DNA from: Perna viridis
Taxonomy: Eukaryota
DNA length: 64,000 nt
Direction: 5' to 3'
Assembly: GCA_037379345.1 (NCBI GenBank)
Contig: CM074512.1
Location: 48,691,597-48,755,596, forward strand
A program made the translations under genes and the position numbers. The notes beneath the pieces were generated by a model. That model saw only the letters and a list, made by a program, of their open reading frames with translations. It did not search any database and was not told the DNA's origin. This document shows, in pieces, positions 1-64,000 of this stretch. Position 1 is the stretch's first letter. The number at the start of each line of letters is the position of its first letter.

Positions 1-115
1 TATTGGCTTGCTTGGATATTTTTTGTCTTGACTTCAAAATTTAAGTTATTCTGTATATATTTTAATATTTTTTTCTGTTATGATTTGCTGTAAATTATGG
101 TTTTTTTTTGCTTAG

Positions 116-271
116 GATCATGAAGGTGTTGCATTAAATCTTGCTGTGGCCCATATGGGGATACTTGTGTTCCAAAACAGTACCAAAATTAATACATTCT
201 CATGGGCAAAGATCAGAAAACTCAGCTTTAAAAGGAAGAAATTCCTGGTCAAACTCCATCCAGAGACTTAT
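116..271 (+). CDS. FARP2: FARP exon (FERM C-lobe)
   Basis: cttag|GAT...TAT|gtaagt; [52 protein letters not shown]. Confidence 0.95.
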
Positions 272-3200
272 GTAAGTTTATATTATCTGTATGGTTATAT
301 ATATATGTACCTGATAAGGTATTTTGGTTGATGTGGTGTTAATGTGCCGGAGTTTTGTTGAAGCACAGACATTTTGAACTTTATTGTCACATATGATTGA
401 TGTGCTCTATGATGTGTTTTTGCAGAGAATCACTTCCTTTTAATGCAATGTTGTATGCATATTGTTTTTGTTGTCTTCTGAAAGTATTTTAAGAAAGGTT
501 TTGCCTTTTTGGATGCTTGACAGCAAAGAAATTTAAATCTTTTCAAGCTGGAAATACTTACAGACAATACCTTTTGACGTAAGATAAATTACAAGACATA
601 TTGATAAATGAATGGGATCTTGTTTTAACATTTTAGATCTGATCTTAATCTCTCATTTTATCCATATGTTAACGATACAACAATCCTATTAACTCCATTT
701 TCAGACTGCAGATTTTATTGTCTCAAATGTATATGACATATTGTCAAGGATTGATTCAATTACAGCTATGATAAACTGATGTTAAATTTGGAAGTAAATA
801 TGTCAAGTACTACTGTACTGTATAACAATACATCTTTTTTACCTTCTCAATGTCTTAAATGTAAAAATAATTACTACTTATAATTTTTCATGAAGGCTAC
901 AACTGGGGAAAGTTGTGGGTTTATTTGGTAAAAAAAAATCATGTGTAAAATATTGGAGGTATTTTGGTAGACCAATCTATGATCATTGCTCTTCCATTTT
1001 CATTCTTTGTACTCAGGCCAAAAAAATATGTCTGCTTCCTGCTACCTTAGTTTTTTTGTGCCTACTCTAAACATTTTATGGCCATTTTGGCTCAAGCACT
1101 GATTAAGTCTAGATTGTTTCCCCATTTATTCAATGTAAATTTTTTTGAAAAATGAAGTATTTTTCCTACCTACCTTTTCTATTTTTATCTTGCTTGTATC
1201 AGGAAACAAGATTTTTTTTTTGCATTATAAAAAAAATCAAGCTGCATGATGTACATATTCACTTTTATTATTGTTGCCATATTTTGTTTCAGCCAGTTAA
1301 AGCGAAGGTGAGAACCCCCAAAAGCTTGGCTTAATGTTTTTTTCCAACCATTACAAGTACTATGATAAGTGTTCTGACCAAAATTATCATCCTACTGGAG
1401 TATATTCTTTTCTGGCCAAGCTGTGTTTTACTCATACGTTGTAAAATTATGTAATCTCTGCATAAAAATTGTATATTTGTATTTTATATTCCCTATTTGT
1501 TAGGTAGTAAGCAAGGTTATTTTTGGTTTAGCAATAAATGTGTTATACTTTTCAGTGAATTACAAATTAACTTAAAGAATATTATTTACATCCAAAAGGC
1601 TACTCCAACATAGCATAAAGTGCATTACAATCCAACAAAGAACAAAAATTATGCTTAAAGGTTATACTCTAATTATACCAACACTTGAAAAGTGAGTGGT
1701 ATATTTGAATCACTTTGTCCCTCCATTTGTCCAAATTCCATCCAAAGTGTCTTGACCTCTAATGGATGGATTGATTTCAAACTTGATATGTGGCTTTATA
1801 TAGATTGGGCATAAAGCTGAAAGCAATTTTGGGTGGTGGTTGTCCAATATCAACTTCCTGTACAAATGAGAGAGTATACAAAACTTGACAATGCCTGTAA
1901 CTTCATGTTTTGGAATACTTGACACTATGTTTTGACTGGAGTAGCCATTGCTTAAGTCTGCAGTATTGTGTCGAACATTTTTGTTTACATGTCATCAGCA
2001 TGCCTTCTCTATTTTGCAGCAATGTTGTGTGAAACATGCATTTGTGTCTTTGAGTGTTGCATGATGTCAGTGAAATTTTGATGTTAATAATCATAATGTT
2101 GACTTTGAAACTTGAATGTGTCCTTGATTTAGAAAAAAATACTCCATGGATAGAACAATAGTTTAAAGAGATACTTGAATTATGTTAGGCTGGTAGAATA
2201 TTTAATTATATAAATACAAAAATACTAATCATTTATCAGTATTGCAAATTTTATTATGCTTACACATGTTTCAATGAGTAACCTCTCATCAACAACAAAT
2301 ACATAGAAAGATCTAAATCAAAAATTTTTTATACAAAAAATACTCAAAACAAAAATATAACTTTGTTTCTAAGAACTTGCTAAATGAAAAATAATGACCA
2401 ATTTCTATTTGTATTTGTTGCTTTCCTTTTGCTTAGTAAATGTTGCCCTGGGTTACTGGTTCTTACTTTGTTCAGTCATGCCTCTATTTCTGCACAATTA
2501 TTGTACAAACTGCACAGTGAAATATTGCTCATGTAAAAATTCATGTTGAGTTTGATGTCAGTTGTACAATGTACATGCAAAATTCCCTTGTGTGTTGGAT
2601 GTCTTTAGTTCATGTATGATATATTTCCATGTTCAGTTTGAAGTCAGTTGTACATATATTTTTTAAAAAGTTTATTTAAAAGACTTTTTTATATACTGGT
2701 ATATATTTTGTGAAAATCTTGTGTGTATCAATTGAGTATCAACTAAATATGAAGCTGAATGAACAGTGTTAATGTACTGTCATTCTTATGCTTGAGAGAA
2801 AAGTTTTGAAACGTCCAAATGTAATCTTGATGCTTCTGTAGTTAAAAATGGAGCATATATTACGTTGAATTGTTACCCAGTATTATGAATGGTCTACATT
2901 GAAGCATGTAAAATTTTAGGTCAGTGATAATACTCTAACCAAACTTGATTTGCATGAAAAAACTAAAGTATTTCTTAGATTTAACAACTGATTTACTTAG
3001 ATATTTGCCTGATATTGTTCTTCCTAGTTATAAAGATGAAAGTACCCCTGAATTCTCTGGATCATTCACTATTTAACAAATTGGCACTCTTTATAAGTTT
3101 CCCTTTCTCCTTTTAGTTTTAAGTTTTATTGTTTCATTTTTTGCCCCATTCCTATAGTGCCTCATACTTATAAACTATAGTATTTTCTACATATTTTTCT

Positions 3201-6200
3201 TCTTAATTATCAGTTGAGTTCATTTCGTTTACTTTATTACATGCCAACAGTTCTTAGATGAGCTTTTGAAATTAATGGAAATTTGCCTCTATTACAGGGA
3301 TACTATAAAGATACTGTAGAATTTTTCTTTGAGAGTCGAGATGAGAGTAAAAACTTCTGGAAACAGTGTATCGAACATCATGCATTCTTCCGTTGTCACA
3401 TGATCAAGAAAGTACCGAGAAACAAAACAAAACTAGTCAGTAGAGGATCATCATTTAGGTAAGATTCAACAGATTTATATCTAATTTGGCACTGTTGTCA
3501 TGGGATTTTAAAAAAGAAGCATCAGGCCTAAAAATTGTTGTTATCTAAAGTTAAATCAAAATGGCTAGATCATATTCAAATTATGACAGATTTTGATGGT
3601 TTATGGTTATTTTATATTTGTATAATAGTATTTTTTTCACTTTGGTGGAGACCAAAAGAACAAACAATTTAAAACATTGATAAGGCCAAATAAAATTATA
3701 CCTGTTTCCTGTTACATGTCAGAAAAAAATATGGGTTGGTAGTTTGGGATTTCATTTCATTTTATTTTTTCCCAAATTTCATAAAAAACAACTTCAAAAG
3801 CATTTTATTAACCACCCAGACTTTGTGCAAACCAAAAATTGTTTACCATCTGTAAAATGTTGGGTCATTTTGTGGTACTTTTGTTGTTTGTTAACTTGAA
3901 AATAAGTCAGTCAAAAGGTCAAATCATGAGTCGGTGAGGTAACCTAAAAATAAGTCAGTCAAAAGATCAAGTCATGAGTCGGTGAGGTAACTTGAAAATA
4001 CATCAGTCAAAAGGTCAAGTCATGAGTCAGTGAGGTAACTTGAAAATATGTCAGTCAAAAGGTAAAGTCATGAGTCGGTCAGGTAACAGGAAACACAGAT
4101 ATAATTGCATTTGACCTAATAGGTAGTTATAGTTGGTAGTCAGTAATTTACAATTAACCTATAAGTGTTGTAAATTTCTGTTTTTTGTTTTGTTGTTGTT
4201 GTGCTACACAGTGAAAGGTTTATTACTAATTCTGTTTAAATCAGACAAAACACCTCAGCTAACCCTAAAAACTTGAAGATATTTCATATTTTAAGACTGC
4301 TCATAGACAAATCATGACTAAACTCAGATTCTGTCTACATTAAACCCTGTCAAACCCTAAATTTGGTCTAAACAACCCTGAACTCTGGCCAGACGTAAGT
4401 TCTGTCTAAAGGACCATGAACCCTGATAGGCACAAATTGTGTCTTAACCAAACTTAACCGTCCTCAAATTTTTTTTAATCAAAACACCTGACTAAACCCA
4501 AAATATAAATCCAATGCCTAACTGTAATAAGATAAAGTCATTTCAAAGAAGGTTAAGTATTAAGTAGCATTTTTTAAGAATCATACAAATTCTGTAAAAT
4601 ATGATACAACTCAATTTTTATTTTTATTATGAAGTTTCTTTATACATGTATGCCTATATGATGAAATGTATAATTATTAATTCCAATCTGTCTGCACTTA
4701 GGAGACAATACACATTGAAAATCTAATAGTTTCTGTTGTATTTTAGTCATTTACAGAGTTATCTCCCTTAATTTTGAAATCTACAGTACATTCTATATAA
4801 TTTTTATCTCCTATGAACAAGGGTTATATGAAAAACCACTTGTTATTTTTCTTTTTTCTGATATTTTCAACAAAATATCAAAAATAAAAACATGTAGGCT
4901 TTCCAACCATGAATCACATTTTGCATGATTCTTATATGGAGTGCTACTTAATTGTTTCATTGATAATATTTAATTAAACTTATTATGAAAGTTAAGCATC
5001 TCATAATACCTGAGTATTAATAAAACATTGATAGTTTTAAAAGATCTAACAAAATAAAAGTTTTTGACTCCTTGCGATGCAGTGTGTCTGTCCACAAATT
5101 AGTCAGCATGCTCACAATAATTTTATTGTTAAATCATACTCTTTCCCTAGAAAAATACTTATGAGGAGACTGTGTTAAGTTACAGTCGTTTGCAGTAGTA
5201 CTATTTCATGGTATATTCTTCAGAGATTTTAAATGACTATTACAGTGAAGCTTGCTAGCAGAATCTCACATTATTGTATTAGCATGTTTATGACAAATAT
5301 TCTCTTGATACACATTTCTGGGTAAAGTTCATATTTTATGCTTCCAATAAAAGTTTATTTTTGAATTTATAACCTAAGTGATATTTAAAGAAGATGATAA
5401 AGTTGTCTAGCAGTAAATCCCAAGAGATTTTAATGATGCCTAGTTTGAATGTTAGGTGAGACTTGTCATTGTGTGATTAATGATAGCTCAGTAGACAAGG
5501 ATCAAGATAATTGTGCCAGATTGACTTTCGTAGTAAAACATGTCTTGCACTCTTCTGTAAAATCAAAAGATACTTGAGTTTCAGGCACATTTTGTTGGGT
5601 ATATATATGTTACATTGAACAGTTTCTATTGCATTTGCCTTCGGTAATAAATTTGTAGCATTTTACAACTCTGGAGACATGTTTTAAAGAAGCTTTAGTT
5701 TCATGATTGCTGCTAGAGTGTAATATGTTATAGTAACTTTGAAAAATTTTTTTGTACCTTAGGAAAATGTTATTTGGGTGCACATGTTTTCAGTTACTTT
5801 TTTACATATTATATATGAAAGTAATTTTGTCTCCCCCGCTTTAACCACTCTTAATGCTCAAAAAGTTCGGTTAATTTTATAGTAAAAGTTGAAAATCACT
5901 GGAGTCTCCCCCCACCCATCAGAATTTCTGGATCCACTACTGATGCCATGTTAAATTGCTTTGATTTCAGATATAGTGGTAGAACACAGAAACAATTAAT
6001 GACATATGTTAGGGAGTCATGTGTCAAAAGTCCATCATTTCAAAGGTATGCAAATCACTAATATTTTACACATTCATTTTCATATTTGCACATGTTTCAG
6101 GAAAATCCACTTAAGCATGGTTGTAGGTAGTTAGTGTGCATGGATTTGGATTTTAAAGAAATATTTATACTTTCATAAGTAATATTTGTAAGAGGAGGCA

Positions 6201-9200
6201 GTAATAAGAGTACAAATTGAAAATTAAATGTAAAGAAATAATCAGCTCATTTCTTTGTTGAATTGTTGACCAAGGTTAAAGTAAAATTGATGTAAACATA
6301 TTAAAATATCATTGAAAATCTTCAAGGGAGAGATATTCCCCACTAAATACTGTTTATAATTTTACTTGTTCAGCATGCATCTACCCCTCCATTCATAGTT
6401 TATATTTACCTTTCTGACAATTTCACTTGGCATGAGTCACCTTCAGTACTTAGTATATTCATGGGTAAGTCCCGAAATCTCCATATGCATACATTATTTA
6501 CCAAATTACTTTTTACCCTGCATGGTAATATATCTTTCTTTACCTTTGATTTTGCCAAAATAGGATTCACAGAAAGTAAGTTCGGCTGCTGAAAACATAC
6601 GCTGAATTTTTTTTTGAAAGCATGGCAGTGATATGTTTGCAATTAATTTGCATGTGTAGTTGGAATATGTTAAGTTTTATTATGCCACTTTTTATTTGTT
6701 TTGATCTGTGGTACCTCTAAGGTTCTAAAATGACATGCTGTAAAGGTTTTAGACCAGAGCTATTGTAAAACTTTAGTAATATATGACCAATGTCATTGAC
6801 ATATGGCAGCGTTATTTCCAATGTCATAAATAATTTTTTTTTCTTCTAATTTTACCCTCGTCACAACAGAACTTCGCTCCATAATAGTCGCAATTTTTTA
6901 CAACACATAGGCCTTGTCTTTCCTTTTTAGGAAGAAGCTATCGTGGGTTAACGATAAAATTGAGTTTCTATGGTTCATTTCTTAAGCATTACATATATAT
7001 TCACTGCAACTACTTGACACAGTCACTTGACATTTTGGCTTTTATAAAGTTTATAAAGTTGTTTTATATTGTGGGTTTTTATTTTGGGAATGAGTGACAA
7101 CAACTTCCTGTTAGATGACTGTTCATATTTGACCATTTACAAAATCTGGTTTTTGGGGATGGCAGTTATGGGCTTTAGCTCACTAATTTGTATTTTATTA
7201 AGAAATTAAAGAATAGCTAATTGACAAGGGTCTTAGAGGCTACAAGCCGTGATATCTGACCTCGGGGAAAGGTTAACAAGGTAAATTAGAACAGGTTTCA
7301 TTATTAACAATTTAATTAAAACTCCTGCATGACTAATTCAATAAGAGATAGTGTAAATCAATGTATTTTTACTAGCAGTTTATTTTCGCTAATTTTGTGA
7401 GCAAAAGAGAACCGTGAAGTAAATTACTGTGAATATTTCTCTTTATACTGAAGAAACAATGTTTAGAGAGTGTTAGACACAAAATTCAATAGTTGCAAAA
7501 CTGGATTGACATCCTGGACCAAAAATATGAAATTATATCGAGAATGAATATGGCGAATGTCAAAGAGACAACTATCCCACGGGGATGAAAATTATCAGCT
7601 CAAGGCCACCAATGGGTCTTTAATGGAGATGAGGAAACCCTCATACCATAGTGCAGGCTGCAGTTGGCTCTAAAACAACTTTATATATAAGTATAGCTAA
7701 ATAGTTGTCTCTATATACTTCAGCAACATGAAAGTAAATTTAATGTGAAAATGAAACAAGATATACAGAGGTTAAAAATTCCTGACTTTGGACAGGCACA
7801 AAAAAAAAGTACAACCCTCTCCATTTTTAAATCTGGCCACTGTGGAAAAAATATAACACAAATAAACACATTAGTTTGGTTAACAGAGATATACAAGGCA
7901 TATACCTGCTTTGTTAACTTATTTGCTGTGTTTCCTAATCATTAGTATGTTGAAATTTATGTTTAAGCATGTTGCTGGTTTTGTATATTTCCATGTTACA
8001 GCATGCCAATCTTCTTAATTTTAAGAAACTGCTAAAAAAAACTGTCATCTTTGTTAATGGTAATAAGTAAAGATGTTATAAGTACCTTGTTCCAATTTAG
8101 AAGTGAGAGGGATTAATCTTGTCTGTCTATTCTTCATTTTCATCCATTTTTGCACACAAAAAATATTTTATATTATATTAATCTAACTTTGCAAAATAGT
8201 TCTGTATTTGATATGTAGCTCTGTAATGATCAGTTGTAAGTTGTTTTATTCAGTTCTGCTTAACCCCAACTTTCCATTTGATAAACTTGAAATACCATTC
8301 AAGTACTACAGTGAACTTCAAGGAATGGAGTTGGTCTTTAACTGATTGAATGACCATTATCTGATAAACTTCATCAGATATTGTAACTGTTCATTTAATA
8401 TGGAACAAAAGGGTTTGACATCAGTCTACTAACTGGAAAATTGACAAGGAGATTTAAAATTTCTATTATTTCATAGGTATTTAAATTTGCATCTGAAAGA
8501 GAGTTTATATCTCCTTGTCAGTTGTCCAGGTGATAGACATTTCATCAGGTATTTATCAGTCAATCAAGGGAAGACCAACTTTATACCCTTAGGTTAATCA
8601 TATTGTGTTATTTAACGGAAGAACTTGTCTAGTATCCTCAGCACAATACTAAATGCAATGGCGTAAAAACACTCGTCAACATTCATGATCAAAAATAAGA
8701 TCCACTGTGCACATCAGTCAGCATCTTTTCAACAGATAAAACAAGTAAATTAATAACTATGAAAACTAAAACGTGAAAAGCTGTTCATCATATAATACAG
8801 TGTACATATTACAGACATGATTTTTGTCTTCTTTTTTAAATTACGCTTCTTTTCTTACTGTATGTTTACTTCTGATTTCGTCAATTTTTTCTTTGTTTTC
8901 TGCATATATTTATGTCTGTAATATTAAAGAACAAGGTAATATACATGTATGCTATGTAAATGAATTGTAATTTATCTATTCATTGGATATATAACAATAG
9001 GGTTTGACATCAATCAACTGTTCAACCAGTTTTTCTTTGTTCTAGGTCAACCAGTGGTCGCATTTCATCAGCTAGTCGTAGTACCAGTGTTACTCCTAAA
9101 ATTCCTGCCAAAATGACATTGAACAATTCTACCGATACCCACAACAGCACAGCCTCTAGTGGGTCACATATCCTCAGTACAGGGGCAGAAACCCCTCATG

Positions 9201-12200
9201 ACAGAACAGAAGTGGTTGATGTACATAGCGCTGCCAGTTCTCTGTCTGGAAGCCGCTCGCTGGGATCACCAAAACCAGAACACAGCTCGACACCAGATGG
9301 AACGATTGACACAAAGGCCTATCTCGTTGGCGGAGGTGAGGAAGCATTGCCATCTATAGAACGAGGTTCTAACTTAGTTGTTACTAACGAAATTGTTGTA
9401 CATAATCAAAATATGTCATCCAAACAAAGTCCAGTTGCCTCTGATCTCATACTAACTGGTGACGGGTCTCAATTGTATTCCTTTAGCCAGGTAGATAATG
9501 CTATAGATAAGCTTAGTTCTGAATTGTATAATGTAGAAAATGTTCCAGATACGTACCGTGAGAAACTTTACTCTTCGCTCGGTAGAGATTCTAAAAAATT
9601 ATCTGAAAAAGAAAAATCACAGCAGCAAAGCAAAGGAACTTTACCAGAAAGTCAACCAAAAAGAGATTTGAGTGCTATAAAAAGGGAAAAATTGATGGAA
9701 CAAGAGCATGATCTGCAAGCTGAAACTCAGAGAGAAATTGAGAACTTGATTGCTTCTGTTCAGGAAGAAAAGCGACGTCTTGCAGAAGGCGAAACTTTTA
9801 TGATTGAATTGAAAGATGATATTCCTGCAGGTTCTCACATTTCTGTTAGTGTAGGAGTATCTTCTCGTCAAAATTCTCCAGATAAACAAGTTCTTGCATC
9901 TCCTATGTCACAGGAATCTGTTGATTTATCTGATAGACATAGTACTGATCTTGATCTTTCAGCACAGACGAGTATTGATTGTGACAGTTACAGTTTTTCT
10001 TCATTAGCAAACAGTGAAGACCTTATGGATGCTATTCCGTATATTCTTCATCGAAGACATTTTTCTGAAGATGCTGAAGAAGAAATTGAGAATAATGATA
10101 TCATTAGTCCTGTAGAGCCAAGTGCTGAACTGAGTTCTATTCGTAGGAGTAGAAGTTTGAAAAAGAAACGTCCCACCAACATACAAGTAGAACAGGTAAA
10201 AGTCTATGCAAGTTCTGAAGATGGATCTCCATCGCCCCAACTACATCAAAGATCTTTTTCCTGTGGGACAAAGAGATCACCACACAGTAGATCTCCATCT
10301 GAAAAAGGTCTGCGTATTTTGAAAAGTAGATCTCCATCAGGAAAAAGGACACCAGGATCCATTTCCCAAACATCTCTTGACCGCTCTCCATCAGGTGCAA
10401 AAAGGCGTAACTATTTTACACTACCACCAAGAGATGCTTATTCTAGCATTGATGATACTACAAGCCCTGTTTTTGATACAGATATTGTTAAGCATATTAA
10501 AAGTCAACAGTCAATTGATCGTGAGGATAGTAACACAAGCATCCAAATGTTAGGTCAAGCAAATCTGACTGATCAATCTCCAGTAGTTGAAACAAATGCT
10601 ATGTATTCTCCTGAATATGTTCAAGTTGAAACTTTTAGAACTGACAATGTATTAAATGATGATAAACAATCAGATGGACCTGTATTTGGGAAAGTAGATG
10701 AAAAATCAATTGACCTGTCAGCAAGAACTGTTGAATATATGGAATCTCAACAAATTTCTCAATGTCATGATGTAAGGGAAGTTATCAAGGAAGAAAACTC
10801 CTCTCCAGAAAAATCTCCTGACAGTGAAAGTATAAAAAGTGTACAAGAAAAAGTTAATGTCAAAAAGAAGGACATGATACAAAAAAGTTGGAAATACACA
10901 AAGCAGGAAACTGTAGATCTGATGGGAAGTCATCACAGTGACACTGGAAGTCTGGACAATCCATCTCCAGCAGCCGTGTTCCTGTTATCTGAAGGTGAGT
11001 ATCATAGTAAAGTCAAAAGAAGTAGCAGTGGCATTTCATTCAGCACATTCAAACCAGCTAATGTTTCTACTCCAAGCACTCCAGGGTCACGCCCCCAGAG
11101 TTTTACAGAATCAGAAAAGGGAGAAGACACTGTCTCTCTTTTGTCTTCTGCAACTGATACATTGAGTAGGACTTGTAAAATTCCAGAGGAAAATATTTTC
11201 CGCCCAACAAGTCCTAAACCTAAATCAAATCATCGTAGGAGCTCAAAAGATATGCCAAATATTCGATCACGTAGAAAAGTAAGCTTTCCTCGTGAAAGGG
11301 GATACAAATATAGCTTTGAAAGTGTAAATGACCCTCCATATTTGTCACTTCCTCGTTCAGAGGATATCAGCTTAGAGGAATTCAATAAAACATCTGATTC
11401 TTTAACTGGATATTTATCTCATGATAATTGTGAAATGATTGAATCGGATACTACTGAATCTTCCAATGGTGAAACAGACCAAGATATTGAGAGCAGTGAT
11501 GATGATCGCCATGCGGAGTTCTTAAAATTTGCAAAAAGTTTAGCTGATTCAGGAAAGGAAATCACCGCTGATTCTGGAGTTGGTGCTGAAATGGAGAACT
11601 CAGTTGTCAGGGAAACGTCTCCCTTAGAAGTGCTTGATAATCTTGAAAATTCTCTTCAGGATTCTTTTGAATATAGTCTAACTAGAAATGGCTGTCAGAT
11701 CAAAATTGATGTGGATGGTAGTTCTTCCGATAGTGAACCCGAGATTGTTGTTACAAAAAAACGTTGTAGTGCTGATCCTCTGGAGGAGTTAGAAAATTTA
11801 GACATTGCTGAAGTTGCTTCCAGTACAAGCAGCAGCTCTTCAGAAGGACGGAAAAGAAAGAAGAAAGGGAGGAGAAAATCTAGTCGAAATCAACTGGTTA
11901 TACCACTGTTAACTATTAGTAATCCATCTAGTCCTGAAGAAAATAATGTAGATAGCAAATACAACGAAATAAGCTCTAATTCTGTTTGTTAAGATATTTT
12001 TTACATGAAGGATAATGGGGAGTAACTCTGATAGGGATAAAGTTCAAAATTATCTGTCTGTCATACATGGAATAACATTTTTCAGCATCTAAACATGACG
12101 CTGTCTAACATTTAGCATAGTGCAATCACTAAACTCAATAACAGTATTGGCTTATCACTCTAAAACTAAAAACACTCAAATATTTGGTATTGTCCAATTC

Positions 12201-15200
12201 ATTAAAAATCAATCTCTTTACCATGACCCATAATGATAACATGACATAGTATTAAAGGATTATATCAAAATTTTACCATTGATCATGCATGTTTCATGTA
12301 ATTTATTATTATACATGTCTATACATGTACAAGCAGCATGATAGTGATCTCGGGTATTGATATAATGACATTATTGATTAACATGAAAAAATTTCATTTC
12401 TTTAAAGGAGTAATGAACAATTTTTATAAGTCTTCATACTTCATTCAAATGTGAATTTTTAAGTGTCAGTCTCTCTAAGAATCAGGCACTTGGTGAAACA
12501 AGGTATGAAAAAAAAAAAACACTATTTTGAAAGTTTAATTTAACTATTTGTGCCATCAGAATCATTGAAAAAAGTGAAGATTCTCCTTATCGCATTGGTA
12601 TTTTGATTAATAGTTTCTTTGAAATGCTTTGAAAATTAATTTTTCAAGGATAGATAACTGCCAAAAACCTCACTGTTATAATATACTATTGAAAATATTT
12701 TGTGAGCAAATCCAGTGATGCAGAGATAAAGAAAATGGTCTTTTTTGATAGAGAAAAATATCCTTGAGTGAAACTACATTGTCATATATATAGGTTTTTG
12801 ACATGCATGTTTCTGATTTTCTCCATTTTGCCTGATTCTTACAAATACTTACACATAATATTAATCTCCTAACTAGCTAGTTATTTTTCTGTAATAATTT
12901 TAGAAAATTTTTTGTGGAATGATTGAGCTTCAATTGCTGAAGATTTTCGTGTTTAATAATCTTTTTTTCTTTTTATCATCTGATGTTATTTTCCTGAACT
13001 TGTTTAGAATTTATTGTTGAAGGAAATTCCATGGTATTTCCTAATGTTTCCCATTTATACACATTGTCAATGGTTATAAATGGACAAAAAAGAACATTAC
13101 ATCACTATAATGACTTTTGTTCTGAAATGTCAGTGTAACAGTGTCAAATCCCTGACATTGTCTCATGTCATTTATTCTCCCTATTGATTTTATCTGGAGG
13201 AATTACACTCTGTCTCTTAACAAGCTAGAGTTAAAGAACATGCTTCTAGAATTGCTATGATAGGTAGCCTTCTTACTTCTTTATCACATAACAGTGATAA
13301 AAATTCTAGGTCTTCATATATGAGACATTAACATGTTTTTAAGGCGTAATATTTTACCCTTTTTGGTTCGTACCGCTTCTCATTTTCATAGGCAGATCCT
13401 GGGGCACTCTTATGCTATGTAATGGCAAATAGTGAAAAGTTTGATTCTTCTCTCAATACATGTCTTTCTGGTTTTCTAAGGTAGGAATTTCATTGAAGTT
13501 TTTTGACAATATCAAATGATATAAGGAAATAAATTTTCAGTGATATTTCTACAGTAAAATATATCACAGGGTTTTTCTTGTTTTAATACAGAGTTACTTC
13601 CCTTAATTTTGGTGCATGTTAGAGTATTTGATAAATAATTAGTTGATGAATATTTCCTTATTTGCTTGGTGTGATTTTTTTTTCTTATTTTCATTTCTGT
13701 TGATTCCTGCTGTGATATGACATTTTTTATACACCTTTTTCACTTTTCTTTCAGGTGTTATATTATATATTGTTTGTTATTTGTTTAGTTTTAATTTTCT
13801 TCTTTTTAATTAATTTTTTTTGTCCCCTTCAGTTTACCTTCAATATAGTGTAGTACAGAGATCTCCCGGGATAAAAGTCTTGAGTGTTCCATGGGAATTG
13901 ATGAATAAGGGAGGTGCTGCAACTTTAATATGCTATTTGTTATTTTCCATTACACTTTGAAGGGTCAACTTGGAAGGGTCTTTCGGTCTTTACCCTTTAA
14001 CTACAAACCCAGAACAGTTTGTTAATGTGAAGGAACTATGACCTCAAATCCCATTTCATAGCGGTTCCTGGTAGAGATAAGTTGGTCATCCAAGATAGAA
14101 GCTTCCACATTGATAATGGAACATGTTTATTGTATTCTTCTTACCCTTCTGGAGCACCTGAGTTTACTCTAGTTCTTTTTTTAAGGTTCATGCTGATTAT
14201 TTTTTGAGTTTCATGATGCTCATTTTGGAGCTCCTGAGTTTACCTCTACTTTTGCAAGTTTTCCATACGCTCATCTTTGAGTTTCTGAGTTAACCAAAGT
14301 TTTGCAAGTTTCATGCCGCTCATTGTGGAGCACTTGAATTTTCCCTATGTTGGCAAGTTTCATGCTGCTCATTTCGAAGTATTTGAGCTTACTCTAGATT
14401 TAAGAGGTTCTTGCCAATTGTTGCAAAACACCTGAGTTTACATTAGTATTGTTGGATTCATGCTGCTGATCTCTATGTATGTGTTTTGTTGTCTTTTTTA
14501 GTGTTTTGCCTACAGATTTTTCCTGCTTTGACAGTACCCCTGCTTTGACTGTACCCCAGCTTTGTCAGTACTCCTGCTTTGACAGTACCCCTGTGCTTTG
14601 TCAGTACCCCTGATTTGTCTTTCTGTTTGTGTTATAAAACAGTAGGAGAATCAAGAGTGTTGATGTTACTCAGTAGTTGACCTTGATAAAGTCACTATTG
14701 CACTTTTGTGATACCAGTTTGTCTCAGAAACCCCTGAACAAATTTTAACCTAACTTGGCAGGAATAATATATAGAAGGACCTTTACAGACTTGTTCAAAT
14801 CTTTGTACACAATGTGGAAGAACAAGATGAACATCCCCAAGTAATTTAGACTCTTATTGGTGAGCTTATCCCCTTTGAAGGTTTAAGATATCTTGAAACT
14901 TTGCAGAATTGTTTTAAGCAATGTCATCAGTTTATATACTTTAGGGAGTTGGTCAATACTTACTATTTAAACCCTTTGGTTTAGTCATTTGAAAGACATT
15001 CATAGTTAAACCCAATAAGTTGTTTTTTCAGGGGTTCAAAATTAGCACTGGCCAGAGGTCCCGTGCCTTCCAATTTCTGATGCAGGACATTGGAAATATC
15101 ATTACATCATAGGTTCTGGACCTACATTTTTGTACCATATGTACCTTTCCTTTTATTAAAGACCATTCACTTAGGATGCAAATAGGTTCAGGACCTGTCA

Positions 15201-18200
15201 CTCTTGAAAGTAAATTTTAATCCCTGTTCCTTACTCAAATGATTGGTTCGGGGATGAAGATAATTAAACAAATAAATATGCATGTGTATAGAAGGCAAGC
15301 CAAACCATACTTTGGGGAAGTTTTAATGTTTCTTTTATTAATAAAAGCATAATTGTATTGTCGTTCTTATGTTGGTTGCATTTACATGTTTTGTTTTAAA
15401 GTTGCATGTATCTGTTTAACTTACTAAAACTTTGTTGTTGTTGTTTTAATTTTTTTTCATAGTTTTGTTTTACAATTGTTTTTTAGTTTTTTAATTTTAT
15501 TAAAATTTTATTTAGCTTTTTCAGTGTTGTTGTTTTTAGATTCCACTCTGTTGTCTTAAAACTTAACTAGCTCCACATGTGTTATGAAATATACTTACCA
15601 ATATTTCTTAATTAAAATGCATGACCCAGTTCCATAAATATCTTTAAACTGAGATTTTCTTGAAATAAAATGCTTTCATGCCATCTGGTTATTAAAAGTT
15701 GAGTTGAGGATGAATTTTTGGAAAACTCAATTAAGATTTTTGTGAAACCTGGGCCAGCTCTAAAATTATCAGTTACTAATACTGAATTTAGTTACTGATT
15801 TGTGAGGTTAGGATCATCCTTTACAATCAGCTCATTTTTTTGAATGGCGTAAACAGTAAAACCTATTTATACAAAAACCTGAAAACCTGTCCAAACCAGA
15901 CACTTTTATCTATACAAAAACCTGAAAACCTGTCCAAACCACTTTTATCTATACAAAAACCTGAAAACCTTTAAAAAAACAGACACCTTTAGAAGTCCCT
16001 ATAATTTAAGTTTGATTGTACTGTATAGCAGGTTATTTTAGCAGGTGTAAAATTTGGCAATTTTGAAGCAAACAAGTATACCAAATAATTTGGTATTTTT
16101 AATTTTGGTGGATGCTAATTGGTGCTTTGAGTACTTAAGCACATGGTAAATATTTGGAGGAATTTATTTTTGTGTTTTTTAGACACACCGTTAAAATATG
16201 TGAAAATCAGCACCCGCAAAAATTACCCACAATATGGTATGTTTAACCTGAATAAATTAAACACCTGTCTAATCCAAACAAATTTATGTGTCCATAAGGG
16301 ACTCTAAATTATTTAGACAGGTCTTACTATATTCAGATTCACCATCGTAAGGGAAAATAACAAATATACGTAAATGTACAAGTTATGCCAATTTTTAAGA
16401 ATGTATTGAAGATATTTGTAAACTGTACATGGAAATGTTATTATGGATCTCAACTGTTATCTGTCTCAAGGGTCCTATTATAAGGTATCGGTAATTACCA
16501 TATATTGAGAATAACATGTTTTATTTTGAACTTTTATATCTGAATTATTTATGTGAGTAAATGAAGATTTATACAGCATTCTCTGTGTCAATAGATTCAG
16601 TCAAGATTTTTTCTCGCCCTCTTCCCCACAACATAACTAAACAATTTGATTTGTTCTCTCGGAGCAAACTAGGTTGAGGTCATTAATGTAGATAGATCTG
16701 CTGTCTATGATTTTTTTTATCACAAAGCAATTTTTAATATTTGGGCTGAAATCCATTAGAAATAAAATTACAAAGAATGTTCACTTATTTTATAACAGGT
16801 CATACAAATTAACCTGGTTTGGGCCAGTTACACATTTTATAAACTGCTTCACAGGTAACGAGTGTAAACTGCCACAAACCATGTTGGTGTGTATACTTGT
16901 AATCTTTGCTTTGTAGCCTTAACCTTTTCTGCTATTTTCAAGTCTGTAGACAGATCATTTACTGCTAATTTGTACATATTTCAGTTTTAACAGACACTCT
17001 AGTCGTATTTTGCTTAGTTTGTGCTTGGCTGAATAGCTTCATATTTTGTGTAGGGAACTATGATAAGCTGTACCTGTATTTTTATCTTAAAATCATCAAA
17101 TTTACCTTATATTTCAAAAGAAAAGAGACGAAATGCATTTCCTCTTCTGAATTCAAGAGTAATTATCTTCACTATCTTAAGTTTTTTTTTATACCAGACC
17201 ATATTCAGACACTGCTAATGTGATTCATGGTGTAGAAAAACCCATGGATCAGATGATGCCATTTTGGTCTATGTATGCTATAATTTTATATGACAATAGT
17301 CCTTTCTGCATTTGGATCTGTACTTTTGAGAAAACTACACTTCAACCTCCCACTAAAATCAACCAAGTCAAACCAAATCAAGAACAATAACTCTTGCAAA
17401 GTGATAATTCCATGTACAATCTATAGAAATTTTATCTCAAAATGACAAAAACTAAGACTGGTTATTTGATCCTATAACAATTTCTGAAAAAGAAATAAAA
17501 GTGAATTTGATGGGTTTTTGTCATGCATGATTTACCCTTGTCTGATTTTTATTAAAAACTGGCATCGTATTCACAAAAAGGTGCTATGTGTGAAATTGAT
17601 CATAAATTATGACGTCACAATACTATTTTAGGTTGTGATGTCATTACTTACGATCAACTTTACTCTTACGATTTTTTTGTGAATTTGACACCTGGTACTT
17701 AGTTGTTTATCTGTATATTATTTCTTGAATTTGTTTCCAAAACTGTCATGATATTTTTTTTCTTTTTTTTTTTTTTTTTTTAGATTTTTAGAGTTATAGC
17801 TAGGCTTTCAATGTATTTTGACATTTTCAGCTGCACATGCTTTGAAGTAATTGTGGTTATGTTATCTTTAATAAATTACAACATTCTGAGAGCTATAGTC
17901 ATCTTAATGTTAATGCTTTTGGTTTTATTTTGTTAAAAGTCAGTTCATAATTACTTAACGAAATTTCAACTAAAATCCAAATAAAATTGAAGTATAATGA
18001 ATGAAATACTAAATGTACTTGCAGTATACCTTTCATACATGTACCTATCTTTTCGGTAGGTGTAATTTTTAGAACATTCATGATTTTCTGTACACACATA
18101 ATAGAAAAATAAAAACAAACCATTTGTATTATACAGTTCCAAATTTGCTACAAAAATGGCATTTGTATTTATTTATCCTTTCATTGAGACGAAGAATTTA

Positions 18201-21200
18201 CAAGCCTGTCCATTACTCTGTATGAAAAGGTAATACCTTTAACATTCAGATTTCTCTTATTTTGTTATTGTGTATGATAGAAAATTAGCACCAGAAAGCA
18301 ATGCACCTGCTATTAAGAAAGATAACTCTTGAAACTTGGGGACAACTCTAGAGAATATCAGAAAAAAATTTTTAAATTTGCCAATGTAAAAAAAATCATG
18401 GGAAGGAGGAAACCTGTAAAATTTTCCTGGTAGAGTTGTACAGATTTTTTGATATAATGATTCTACAGTTCAGCTAAAAATTGCTTTCATTTAGCAAATG
18501 TTTTTTTCTCTATTTCACAGATTGACTATTGTTTGTACAGTAATCTTGTTCATGTTTTCTTGGTTTGACAGTAAAAAAACTACAATTTTTATGACCAACT
18601 TCTTTAAGTTTGGGATCCTTAACATTATTCCAGACCAAATTTTACCGGTATTTACAACCATTGATTTCCATCTTCTTGTACTACACATGCTACAGATTAA
18701 ATGTTCATGTCAGTACACTCTCCAATGTTTCCCCATTAAGAAGTTTCCCTGTCCAACTTCTTTCTGATTGCCCTATTGTAATGGTTCTCTTCAGGATGAG
18801 CCACTTAATCTAATACAATGCACAATCCATTCCATATTAAGACAAAGAATTGAAGTAGAGTGACTCATTGTTAATTTTACATGCTTAGAAAATTAATAGT
18901 AAACATCTTCAGTACAATTGTGTAAAGCATCACCCTGTCATGAAGGAAAGGAACTTGTTAAGAAGTGAACAGTTGATGAATCAGTTTAATCCCTTGTCTT
19001 TGTAATGGAGAATTGTTTTGAGCTATTCATCCACTAATAATTTATTAGAAAATCTGTTACATCAGTGAAATTAAGAAATCAATCACTACCTTAACTTAGA
19101 AATGAATAGCTTAGCAATGTTTTTATTAGTGACATTATAAAACTCCGTTCATGATTACAGTATATTCTCAAAATTCCAGTCTATTTTTGTTTTGGCAGAA
19201 ACTATCCAACGACTTAAAATATTTTTAACATGATTGTATGGTAGTTAGGTATACTGTTTCTATACTGTGGCTTCTAAGAATACTTTGATGGTTTATATTG
19301 ATTTTAACATAACATTTTAAATATAGAAAAATACTTTTTTTATTCCTGTGTTTGTATTACATGTCACTACCTTAGTGTGTTAGATAATCGTGCCATCACT
19401 ATGTTTAGTCTAGTGCTAATTGCTGATGTTTTTATATATAATTATTTTACATATTGTTTGAATTCTATTGTTATAAGACTGCAAATTTAATTAGTTTTCT
19501 TTGGTAAAACAAATGGCATATTTTAATTCTAACAGAAAGGTGACTTTACAAGTTTATCTTTCACTTTAAAATATGATTACAAATTAGAAGCCCGTACAAA
19601 CCAACCAAATTTCGCACACCATTCAGGATTGATACTCAACAATTGGTTAAATAATGGTAGAATATCATGCAATTGTCTACATTACTAACCCCCCCCACCC
19701 CCCACCCCCCCGTACCCCCAAAGAAAAATTATTTCATTTAAAGTATAGGAGCTTGTATTTTGAATACTGACTAGTGTAGAGAAAGCAATTTCGATTGAGA
19801 TACTGTGGTAGTTTCTTTAGTGAAACTAAATAAGATATAAGTCTTCCGTCACATAAAATGTTTTGTATCAAATATACTTGACTTGTTGCATCAAAATTTT
19901 TGTGTTTTGGGACCAAGCTTTTCTAAAAATATGTATGATTTAAAAGATACTTACCAACTTACCAGATATTCTTGTTTATGTTTGGAATATCAGTTCAAAG
20001 CATTTCATGCTTTATCCTTTCTTCAGACATGAAAGTATATATACTCTTCACATTTACTTAGTACCTGAGGGCAAATTTTCAATAATTGAACCAAGATAAT
20101 ACAATAAGTCACCACCTTTAAATTAGATGATAAAAATCTGTAACTCTAATCACAGAGATATAAAAGCGAACACAATTTCTTTCATAGTTTTGCAAAAAAT
20201 AAGGCTTTGGCACAACAACAAAAAAACAATTTTATAGACAATTCATAAATCTTTAAAGATCTGTAACCCTTTAGTGATAACATGTTTTTACAAATTTATC
20301 AATCACTTTTGATTCTTGACACAATGTACATGTATATTTTAGCTTCAACTTTGTATTTGTGATATTTTTGTTATGCAATGCTACTGTTTAAATTGGAATT
20401 GTCATAAGTCATAAAATAGTTGTATTAGGACATGATGTTTTTTTTCCTTCAAATTTGTATTTTAAGTAGTACTCCAGCTAAGACTCATGCAAATTCTGTA
20501 ATATGTGATACACCCCAAAAAAGGCTACACATTTTTATTTTTGTTATTAAGTTGTTTTTTTAGGCCTATATGATGACATGTATAATCATTTATTCCAATC
20601 TGTCTGCTATTAGGAGAAACAATTCACATTGAAAATCCAATGGTTTCTATTGTATTTTAGTGTCATTTACATAGTTATCTTCCTTTAGTTTGAATTCTAC
20701 AGTACATTCTATGTAACTTATATCTCTTATGAACAGGGGTTATTTGAAAAGCCATGTGTTAATTTTTATTTACTACAAAGTTTTAAATTAAGTATCAAAA
20801 ATGAAAATATGTAAGCTTTCCATCCATGAACCACATTTTGCATGATTCTTAGCTGGAGTACTACTTAAATGTTTGGTTATTGGTATTTATATGTATGTGA
20901 ATCTTGATTGAAAATTTTGTAAAGAAAAAAAAATAACCAGGTAGTTTGTAAGCTGTGTTGGGGATGAATAAATACATTGTTTTTATGACTTCTGATGCAT
21001 TTGAAGGGAAATTACATCTGTAACAATGCTGAATTTGGTATTTTTGGGGGTAACCAAAACAAATCCCCTGAAAACAATAGTCTTCTGATGCATCACTCAT
21101 ATTATGACTGCTACATGTAAAAAAGATACTTTTTCAGAAACACTACAAAGCAATTTTTAACAGCACCTTTAAATATATAATTGAACAGTATCTTCAGTAT

Positions 21201-24200
21201 ATATATATACAGATGCAGACCTAGTTGTTTTACTGCTAAATTAAAGAAAAAAGATTGAATTTGTGACTTTGAAATATTTGTAATTTTTACTTTCTTTTAC
21301 CATTACAAAACATACAGACGAAATAAAAAACCTGATGTATGCTTCGGTTCTATAATCAGTTCTCTAAATATCACCTAAACCACCCAGTAACCTTAAATTA
21401 TAACTACAATATCCTTTCAATACAAGTTATCTGACACTTTTTCTCATTTAAAAAAAAAATTATTTTCTCTTTTTACTCTTTCATTGTAGTATTACATTTG
21501 GATTTTTTTCTTTGATTTTTGTTGTCTTGTTCAACCTCCTAGAGAACAAAAATAATCTATCATTTGAATAGTGCTATTTCCTTTATAACTTTTCTTTTGC
21601 TTTCCTGTGAGCTTTTAGTTTAAAGTAACTATCAGCTGGTTGCAAGATTGAGTGCATCTAATGAGGTTTATTGTCTTCGATTTTATAAAAGAAGAAAAAA
21701 GTGTCAGTTGTAAAAAGTGAATTTTCTCCATATTGAGTTAATAGTGGAATTGTTTTCTAATGAAGGTGGTTACCTAGTCATAAGTTCAGAACTCTGTCTG
21801 AATATAATGGAGTGATAATTGTTAATGCTATAATTTTTCTAGTTAACGGCACATTTGTGATGATATGAAATGAGGCCTCCTGTTGAGAGTTTCTTTCATT
21901 TATTATTTACCAGTAGGTTTTTGTTGCAATAAATTGATATTCACAGTTTTTTGGTTCTTCATATATTCTGTTGTAATTGGATAGGAAAGTGAAGGCTGTT
22001 TTAATGAATAAATGGAAAGATGCAATGTGGCCATATTGATTTTTCTGTCCTTGGAACAAAAAGTCTCAATTGTGAACTGTCATCTTCCAGCATCTTTTAG
22101 CTATCTCTCTGATAAACTTCAAAATCTTTAGAATCAGTCCTAGGCTTGTAACATATTGTCGATTCTCTGCTCTGTAAGATGTACAAGCAAGATGTTGATT
22201 AATCAATCAATCTTTGGTTATTGAAGCTCTCTGTGAAATTTTATCTATCATATCTGTTATTTGTTTTCTTATGAGTCTGGTACAAGTTATGAAAATAAAT
22301 GAGTTTAAGAATCATCAACCTTGAGATGTTTTCAAAGCTTAATCAGAAAATATCAAACTACATCAACACAGCTCAAAACATGACTAAATTTGACATTCTA
22401 TTGAGAACTACTCAACTACACATACATAATAAATATACATTGGATTATTTTAATTTATAAATAGGGAGGGGTGAATTTTTCAGCATTTTTCTGGATTTCC
22501 CAGAATGCATCAGAAGTAATGTGATTGGTTAAGAAAATGAAGGGTTTTTGGAACTGAGTGGATTTTGATTGGATGACTTGTTAATTATAGAGTAGCTCTT
22601 CATTAACCTGTTCTGTCAGCATGGTCCAATAGTATCAGAGACACGATTTGAACATCTAAGTGACTCTGTCCCAAGCTAATATCAATATATAATCTTTTAT
22701 AACTTCTTGAGAGGGTCTACAGGGTAGGCTAATGATTATTGATTTTTAGTAAGAAAAATCTGAAGCTGCAACATGAAATTCTATTCCTTTTATAGACAAT
22801 ATTTAACCTGGCTCCAACTTGATGAAGTGTCTTACTGGAGCCTAACATAATCAAAGATTTTTACCATTGATTATTTCTATGTGCTGAAGTAAGCCACACA
22901 AACATTGTTTGAATTATTTAATTCAATACAGCTATTGATTTTAGTGAAATTTCCTGAGGGAAGACCTTTATTATCTGTTCTGTTAACTTTATGGTACTTT
23001 TGGAATGGCTATTAAGTATTAGAATGCTAATTCTAATGTCAGGAGCATTCTCCTGTAAAGAACAGTGGTGAAGCTCAGTTTTAGAAATTGGACTTAACCT
23101 CTCCTTGCATTGAAAAGTTTTCATTTTGTTTTTTTTATTATTATTATTATTATAGTTTAATGATTTTTATTTGCTTCTGAGCAGAACTTGGAAAGTGGTT
23201 ATTGATAAATATATCAAACTAGGAAATATATGGCCACAATGAGAAAATTCCTAGATTTATAAAATTAGGGCACAGGCAAATTAAATTTTTGATTTGTTAT
23301 CAATTTAAATGAAAATTGATGTCAATTTGAAAGAAATTTACCTAATAAATTTTCTTTTTTCGGAAGATAAAAAAGGTGGGTCCTGAGGGGTTGAGAATCT
23401 AAGATATTTTATTTATTTTGGCCTAATGGTCGTTGTCTAGCAGCAAAATCAAGGTTAAGACAATTGGTAGTATTTTGGAGTGAAGTACAAAACAAAATGT
23501 CATTTAGTTGTTGAAAAAATGCCATTTGGTCCTTGATGTTTAGGAAAAAAAAACATTGAATGACTTTAGCGGCTCGAAATCAGTTTTTTTTTAAGCTAGC
23601 AGTGATACCATTGACAGTTTTCTTACTTAAACCAAACTTCTGATTGGCTGTATTACTTGTGTAATAGCTGTTGTTCATATGCTCTAGCATTTTGATTGGC
23701 TACTACTATTAAACTGGTTCTCTTATTCTACAGAAGTGTGGAATCAGTTCGAGTTTTTCCTATAGACCCTCATTTTAGATTTTGAAATGATGTTGCACAT
23801 TGACAGGGTTGATTATTGCATTTACTTTACAGATGATTATTTCTTCACAACTAATTATTATAAAAGACTACCCACCGTGCCAAAAATGATGAATAATTAA
23901 ATATCTCCATATCTATCTTATCTGATACACAACATAAAGATGGCAGCTATTTAAACCTTTGGTACAGAGATAAAACAGTAGATTTTTTTTAAGATAATTG
24001 ATTTGTAATCAACAATTTAAATCATACATGTATTACATATTTTACAGTATGTATTGTCTGATAGTGCTAGTTTGTTCATAGATCTACAGAAATCTATATT
24101 TTATATGCATACGATAAAATTCCACCTGTTGGATTGAAATTTATTGTTAATGCCTCAAAATTTGGCATGCAACAGCTTTTTATAGTAGTAATTAGTAATT

Positions 24201-27200
24201 GATTCAAAGTTGACTTTAAACGTCATTCATAAAAAAAAATACAAAATCCTTTAATTTAAGGCGACAAACGTAATATAAGGGTTTTTGTTACAAGCATTAG
24301 ATATTGTTTATCATGATTAAATTGGTATAGTGAGATTAAAAAAGTTGTGTTTCCCTAGTATAGACGAAAATCCTATAAAATATAATATGCATTGATGTAA
24401 TTTGACTTTTCTGTGACCAATGTTGATGAGAAGCTTGACAATAGTCAAATTGGCTTCTTTAGTTATTGATTTTACTATTAAGTGCCAAGATTCATACATT
24501 GGTCAGACAAATTTGGTACTAGCAGTGTGGGTAAATTATTTGTTTGGTCACACTTATTATTAGATTAGGTTAGAGTCTTTATTCATCACTATGACATGGT
24601 TAGGAAGCTATCGACTGAGGCTGATCAATTAACATCTGGGTAATCTTGGAGTGTAAAAAAAACACTTTTTGTTAAAAAAAAATATACAAATATCCAAACA
24701 TTTTATGCATATATATTGATTATAGATAACATAAATAAAATATGAAAACAGAATTTTTTGGACAGCTAAAATCACGTATTTTGTCAAGATGTAGCTGGTA
24801 ATTTTGGCATATTTTAGTAGTCTTTCTAAAACTGACAAAATAAATTCTGAAAAATTATACTCTAGGCTCAAAATTAGAAGAGCCAAAATTTTTTTTATAC
24901 ATTTTTTCCTCAGAGTCGCCAAATTTTACTCTCACCAAAATAACCTGCTATATGCTAACACTAGTGTGATTGCTCATATATGTTTGTTGGACACTAGTGT
25001 GGATGATCATATATGTTTGTTGGACGCTAGTGTGATTGATCATATATGTTTGTTGGACACTAGTGTGATTGATCACATATGTTTGTTAGATACATGTATA
25101 AACAAAAATTTAAATTGCAGTTTTTTTCAGTAGTATATCCCATGCAAACTTTCATAGCAAAGTAGAAATATTTTATATTAATAAATTGATGAAACTTTTT
25201 ATCAAAATGAAAATATTGGAAGGATTAAGTGTAATAAATTGAAACCTAAGTGAAATTTAAATGCTATTTAAACAGTCATCCAACCTATAAGGACCAACCC
25301 TATTTCAATCAAGTAGAGCTATGTGACCAAGAATTATTCTATTTCTTCCGATTGAGAGAGTTTGCATATTTCATCTGTGTAATACCTCAGATAATTCAGC
25401 ATGTTATTCCATGACTACCAATATCTGCTGGAAGATATTAGTTTCACAGCTAGATTTATGTTAGAGGAAGGCAATATCTTCCCTTAATTTTGAAGTAATT
25501 GTAAAGTTAAAGTGATTATCCACTATAGCCTAATTATACAATGATACATCAGTAATCAATATGCTGCACTGTAGATTGTACTTAAACATGCAAATATTTA
25601 TTGCTGAGAGGTTTATTGTTCAACCAGTCACAATTATACAGGTCCTAATAGCATTTTACTGGCAGTTGATCTTAGATACAAGCATGAGTAGAGATTAGGC
25701 AGGGTCATTTGGCTATTGCTAAGAGGTTATTATGTAAAGTCACAATTATGCTGGTCCTAATAGCATTTTACTGACAGTTGATTTTATGTACATGCCTGTA
25801 TAAAGTTCAGGCAGGGCTATTTGGTGTGATCTTTTACTTTAAGTGACAGTTGGCGTTAGGTACAGGCCTTTGTAGAGTCCAGACAGAGTTGGTTGATGTA
25901 AACTTCTTATACTGTATTTATAAGTATTATGTGATACCATACAAAAAGTTTTGTGTCTGTCCATCTGTTGGCCTCATCCTCAGTTTCCAGAAGATAACTT
26001 GAGGACAGGTCATTGATATTTTTCTTTAAAAAAAATTTACGCAGTTGTTAAATACCATTAATTACAGGTTAAGTTCAATTTTCAACAAATCCAAAATGTA
26101 GTTTTCATGTTAAGCTGATTTGAACATTACGCCATTCCCCCTCCATTTTTCACCATTACATGGGAGGAGGGGGTTAACCACTTAATGTTCCATTTATGCC
26201 CTATTTTTCGTGGTACAATTATTGTCACCATGTACAGAATCATAAAAAAACTTTAAATTTTGGTTCAATGTACTTATTAGTTAGCTTCTGCATTTTTTAA
26301 AATTTAGTCTTAGTTTTACAAAAGTATTACTTTTGATGTTGTGAACCATTTTCATTATTAATTGAATCAAAATTAAGATCTGTTTTATCATAATTTTTGT
26401 AGGAGTTATTCCCCTTAGTATAGCTTTATTCTAATGCATATTGATATATGAAGCTCAGTGATAACTGAAAGCAAAAGTTATAGATATGTAAAGCACAGAA
26501 ATATCTATGTTTATAAATTCTTAATGAATCAAGTTAGTGCTGTACTTTCCCATGGTATTACAAATGAATTTTTTTCTCATGTTTTTATATGTATAGAGAT
26601 GATGGAACATATGTTAGTGATCATATTTCATGCCTTAATGTGTTTGATATTATGGAAACATTATTCATTATACATGTATTATTTTTTTAATTTCTAGTGT
26701 TATGTAATGTGGTATTGATGGATTATATTTTGCATTGAACTACCTATGTATTTGTTACGCTGTAACAATGTAAATGATTGATTTTTGATGTTAGAGAATA
26801 TTGTTATTGATGATATAGGTCAGAGGCAACAGCATAGGCAAACTTATATATATTGACTGTCTATCAGTGCAAAGCATGTGATACTTTTATCAAGTTATAA
26901 CTAAAAATTAATAGTAAGGCTATGAAATTACTTATTTCTTCATGAAATGGTTTCCCAAGAAATCAAATTGAACTTGTTGATATTTATACTGCAACCATAC
27001 CAGTATACCAACACTGACTGAAAATAACTTCGTGTATTGTTTTGACGTTGTCAGGATGTTGATCATTTTTAAATTTTTTTTTTAAATGTTTTTTTCTGCT
27101 TTTAAAAGTTATTTTTCATTCAAATTTGCATTGCAATATAAAGACAAGAACAGTGCACTTACTTGACATCAACTTTGATATATGACTTGTGCTTGAACCA

Positions 27201-30200
27201 GTGAAAATGCTCAGCACAGCCTAGCATTTTCTTGTGGTTCTAAGCCTTGTCTTTAAAGGTTATGTATGAATTTAGAGCCTCATGTATTGTAGGCCTGTAA
27301 AATAGATTGGACTCATATTACTTCATACAATTTGTATTTCATAGTTATTGTGTTATCTTTTTCAGATATGCCTCCACCATATACTAATGCTGCAGCTTAT
27401 CCAAATTTTACACCAAACAAACCCCCTCATGCCCTTAGAGCCGAAGACCGGAAAATGTCTGCCCCTGTGTTTGGTACTAAGGAATATCAGAGTGCCAGAG
27501 ATCGACAGAATGAGAACCGATTATCTCGATGTGACGAGGTTACTGACATACCAGCAGTTGTTGAAGACGAACCAGAAATGTCTGACTTTGTTGCCCATGT
27601 CAATAGGTAGAGATACAATGATATATTAAATGTGATGTTTGAAATTAGTAGCCCACTTTTGGTCTTGGCTACCAAAATTTCAGCTATGATTGTAAAGAAC
27701 TACACATATTTAAGCTGTTTTCTACCAGGTCAAAATTTAAGGTTAAATCCTGCAGACTATGATATTTTTGAAAATATTCTTGATTTGAACCCCTGAGATT
27801 ATTAATTCATGTTTGAAAAGTAGGGTTAATTTTGGCAAAATACTGGTAGTTATTGACAGAATTACTAACAAATACAAATAAACTTCCACTAGATTCAATT
27901 TAAATATTTTTTTCATGTCCCAACATCTTGATGTTAGAGGCCTTAAGTTTTACTGCTGTTCATATATGTACATGTATTTGTCTGTCACATAATTTTTTGC
28001 TGGATAGAACTTTGCAACCCATCCTGCATGGGGTCAGTTTGAAATTAAAATTGAAATTAAATGTACTACTTCAGCTTGAAGGGTTGAATAGTATGTAGGC
28101 TTTTTAGCCCAGAAGTATGCCAACTGCCTGTTGGTTGTTGTGTTTTTGTTGAGTTCACTTTCCTGGCATTACAATTTAAAAGTGCATGTACAGTATAACA
28201 AAGTTACTTTTAAAATGATTTCAAGATACAATTTTACATCTTATCAAAATCATTTGCTCATTCAAATACATATTTTTATAAATTTATATGATACCTGAAA
28301 AAGATAATCTGTCCTTATAGGTATGATCTACATTAAATATCTTTTGTGGTTAACATGTGTAAATGGTAGTTTTGTTTCTTACACATCCTTGTATACTTTC
28401 TTTGCAGAACTGTTAGTGAGGTTGACAATGTCATGCTTGAACGAGATGACTCGCCTCCTCCTCCCCCACCTCCTCCTCCATTGGATGATGATATCCCCTA
28501 CACTCCTCCTGGCTTCAGGTCAACGCCACAGAGAGACATGAACCATGGCACATCCATTCTGTCAGAACATGAAGGACCTAGGAGCAATGTTAGTGTCTTA
28601 TCATCATCAAAGACAGAAGATTCTGAGGATGACCACAAACGAAAAGCAAAGGTATTTTGTACTTAAAACTTATTGGATGTATTTATGTTAATTCAAACCT
28701 GATTTTCTTCTGCTTTTTCAAATCCAGATTATACCATTATAATTTTGTTTTACTGTATATTTACTTCCAATTTTACCAATTTCCGCTTTGTTTGTTGACC
28801 TCATAAAATCAGGTCTGGTTAATTTCAAGAATTTCTGAAACACTCTTTTTTTTTGTTTTCTATGTGTACCTTCTTGTTTATATAAGTGGATGTATATTAG
28901 AATCATCTTGTCCATCCATTATTCAGTTCATATGTTCACCACAAAATTCTTGGCTCCCACTGGACAGATTAAATTAAAAATTTGTATGAAGCTTTATATA
29001 GATGAGGTTTATTTTGAAAGCAGTTTTGGTTGCTGTCCAATATCAACTTCCTATACATGAGAATACATGCAACCTCATGCTAATTAAGGAATGTTTCTAA
29101 TGGATTCAAATCCAAATATTAAGATCTGATTTGTAATCAGTAAGCAATTTTGTTTGGGATTATTTGAACAATTGAACGTGAATGTGAGAATTCAACCTTA
29201 ATGCATCAAAGTACCAAACCAGATTAAACAGAATAATCCTGTTTATCTTAGAGAACCAACCAATTGTAAAACTTGTTACAAATCAATTATCACATAATTT
29301 AGAACTTAGTTAAGTTATCCTGTTTTTGCTAAGCTTCATGTACATTTATCTTTTTTTTTCAGAGACATTTGGTGGATAGAGCTTACTATATAGCTAAAGA
29401 GTTGTTGATGACGGAGAGAACATATAAAAAAGATCTTGAAGTTTTAACTATTGTAAGGAAGACAAAATATTTAATATTACATATATGTAAGGACTGCATC
29501 AAGTCGATTTTAGATATTGAAATAATGTATGAGGATCATAATAACAAGGCATTAAAGGAGAAAATCACATTATAATTATTTTTTAACTTTAAGAGTACCT
29601 TATTTTATTTTACCAGGACCTAGTGAATTGCTTACAGTGAAAGTATTATTGTTTGTGGGGTACCAATTTTTGTGGTTTTCATGGGTCTAGTGAACCACAA
29701 AATTTGGTTCCCAAAGAAGAGAAAACTTCCCATTCATTTGTATGATAAAGTTTCAAATCAACAAATTCAAGAATCCTCAAAAATTTGTACCCACAAATAA
29801 AAACTTTCACAGTATTTAGTTATTTATTAAAGTAGATATAATCCTAGTGATTTGATTGGTACATTTCAGAGATGATTTCAGTGACTTGAATTTTCTTTAC
29901 ATAGTTGATACTATGAGACAAAATGTCATTTTCTCAATTTTTAGACAAGGTGAGAACAAGAATCAAACACCACTCACCACTTAAAAAAATCTCAGACACC
30001 CTGGAGTAAGAATGAAATGTTCCTTATACACAGAGCATCATTAAAGAGTACTTGAAATCTTATCTTCGGATGTCTCAGATTTCCCTTTCTTGCATTCTCT
30101 GTGGTGTTGGATTTTAAATGTCTTTTGGTAGTGGTTGTTTGAAATCAAATTTCATTGTATATTGACAGTAGTTTTTTTCTGAAATAAAATGTCATTGTAT

Positions 30201-33200
30201 ATTGATAGTAGCTACTATGAAATAAAATGTCATTGTATATTGACAGTAGTTTTTCTGAAATAAAATGTCATTGTATATTGATAGTAGCTACTATGAAATA
30301 AAATGTCATTATATTTTGATAGTGGTTTAGAAATGCAGCTTCTAATGAAGAGAATGTACCAGAGTGTTTGAGTAAGTTGTTCACCAGTCTGCTACCTATC
30401 TATGAATTCCATTGTGAGTTTCTGAAGGAACTTGACCAGAGACTTTCTATGTGGTAAGATTACTGATTAATTCATGATAATGAAATCAAAAGTTTATGTA
30501 AGGATTTAAGTAGCACTCCAGCTAAGAATCATGCAAAATGTGATACATGGTTGGAAAGTATACATATTTTTATTTTTGATATTTTGTTTAAAATGCTTCA
30601 GTAAACAGAAATTAACATTTAGTTTTTCATTTAACCCCTGCTCTTAGGAGATAAAAATTGTATAGGATGCACAGTAGAATTCAAATATCTTCAATATGGA
30701 TTATCTCCTAAGAGCAGATACAGGAGATTTGTTTTTGATCCATAGCGGAGTCACTTCAAAGACTGTAAAATTAGTAGTCACTGCTTCTCTGACAAGAACA
30801 CAGTATTAAGGTTTTATAGCAATGTCAGATTGGCTCAGAGTCAGAATTCTGTGTCAAGATGGGATGACATGCTTTACATTGGGCTGTTGCTTCTGTGAAC
30901 TGGCACAATAAAGATATGATTGAAGATATTGTATGAATATGATTTACAAACATATTTGTGAACAAGTTTTCTGTTAAAAATAGAATATTCTGTCCAGAGT
31001 TTTTTCTATTACTGAATGCTGAGGTAGAAACAAAAGTTCAAACATTGTAAACAAATGTAAAAAGATGCTATTTGATTTACAGGGAAGGAAAGACAAATGC
31101 TCATATGAATGGTGATTACCAAAGAATAGGTGATATAATGAATAACTGCTTTAATATCCATATTCTGAATGTAAGTCTATACTGTATTACTGACGTCTGT
31201 TCAGTCTGGTTGTTAGTTACTTCTTTGCTATTTATTTAATCTAGGTAGGTACTGTATTTGTTTAAATTTAGGCTACATACATGTGAAGAAAATTTTTTTT
31301 TGCCAAATTTAGCTGAGGACTCTACCGGTACCATAACCATTTCAACATTGCTTTTACAAAATTTTACTCCAAATTACACTCTATGGATTGTAGATCTCTC
31401 CAAAATGCCCAAGTTAAAATCATCTTCATTAGTTAAGTCTAAAGCAGCATAAATAGATCTGATATATGGCCCACATTGGTTAAAACAGGCAATAAAACAT
31501 TTCAATTCTTAAAGCACAAAATACTACAGTTTTTTTTAAGTAAACAGAACCATGAGATTGTTCATCTATACCTTTTAAATCATGTTTTCATATGTTTCAA
31601 AATTACAAAGATACTTGCATGATTCTTTTGCATTTATAAGATAAACACAAAAACAAATCATGTAAAATCAGCAACATTGTTGACCACTTTTTTTTTAAGG
31701 AAGTGGACCTGTTGATTATCTGATCATTTTAGGTCATATATACCAAGACTAGTTTGTGTACTGCCTATTTCTTTTTGGAAGTTGGTTTGAATTACCTTGT
31801 TTGTTATAATGATGTTTTGAATTTATAGGTTTAATATCTTGCAACTGCTACTGTACATAGCCAAATGTGCCACATATGATAATCATATGGTGCTCAATTC
31901 ATATGATAATCATATGACAATCGTGATTCTCATATGGTAATTTTGGCATAAAAACATATGACAATCATATGTTCGTGAAAAACATATGATTATCATGTGA
32001 TAATCATATGTACACTGAAACATGATTATCATATGGTGCTTGATTTATATGATAATCTTATGATGCAAACCATATGATTCTCATGTGTGGCACATTTGCC
32101 TGTGTAAATGTAATTTGAATTTTAGTAAACCAAGTATCTGTCTGAAACAAACTAATTTTGAAGTTCAAAAGGAATTTGGTTTAGGCACATCTTACTGTTG
32201 ATGCAAATAGAATAGTACTGATTGGTTCTATATACTGGATTTGTTTTATTTTTTTTACAAATGTTCATTACAGATGTATCGATACTATATCGACATAGTA
32301 GAAGATTTACTGGCACAAATTCAGGACACAATGAAGAAGGATAGGTCATTTGATCACATGTATAAAGACTTTGAATCTCAAAAAGTGTGTTATCTCCCTT
32401 TGAATACATTCTTCCTTAAACCAGGCCAGAGATTACTGCATTATAAGTTAATACTAGAAAGTAAGTATAGTACAAATATTTGACTGGTGAGAATTTTTTT
32501 TTTTCTAGTAAACCAACTGACAAATATTTCAGGTAGTCCTGTGCGTAAAATAACCTTAAGTTTATCTTGATGACTACAGAGCATGTCATGACTGTGTTCA
32601 GGGATAGAGGTGGTCATTCCTTGCTTAAGTGACAATTACTTAATGAACTGCCTCAGGTAGTCAACTGCACAATAAATAGAAGCAGTAAACTAACTTTCAG
32701 ACTTTGATTCCTAGGCTATGGATTAATCAAGTGAATGATAGAAAATCAAATCCTAATTGTTCTGTAAACTACCTAAAGCAGTTCACCAAATGGTTATCAT
32801 TGAATCATAAGAAGACCGACACTATCCCCTGAACATCATCATAGTATGCTCTGTAACATGTTTCATTACATGACACCTGTTTTCTAACAACCACAGAATT
32901 GTCTGTGAATGGCCTTATAACATTAAAGAAGCTGTACAATTTTATGTTGTGAAGTCATTGAACTTTTAGTTGAAGGAGAAAAGAGTATGGAAACAAAAAC
33001 AAAAATATGCAGCGAGACACGAGTATATATACATTAATAGAAAGCTGTGGATTTTCTGGTTTATTGTGTATGTTTTTATGTCTTGCAACTGTTACCAAGC
33101 ATTATAATCTACACCTATCAATCTGCCAGTGCATGGTAAACAATTATCAATCAATCAGTGTTGATTTGCTTTATTTTGTAGGAATAACCAAACACTATGC

Positions 33201-36200
33201 TTTGGACCATCAAGATTATCCTGACTGTGATGGTAAGTCTAACTTGAGGATTTTTTTCTCTGTACACAATAGTACTCAGTAATATACTTTTAATTATCAA
33301 ATGGCATGAAAACAGCCTCTTTTCAGCGTATCTAAAATAATCATAATTTTTGCTGCCAATTATTAGGGTTCCTGATTTCAGCAGGTTTAATGTTGATGTA
33401 TTGAAACCATATATAATCATCAATTTTTGTAAGATAAGTATTCTAAGAAGATTTCTGTATTTCCTAACTTGTTCTCATAGACTCATTCATTGACAAAATC
33501 AGCTTTAAAAAGAAGTGGGTTGATAGGTATAGTCGTATGTATTATTTCAGTTGACAAAGAAAACATGCAAGGTTTGTTTCAACATTCCCAACTCTGCACT
33601 GTGCATTTTTTATATAATCCATTATGTAGAGTGACCAACTGAACACATCCATTAAAGTGCACTTTAAAGAAATGATCTAGGGATTGACACAGAACACATT
33701 AATGTATACCATCAATGTTTGTCATCATTTTTCACCATCACAATAACTCTTATTGATATATCTTAGATAATGATTCTGTATCTCAACACTACTTACATTT
33801 GGTAAAGGTGTCTGTCAGAAATCTTAATTTATAATGTTCAATATCAAGTTAATTTTCAACCTTTTTTCCAAACAAATGTGTGGTTTATTGGGTGCACATG
33901 TTCCTTGTGATCAATGTTATATTTTAGAAACATATTTTGTGTTACCTAATTTAAGCATAAAATTTCCGACTTGTAACTAAAGCTGTCCAAACATAGATGT
34001 TACTGTGAAAGTACTTCAATTTGTGGATACCAATTTTCGTGGATAATGGAAGAAACACGAATTTGTGGTTTTCAGATTTTCATTATACTCATCAATGGCA
34101 ATTTCCTTTTCGTTGGGAACACAATTTCGTGGTTTAACCTACCCTGAAAACTACAAAAATTGGTACCCCACGAACAATAGTACTTTTACAGTAATAGATT
34201 TATTGTCGGTTTTTCTATTCCTTATTTATAATACCCCCTCCCCCTGCAAAGGAAGTTTGGGGGTCCTATAGGTTTCACCCGGTCTGTCCTCAACTTTTTT
34301 CTAAGCAGCTTGCATCATTGTTTTGAAACTTTGTGGGATATAACCACATGGAGATGTGTATACTGTCTGGAATTTATGTTTGGACAAAAATTGTAGAAAT
34401 GATGGCTGTTGAACTTGGGCTTTTTTTCAGCAAAACTTGTTCTGTTGCACTGTCCACAACTCCTACTCAACAACTTGCAGGATTATTATGAAACTTATTG
34501 GGGTGTTAGATTACAATATTATTGTGTTCGTATTGTCAGAAATTTATGTGTGAGCAAAAATTATAGAAGTGACGGCTGTTTGAACCTTGTCTGATATGTT
34601 GTCACCTCCTTAACGACTTGCAGGATTGTGAAGAAACTCAATGGAGTGTTAAATTACCATATTGGGATGTGCATATTGTCAGGAATCTATGTTTGGGCAA
34701 GAAATGTAGAAATGATGGCTGTTGGAATTAGGCTTATTCAGAAAAACTTGGGCTGATGCCTTGTCCAAAACTCCTACTCAGTGACTTGCAAGATTATTAT
34801 GAAACTTATTGGGGTGTTAGATTACCATATTAGGGTGTTTATAGTGTCAGAAATTCATGTTTGGACAAAAATGTATATATGACAGGTGTTTTTTTGGGGG
34901 GTGGAGGAAAAACCTAGTTGGATGCGTTGTTAGAATCTACTCCTCAGCGAATTGCAGGATTAGTATGAAACTTAATAGGGTGTTGAATCACCATATTGGA
35001 ATGTACATATGGTCATGAATTTATGTTTAAAGTAAATTTGCAGTCATATTCTGTCATTGTGTTGTCAACAACGAAAAATAGTATTTATTGTGGTTTGTTG
35101 GGTGTTATAGAAATGGCAGCAAAGTTGTGTGTAAATAGTGCTTAGTCTATCCATCTTCATAATTGTGTCCAATATGAATCATGTGTCCACATTTGTCTAC
35201 AAATGTACAGGGGTCAACAGGCTGCTTGGGGTATTAGTTCTGTTAGGGGCAATGTCAATTTATAATAACATTAAAGGGTAAGAAGGGGTATCATTTTATG
35301 TTCCATTAATGCATTATTATTTTTCCTTTTGTCGGAATTTGAATTTTTTATTTGCTCAAAATACTGAAATGATGTACTTGTATTTTTATTTCAGCGTGTT
35401 TGAGAAAGTTGTCAGATGTAGTGTCTGAATGTAAAGAGAAGATGAGGATGGAGGTATGGAAAGAGTTTTAATAATATACCATGATGTTTGTTCAACTAGA
35501 AACCTGTTTAACAAGCCATTTAATTATACCTTTACTCAATGAATGGTTGTATATTGAAGTTTTCCAATTTTTTCGGAATTATCTAATGATAGATGGATTA
35601 GTTTAAAATTTAGTTTATGGTTTCATATAGATGGGGCTCATGTTATAAGCAATTTTGGTTGATGTCCAGTATCAACTTCCTGACTGAGTCTGGGTATACC
35701 TAGCAGAGCAACCCATACAACTTCATGTTTATTCAGTATTTCCTACAACATTAGTGAATTCTTATGTTTATCAAACAGACAACTTGGTTAACTGAGATTT
35801 GCACTGATCATTAATGAGGGTTTAATTGCATTTTGTTTACCATTTTTCATCATATTTCAGGAAAATCTCCAGAAGTTGATAGAACTACAGAGAGATATGA
35901 TAGGGATAGAAACCATTGTACATCCTGATCGGGTGGGTAGAATTATTGTCAAATCTGTCTTAGCGATCACCTGTATGCAATAACTTGACATAAAGGACTG
36001 AAATATCTCTACTTAGTGTGTTGTATGTAAAGTTAACCTGTATATCTTTTGTCCAATATAGAATATGTTCTGTTATCATATTATACCACAGGGATGATTT
36101 TCTTCCATTTATTAGTAGATTTCCACTATTTCAAATATGGATTTTACCGTTACAATTCTTTGTTTATTGTGTATTTACATCCAATTTTGCCAATTTCTGC

Positions 36201-39200
36201 TTTGTTTGTTGACCTCGTAAAATTATTTCTGATACCATTATATTTACTTCAGAAAGCAACGAACAGTTAATGTGCATTATATTGCATTATTATATGCTAA
36301 GTTAAAAAAGAACACTTGTTTTAGGCTGAATTTAATGTGTCCTTATAGAATGATTAGAAATTCATCAGCCATTTGGAAGGTGAAAACCTTGATAAAATAT
36401 AAATGATATTAGGATAATCAATTGGTTAGCATGAATAACTAAATTTAGATCACCCTTAATGAGAAGGTAAATAATTCAACTCATCGGTAAAGTGCAGAAT
36501 AATTTCTGCTCAGTTATTATAGCGAATAATATAGTTAACTTTAGGGAATGGAGTTGGTCTGCTGTTGATTAAATGACAATCACCTGATTAATTTTCTAAG
36601 ATTATTAACTAGACAATTGTCGAAGAGGTTTGAACTTTCTTTTACTTAGATTAAAATACTTATGAAATTATAGAAAGTTTAACATTTACATCTTAATTAT
36701 CGAGTAACTACCTTGGACATTTTATCAAGTAATGGTTGTTCAGTTGAGGATTAACTCTATTCCCTGAAGTTAACTATATTACTTGCTGTAAATCTTTTAA
36801 ATCTTTGTGTTCTTTGACACTCATGATCAAATTATTAGGCATCCTAGAAATAACTGATAAGTGGTTGATGCTGTTTTCTAAGTATTCCTATATAATGAAT
36901 TATTTGAAGGAAATATCACCAGTATGATAAGACACTGAGTTATAATTCACATGATTCAGTAACTTCTTGACATATTAATTTACAGAAATTTGTCAGAGAA
37001 GGATGTTTACAGAAATTTTCAAGGAAAGGCTATCAACAAAGAATGTTCTTCTTGGTAGGTGTTGGTTCTACAAATGTACTACAAATGTGCTTACTACAAA
37101 TGTATTTTACAATAAATTGATTTCACTAATTGTTGATGATTTTTTAAATTGATGGAAAAAGTTTAGAGCTCTTTTAAATCAGTGATTTTAAGTGATTTTA
37201 TCCATCATGAAAAGCTGTATTATAAAATACATGTTGTTGATTTAATCTAGATGCTAGTTCAAGGATAACTGATGCATTTCATTACTGAAATCTTTCTTTT
37301 TTTCAGTTCTCAGATATCCTGTTATATTCTAGTCGGACAGCCTCTTCTTTACTACAGTTCAAAGTTCATGGACAACTGCCTTTAAGGGGAATGATAGTAA
37401 GTTGTTTAGACATGTTCTATTTAAAGTTTAAGAAAATACGGTGACAAAATTTCTGACATGATATTTAAAAACTTTACTTAGCATACACACAATACCCCAA
37501 ATCATTGAATCTTTATTAACTTCCCCTGCAAAAATAGTAGTCCTCCTTAACCAATTTCTGTGAAAATTTATCCCATCCAAAAATTTAATGTGACTGTTAT
37601 TAACATTATTTCACCCAACTTTGTTGTATGGGGTATAAATATCATCAAGTAGAAACTTGTGTATTTGCAATTTAATATTGAATATAAGTGCTTATTGTGA
37701 AAAATATTAAGAGAAATTTTATCAAAACATGTTGTAGGATAGCAAAAAAAAACATGGGAAATGGGCCTTGGATATTTTTTTAATGTGTGCCTATTGAAAT
37801 TATGTATCATCATTTGGTACATATAGTATTCACCCTGTCAAATATTGTTTGTGTCTTGTTTCCACAATCTTCATAAATTGCTCATTAGATTTTGATGAAA
37901 TTTCGTAGGAAGTGTCAGCATCTTATGAGGATGAGTATAATAATTGTGGGAGGCATCCAAAGGGAGCTAATCTAGTTAAGGGGTTTGTACATTGTCCGTC
38001 TGTCCATTCACATTTGTGGATGCAACTCCTTGGAAACTGCTTGAAGAACTTTATTCAAATTTTGTAGGATTGTTAGTCACCATTTGTAGTTGATCGTATT
38101 GTGCAGCCATTGTGATTCAACAAATTTTACTGGAGTTATGGGCTTGTGCACTTTAACATTTTTTCCAGTGCCGGGGGACATATGGCTGCAAGTTGCTTGT
38201 TTCTACTTATATTGTCTTAGCATGAAAGATCTGAAAAGATTTCACAACCCTTTTCTTAGCATGAAAGATCTGAAAAGATTTCACAACCCTTTGAGGTCCC
38301 TGTTATTTTTTGACAGATCAGTAAACATCCTTGAAATGATTAAAAGTGTCATAATTGGATCACCAGAAAACAGAATGATAGTTACTTTCACACCCTGGTT
38401 GAGATATTTCACATTATATTGTCAGTAGCAAAATCAAAGAGGCTATCATTCATATTTGATCAAATTAATGTAATGTCCTCAATAAATTAATACATTGCAG
38501 CTTGGATATGTAGTCACCAGAGACTAATTAAGCCTGCACCAATAGCAGAGGAAGAGAGATAATCCCTATGACCTGGAATTTGTTTAAAACATGAATCTAA
38601 TAAATGCTTTACAAATAAGAACTGTTTTTACTGTATTTATAATAAAAACTAAATACAGTTAGTGAATTAAGTGGTAGGTCTTGTTAAAGTCAAAGTATAT
38701 CCTCTCACATATATTTGAATGCTGTATACATTGAATGTTTTGTGTATACTGTCTGTCTTCCATTAGGTATACCCCACTCAACCAGTGGATGGTTTATTGG
38801 AATTACCTTGTCTGTCAATCCATCTGTAATTCTGTCCTTTTTTGTATTTTTCTTAAATTGCTGTATTGTTAATCTGTTTCTGTCTAACTATTTACAGGTT
38901 GAAGAATCTGATCATGCCAAAATGGCTGTAGCCAATAGTTTTGCTATTTATGGTGGTAATAAATGTATTCTTGTGGCTGCCAGGTATGTTTCTTGAACTA
39001 TTTATGCAGGATTATTGAGCCTTACATACATTCTTTGTGTTTAGCATACATGTAGAGTTTGATATAATATAGTTTATTAATGACATTGATTTTTATAACT
39101 TCGATAGATAACTGAACAGAGCTTCATAAGCCATTGAAGGCTGGCCAGTGATTTTGTATATTATTTAAATTTGTATGGTGACATGTTTTATCAGGTTGCA

Positions 39201-42200
39201 CTTTTTAAAAAATGAATTATATACTGTTTTTAAGTGTTGACATGTATGTAGTTAGTTCTGCATGTATGTTCTGGTTCCTACCTGGATTGATTTCCAACTT
39301 ATAAAGAACGGGAGCAGATTAATTTAAATTTTACTCTGCCTTGGAACTTATTGGAACTTAAATACAATGAGTGTCAACTGAAATTGTTGAAAAAATAAAA
39401 TTTGATAGAAGCTTTTTCTGCATTTGATATTCAAGCAAGTTATTTATACAGTATTTTTTAAGAAAGGAACTGAAATTATTTTTTTCCAGTTCACAAGAAG
39501 AAAAAGACAAATGGATTGAAGATTTAAATGAAGCAATTATCCAGGCCAAAAATAGGAATGATGATAAATTAAGATATGCTAGTCTGAAATCATCTACAAG
39601 TAAGTCCTTATGAATTCATGTCTGTTTACAGTCATAAATGCCCTCCATTTATTATTGGACTTATGTTGACAAAAGTGTAGAAGTCCCTGAATTTGAGCAC
39701 CCAGAACATTATATTTGTTACTTTGATAAGATAAGCTGATGTGATCTTGTTTTATTTTACTGTAATTCCTCTAGGGGATATTAGATTTTGTATAAATTTC
39801 TTATCAGCCCTCCAGAAATTCCTGTTTTTTAACTAAGGTGAAGTACCATCGTCATGCATATAAACTTTACATATCATATCATTTTCCCTGAAAAAAAATA
39901 CTTCTGATATAAATGAATGATGTTTTACTCCTACTCAGCATGTCAGTGATATATTTGAATCACTTTGTCCATCCACCTGCAATTCTGTTGTCCGAATTTG
40001 ATTGCAGTTATCTTAAATCCCAATGAATTGTTTAATTTAATAGTTTGGCAAGCGGGTTTTTATGGATGGAGCATACATTGTAAATGATTTTGGTTGATGT
40101 GTGGTATCAACTTCAGTCTTGTTTTTTTTTTTATGTTCCCATTATTAAGAGTTGGTCAACACTACATGGAACTTCACATTTCTCACTGAACATAACTTTA
40201 GATAATATATCTTACATCTCTTAACTAAACAAACAGGTTCTACAGAAAATGTAGATGGTGAAAATACAGAAATGAATGGTCACCTACCAGAGAAACAGAT
40301 ACAACATAGAGCTAATACTACAATGCATGTGTGTTGGCATAGAAATACTAGTGTTAGTCTTAGAGACCATGATAAATCTGTCAGGGTATGTAACCAAATA
40401 CTGAAAAGGATTGTAGATCTTAGAGACCATGATAAATCTGTCAGGGTATGTAACCAAATACTGAAAAGGATTGTAGGTCTTAGAGACCATAATAAGTCTG
40501 TCAGGATATGTAACCTAATACTGGAAAGGATTGTAGGTCTTAGAGACCATGATAAGTCTGTTAGGGTGTGTAATAAAATACTGAAAAGGATTATAGATCT
40601 TAGAGACCATGATAAGTCTGTCAAGGTATGTAACAAAATTATAGGTCTTAGAGACCATGGTAATTCCATTTTATCAGGGTATGTAAAAAAATTATTGAAA
40701 AAGTTAATAGTTTTGTTAGGAGAAATTCTAAATGAAAGAACAGAGTAAATATAATTGTGAAATCAGATGCTATTTTATTAGCACAGTAGCTAAGCAACTG
40801 AACACAACAACCATTTAAAACCAGGAATCAGATTCAAAAATAGACATCCTTCGAATTTGGTATAATTTATGATAAACTGATGCATTGTTGTATAAACGTC
40901 TTATGTGTCCTTAACACCCACAGATAGATAGATTTACAGATTGATTAATAGGGAATTTCTTGACCTACAGCACAAAACATTTAGTAAATAATAAGCCATG
41001 ACAACACATTTTAAGTGACTTCCATGGGCGCACTTCATTATACCTGCTAACCCTTCCATATTGGTGCGGGGGAGACTCCCACAAAATCAAGGAAAAATTT
41101 AGGCTCTCCCACTTATAAAAATTAAGATTTTTATATATGTTATAAATTACTATATTTGATGTAAAAAAAATGAAAAAATTCTTTAAAAAAGGAATCTCAC
41201 ATAAACTTTTCAAAGATGAACAGGTATGATTGTATATATAGTTAAATGATTAAAAAGAGTAAAACAACAAACTGCAATAAAATGTTTTCTGTGGTTGATG
41301 TTTCAGTTATATATATAACCTCTTGCATAATAATCATTTAGAAGCATGCGTGTGTTTGCTGTAAACTGATAAAAATTGCAACTTTTTTTTCAGAACCAAA
41401 TGAGTGGATATTTATTAAGAAAGTTTAAGAATAGTAATGGTTGGCAGAAACTATGGGTTGTGTTTACTAACTTCTGTTTATTTTTCTACAAAACATATCA
41501 GGTAGGTGTATCAAACCTGAAGTAATTGAAACTTATTTTTATGGCTTTTACATCTCGTCACATGACTTCGTTAATTCACAAGAATGGAACCATAAACCCA
41601 GACAAAACCCAAACAAAATACAAATTGGTTCCGATAGAAATTGCAGACTGAAAATTAATTTTAAAAAAAAAGACTTACAAGCCCTATACACAAATCATAC
41701 ACTGAAATCATCCCAATCAATATCTTTGTGATGTAAACAAATTTGCATGAATTAAAAGAAGTTGAAAACAAATATTAGCCTCGTACAAGATGCTAGAAAA
41801 TGAAATGATTGTCTTTTTTGTTTTAGATTTGAAATCATTGCTTTGAATGTAAAGAGAAGAAGAGCAATAGTCAATTTTTTGCATTGTATAATTTTCCAAT
41901 AGACATAAAATGCTATGAATGCTATTGATCTATATTTTTCTTATAAATTACAGGATGATTTCCCCTTAGCAAGCCTCCCTTTACTTGGTTATGCAGTAAA
42001 TACCCCAGACGAAGAGGATGGTATACACAAAGACCATGTGTTTAAATTACAGTTTAAAAATCATGTGTATTTCTTCAGAGCTGAGAGTGAATACACATTT
42101 GAAAGGTAATAAAATTTAATTTATGAAAGTTAAATTGGGAGAAAAGGTTATTGAGTTGTGTTCTAGTAATCCCATTATCTGTCACATATGGCATATGAAA

Positions 42201-43316
42201 ATTACCATTGGGACAGGAAAAAACATGGTCATAACTTTCCAGTTCAGTTTTGAAGTTTACTCTGGAAAGTAGTTTTATTTTATTCAATTGGGAATTTATA
42301 TTGTCTCATTAAATTCTTGGTTTGGTATAATTGAACCTCTTTCTCACTCTCCAAAAGTGAATTTTGTTATAAAATCCTAGAAGAATCTAAGCTACAGTCG
42401 AATCTCGATGTGTCAAAACTCGAATGAGCCGAAATCTTGAATAACTCTAACTAATTTGACAATCCCAGAAAAATTCCCTTACTCCAATACATTTTTACCT
42501 TTGATGACTTGAACTTGGATGAATCAAAATCTGAATAAATTGGGGTTATCAATATGTCCCGTCGATATGTCTTTGAGGTTGATTAACTCAGATGTCTTGA
42601 AGTGGACAAATTAGTAGGAAAACTGATTGCTTTTTTACAAATGATGACCAAAGTATGTTTTTACAACATTTAGCTTGGCTTATATAATTACTTGTTGACT
42701 TTTTTATGGCATGATTGGTGTATTTGAGTAATACAAAAAGATTGTGTATTAAAAAGAAATGTATTTGAGTAATCACACTATCTGAAAAAATTATAGTAAA
42801 TTTGGGAATGATAACTGATGTATTTTTATGACAACATTCATTTTGCAAGTAAATTTGAAATTTAATTGTTGTAATATGACGGTACTTTCCATATTGAGTT
42901 ATTCAAAGAAAACCGTTTTGTGGATTTGACATTTTTGGTGTAGAAAAATAATTAGAGTAAAAATTATCTTTGGAAACATTAAAGAAGACACCACGAAGTA
43001 CCCTCATAAAATGAAGAACATGAATACATGTATGTACAAGCAATACAACAAGTGTTAGTCATTAACAAGGCAGAAACAATCACTGACCAATACATTTTCA
43101 GATTATACATTACCTTGGATGACTCAAATCTCGGATAACAAAATTTTGTATAGACAATATTTGTTATCCAATCAGAAAGCTTATTACTTTTGAAATTTAA
43201 TAATAATCAAATATTTGTCTTTTTGAATCAGATGGATGGAAGTTATCAACAGTGCAACTAACAGTGCTAGGAGAATTAGACTTTTTAGTAGATTGGATAG
43301 TCAGCAGGCATCGTAG
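116..43316 (+). CDS. FARP2: FERM, ARHGEF and pleckstrin domain-containing protein (FARP1/FARP2, Cdep orthologue), 5'-partial spliced gene. Exons: 116-271, 3298-3458, 5971-6045, 9046-9335, 27366-27606, 28408-28651, 29363-29452, 30323-30453, 31083-31170, 32274-32460, 33182-33232, 35395-35453, 35861-35932, 36986-37054, 37307-37396, 38898-38983, 39490-39599, 40237-40385, 41394-41501, 41954-42105, 43232-43316
   Basis: All junctions are GT-AG and phase-compatible, giving 2694 nt (897 aa + stop) of continuous frame. Recognised motifs: FERM-C ([26 protein letters not shown]; [12 protein letters not shown]), FA ([15 protein letters not shown]), DH ([22 protein letters not shown]; [24 protein letters not shown]), PH1 ([25 protein letters not shown]), PH2 ([31 protein letters not shown]; [20 protein letters not shown]). 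Likely a single invertebrate co-orthologue of FARP1/FARP2, so the symbol is nominal. Confidence 0.95.
3298..3458 (+). CDS. FARP2: FARP exon (FERM C-lobe end / FA start)
   Basis: tacag|GGA...AG|gtaaga; [53 protein letters not shown]. Confidence 0.95.
3684..4116. mobile_element. MITE with ~35-bp terminal inverted repeats and TAA target-site duplication (PIF/Harbinger-type)
   Basis: Left end taa|GGCCAAATAAAATTATACCTGTTTCCTGTTAC; right end GTAACAGGAAACACAGATATAATTGCATTTGACC|taa. Related ends near 1015-1225, 23380-23425 and 59200-59270. Confidence 0.7.
3893..4087. repeat. 48-bp tandem repeat x4 inside the MITE
   Basis: Unit AACTTGAAAATAAGTCAGTCAAAAGGTCAAGTCATGAGTCGGTGAGGT starts at 3893, 3941, 3989, 4037. 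Confidence 0.9.
4564..4947. mobile_element. MITE, TTAA-flanked (Kolobok/piggyBac-type), copy 1
   Basis: ttaa|GTAGCA...AAGAATCATACAAA and TTTGCATGATTCTTATATGGAGTGCTAC|ttaa; colinear with the copy at 20466-20864. Confidence 0.75.
5971..6045 (+). CDS. FARP2: FARP exon (FERM-adjacent domain)
   Basis: ttcag|A...AG|gtatgc; (R)[24 protein letters not shown]. Confidence 0.93.
8313..8597. mobile_element. Palindromic MITE, copy 1
   Basis: AACTTCAAGGAATGGAGTTGGTCTT ... AAGACCAACTTTATACCCTTAGGTTAA; homologous to 36534-36774. Confidence 0.65.
9046..9335 (+). CDS. FARP2: FARP exon 4, short form (Ser/Thr-rich linker) used by the full-length GEF isoform
   Basis: Acceptor ttctag|G at 9045/9046 is in phase with the previous exon. 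Internal donor GGAG|gtgagg at 9335/9336 is phase 1, matching the phase-1 acceptor at 27366. Confidence 0.7.
9046..11992 (+). CDS. FARP2: FARP giant alternative terminal exon (981 aa, low-complexity, predicted disordered); gives a FERM-FA isoform without DH-PH
   Basis: 2947-nt stop-free frame in very AT-rich DNA, starting exactly at an in-phase splice acceptor and ending at TAA 11990-11992 (ORF 9113..11992 plus 22 upstream codons). Ser/Glu/Asp-rich, one coiled-coil-like segment, no transposon motifs. Confidence 0.85.
14135..14520 (+). repeat. Tandemly amplified, degenerate ~55-65-bp copies of the GGAGCACCTGAGTT repeat motif
   Basis: CTTACCCTTCTGGAGCACCTGAGTTTAC...TTCATGCTGCTCA recurs about 6 times; I recall this motif as an abundant mussel repeat. 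Confidence 0.65.
14522..14620. repeat. ~18-bp minisatellite x5
   Basis: CCTGCTTTGACAGTACCC unit. Confidence 0.85.
15867..15990. repeat. ~38-42-bp tandem repeat x3
   Basis: TATACAAAAACCTGAAAACCTGTCCAAACC repeated. Confidence 0.85.
20466..20864. mobile_element. MITE, TTAA-flanked, copy 2
   Basis: Near-perfect TIRs GTAGTACTCCAGCTAAGACTCATGCAAA / TTTGCATGATTCTTAGCTGGAGTACTAC, TTAA on both sides. Confidence 0.8.
24958..25092. repeat. 33-bp minisatellite x4
   Basis: CACTAGTGTGATTGATCATATATGTTTGTTGGA unit. Confidence 0.9.
27366..27606 (+). CDS. FARP2: FARP exon (linker, PPPY motif)
   Basis: tttcag|AT ATG CCT...AAT AG|gtagag; (D)[14 protein letters not shown]...FVAHVN; phase 2 end matches the next exon. 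Confidence 0.8.
28408..28651 (+). CDS. FARP2: FARP exon (poly-proline linker)
   Basis: ttgcag|A...AAG|gtattt; [31 protein letters not shown]...DDHKRKAK. Confidence 0.88.
29363..29452 (+). CDS. FARP2: FARP exon (DH domain start)
   Basis: tttcag|AGA...ATT|gtaagg; [30 protein letters not shown]. Confidence 0.95.
29634..29814. mobile_element. TA-flanked Tc1/mariner-type MITE
   Basis: TACAGTGAAAGTATTATTGTTTGTGGGGTACCAATTTT ... AAAATTTGTACCCACAAATAAAAACTTTCACAGTA; second copy at about 34001-34193. Confidence 0.7.
30141..30335 (+). repeat. 38-40-bp tandem repeat x5 spanning a FARP 3' splice site
   Basis: GAAATAAAATGTCATTGTATATTGA(C/T)AG unit; the last copy is the functional acceptor at 30322. Confidence 0.9.
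30323..30453 (+). CDS. FARP2: FARP exon (DH)
   Basis: tgatag|TGG...TG|gtaaga; [43 protein letters not shown]. Confidence 0.92.
30510..30720. mobile_element. Partial, inverted third copy of the TTAA MITE family
   Basis: ttaa|GTAGCACTCCAGCTAAGAATCATGCAAAATGTG followed by the reverse complement of the family interior. Confidence 0.7.
30730..30910 (+). mobile_element. Decayed SINE remnant, V-SINE (RUDI-like) central domain
   Basis: CAAAGACTGTAAAATTAGTAGTCACTGCTTCTCTGACAAGAACACAGTATTAAGG...TTGGCTCAGAGTCAG resembles the recalled molluscan V-domain SINE consensus. Confidence 0.55.
31083..31170 (+). CDS. FARP2: FARP exon (DH)
   Basis: ttacag|G...AAT|gtaagt; (W)[29 protein letters not shown]. Confidence 0.92.
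31854..32106. mobile_element. MITE with 26-bp TIRs and internal CATATG(ATAAT) micro-repeats
   Basis: TACATAGCCAAATGTGCCACATATGA ... TCATGTGTGGCACATTTGCCTGTGTA. Confidence 0.75.
32274..32460 (+). CDS. FARP2: FARP exon (DH)
   Basis: ttacag|ATG...A|gtaagt; ...[33 protein letters not shown]. Confidence 0.95.
33182..33232 (+). CDS. FARP2: FARP exon (DH)
   Basis: ttgtag|GA...G|gtaagt; (R)[16 protein letters not shown]. Confidence 0.9.
34001..34193. mobile_element. TA-flanked Tc1/mariner-type MITE (same family as 29634-29814)
   Basis: TACTGTGAAAGTACT...TACCAATTTTCGTGG ... AAAATTGGTACCCCACGAACAATAGTACTTTTACAGTA. Confidence 0.7.
34225..35260 (+). mobile_element. Helentron-associated (HINE/DINE-1-like) non-autonomous element with internal tandem core repeats
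   Basis: T-run then ATACCCCC, short palindrome, GTCTGTCC, then several degenerate copies of GATTATTATGAAACTTATTGGGGTGTTAGATTACCATATT, ending in GGGGTATT plus a weak hairpin. Confidence 0.6.
35395..35453 (+). CDS. FARP2: FARP exon (DH end)
   Basis: tttcag|CG...GAG|gtatgg; (A)[19 protein letters not shown]. Confidence 0.88.
35861..35932 (+). CDS. FARP2: FARP exon (DH-PH junction)
   Basis: tttcag|GAA...CGG|gtgggt; [24 protein letters not shown]. Confidence 0.93.
36534..36774. mobile_element. Palindromic MITE, copy 2
   Basis: GTTAACTTTAGGGAATGGAGTT ... AACTCTATTCCCTGAAGTTAAC. Confidence 0.65.
36986..37054 (+). CDS. FARP2: FARP exon (PH1)
   Basis: ttacag|AAA...TTG|gtaggt; [23 protein letters not shown]. 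Confidence 0.95.
37307..37396 (+). CDS. FARP2: FARP exon (PH1)
   Basis: tttcag|TTC...ATA|gtaagt; [30 protein letters not shown]. Confidence 0.95.
38216..38292. repeat. Exact 39-bp tandem duplication
   Basis: CTTAGCATGAAAGATCTGAAAAGATTTCACAACCCTT twice. Confidence 0.9.
38898..38983 (+). CDS. FARP2: FARP exon (PH1)
   Basis: ttacag|GTT...AG|gtatgt; [28 protein letters not shown]. Confidence 0.93.
39490..39599 (+). CDS. FARP2: FARP exon (PH1 C-terminal helix)
   Basis: ttccag|T...A|gtaagt; (S)[36 protein letters not shown]. Confidence 0.93.
40237..40385 (+). CDS. FARP2: FARP exon (inter-PH linker)
   Basis: aaacag|GT...AGG|gtatgt; contains the FARP-typical [18 protein letters not shown]. Confidence 0.9.
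40358..40660 (+). repeat. 60-bp tandem repeat x5 spanning a FARP 5' splice site
   Basis: TCTTAGAGACCATGATAAATCTGTCAGG|GTATGTAACCAAATACTGAAAAGGATTGTAGA unit, period exactly 60. Confidence 0.95.
41394..41501 (+). CDS. FARP2: FARP exon (PH2)
   Basis: tttcag|AAC...CAG|gtaggt; [36 protein letters not shown]. Confidence 0.96.
41954..42105 (+). CDS. FARP2: FARP exon (PH2)
   Basis: ttacag|GAT...AG|gtaata; [50 protein letters not shown]. Confidence 0.96.
43232..43316 (+). CDS. FARP2: FARP last coding exon
   Basis: aatcag|A TGG ATG GAA...TAG; (R)[27 protein letters not shown]. Confidence 0.93.
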
Positions 43317-46300
43317 TGGTTGCTCAAGTCATTGTAATACAAAACTTTCAGATGGTTGTTTCACTAACATAAACGGAATTCTCTCTTCCTATGCAGACTT
43401 CTTCAAGTATACAGACATATTCAGAAAAAAAAATTGTGTGCTAAAATTTCAATGCTATAATGTGAAAGATGAAATTTTTAGTTTGAAATACAGTGAAACC
43501 AGTCTATACTGAATCCATTTTGAACTGTAGAATTTGTTTGGTGAATTCGTGTGATCAGCTTACACAGGTTGAAAGTACTTTAAAACAGATTTTAAAATGT
43601 GTCTATTTTCGAGAGGTTTTTGGATTGTTCATGGTACAGTTAAGACCAGTTTGTTTCACTGCATTTGAGTTATTGTACTTGTAAGTTGCATTTGCAGATA
43701 TTGTAGTTGTCTTGGGACTTGATGGCATTTGTTATTTTTAGAGTAAGTAACGTTCATGTGTAAAAACAACAAGAAAATTTAAATGATACAAAATCCTGTT
43801 GTACTAGTTAGCTAAGATGTTGTTTCTCTATTGTTAGAAAGTTATCCATGGTAGAACAATCAAATGACTTTAAAAAAAAAACCACGATTATATATTGAAA
43901 TGTACATCATTATTTTGTCACTTCACATCAGACCACTGCTATACAAATCTGTAAATCACCTGTTTTTCTTGTCTCCATGTTTGATTGGTACAATGACGCA
44001 GAACAGGAATGTCTAATAATAACTTTGTACGAGGACATGTAATGGGTGCTAAGTTAATGAAGGGTTACTCTTGAATTTAGGAACATTGAGCGTTACTGCT
44101 GTCATATACATTTTCTTTAGCAAAAACGCTGAGACGAAATCTATCAAATTTGAGTTCCATTAATATACGGTTGTAGGCTTTTTCAAGAGAACATATTTGC
44201 ATGCATAGTTTTTTGTGGATTTAGAAATTATCAGTATTTCTTATTGTTAAAAATCAATTTTGTGAGTACTATATGTCATGTTTATTTGACCAATATGAAA
44301 ATATCAATATATTTGCAGTAACTGTCCTACCAAGTCAACAAGTTTTGGGTTTAATTGAACTTGTATTTTAAAAAAATAGTAATATCTAAGTTGAAAAGTA
44401 TGTCACTTGGGCCATTGTCTTTTGGTTTTTTTTAATCAATTACCTGAACTTGGTGACAAGAAATGATCTGTTTTACAGATTTATATACATTGATTGGCTA
44501 CATAAGTGCAAGTGCCTTAGATTATCAAAACAATTAGTATTATTTATTGTTTTCACCATTTTAAAGTTTGTTGAATGGCTTACATTGCTTAGTATCATGT
44601 TTTTTGCTGCAGCATGGTTGTTTTTTACCCTCTTCAGTTTTCGAATTATATTGTTTTTTCGTGAAGAACTTCACCCACAGAGCTGCTAATAATCAAATTT
44701 ATTACAGGTATTTGTGATACATGTATAGTATTCACAGGTGTCAGTCATTTCAAATGGTACATGTGTAGGACAACAATTCCTATTATTTCAAAAATGAAGC
44801 CTCCTTCAACTGAATGATTCATGATTAAAACTATTTTGTTCTTTAGAAGTCAAAAGGTCACTTGAAGACAATTCCTCGTCTATTGGGAGATAGATGTAAT
44901 GACTTAATTTGGATATTACTTATTCTGCAAATCTTATGGTTAACTTTTTGCCATTGTTTTACTCTTTTTAAAATTGACATTGAGTATTTAAATGCGTCTA
45001 TTTACATCTTGTGTTCACAATAGTTAATATTTTGGGAAAATTTGAACAGCCATTATTTTCCAGAGTTATCCATAGTAATTTCATTCTGTTATAATATCAT
45101 TAAGTAATCCTTGGTTGATCAGAACCTTTGTTACCTTCAATTTAATGATTTTAGTCTTTTTATTTGGCAGAGGTGTTTACTTGTATGTATTTTCTACGAA
45201 TTTTGACTGTAAATTACACTCTATGGTTCATGAATATCTCAATAGTACCTATTTTAAAATTTCACTATGTTTGAGATTTTACAAATCATTTCCATAGAGA
45301 ATTTTGAGTAGTACAGACTGGTTATCAAGTAGTATAAACAGGTCTGAAATTTAGGCATGCACAAAGAGTCAAGGATAAAAAATTTACAATTTTATCTTTT
45401 TCAGCATTTGCAATAAAGGGAGGATACCTGATAATTTTTTTCTGTAACTTTGTATTTATTTTTCTATGGTATGTCTCTATGTTTTTGTTTGTTACTTTAA
45501 GAAATACATATTGGTAATTAATATCTATATAGAGTAATGAATTGCAATTAGGATAAACAAATTAATTTTCTGAAGGAATTTTTATCACCATTTTTGTTCC
45601 ATTGGGTTTGCAATAATCTTGCATTCAATGGGTAACTTTTGAAAAAGACTTTTTTTCTTCAAATATTTTAGATCTTAATTTCTTAATTATTTTATTTGGA
45701 AGACATTTTTATAGCTTTTCCTGTAAAATAGAATATAAGTTGTTAATTTCATTTACAAGTGTATCGATGGAAGTCATTATTTTTTATACATACAATTTGA
45801 TCGTTGTTGATTTTCAAGAACTGCATTTATTTTAGCACACCTTATACATAAATAATTCCAATTTCACATTTTATGCTTTAGCAAGATTTTATGTTTATTT
45901 TATACACAGTTATCATGTCCACATATTTTATTAGAGGATGATTTTTATATGTAAATTGGATTCATTTTATGCGAGATTTTGTCTATTTGGAGTATGTTTA
46001 CACTTTATAGTGGAATAACTCACATTTATAGAATGTTGTTTAGCAGCATGGTTTAGTTATGTCAATAGTATTGATTTATAATAAAACAAAGGTACATAAA
46101 TAGCAGATGTTTTAAGTAGTAGAAGTCAATCAGTTTCTTAAAAGTTAATGTATTTTTTAATTGGGCCTATTGGAACATTTCTTAGTCAATTGCCTTGGAT
46201 ATTTTAACCCTACAATAAGTTCTGCACTACCAATAGCAATGCATGTTGTAAGTAGTAACAGTTTTACATTGTCTATCTTCAGTAGACATTTCTATTTAAC

Positions 46301-48459
46301 AACTAATATACACGTCAGGTATGCTAACACAATGAACCAGAGTAACACAACAAACATGAAGCTGTTTTGGAAGACAACTAATGCAGCTCTATAGAGTCAG
46401 TGTTATTCTAGTTCCGGTGGACTTGGGACATATCAAACTCCACAGTTTGTTGTATCTAGATAAACATTAACCCTATAAGGACATTTGTTATGATTCTCAG
46501 GTTCTTTGTGTTAGGATACCCATGTTAGCCGAGAGATTGGTGATGTAGTATAGGTAACATATCAGTCATTATAAAATATAAACATACTTAAAGCTTAAAT
46601 ACCTCAGTAATCACGATAAAACAATGAAATACCCATTACATTATGTACATACGATTATTAGTGGCATAATTACTTGATAAGCAATAAAAAATTTCTCTCT
46701 GAGGAAAATTAAGTTATATTTCAGTGGTGTAAATTTTTATTGTGTTATTAAACCACTTTTCATGTTGAGTATTGCAAATTGAAAATTATTTAGTCTTGCT
46801 ATAGTATCTCTTTTCAAATTACTCTAAAGCATTTATTAAGGTGCACTTGATTTAGAATTTGGAATTTCAGTAATAAAAAAAATACCATCATGTTGGCATA
46901 TCACCCCCTTGGTGGGTTGGATTAAGACCATGCCACTTTATTTTGGTTTGGAACTGTACCATAGTTTTGATCTTTTAACATGTATGAATATCTATAAATA
47001 CTTTTTGTATTATAGAATTGTAGAATTAAAGATAAAAACAGTACTTGACTGCTGTTTTCTAGGAGTGCTGCACATGTGCATTATATTTGCATAATTTTAA
47101 CATAAGAGTGGACAAGAGATTGAGTCTGTAAAATTTAATTTCTATCTACTACTAGAGGAAAATTAATCTATTTTTACATCCAACTACTGATCCTTTTTTT
47201 ATAATTCTTTAAAGTTATATCATACTTTATATTTCTATATTTATGTATTATATTTAACTCATATGTCCCAATTAGAAGATTTTGAAGAAAAGAGGTGAAA
47301 TTTTCCTTTACCCACTCCTTGAGTTTAGAGAATGTTTTTTTTTTTTTTTATTTCTCATATATATTTTAATAATTGTAAATGGTTGAAAAAACGTAATTGG
47401 TTGTTCTTTATCTGATTTTTAAGAACATGTATTTTTCTTTTGCTCAATGAATAAATATAAATGTACTGTATGCTATTTATGACTTTAATATAATTTTAAT
47501 TAGATAGGCATTATTCAAAGTTTAACAGAAGATTGAAATGGTAAGAATTTTATTTGATGTGAGAAACCAGTCTAGAATGTATATTCGTGTACCAAAATGT
47601 TAACTGTATATAAAGGATAATTTATAGAAGTGTTTACTATGCTGGATTAACCGGTAATGTGTTAAAACATTTTGAAGACATACTACGTTGAAACGATTTC
47701 AAATAGTTGTTAGCTGATATTATGTTGTAATACATGTACCAAATGCATTTCGGGTGATGTGTCTCAGCTAAAATGTATTCAAAACACTTAGTCTGAATTT
47801 CCTCTGATTCTTACAATGTAAACCTCCTCTTTTATTTGGATATTGTAACAATAGGTTAGAGAATCCAACCAACATATTTATATAAAATATCAAAGTAATA
47901 AAAGAGAGGATTGCAAGGTCAGAGGAAATTAAGACTGTCAATACACATTACCAAATTATAGTCAGCTGAATAGAAGTGTTTTCGAAATATTTCTAAAAGA
48001 CAGTTTCAATTTGTGTTAAAATATGGTATGATTCCAACATTATATTTTCTTGATATTTCCAGTGTCACGGTTTCTTTGAATAGCATAACTCAATAGGGAT
48101 AATTTTATGTCTACTTCAGATGTACATGTGTTTTGTGTAACTCCTTCCTTTCACCTTTTTTTGGCTTTAAAAGTGGTTATAAGGTTTATTTTAATGCCAA
48201 AGAGACATTTAAATAAAAAAATTTCACAGCAATTTTAACAAGTGAAAAATTTTGATATCCAAGTGTGATTTATAAATGATTAGAACAGAAATAAGGTTTT
48301 TTCCTCATTAAGGATAACATTTAGCCCCATAACTGAGAAAATGTTTGCTGGTTCAATTAAAATAATTTTGAATAGATTGCTACACAATTCAATAATTCAA
48401 TTTTAGAGAAAATTTTGAGTGTATTTGAATTTTTTTTTACAAGTATAGCCTGAATTTAT

Positions 48460-48600
48460 CTATATTCTGTGACCTAGATAAAACACTGCTATATCACTTC
48501 CTAGGAGCAGTACCTACAGACAGACATAGCTGGTTTTGGCTATATTCTGTGACCTAGATAAAACACTGCTATGTCACTTCCTAGGAGCAGTACAGATAGG
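48460..48600. repeat. 80-bp-period tandem duplication
   Basis: CTATATTCTGTGACCTAGATAAAACACTGCTAT.TCACTTCCTAGGAGCAGTAC at 48460 and 48540. Confidence 0.9.
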
Positions 48601-49307
48601 CATGGGTTTGGTTCACCATATTAACTGTGTTAATGGCTTGAATGACATTCTATGTTTTAATTATCACTGAAATTAAAATTAATTATGATTGAAATTTATT
48701 TCATTTTGTGTTCAAACAATAAAGGTGGATATTCACTGTCCTATTTTATCTAATGCTGTGTCTTATATCTTCTATGAAATTGTGATGGTACCTTCATTAT
48801 GAAATATGAACTACATTTCAGAATTAATACTTCAGACTGAATTTTTTTTCCACTGTAACTATTGATTATTAACTCTACAGAGAAACACTGTCAGAATATT
48901 GGTAGTAGATAGAAGATTTATTTTTTGGTGCTTACTAATGTATATAGAGATCATACCATTGTACATTGTCATTAATAAAAATACATTGTCAGATTGGTAT
49001 ATACCTTTCTTTGTTAATTTGTTATATACAGACAACAACTGGAAATCAGAAGTTAACAAAATTTGAAGTAATTATTCAAATGGTTACAGTAAAAACATGA
49101 TTAAAAAAAAACAAAAATCCACAATACAGGGAAAGAATTCATTCCTGTATACAAGGCACTGGGAAAAGTAGCTCTACATTTTTGTTAAACCTGTGGGGTT
49201 GTATACAGCTGCACTCGGCAAAGCATTATGTTGTCTATTGGGGAAAAAGATAATTGACCTTTTTGGAAGTATTTTATTTTATATCATCTTGCATAATAAG
49301 TGCATTT

Positions 49308-49500
49308 TAAGGAATATTTAAGGAAAAATGTGTAGGGGGTTGGACATCATCTTTTAAAAATTGTATGGATGGGGATATTTCTAGGCATACATAGTAATAC
49401 TTAGTTATAAACATTTAATTTTAATTTGATGGGTGGTGGGGTATTACATAAATGTGCTGTCCAACCCACCCATACACTTTTTTCCTGGAATACTCCTTTA
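49308..49500. mobile_element. MITE with imperfect ~40-bp TIRs
   Basis: AAGGAATATTTAAGGAAAAATGTGTAGGGGGTTGGACA ... TGTCCAACCCACCCATACACTTTTTTCCTGGAATACTCCTT. Confidence 0.6.
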
Positions 49501-50714
49501 CAAATAAAGCGAAGAAGTTATAATATTTTTTTTCTCAATGAAATGTAAGGCACATTAATATAATATTACAAATTACAAATATATGCAAAAGCCACATTAA
49601 AATCATTAAATAAAATACTGAATTACTTAATATCTAATTCATTCATTATCTTTAAAAAAACAACTATAACAGTAAATGAATACCCACAATAATGCAGTCA
49701 GTTGGGGATGGAATTGACCAGTAAAACTAAAGTAGGGATAGCTTATTATGACCAGTATGATCGGAAACCAAAAAGACTGACCAAAATTGACTGACAAATT
49801 TCTGGAGCTTTGAAACTGGAGCATAATAAAAACAAAATTGTAGAATCTCACACAGAAACAGTTGAGCACAACTGACTTAAACACATGAATTTTTCTATAA
49901 ATTTGATAAAAGAGTTATAAATGAATGAATAAAACAATAAAAAAGTGCAGTATTGTAATATTGACTTCAAAAATGACTGTTGAATGCACTGCTTATATTA
50001 TCAATGTTTTCCAGCAATAACTTTGGTATACAAAATAATGACAAGTACTGAAGGCAACAGTTACTCACAGGGTAAAACCAATTATGATAAAACTTAACTA
50101 TGAAATTAAAGTCATGCCCAAAATATATCTGAAAAGGAACTTCCGGAAAACTCCAATTTTGTCTGATAAACAGAAAGTTATTTGGGGATTGTATTGAGTG
50201 TCTCATACACACTGCAACTTCACTGTTTACCAAACACCATGATTGATTGATTGTTGGGGTTTAACGTACCATGAAATAATATTTAGAGTGGCAGTGGTAT
50301 CTATCCTATGGACATATTTACCCGGATTGTCTTCACATATTTATTAAACATTATAATATGTCCTTTTTCATGTATCTGATTAAAATGAATAAATACATGT
50401 ATTATTTAAGGAATGACTTATATTTTTCAATCAATGAAGAAATAATCTGAAACATGTGGTACACACTTAATAACCTGCAAAAGTGTGCACCACGGGAATT
50501 GAGGTTATTTCAAACAGCAGTCATTCCTTATTATAAAATTCAACAAGTAAACCATTAAAAAGATTGATGACGACAGTAATATACAAAATTTGGTCTATGA
50601 GATGATGGACAAATTTTTTTATCCAATCAGAAAGTCAAATTATTTTCAAAGTCATATATAAAAATATAGTCGTGTAGTCCATTTAACTGTATCAATACTA
50701 AACTCTGCATAGTT

Positions 50715-53700
50715 TTAACCAGATTTTGGTTTATAAGCCTTCAGTTGAAGAAAGGAAGAAAATCCAAATATTAATGTCTGGATGGTCCACTTAATAGTTG
50801 AACTGGTACTCAGATTCCTTTCTCTGCAAAAACAGAAAATGAAAACAAGAAGTATATACTGCACAGTATTTCACAGGTAATAATTTTCATGATTTGTGCC
50901 AAAATCAGCTACCCAAATTTAGTTTTTCACCTTTAAATATTTGAAAATGGTCAATTCAGTGTACATTCTAAACATTTCTGTTCATACTGTGATACATGCA
51001 GGGAAAATCTTCAAAATAAGTTCAAGATTCCACAAAAATAGATCCTTACTGTACTAACTTTCTGAGCAAGAACAGTTGGTACTTCAATGATGTAAATGCT
51101 ATACTTTCCCTTAAAACTTAAGATTTCAACATTCAGTATAAGTATATGAAACACTTTTAGTTTTCAATAATTTAACCTCCAATCATTGTCTCAGGACCAC
51201 ATCCGGACATTATTTGCCATTTTTGGTATAATAAAAGGGGGTGCCAACCCCCTGCACACCCTCTTGATCTACCACTGTTGTCTCTACATACATTGTACAA
51301 ATACAAAGTTTGGAATACAGCTGTGCTGCATTTGCAGTATTTGTGTACATTTTTGCATGTATTTTTAATGCCACACCCATAAGCAGAAGTTATCTATATT
51401 TAAAACAATTTTATTGTTTGTTTTCATTGCAGGATAAAAACAATATAAGGGTATTGTTGAAAAAAAAACCTGCATGTGTACCTGGGGTTGGACATGGAAA
51501 ATGCAAAGCCTCAAAATTTGCCCAGTCCTTATAACTGGCTGTTTTTTTTTTTTTACAATATCCGAATATTTTGCATATATCTGTAGTAGTAAAATAATAT
51601 ATATGAGTAGTAAACAGTTGTTTTGATAAATCTATGAAACTTTTTTTTGATAGTTTCATTTTGAATTTTAGTCATTACTATACAGTAGTTACTACCTGTC
51701 AAAAACAACCATGATTTCCATTTGGAAGGCTTATAGAAGGTCATTTATTATTGCCCAAAAATGTATGTTTAAATTACTGTAATTTTTTTTATTTTTTAAG
51801 GTACTTTTTGGCAATTATCGGTTTTCAGATATTTTCTAGTTCACATTATTGAAAGTTACCATATGCTAAATGTTGAATTTGTATTTTATTTTTGTGAAAA
51901 AAATACACCATGAAAATAAGTAAAATTACCATATTTTACAAGCTGTTTTCATTTTCGTCTGGCTGTTTTTAGGTTTTAAGTAAAGTGAAGACAAGGTAGA
52001 ATATTTTCATGTACTGTATATTTAACTTCATAATAATCTAATGATATTTACCTGGCAAGATGAACTGTATAAATAGCTTCTCCAATATGTATCAATACTG
52101 TAGCAACAAATCTATATATAATAATAATTAAAATTCAGGAATCAAGAGATTTATGTGGCCAAGGAAAACAATACATATGTACTAAATACACCTGTTTAAT
52201 TCCAAGACAATTTCTATGTAAAAGGACTTACTGTATATAATATTTTTAATGAGCTAATATAAAAATTTACTGGCAAGGATCATTTTTAAAAGTTTTTGAT
52301 CATATATAACCATGAAAAAAATGTTAATCTCATTATATTCTATGCCTGTAAAATAAATCAAAATTATTGTCAGTAATCTGTTCACTAAAACACAGTAAAA
52401 AAAAATTCTGGTTGGATTATTTCCCTTTACATACTTTCTTTGAAATCCACAACAGCTTTTCTAGAATGTTTCAGTTTCTGTTTGTTTGATCAATAAACTA
52501 TTTGCAACATCTTACTGGTTGGATTGTTCTTCTTGAAAGTAAGAACTATAGGGAAAAAGTGGTTAAAATTTCAGCTTCAGAATGAAGCACTGCACACAAC
52601 TGTGTAAAATTAGACATATGTTATGACCTCATAGTAAATCGAAGTAATGTGACATCATAACTATGGCTAATGTTACGCTTCAGATTTTTTGTGAAATCGA
52701 CCACAGGTCTATACTAAAGGCCCTGAAAACCTGTCTACTAAGTTGTGTTGACAGTGTTCTCCCTTAGATCCTCATAACCCCTGAATTTAAATATAGCACC
52801 TTATCTCTAAAAATTACAGCATAACATATGGGAGGTTCTTTTCAGATAGCATCCTGGTGGAAAATATAGCATCAGAGCAATGTAATGCTACATGTATATG
52901 GCCCTGCAGGGATTACTATTTTGCCAATTAATTACTACACCATTTGGATCACAACATCAAAATTCAATTCAACCTTCCTTTGTTAATAAAAAAAAAAAAA
53001 ACGTGTTATAGCATGCTACATGTAATACTCTTTTTCTTAAAAAATCAAATGTCTAAAACAATCAATTACATGTATTTTATGGTTCTAATTCAGAAGTTCA
53101 AATATGCATTTGAGATCAGAAGGTCTATGACCTTTTAAAATCTGTATGAAAGGTCCACTTGAGGAAAAACAGGTCCTCAATACACTCAATCCTGAACTCC
53201 AGTACCTAGTTAAATGAAATTTAAAAAGTTCTGGGTCAGAAATTAAGGACCCTGGACCTCACACCCACAGTAATTTGAATCCCAGATTGCATACAACTTA
53301 CAGTCCAAATATTCCATTGGGATATGTAGTACCAAGGTAAGTACCCAGCCTTCCAAATGGTCCAAGAATTGTTGGAATAGTTCTGGGACTAAACGCAGAG
53401 GCCTAAAATATATTAATATCACTATAAATGTACAACTGAGCATAAATATTTACTAGAAATCATATTTAAATCAAAATGGAAAATCAATAGACAGCAATAA
53501 AAAGCAATGCAGTACCATATATTTAAGATAGCCATTGACAGTAAAATAAATTCAAAAACAAAATACTTTATAACTTCATAATTTTACAATTAGTGAGCAA
53601 CTAAAAAAATGACTGAAATTTCATTAAACAAACAGCCAATTTTCTCAAATTTCTGGGTTGAAAATAGGGTAATTTTGCTACAAGTTTTTGTAAAAACATT

Positions 53701-55093
53701 GGATGGATTTTGATGAGTGATGTACCAAATTAAATATATACATGTAAAATTGGAGAATGCCAACATAATTTTTTATTTGTTTGAAATAAGAGAAAAGTAA
53801 ATAATTTCCAGTTCAAAATTAGGTCTTTTAAGACAAATGACCAAAAGATTAATAAAGTTTGATTTGTCCTTGAGTGTTTGTGAAAACAGTTGCATCTATT
53901 AAAATGAAATTAACATCAAATGTCATGGTAATGACTTTTTTTAATAAAAGTGCTTTGAATAACAATGAAATGATGATTAAAATTGTACCCATGTCAGGAA
54001 AAAGAAATATCAAAATTTTCAATTTCAAAAACTCTTCTCCAGTAAGCTGTTTATCATTGTGTCTTTCTGCTTGTTTACTACAGATTAAAAGATTAAGAAA
54101 CCTCTTGATGATTGGAGGTTTTTATGGTCTTGACTATCCTTACGGATCTTGCACGACCGCCCCTTATGGGGATTCTGTTAGTAATGCTGGTTAGTAGTAG
54201 AAGGTAGCAGAGCCCAGCCTTCAGGATTCCTGACCGAAGAACTCAGTCAGAATATGTCCAACTAGAGGCTGGGCTGCTGTGTTGACGCTCTGGCCTACTC
54301 CCAGACCCCACGTGGATCCGATAGCGTTTCCCCACTCTAACTGTTTGGGAGTACGTCAATGTGTACAGTGAAGAAACCTCTTTAAAAGGATGTAAATTTT
54401 ATAGCATAATAATTACTTTGAAGTACTTGATCAACAGTTAGAAGTTGACCAATTTCAATAATTTTCCCTAAGACAATTACTGATAACTAATTAGTAATTA
54501 TTGATTTTTAAAGTTAAATTTTGACATTTTTATCATATATTTAGTATTTTGAGGACACACCCTTCCTCATTATTTTCATCATTATAATCAATTTGTGTAT
54601 TTTGCTTAATTTCTCTTTCCCCTACAGGACCCAGTATGCATAAGTCAAATAGAAACCATGTTGGCTATAGGTTTATCCAGTATAAAGACCAGGGAGGCAC
54701 AGTTATTTTTGTACATTATATAGACTTTGTAAGGAGTGGCTATGAAGTCCCTGACTAACAGTTTTTTTTGTATAACATTTGATATATAATAAATTAGACA
54801 TTAAATACAAAGTATACTTCTTTTCGTACAGGTCGATTCTCTCCTCAAATTTTGTAGGACACTTTAAACGGTTGATTTCAAGCATTTTTTCTCATGTTAT
54901 CTGTTTGTTATTGAACTGAAATTCATTTAATCAACGCAAATAGCTTTATACTTTGAGCTTTTCATAAATGTACATTTTTCTACTAACTAAAAGAAAGTAG
55001 CATTAATAAAAAACATACGGTAAGCAAATACAGCCCAAAACCTATGGTTACAACCCAGAAGGGGTTTGGAAACCTAAAAAAGTTGTCACTCAT
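50715..55093 (-). CDS. TMEM254: Transmembrane protein 254 (DUF4499 family), complete 4-exon CDS: 55093-55019, 53402-53302, 52111-52052, 50823-50715; 114 aa
   Basis: Spliced by hand (75+101+60+109 = 345 nt, all GT-AG, in phase): MSDNFFRFPNPFWVVTIGFGLYLLTASAFSPRTIPTILGPFGRLGTYLGTTYPNGIFGLFVATVLIHIGEAIYTVHLARERNLSTSSTIKWTIQTLIFGFSSFLQLKAYKPKSG*. Matches recalled TMEM254 motifs (P..IP...LGP.G; IHxGE..Y; W..QT..FG..S...L.AYK). Confidence 0.9.
54107..54370 (-). mobile_element. 264-bp structured retroposed insertion with 12-bp TSD (SINE or 5'-truncated LINE 3'UTR), in TMEM254 intron 1
   Basis: AAGAAACCTCTT at 54095-54106 and 54371-54382; much higher GC than the flanks; multiple inverted repeats; minus-strand end ...CCAATCATC resembles a short microsatellite tail. 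Confidence 0.7.
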
Positions 55094-55172
55094 TTTGCCT
55101 TCAGTCTTCGTGAAGACGGATCCAGGTAATGGATTTATTCGATTTCCTTCGTAGAGATGTCTAACATTTTTA

Positions 55173-55192
55173 AGTCATGTGATCGTCACGTT
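55173..55192. promoter_or_regulatory. M-box/CLEAR-like E-box pair in the putative TMEM254 promoter
   Basis: AGTCATGTGAT (55173-55183) and GTCACGTT (55185-55192), 80-100 bp upstream of the minus-strand ATG. Confidence 0.4.
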
Positions 55193-56299
55193 ACATGAAG
55201 AGACTAACTTTCGGTATACAATACCGGGCGCGTAACTATTTTTTCGTATGTGACTAAAACATGAAAAATACAAAAATGCCAATCATATAAATATATAATC
55301 AACAAATTAATTGGTAGTCTGTTTGTAAAACACAAGGTAATAAATTAAAAAAAAATGTATAAGACGTTGATCAGGTATCCCAGGGGCCCCTAAAATAGGG
55401 ATTTTTTGGGCATGAAATTTTGATTTTTTTCACAATTTTCGAAACTGCTTCGTTCGGCATTTTATTCTGCCAACACTTACCTGAAATTCTAGATCCGCCC
55501 ATATTTGTTAGTAGCATATTTCGAGATTAAGTACTATGTAGTTTTCGAATCTTCTATTTAAGTCAATCTATGTATTTCAACGTAGACCCGTAACCCTTGA
55601 TTTCAGTCCATTTTGAAAGACAACGTAGGTACTTTCTTAAATTCTAGTGTATTCATGAACAATTTGCAGATATAGATGTGCAGGGATTATACTACGGAAC
55701 CAGTCTTGATAGGACTTTTTTTTATATAAAAAGTTCGTTTTAGTTGAGTTTTATCTTCGTATTGACACAATGTCGACTGAACTATACAAAATATTGCTTA
55801 TCTATGTTTAGATCGTCAAAAAGGCAATGTTAGTATTAATATTTTTTAAGCTCCAAATTCTTTTATTATTTTTGTACATGGCACAATGCTCTAAGATTTC
55901 ATCTTAGACGTAGGGAGCCTCTTGTTTGATTTGAAACTTCGGGTTGATCCAAGATTTCAACTTAGGGGCGGTGTGAATAAAACAAGGTTTCATGCAAAAA
56001 TGGTAGAGAATGGTCAAAACCTAAAGAAGTGTATGTAAAGAAAATTACTACGAATGCTTACATGTAATAAAAGAATTCGAAATCAACGAAAATTCGGGTA
56101 ATCATTTATACGGACTCAGTACGTCCAACAAGAATAAAATCCTATCTTACTACAAGTCATGCATGGGATCGTTGAATATTCCTTCGAGTGAGTAGACTGA
56201 GGACTTACCTTGTCTGTATTGGATTCAGAGACTACTTAAGAATCGGTACAAAGTTACATAGTATGATCATCTACTAGTTCAACAAAAGAGTTGTCTGTA

Positions 56300-56850
56300 T
56301 GATGTGAACGCTTTTTAAGCAAATTATAGGCATTCCAATGGGCACTAATTGTGTTTTCTCATAGCCGATCTTTTTCTCTGTCATATATGAACCGGAGCCT
56401 CCGAATAATGTTAAAGAAGCTAGATCCTTTGATTTCACATTTCGATATACTAGTATTGACAAAATGTTCTCTCCATTAATAATCCTAAATCTGGAGAGTG
56501 GATTCCGTTTCGTTCATTTATCCACCAGAACTAGAATTAGAGCCACTACTGACAGAGCTTACTCTGCGTCATTTTAGACCTTTACATCAAATTCGATAAG
56601 AGGTGTAGTTATCTCAGTACAAAATATATGACAGTTAAAAGAGACAATTATAAATTTCCCTTTCATGAATAGTAATATACCTGCTTCCCAGCACATGGTG
56701 TTTATATTTCAGTTGTAAAGGTATGTCAGAGCATGTAGCCACTATTCCGACTTTTTAATGTGGCAGGGTTAAAAATAAGTCTCACACACTGCTCGAAAGT
56801 TTTATTTCCGATATCCAGATCTTATCGAGGAGTATTCTTCGGATCTTTAT
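56300..56850 (+). mobile_element. Decayed Penelope-like retroelement RT fragment
   Basis: Frameshifted motifs KQIIGIPMGTNC...ADLFL, ARSFDFTFRY(ID), YPPELE, LSTKIYD, INFPFMNSNIPAS, YVRACSHYSDFL. Confidence 0.8.
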
Positions 56851-57773
56851 TCGAAGGCTGATAGTTTCACTTTTTTGCCATTTCCTGCTGGTTTCCATTT
56901 ATGATCACTTGCGGACAGTAGATTATAAATATTCTTGTCAGACAATTGTGATGGAAAGTGTCTAATACTTTTCTTCTTCCATGTTTTACAAGCGTTTAAA
57001 AGGATATATACATTGGATTTGTTGAGTTTTTTCTTGGTATTTCTGTTTATCTGACTGCTGTTCAAATCCTACTTAGTATGAAGAAAGTCGTTCTTGCGTG
57101 CGCAAGTCTCTTCCGGATGTCTTCATTTGTGTCACATATATTGCTGACTGTTGTACTATGATACGTGTAGAGGAAGTTGTTGACATCTCTAACCTCCTTC
57201 AATGGTTGATTGTTCTTTACGTTTAGACGACGTGAATTTAGACGATACAGTTTTGTTTTTGCAGCATTAATTTTCAGTCATGTGAATGTTGTATGACTGT
57301 TAAGACTGTCGAGTTTTCTCTGTGCTTAAGAATAGGGCAATGTCATCTGCAAAGTCTAAATCATAAAATTTATATTGTCCACCTTATCCTTGTGTTGTTT
57401 TCTGCTGTGGTTTGCCTTATCCAATCAATTATGAGAAGAAACAGAAACCCTGATATGTTATACCCTTGCTTAACTCCTACTTTTGATGAAAAAATATTCA
57501 TATATGCCTGTGCCATCAACAACAGAGAATCAATCTTTTGTTTTCATTCATGACTTTGATCGTCTTAATCGGTTTATCTGGAATGCCATTATGTTTCCAT
57601 GATCCCCCATGATCCCCCTTAGCATATCTCAATGAAAACTGACAAAAACTTTCTTAAAGTCAACACAACATACAAACAAACTTGCATTCTATTAAAATTC
57701 CTAACAAATGGTGTTACGAAGCGCACAATTTGCCCAGTCTTTATGTTATTCCACCTTTCTTCTTCATACTGAT

Positions 57774-57830
<57 letters not shown>

Positions 57831-58350
57831 ATACTGCAATGCAATTAACCAGATGAAAAGTGTGTTTTATTTCTTGTGCAATTAATTTGCAAGTTTCGCT
57901 CTTGCAGATGTAATTGATGTGGCATTTCCTATTTTCTGTAAGTTGAAACAAGTTTCTACAAGTTTAAACCTTGTTTTCAATACAATTAGATTGTGGTCAA
58001 AACCAACATCAGCTCCTCTGTGAACTAGTACTCTAACATCTAAAATAGACCTTTTGATCTTACATCTACAATGACATGATCAATTTGGTTATGATGGTTC
58101 CTATTTGGTGATGTCATGTATGCTGATGTGTGTCTTAATGCTGGAACATTGTTGATGTAATTATTAGGTTGTTGGTTGATCAAAATGACATAAACCGTTC
58201 TTCATGATCATTCCTTTCAGAATTTAATCCATTTATAATTATATACAAATAGATTATCTCACTCCTTTTACTTCCAACTTTAGCGTTGAGATCACCTACT
58301 ATGAAAATTATAGACATAGAACTGTTTGACCAATCGCTGGGGACTATGTT
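56850..58350 (-). mobile_element. Decayed, internally deleted RTE-clade LINE (APE endonuclease and RT fragments)
   Basis: Minus-strand motifs VGDLNAKVG (~58275-58300), NQIDHV, RGADVGFDHNL, GIPDK, GVKQG, DLDFADDIAL, and SSQINRNTK...ACKTW. Confidence 0.8.
57776..57829. repeat. (TG)27 microsatellite
   Basis: Perfect dinucleotide run. Confidence 0.98.
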
Positions 58351-58439
58351 TTAAGAAACCACGGGATACTCAGTTACCATCTGGCAGTTACTATCTTGGG
58401 ATGCCCATTTCTGGAACACATTGGTTTACTACATGAAAG

Positions 58440-58959
58440 GCTATAATTGGCAAGGCAAGACGCACTCGGCTTCCTTTTCGTGGCAAGCTGCTATTAACAG
58501 TGAGACTGTATGTGAAAGCAACCAGCAAACATCACAACACCTACACGCTGTGACACACAGTCATTTGATAGACAAAAAAACGTACAATATAGTGAAGAAA
58601 ATGAAGGCCACGCTAACGAATCAGTGTCGTGTGTAGAGCAGAAATACACGCAAAACAGGATTGAACATTAAGCATCTTAAAGAAATTAAAGAAGACAGAA
58701 TTTCGACATTTAAGTAGCCAAATAAATTTTTGATTGTCGTTAAAGTCAACAAAATAAACACAAGAAGAATCCAGTCGTGACGTTCTTTGTGGACAAAATC
58801 CAACAGCAGATTTTTATCAAGACCAGCGTCTTTTTACAGGTTGTTGTTACACAGTTTTTCACTTAAGTTGGAATCCAATTGTGTTTAATTTTCTATAAGG
58901 CCATCTGAATACTTCTTGTCATCGACGTCCAAAATGATTTTTAAGTCACAAATATCCAT
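58440..58959 (-). pseudogene. Possible decayed membrane-protein (rhodopsin-family GPCR-like) exon
   Basis: One frame from ATG 58959, behind a good acceptor (tttttcatttttgacag), broken by four in-frame stops; hydrophilic N-terminus with NLS sequon, then hydrophobic segments WILLVFILLTLTTIKNLFGYL, FFTILYVFLSIK*LCVTACR, VCWLLSHTVSLL. Confidence 0.3.
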
Positions 58960-59230
58960 GTCGTTTGTCCTGTCAAAAATGAAAAAAAAGATTATCTTTG
59001 GTTTTTATATATAAAACAAAAAAAAAAATACTAGTAGTCGTGTTAAGAAACAAGGGGAAGCTACATGTAAGTATGGAAGTTATGGAAAATTATTTTATTA
59101 TTCAAAAACATTTTTAATTGAGTTAATGGGCACACAATCTAAACTTGAACAGTGCTTGAGCGAAAATGGCCACAAAATGTTTAGTGTAGGACAAAAACTA
59201 GGCTAGGTAGGGTTGCAGGAAACAGACATA

Positions 59231-59263
<33 letters not shown>

Positions 59264-60516
59264 TTTGCCTCGTATTAGAACTTATTTTCATATCTACTAT
59301 TTAATCAAAATGTATATCGTTTTTATATTTCTTCATTAATATCATTAGTTATCGGTGTTAAATTGTGGATATTAAATTGAAAAAAATGTCAGGAGACACC
59401 TTCTAGATTAAGCAATCGCTCAACTTTTTGCTATTTTTGTACTGAAATTCTTTAGGGTTACTACATTCACATACCCGTATTATTTGTGTTATCCGAATTT
59501 ATTTTGTCTTAAGCAAGCTGCTTACAACGCATCTTTTTAATTGATTGAGAGAAAATTAGAAACACAATTCTAATCTTTTTAGAATCACATACAAGTTCAT
59601 CGGATGATACAAGTAGTAGTTGAACAGAGTATTTTAGGCAGATCTTACCTATTACACTAAGCATTGTTTTCTGTCATCTTACAAAATTATACAGACATAT
59701 ATTTTCAATGAACTAAAAAAATAAAAATGATGTAAAAACATTATGTTTAAATCATTTTAAAAGAATTTTTGACATTAAAAAAGTGTGGTAAAATTACAAA
59801 CATTAATTGTATAAAACCTCTTTTAAAGGGAGATATTCGGCGGGAAAATGTTCTTAAAATGTAATTGGAATTTTGTTTTCAAATTACAAGAAAAAAAGTT
59901 CAGTGACCCCCATTTTTGTTTATTTTTTTTGAATATGAAAAAATGTCATTTAAGTGTTCTTAACATAAATTTAAAAGAAATTCTAATTATTTTATTTTTG
60001 ATAGTTGGTGAAACACAATCCATATAAAATTGTTGATTCATATTAAACCTTCACCAGAATACAGGGCTTGTCAGAGCTGAGATTAAATATAATTAACAAA
60101 AGCATTATCTTGAGATGTATGCTCGCCCTAGTTATATCAAAACTGCAAATATAAAGTAGCAATATACAGTTTTTTGATATCGTGAAATTTTTATTTCTAA
60201 AATGGTAAATGCAACACTGTTAAGTATCTCGGGATATTTTATTTCCATCATTTTAGCTCTAAATGATAAGTAAAAAAAGAAATGCGAATTTCGTGAAGGG
60301 AGATAATCATTATGGATTTAAGCGTAATTAATTGCATGTACATAAGCAATTTTGGTTCATTTACGAGCTATCAGTTATGAGCAATTGATACAAAAGGACT
60401 AAGATTTCATGGGAGTTTTTCTTAACAGTTATACATTGAAAAATCTATATATTGCTAAAATGCTAATGAACTTAGACCCGAAAAAATTCGGTCAAGTAGT
60501 AGGTCAGACTGTGTCA

Positions 60517-60529
60517 TGACGTCACTTCC
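60517..60529. promoter_or_regulatory. Full CRE palindrome overlapped by an ETS-like core (TGACGTCACTTCC) in the putative TSC22D promoter
   Basis: TGACGTCA at 60517-60524 runs directly into CACTTCC, about 230 bp upstream of the ATG, in a locally CpG-containing region. Confidence 0.55.
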
Positions 60530-60747
60530 CATCATTCGTAGCTGTAATGTCCGCCGTCTAACTTGTACCCAATATCTCAAGTAAGCTTAGCTTGTTTTGT
60601 GACGAATATTAGCCCTAGAGACCCTAATCTGAAAATTTATGAATTAAACATCACTGCAAATGATGGGAGTACAATATTTAACCTATTGTCTCTCACGGAC
60701 AATCAATTTAAGAGCGTACAAAGCCAAAATTAACTGTTATTGAAGCG

Positions 60748-61943
60748 ATGAATATGGCAGCGAACTCCGACAAGATGGCAGTAACTGACAACCAACCAAG
60801 TATTCCCGTTCACAGCTCAGATTCAAGAGAGGACAGCGAAATCAACAAGAATCAAGGTAAACCATTAGTAGACGGTAATTTTAAAAAGAAAGGTACGTTT
60901 AAAATCACAAGCATAACAAAAAGCTACCATGGGCCAGACATGTCAAATGACACTGAGCAAGAAATGGAGCATGATTCACTTGACGACTTAGATGAAACTG
61001 TCGAAAGCCATACAGAAGATGCTAGTTCTGAAATATTAGACATTTCTAAACATACAGATGGAGGGGAGCAAGCCTCTCCCATGGAAGAAGAAACTTCTGA
61101 CCATGCTATACATGTGAACACTCATACCACTGCACATAAAACCGACTTGAGTAGTGGTGTGCATACTGTAAATAAACCAGAGCAAAGTAGTAATGGTAGT
61201 ACTAATGTTAAATCTGAACAAAGTAGTGTAATCAAAGAAAAGCCTGAACAACAAGGTCCACATCCAACTAGGTTTAAAGTAGTTAAAATAGAAACAAGAG
61301 AACCATTTAAGCGTGGGCGTTGGCGTTGTCATGACACATCAGACTTTCCAGCTCCTGAGAAAAGTGATAGTAAGATTTATATTCCTGATTCTAATACCAG
61401 TGGTATGAACTCAATTCACAATGTAGGAGCAGTTGATGATCCTTCAAAAAATCCTGCCAAATCTGCAAATGTGATACAAGGTGAAAGCCATATAGATAAT
61501 TCTATGATCCGACAGTCAACTAATGTTGCCCAACCACAAACTCATTCTTCCAATTTACAGAGTAACATTGCTCAATCTTCACAAACTCATCATATACCTA
61601 GTTCTTTTCATAATGGGACTGGACATTCACAAATGGTTAACTCGTATGCTCCAGGAATGTCGACTATGCAAACAGGTGATACTACTTTTGTTCATGCTGG
61701 TCAGATCCTCAGCACGATACAAAAGGGTACTGGTTTTGTAGATAAAAATGTACACTATAGTTCAGAGCATAAAGACAATGTGATACAAGACACTAAAGAT
61801 CTTGATTCGAACAAGTCAAGGGCAATGGGTGCTAATGTACATCAAGATTCCGGAAATGCTGATGTTCAACAAGGGGCCATACTCACACCACAGTCTGTTG
61901 CTGAAGTTGTTGGAATGATTCCTAGTCCACAAGAGGAAGATAG
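60748..61943 (+). CDS. TSC22D1: TSC22 domain family protein, long isoform (TSC22D1.1/D2/D4, Drosophila BunA-like), first coding exon; 3'-partial
   Basis: ORF carries motif 1 (KKKGTFKITSI; DDLDETVESHTEDASSEILDIS) and motif 2 (TRFKVVKIETREPFKRGRWRC) of long TSC22/BunA isoforms. Donor GAT AG|gtatgt at 61943/61944 (phase 2); the ORF-track tail to 62007 is intron. No TSC-box exon was found in the remaining 2 kb. Paralogue assignment is nominal. Confidence 0.88.
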
Positions 61944-62402
61944 GTATGTATACAGAGCCAGTTATTTTTTCTTTTTTTCTTTTCAGTTTTATGAATTTCA
62001 TTTTTGAAATTCCTCACAGTAAAACATGGATAGGCCATAGCCTACAATGTATATACATTTGTCACTTTAGTGTATAAATGAACTTCTACAATTGTACCAA
62101 TAACTACAGTATGTTTTCTGTACAACTATGTGTAACATAATTTCTTGAAAAAACTAGATATTTATCATAAATAATCTTTGATAGATATGACCCACGTATA
62201 TTTCAATAATTATGGTTTATTCAAAATAGCTAGATGATGCACAAAATGTAATAAAAAGAGTCAGTGCTTGAGAGATAATTTGGGTCTTTCTTTGTGTTTT
62301 CTGTGGCCTTCTCACTTTAGGGAAAGGTGGTCAAATTGAACATTCAGATTTCATTGTAATGCTGTAATGAACCTCAAAATTTTTTTTAAAAGACCTTTCT
62401 TC

Positions 62403-63070
62403 CTTATACCCCATCCACTTCAAACACTATTCTCAGGGGTAAATAAAGAAGGAAACATCAGTTCAGTCTGTTTGTCTGTTTGTCTCTGTGTTTGTATATG
62501 AAACTTGAAAGCGCAACTTCTATTGGGCTAAACAGATTGTTAAACACATTTTTCGGAATGTTATATTTTTAGGTGTCATACATGTACATGTATGTAGAAC
62601 TGTATGCATGAGGTTACATACCTAAAAAGGGAGATAATCCAACTTACTACAATTTGTAGGATATTTCGTTAAAATCTTGTAAGCTGAACTCCTTGACTAC
62701 TGAAAGGTTTTTGAATTTTTTTTTTTTGGGGGGGGGAATTTAGGCATCATAGTTTATATGCAGATGTGCAGGAAAGTAGAAATTTATTGCCTGAAACCTC
62801 CAAAGGGAGATCGTTTGGTTTTAGGATTTTATAATATCATGTACATTTGTAGATGTTTAAATGGTGTAAACTCCACTTCACATAAGTGACCTGAACTGTT
62901 CAGATTTTGATGAAACTTTGTGGAAGGTTAGGCATTATACATTGTATGTATATATGCATGGAGAAAGATGATTAATTTCAGGTCATTATCCAATTTAAGG
63001 ATTTTAGATGATGAAAGTCAACTTGATGTAGGGGTATTTACTTTATGAGCTTGCTGTCACTTTTTTAGTC
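62403..63070 (+). mobile_element. Helentron-associated (HINE-like) element in the TSC22D intron
   Basis: TTATACCCC...GGGGTAAATA, (GTCTGTTT)n, degenerate core repeats, terminal GTAGGGGTATT...TGAGCTTGCT. Confidence 0.55.
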
Positions 63071-64000
63071 TTTATACAAAAGATATGCAGTCCATTCTGT
63101 TTTCTGTCTAGGAAGTTCCGTGATACTGGTTAAAAGTTTGATTTGTATTTTGGGTTATTTTTGTTAATTTTAAATAGGCAAGATACAAATGTATTGACTA
63201 TAGTAATTTTTGACTTTTCCTCTAGGTTTTTTGTTAGTCATATAAAGGTATGGCTCTGTAATCTACTATGTCATTGTTCATGCACTTGCCAGGTGGTTTT
63301 CTTGCAATGTAGTGTAAGTCAATGGATCTGTGTAAAATTCAAACAGAAGGTTATTTACATCAATAGATGGGTTGATATTAATTTTTGAAATTGTTGCCTA
63401 AATGGTTTTTGAGATAAGGGCTGTATAAAAATTTTAAACCAGTATTTTATATGTACTTCATTTTCATTGTCATTTGCTTATTCAGTCAGTGGGACAATTG
63501 AGTAATATAATCTCCTAATGTTTGTGATGATGTTATCTCTTCTTGTTTGTTTAAGCAAGATACAATTTGTACTGTACATGTACATGTACAAAAATGTACA
63601 GGAGTAATTTACTTACATACATGTACATGTAAGTGGTCCTACATTTTATGTACAAAATGTACATGTATGATGTACTTATTTAAAAGTTCATGCTTAAACT
63701 GTGTGTCACCCAAACCTAGAAAAAGAAATTTAAGTTTTGCTATGGTGACTCCTCTTATATGTACATGTACAATGAATGATATTGTTCATTTAGTTTCGGT
63801 TTGCTGTTTTTTTGGCTATAAGCCCTACACTGTATGCCTAAAGTCTGAAAAAAATAGATTGACCTATTGGATATGCAGTGGAATTGTTATTTTTTTTTTA
63901 TCTATTACAAAAGTTTTTCACCATACATGACCATACTATAGCATGGTAATTGTCAATTGAAATAACAATTTAACATTCAGAAAAAATGCACTACATGTGT

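Follow-up and report, generated by a model that had tools for sequence, protein, structure and literature searches.

Most work on FARP proteins treats them as Rho/Rac exchange factors, and the locus described here raises the question whether a gene of this type in a mytilid mussel (Perna viridis) also makes a protein without the exchange domain. An earlier note on this DNA had proposed that one locus codes for both a RhoGEF and a FERM+FA+long-tail form. Our analysis of the window, by which we mean the whole stretch of 64,000 nucleotides, supports this through selection, conservation, low-level RNA coverage and the same layout in other molluscs. It is highly probable that a single FARP-type gene yields two proteins from one promoter, depending on whether the transcript is spliced out at position 9335 or read through it.

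The locus has both marks of a FARP gene, a FERM-FA N-terminus and, on the same transcript, a DH domain followed by two PH domains, and it is the only FARP/FRMD7-type locus found in the genome. The query used for FERM-FA was a natural RNA contig (L001). The GEF form is represented by P0010, a 1111-aa protein from a spliced RNA contig of 4955 nt, in which Pfam recognises FERM_N (residues 20-82), FERM_M (101-206), FERM_C (212-302), FA (313-355), RhoGEF (613-797) and two PH domains (830-925 and 999-1093). In tblastn this protein falls on 116-271, 3295-3459, 5966-6046 and 9044-9334 of the window and on 17 more exons between 27353 and 43313, with 98-100% identity to the FERM-FA exons. The window opens within the gene, the earlier exons lying upstream on the same contig (48669262-48691179). 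The features needed for the argument are the following:

116..271, plus strand: FERM_C exon, P0010 residues ~212-263 (tblastn of P0010 and P0002).
3295..3459, plus strand: exon with the end of FERM_C and the start of FA (tblastn, 98% identity to P0010 residues 268-322).
5966..6045, plus strand: FA-domain exon (tblastn); donor GT at 6046, intron phase 2.
9046..9335, plus strand: common part of the big exon (97 codons), present in both products, with the final 8-9 FA residues and a Ser-rich linker; acceptor ttctag/G.
9335..9341, plus strand: internal 5' splice site GGAG/gtgagg, phase 1; the RNA contigs of all runs exit at 9335.
9336..11992, plus strand: read-through extension, 884 tail-specific codons and the stop TAA; tail predicted to be disordered.
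12201..12256, plus strand: candidate poly(A) signals ATTAAA at 12201 and 12251, from a pattern scan alone; the next AATAAA is at 13528.
27366..27643, plus strand: first GEF-only exon (linker), acceptor ttttcag/A; loose ends of RNA contigs map here (also tblastn).
28406..43313, plus strand: 16 exons for RhoGEF (DH), PH1 and PH2, ending with the GEF-form stop codon (tblastn of P0010; Pfam).

On the plus strand a frame without a stop extends over 9008..11992 (994 codons), of which 981 codons follow the acceptor at 9045/9046, and it ends with TAA at 11990-11992. The remaining five frames over the same stretch hold 34-136 stops each. At this base composition, 994 consecutive open codons would arise by chance with a probability of 1.4e-31; the longest open frame among 200 shuffled versions of the window, which contains no N, had 182 codons. 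The 981-codon frame after an in-phase acceptor, as described in the earlier note, is confirmed, and the acceptor itself is supported by a joint 6045->9046 (GT..AG) that is present in the RNA contigs of all four runs. The same note placed the start of the exon after the FA domain, which needs correction: the exon opens inside FA, at codon 347 of P0010. The common part, 9046..9335, is 99% identical to residues 347-443 of P0010 (tblastn), and its dN/dS is 0.009.

The RNA contigs came from four listed runs, two of which look like one data set; the RNA nature of the runs was guessed by a tool and is confirmed by the spliced joints. Around the big exon, contig mapping extends to 11999. The main contig of each run halts at 9335 and continues with the letters of window position 27366, after ...ttttcag/, and the codon at the junction is Asp (G+AT) when spliced and Gly (GGT) when read through. 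Since the donor at 9335 lies inside the exon and the DH-PH-PH exons follow downstream (to 43313), the GEF form must exit at 9335 and cross the 18-kb intron, just as had been claimed when the GEF was said to be made by splicing out from inside this exon. Splicing at 9335 is the majority outcome in the examined RNA runs. Contig depth is 19-57 over 9044-9335, and tail contigs between 9429 and 11938 have a depth of 2.4-4.6 (7-19% of that of the shared exon), without loose ends. The coverage sought over 9336-11992 is thereby found for most of the extension, at low depth; positions 9336-9428 are uncovered in all four runs, and no RNA contig of these runs bridges 9335/9336.

The low, patchy depth of the tail RNA and the strong donor at 9335 would fit unspliced precursor or intron retention that gives no protein, the open frame then being a relic. 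This explanation is hardly credible. The adjacent 3-kb intron of the same precursor (6046-9045) is almost without unique cover, being represented almost solely by repeat-like pieces with loose ends. In addition, the tail is under strong purifying selection, with dN/dS over 850 tail-specific codons of 0.085 against a relative (L002; dS 0.93) and 0.18 against M. coruscus, and there are invariant tail columns in alignments of both 12 and 24 tails, from molluscs and a brachiopod. With such constraint, and with motifs invariant among bivalves, gastropods and the brachiopod, the tail must be translated, and the earlier suggestion that the open frame implies selection is borne out.

The bare stretch 9336-9428 and the lack of a contig over 9335/9336 would also agree with the tail being a separate gene that lies within the 18-kb FARP intron, has a promoter and a start codon of its own and is never joined to FERM-FA, and NCBI does annotate the scallop tail by itself, as 'unc-89-like' (P0007). 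We consider a nested gene quite improbable. In four species the frame passes unbroken over the donor (at 9008-11992 in the window, 29-3004 in L002, 60253-63399 in M. coruscus and 48578-52954 in the scallop Ylistrum, where it sits within a 33-kb intron before the DH exons), and the donor GGAG/GTGAGG is identical in L002 and M. coruscus. Coding conservation of the tail begins right at the donor (ERGxxSN..VTNxIV), ahead of any tail-specific Met. Several independent public gene models, RefSeq isoforms among them, join FERM-FA to the tail: M. coruscus P0002, Saccostrea P0031, Patella P0017, Gigantopelta P0020, Babylonia P0022, Bulinus P0038, Elysia P0071 and Lingula P0060. The nematode precedent discussed below is likewise a joined protein, and contig assembly often drops low-depth branches beside a high-depth contig. 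An equivalent long read-through frame in other invertebrates, for which the earlier note had asked, is thus present in M. coruscus and Ylistrum, and the gastropod Babylonia is annotated with two products, one of 1709 aa with FERM+FA only and a GEF product of 1175 aa, which have the same start coordinate, the shorter ending within the longer one's range. P0001, P0003, P0004 and P0015, the Logan proteins with matches along the entire tail, stem from unspliced contigs of genomic type; P0001 and P0003 were considered as spliced long-form transcripts and ruled out, their 5' ends being intron sequence.

Judged by these comparisons, the GEF-less product appears to be a maintained protein and not annotation noise, and the mollusc tail appears to be a distinct conserved family. 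A profile of the tail found only 49 matches among 1.84 billion representatives, and no Pfam domain was detected in the 981-aa tail. AlphaFold gave a mean pLDDT of 38.6, predicting disorder with three short helices. The short conserved motifs include FSTFKP and the basic clusters include KKKRP. A word-based search with the 24-sequence alignment returned two proteins only, low-complexity words having swamped the candidates, and a search of the ESM Atlas gave the cluster names FARP1 and band 4.1-like.

The extension holds one further site that could complicate the switch:

10992..11000, plus strand: candidate second donor-like site AAG/gtgagt, cut after 10994, phase 1 as at 9335, consensus score 9/9.

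If used, this donor would join 650 tail codons to DH-PH-PH as a GEF with a long linker, making a three-way switch in addition to the two products above. The site is a perfect consensus in phase 1; L002 retains it as GTGAGT and M. coruscus as GTAAGT, even though the codon has changed (E->K). The same letters also code for part of the conserved motif PSPAAxxLLSEG, however, so coding reasons may explain the retention; the RNA contigs show no joint or loose end at 10994, the contig 10607-11011 passes the site unspliced, and none of the collected GEF-containing proteins carries tail motifs. A third product is rather unlikely.

In the two-product gene, use of the donor at 9335 leads to the 18-kb jump to 27366 and to a FERM-FA-linker-DH-PH-PH protein, a Rho-family GEF. 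When the donor is skipped, cleavage and polyadenylation somewhere past 11992, possibly at the candidate signals listed above, would leave a terminal exon of 2.9 kb. In the mussel too, the tail RNA would then be continuous with the FERM exons, and the product would consist of FERM-FA and ~980 mostly disordered residues, among them the conserved short motifs and the basic clusters. Judging from C. elegans FRM-3A and vertebrate FRMD7, the GEF-less form would most likely be a scaffold anchored to membrane or receptors, its FERM-FA part binding receptors and recruiting partners such as CASK; it would have no nucleotide-exchange activity, and the two forms would compete for one set of FERM-binding sites.

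Worm genetics shows that FERM-FA alone performs synaptic receptor clustering. The nematode FARP orthologue, C. elegans frm-3, has a published two-product layout, FRM-3A and FRM-3B (PMC7260190). As in the mussel, one gene provides a common FERM+FA part, to which A adds a C-terminus without a recognisable domain and B a GEF and two PH domains. The logic is identical to that of 9046-9335/9336-11992, since in the mussel too the GEF transcript leaves from a donor (9335) within the GEF-less form's terminal exon, the frame being open to 11992 and the joint present in RNA. FERM-FA proteins of trichinellid nematodes carry GDIPY[TI]LH[VI]R, an invariant motif of the mollusc tail; otherwise the tails of frm-3 and molluscs cannot be aligned, and functional tests come from the worm alone. 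The mussel is therefore a well-supported further example of an arrangement that is not itself new, and because the two-isoform logic was already published for frm-3, current views are not overturned.

FARP products with FERM+FA only are widely annotated in arthropods and vertebrates. Among arthropods, RefSeq has many such FARP1/Cdep isoforms, of 479 aa in Tribolium, 530-671 aa in Drosophila, 574 aa in Anopheles (AGAP001287-PC) and 664-776 aa in spiders. Compared at the protein level, arthropod tails are far shorter than the mollusc tail. The spider tails contain PRTVDFVxVNQLPAVGSFSYRDDSV, which resembles the mollusc RRFELVNYHKLPPRDSYSSVDDTTSP in a weak match (domain E 6e-5 to 1e-3, 119-protein set).

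Among vertebrate proteins, FRMD7, the product of the X-linked infantile nystagmus gene, resembles the read-through product in having FERM, FA and a long domainless tail on a large last exon, with no DH/PH. PMC7405782 refers to it as an FRM-3 homologue, and it is reported to bind CASK (PMC3633374). For the intron mapping, adjacent exon pieces of public loci were joined and the translation was compared with the known public protein. Seven of nine mollusc FERM-FA introns match FRMD7 introns in column and phase, and the mussel acceptor at 9046 corresponds to FRMD7 intron 10 (same alignment column, phase 2, in the R of F[QE]R inside FA). The supposition that the last exon of FRMD7 begins at this position does not hold, as in FRMD7, unlike the mussel, an exon 11 of 25 codons comes next, then a phase-0 intron, and only after it the last exon (Chanos codon 374); in human FRMD7 the last exon starts at codon 351 (PMC3163398). 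FRMD7 is furthermore a separate gene without DH-PH exons, whereas the DH-PH-PH exons of the mussel belong to the same gene at a single locus. No FRMD7-like protein was among the 49 library matches of the tail profile, and tail profiles from two alignments gave no match at E<10 to Chanos FRMD7 (P0194), the sole FRMD7 sequence compared.

GEF-less products of vertebrate FARP2 are found in Monodelphis (P0177), Myotis (P0171), Bombina (P0201), a bird (P0196) and fish (P0175 and P0167). They consist of FERM, FA and linker and then a conserved domainless tail, EEFIDDDPxEISF ... NFPAYSVRSE ... DILDQLEQLS ... NLFFSNP. Unlike in molluscs, a phase-0 intron specific to vertebrates separates the first ~25 codons. 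In mammals the GEF-less and GEF forms have a common linker to ..CQG, after which the GEF-less forms go on with V (GTN), as read-through of a donor predicts, and from these proteins vertebrate FARP2 appears still to make a GEF-less form by read-through. Searching the literature for reports of a FARP2 isoform without the GEF part returned nothing relevant. In Danionella, a GEF-less FARP2-like gene shares its plan of 12 exons, phase for phase, with fish FRMD7, and no GT was seen at the divergence point of the GEF-less form at this locus; a separate paralogue that lacks the GEF part may be the source of the fish protein. Searching FRMD7 and the mollusc tails with a profile of the vertebrate GEF-less FARP2 tail (hmmsearch) gave nothing significant, and an hhalign comparison of the vertebrate with the mollusc tails yielded P 0.019 and a probability of 2.4%, so that we claim no homology between them.

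These comparisons modify the evolutionary part of the earlier note. That the two-isoform state is old is supported by the published frm-3 layout and, for vertebrate FARP2, suggested by the protein comparison. A simple division of the two forms among vertebrate paralogues does not fit, however, as FARP2 appears to retain the GEF-less one. The proposed kinship with FRMD7 is supported in part, by the exon plan and phases that fish FRMD7 shares with the GEF-less fish gene; no similarity of the tails was detected. Tentatively, it is possible that the read-through FERM-FA-tail form is an ancestral bilaterian feature of FARP (nematodes, molluscs, brachiopods, chelicerates and vertebrate FARP2), that the ancient motifs DIPYxLH.R and R.[VF][DE][FL]V....LP...S[FY]S..DD..SP mark an unrecognised scaffold module, and that FRMD7 is a vertebrate paralogue that kept the 12-exon structure of this isoform and lost the DH-PH exons.

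The mussel locus provides a defined tail family with short motifs that can be tested, and it corrects gene models that detach the tail under the names 'unc-89-like' and 'dentin sialophosphoprotein-like'. For Mizuhopecten, NCBI lists the tail as a separate gene, 'muscle M-line assembly protein unc-89-like' (P0007). One group of tails opens with 'MRTVS..TPKTGTLNSRD' (P0052-58, 62, 66 and 69; loci L005-L007).

The structural reading of the locus in the earlier note is correct and the feature is real. On the forward strand a stop-free frame extends from 9008 to 11992 (994 codons) and is the sole long open reading frame in that part of the window. A polypyrimidine tract and an AG ending at 9045 form the acceptor of the giant exon, which starts at 9046; its first base completes the codon that a phase-2 intron interrupts, and a further 981 codons lead up to the TAA at 11992, in agreement with the frame originally proposed. 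The probability of 994 open codons at the exon's own composition is 1.4e-31. The remaining five frames of the same stretch hold 34-136 stops, the longest open frame in 200 shuffles of the window was at most 182 codons, and GC is 0.35-0.38 across the giant exon compared to about 0.30 in its surroundings.

The tail translation matched two kinds of proteins, one with FERM, FA and tail but no DH or PH domains, and the other with FERM, FA, RhoGEF and two PH domains. FARP2 of Mytilus coruscus (P0002, 1337 aa) is of the first kind and has 66% identity along the entire tail, while the identity of the GEF proteins P0009-P0011 (1111-1117 aa) is 90-99% and confined to the first 97 codons. One of these, P0010, originates from a 4955-nt spliced RNA contig.

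Sequence mapping of the two products on the window, and candidate poly(A) signals (pattern matches only)
116-271, 3295-3459, 5966-6046, 9044-9334, then 17 exons in 27353-43313; + strand; P0010, GEF form
P0010's first three exons, then 9044-11989 colinear; + strand; P0002, GEF-less form
ATTAAA 12201, ATTAAA 12251, AATAAA 13528; + strand; candidate poly(A) signals

Pfam places FA at residues 313-355 of P0010 and the exon starts at codon 347. The giant exon therefore begins inside the FA domain and not, as the earlier note had it, after it.

RNA contigs of four runs were placed on 6000-11999, with the identical X1 and X18 contigs counted as one. The joint 6045 to 9046 (GT..AG) was present in all runs, which are therefore RNA. 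In each run the main contig (depth 19-57) stops at 9335 and continues with the letters of 27366, a position preceded by ttttcag, and thus the GEF form predominates and its intron spans 9336-27365. This bears out the claim that the GEF is made by splicing out from inside the giant exon. RNA of the tail was found as short contigs of 157-485 nt at 9429-11938, without loose ends and with a depth of 2.4-4.6, about 7-19% of that of the shared exon. The 3-kb intron 6046-9045 carried almost exclusively repeat-like pieces loose-ended on both sides. Among the runs' contigs on 6000-11999 none bridged the donor, and 9336-9428 had no contig cover. The tail is represented in RNA, and we infer its joining to the upstream exons in Perna viridis. 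Within the 3-kb intron, 8343-8450 and 7625-7854 were matched by deep RNA contigs (up to 97) that are flanked on either side by unrelated letters, and these stretches resemble copies of a repeat or mobile element that is sited elsewhere and transcribed.

It is most likely that the two products arise from a choice at 9335 between splicing and read-through with polyadenylation. Splicing would give the GEF form, and read-through followed by polyadenylation after 11992 would give a FERM-FA scaffold whose disordered tail is conserved. When the whole 723-Mb assembly was searched in six frames with FERM-FA, all exons were found at a single locus (C2:48669262-48697642) that extends into the window, and therefore P. 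viridis has a single FARP/FRMD7-type gene; the sole additional FERM-FA match in the assembly, elsewhere, had 42% identity. A second donor-like site, AAG|gtgagt after 10994 (10992-11000), lies inside the giant exon, with a perfect donor consensus and phase 1, the phase of 9335. It is retained in L002, a contig of a related mussel, and is GTAAGT in M. coruscus despite the codon change from E to K. No splice joint at 10994 was seen in the RNA contigs on 6000-11999, and one contig reads across.

Selection on the tail was estimated as dN/dS (Nei-Gojobori, codon alignments). The tail-specific codons had a dN/dS of 0.085 (dS 0.93) against L002 and 0.18 against M. coruscus, and the shared 96 codons 0.009 and 0.035, respectively. 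The frame stays open beyond the donor in L002, M. coruscus (60253-63399) and the scallop Ylistrum balloti, where 1459 open codons (48578-52954) lie within an intron of 33 kb that separates the shared exon from the first GEF-specific one at 82421. The gastropod Babylonia areolata has a FERM+FA-only product of 1709 aa and a GEF product of 1175 aa with an identical start coordinate, and the former terminates within the range of the latter; the first 461 residues of the related P0022 and P0024 are common except for a 15-residue indel. An alignment of 12 tails had 44 invariant columns clustered in blocks (DIPYxLHRRH, LPPRDSxSSxDDTTSP, DFPSPAA, FSTFKP, SPLDxLDxLE, KRxSxDPLExLEN and three more). Searched against 1.84 billion representatives, the tail profile matched only 49 proteins, among them those of the molluscs Bulinus, Elysia, Saccostrea, Mya and Physella and of the brachiopod Lingula, whose protein has FERM_C, FA and tail and is annotated as "dentin sialophosphoprotein-like". 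A further group of matches comes from unannotated assemblies; at L005, a tail-family locus in one of them, FERM exons are followed by a 1530-codon exon. AlphaFold predicted the tail to be disordered (mean pLDDT 38.6); its only helices were at tail residues 112-149, 722-737 and 762-772. The tail has also been annotated separately or as an unrelated protein in Ylistrum (L004, 49232-52951), Mizuhopecten (P0007, "muscle M-line assembly protein unc-89-like") and Lingula (P0060). P0007 is a FARP tail called as a separate gene, and both names are most likely artefacts, caused by a composition rich in Ser and Asp.

Previously, it has been shown that frm-3 of Caenorhabditis elegans, the FARP1/2 orthologue, has two isoforms with common FERM and FA (Zhou et al. 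2020, PMC7260190). FRM-3B carries the GEF and two PH domains, and the FERM-FA of FRM-3 is both required and sufficient for the clustering of GABA-A receptors and recruits LIN-2/CASK (PMC7260190). FRM-3 has also been termed "a nematode homologue of FRMD7" (PMC7405782). Our FERM-FA search returned many FERM+FA-only RefSeq "FARP1 isoform X" products from beetles, flies, mosquitoes, moths, spiders and octopus, together with vertebrate FARP2 products with FERM and FA only. As in frm-3a/b, one gene here codes for a GEF form and, most probably, a GEF-less form with FERM-FA common to both, and given the frm-3 isoforms and the widespread FERM+FA-only products, the locus is another case of this already described arrangement. 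Added here are the definition of a mollusc-brachiopod tail family and an intron-level comparison with FRMD7 and FARP2. A motif scan of all collected proteins showed that FERM-FA proteins of Trichinella and Trichuris carry GDIPY[TI]LH[VI]R in their tails; its seven fixed residues would occur by chance about 2e-7 times per 400-residue tail, an estimate based on typical frequencies of residues. Four GEF-less FARP isoforms of spiders contain PRTVDFVxVNQLPAVGSFSYRDDSV..SP, and this stretch can be aligned with RRFELVNYHKLPPRDSYSSVDDTTSP, a block of the mollusc tails, at domain E-values between 6e-5 and 1e-3 (set of 119 proteins). These matches suggest, but are no proof of, a tail dating back to the protostomes.

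For the comparison with vertebrates, introns were mapped exactly in three genes.

Intron phases and last exons
M. coruscus FARP (P0002 on L003); 0, 0, 2, 1, 2, 0, 0, 2, 2; last is the giant exon, residues 342-1337
Milkfish FRMD7 (P0194 on L008); 0, 0, 1, 2, 1, 2, 0, 0, 2, 2, 0; last exon codons 374-730
Danionella FARP2-like FERM-FA-tail gene (P0175 on L009); 0, 0, 1, 2, 1, 2, 0, 0, 2, 2, 0; last exon codons 394-769, TAG

When the proteins are aligned by MAFFT, seven introns out of the mollusc gene's nine coincide with FRMD7 introns in column and phase. The intron preceding the giant exon has phase 2, lies inside FA in the R of F[QE]R, and corresponds to FRMD7 intron 10. Unlike the mollusc gene, FRMD7 has a 25-codon exon 11 after intron 10 and then a phase-0 intron behind ..SKQ. 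The human FRMD7 mutation c.1050+1G>A lies in intron 11 (PMC3163398), and the last exon therefore starts at codon 351, in agreement with the fish mapping. Because exon 11 intervenes, the expectation that the giant exon would sit at the intron position of FRMD7's last exon does not hold as stated. The Danionella gene and FRMD7 share an identical 12-exon plan and phases, with a long last exon.

GEF-less FARP2 of vertebrates has a tail that is conserved between fish, marsupial and bird (EEFIDDDPxEISF, NFPAYSVRSE, DILDQLEQLS, NLFFSNP). Mammalian GEF-less FARP2 matches the GEF forms to ..CQG and the next residue is V (GTN), as would be expected if a donor were read through. No GT was found at the divergence point in the Danionella genomic locus, and the fish gene may therefore be a separate paralogue. 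The one FRMD7 tail used (milkfish) was matched neither by the profile of mollusc tails nor by that of vertebrate FARP2 tails, and hhalign of vertebrate against mollusc tails was not significant. In its architecture and exon plan FRMD7 is similar to the GEF-less product, and its descent from such an isoform is plausible. The idea that FARP- and FRMD7-type isoforms of one gene were later split between paralogues is partly supported, by architecture and exon plan, but these comparisons showed no homology of the tails and vertebrate FARP2 appears to keep a GEF-less form of its own. In the bat Myotis, the tail of GEF-less FARP2 (P0171, 627 aa) stops early, without the C-terminal conserved blocks present in marsupial (Monodelphis P0177, 771 aa), frog, bird and fish. 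Judging from this one sequence, placental mammals may be losing the tail by decay.

The window's second-longest open frame (60712-62007, + strand, 431 codons), which lies downstream of the FARP gene, had no Pfam match at E<=0.1. In a comparison of the window with P0010 and with L001, the RNA contig used as FERM-FA query, P0010 has 98-100% identity to the window in the FERM-FA exons and only 74% in the first GEF-specific exon (27353-27643). There P0010 reads DLPPPYPSAAAY, differing from the window translation, while the placed RNA contigs equal the window exactly, which makes P0010 the product of a close relative or of a divergent allele. The linker coded by 27353-27643 evolves fast. The adjoining stretches 41391-41585 and 41930-42106 match overlapping PH2-region residues of P0010 (997-1060, 66%; 1026-1084, 92%), which could reflect a duplicated exon, an alternative exon or an alignment extended too far.
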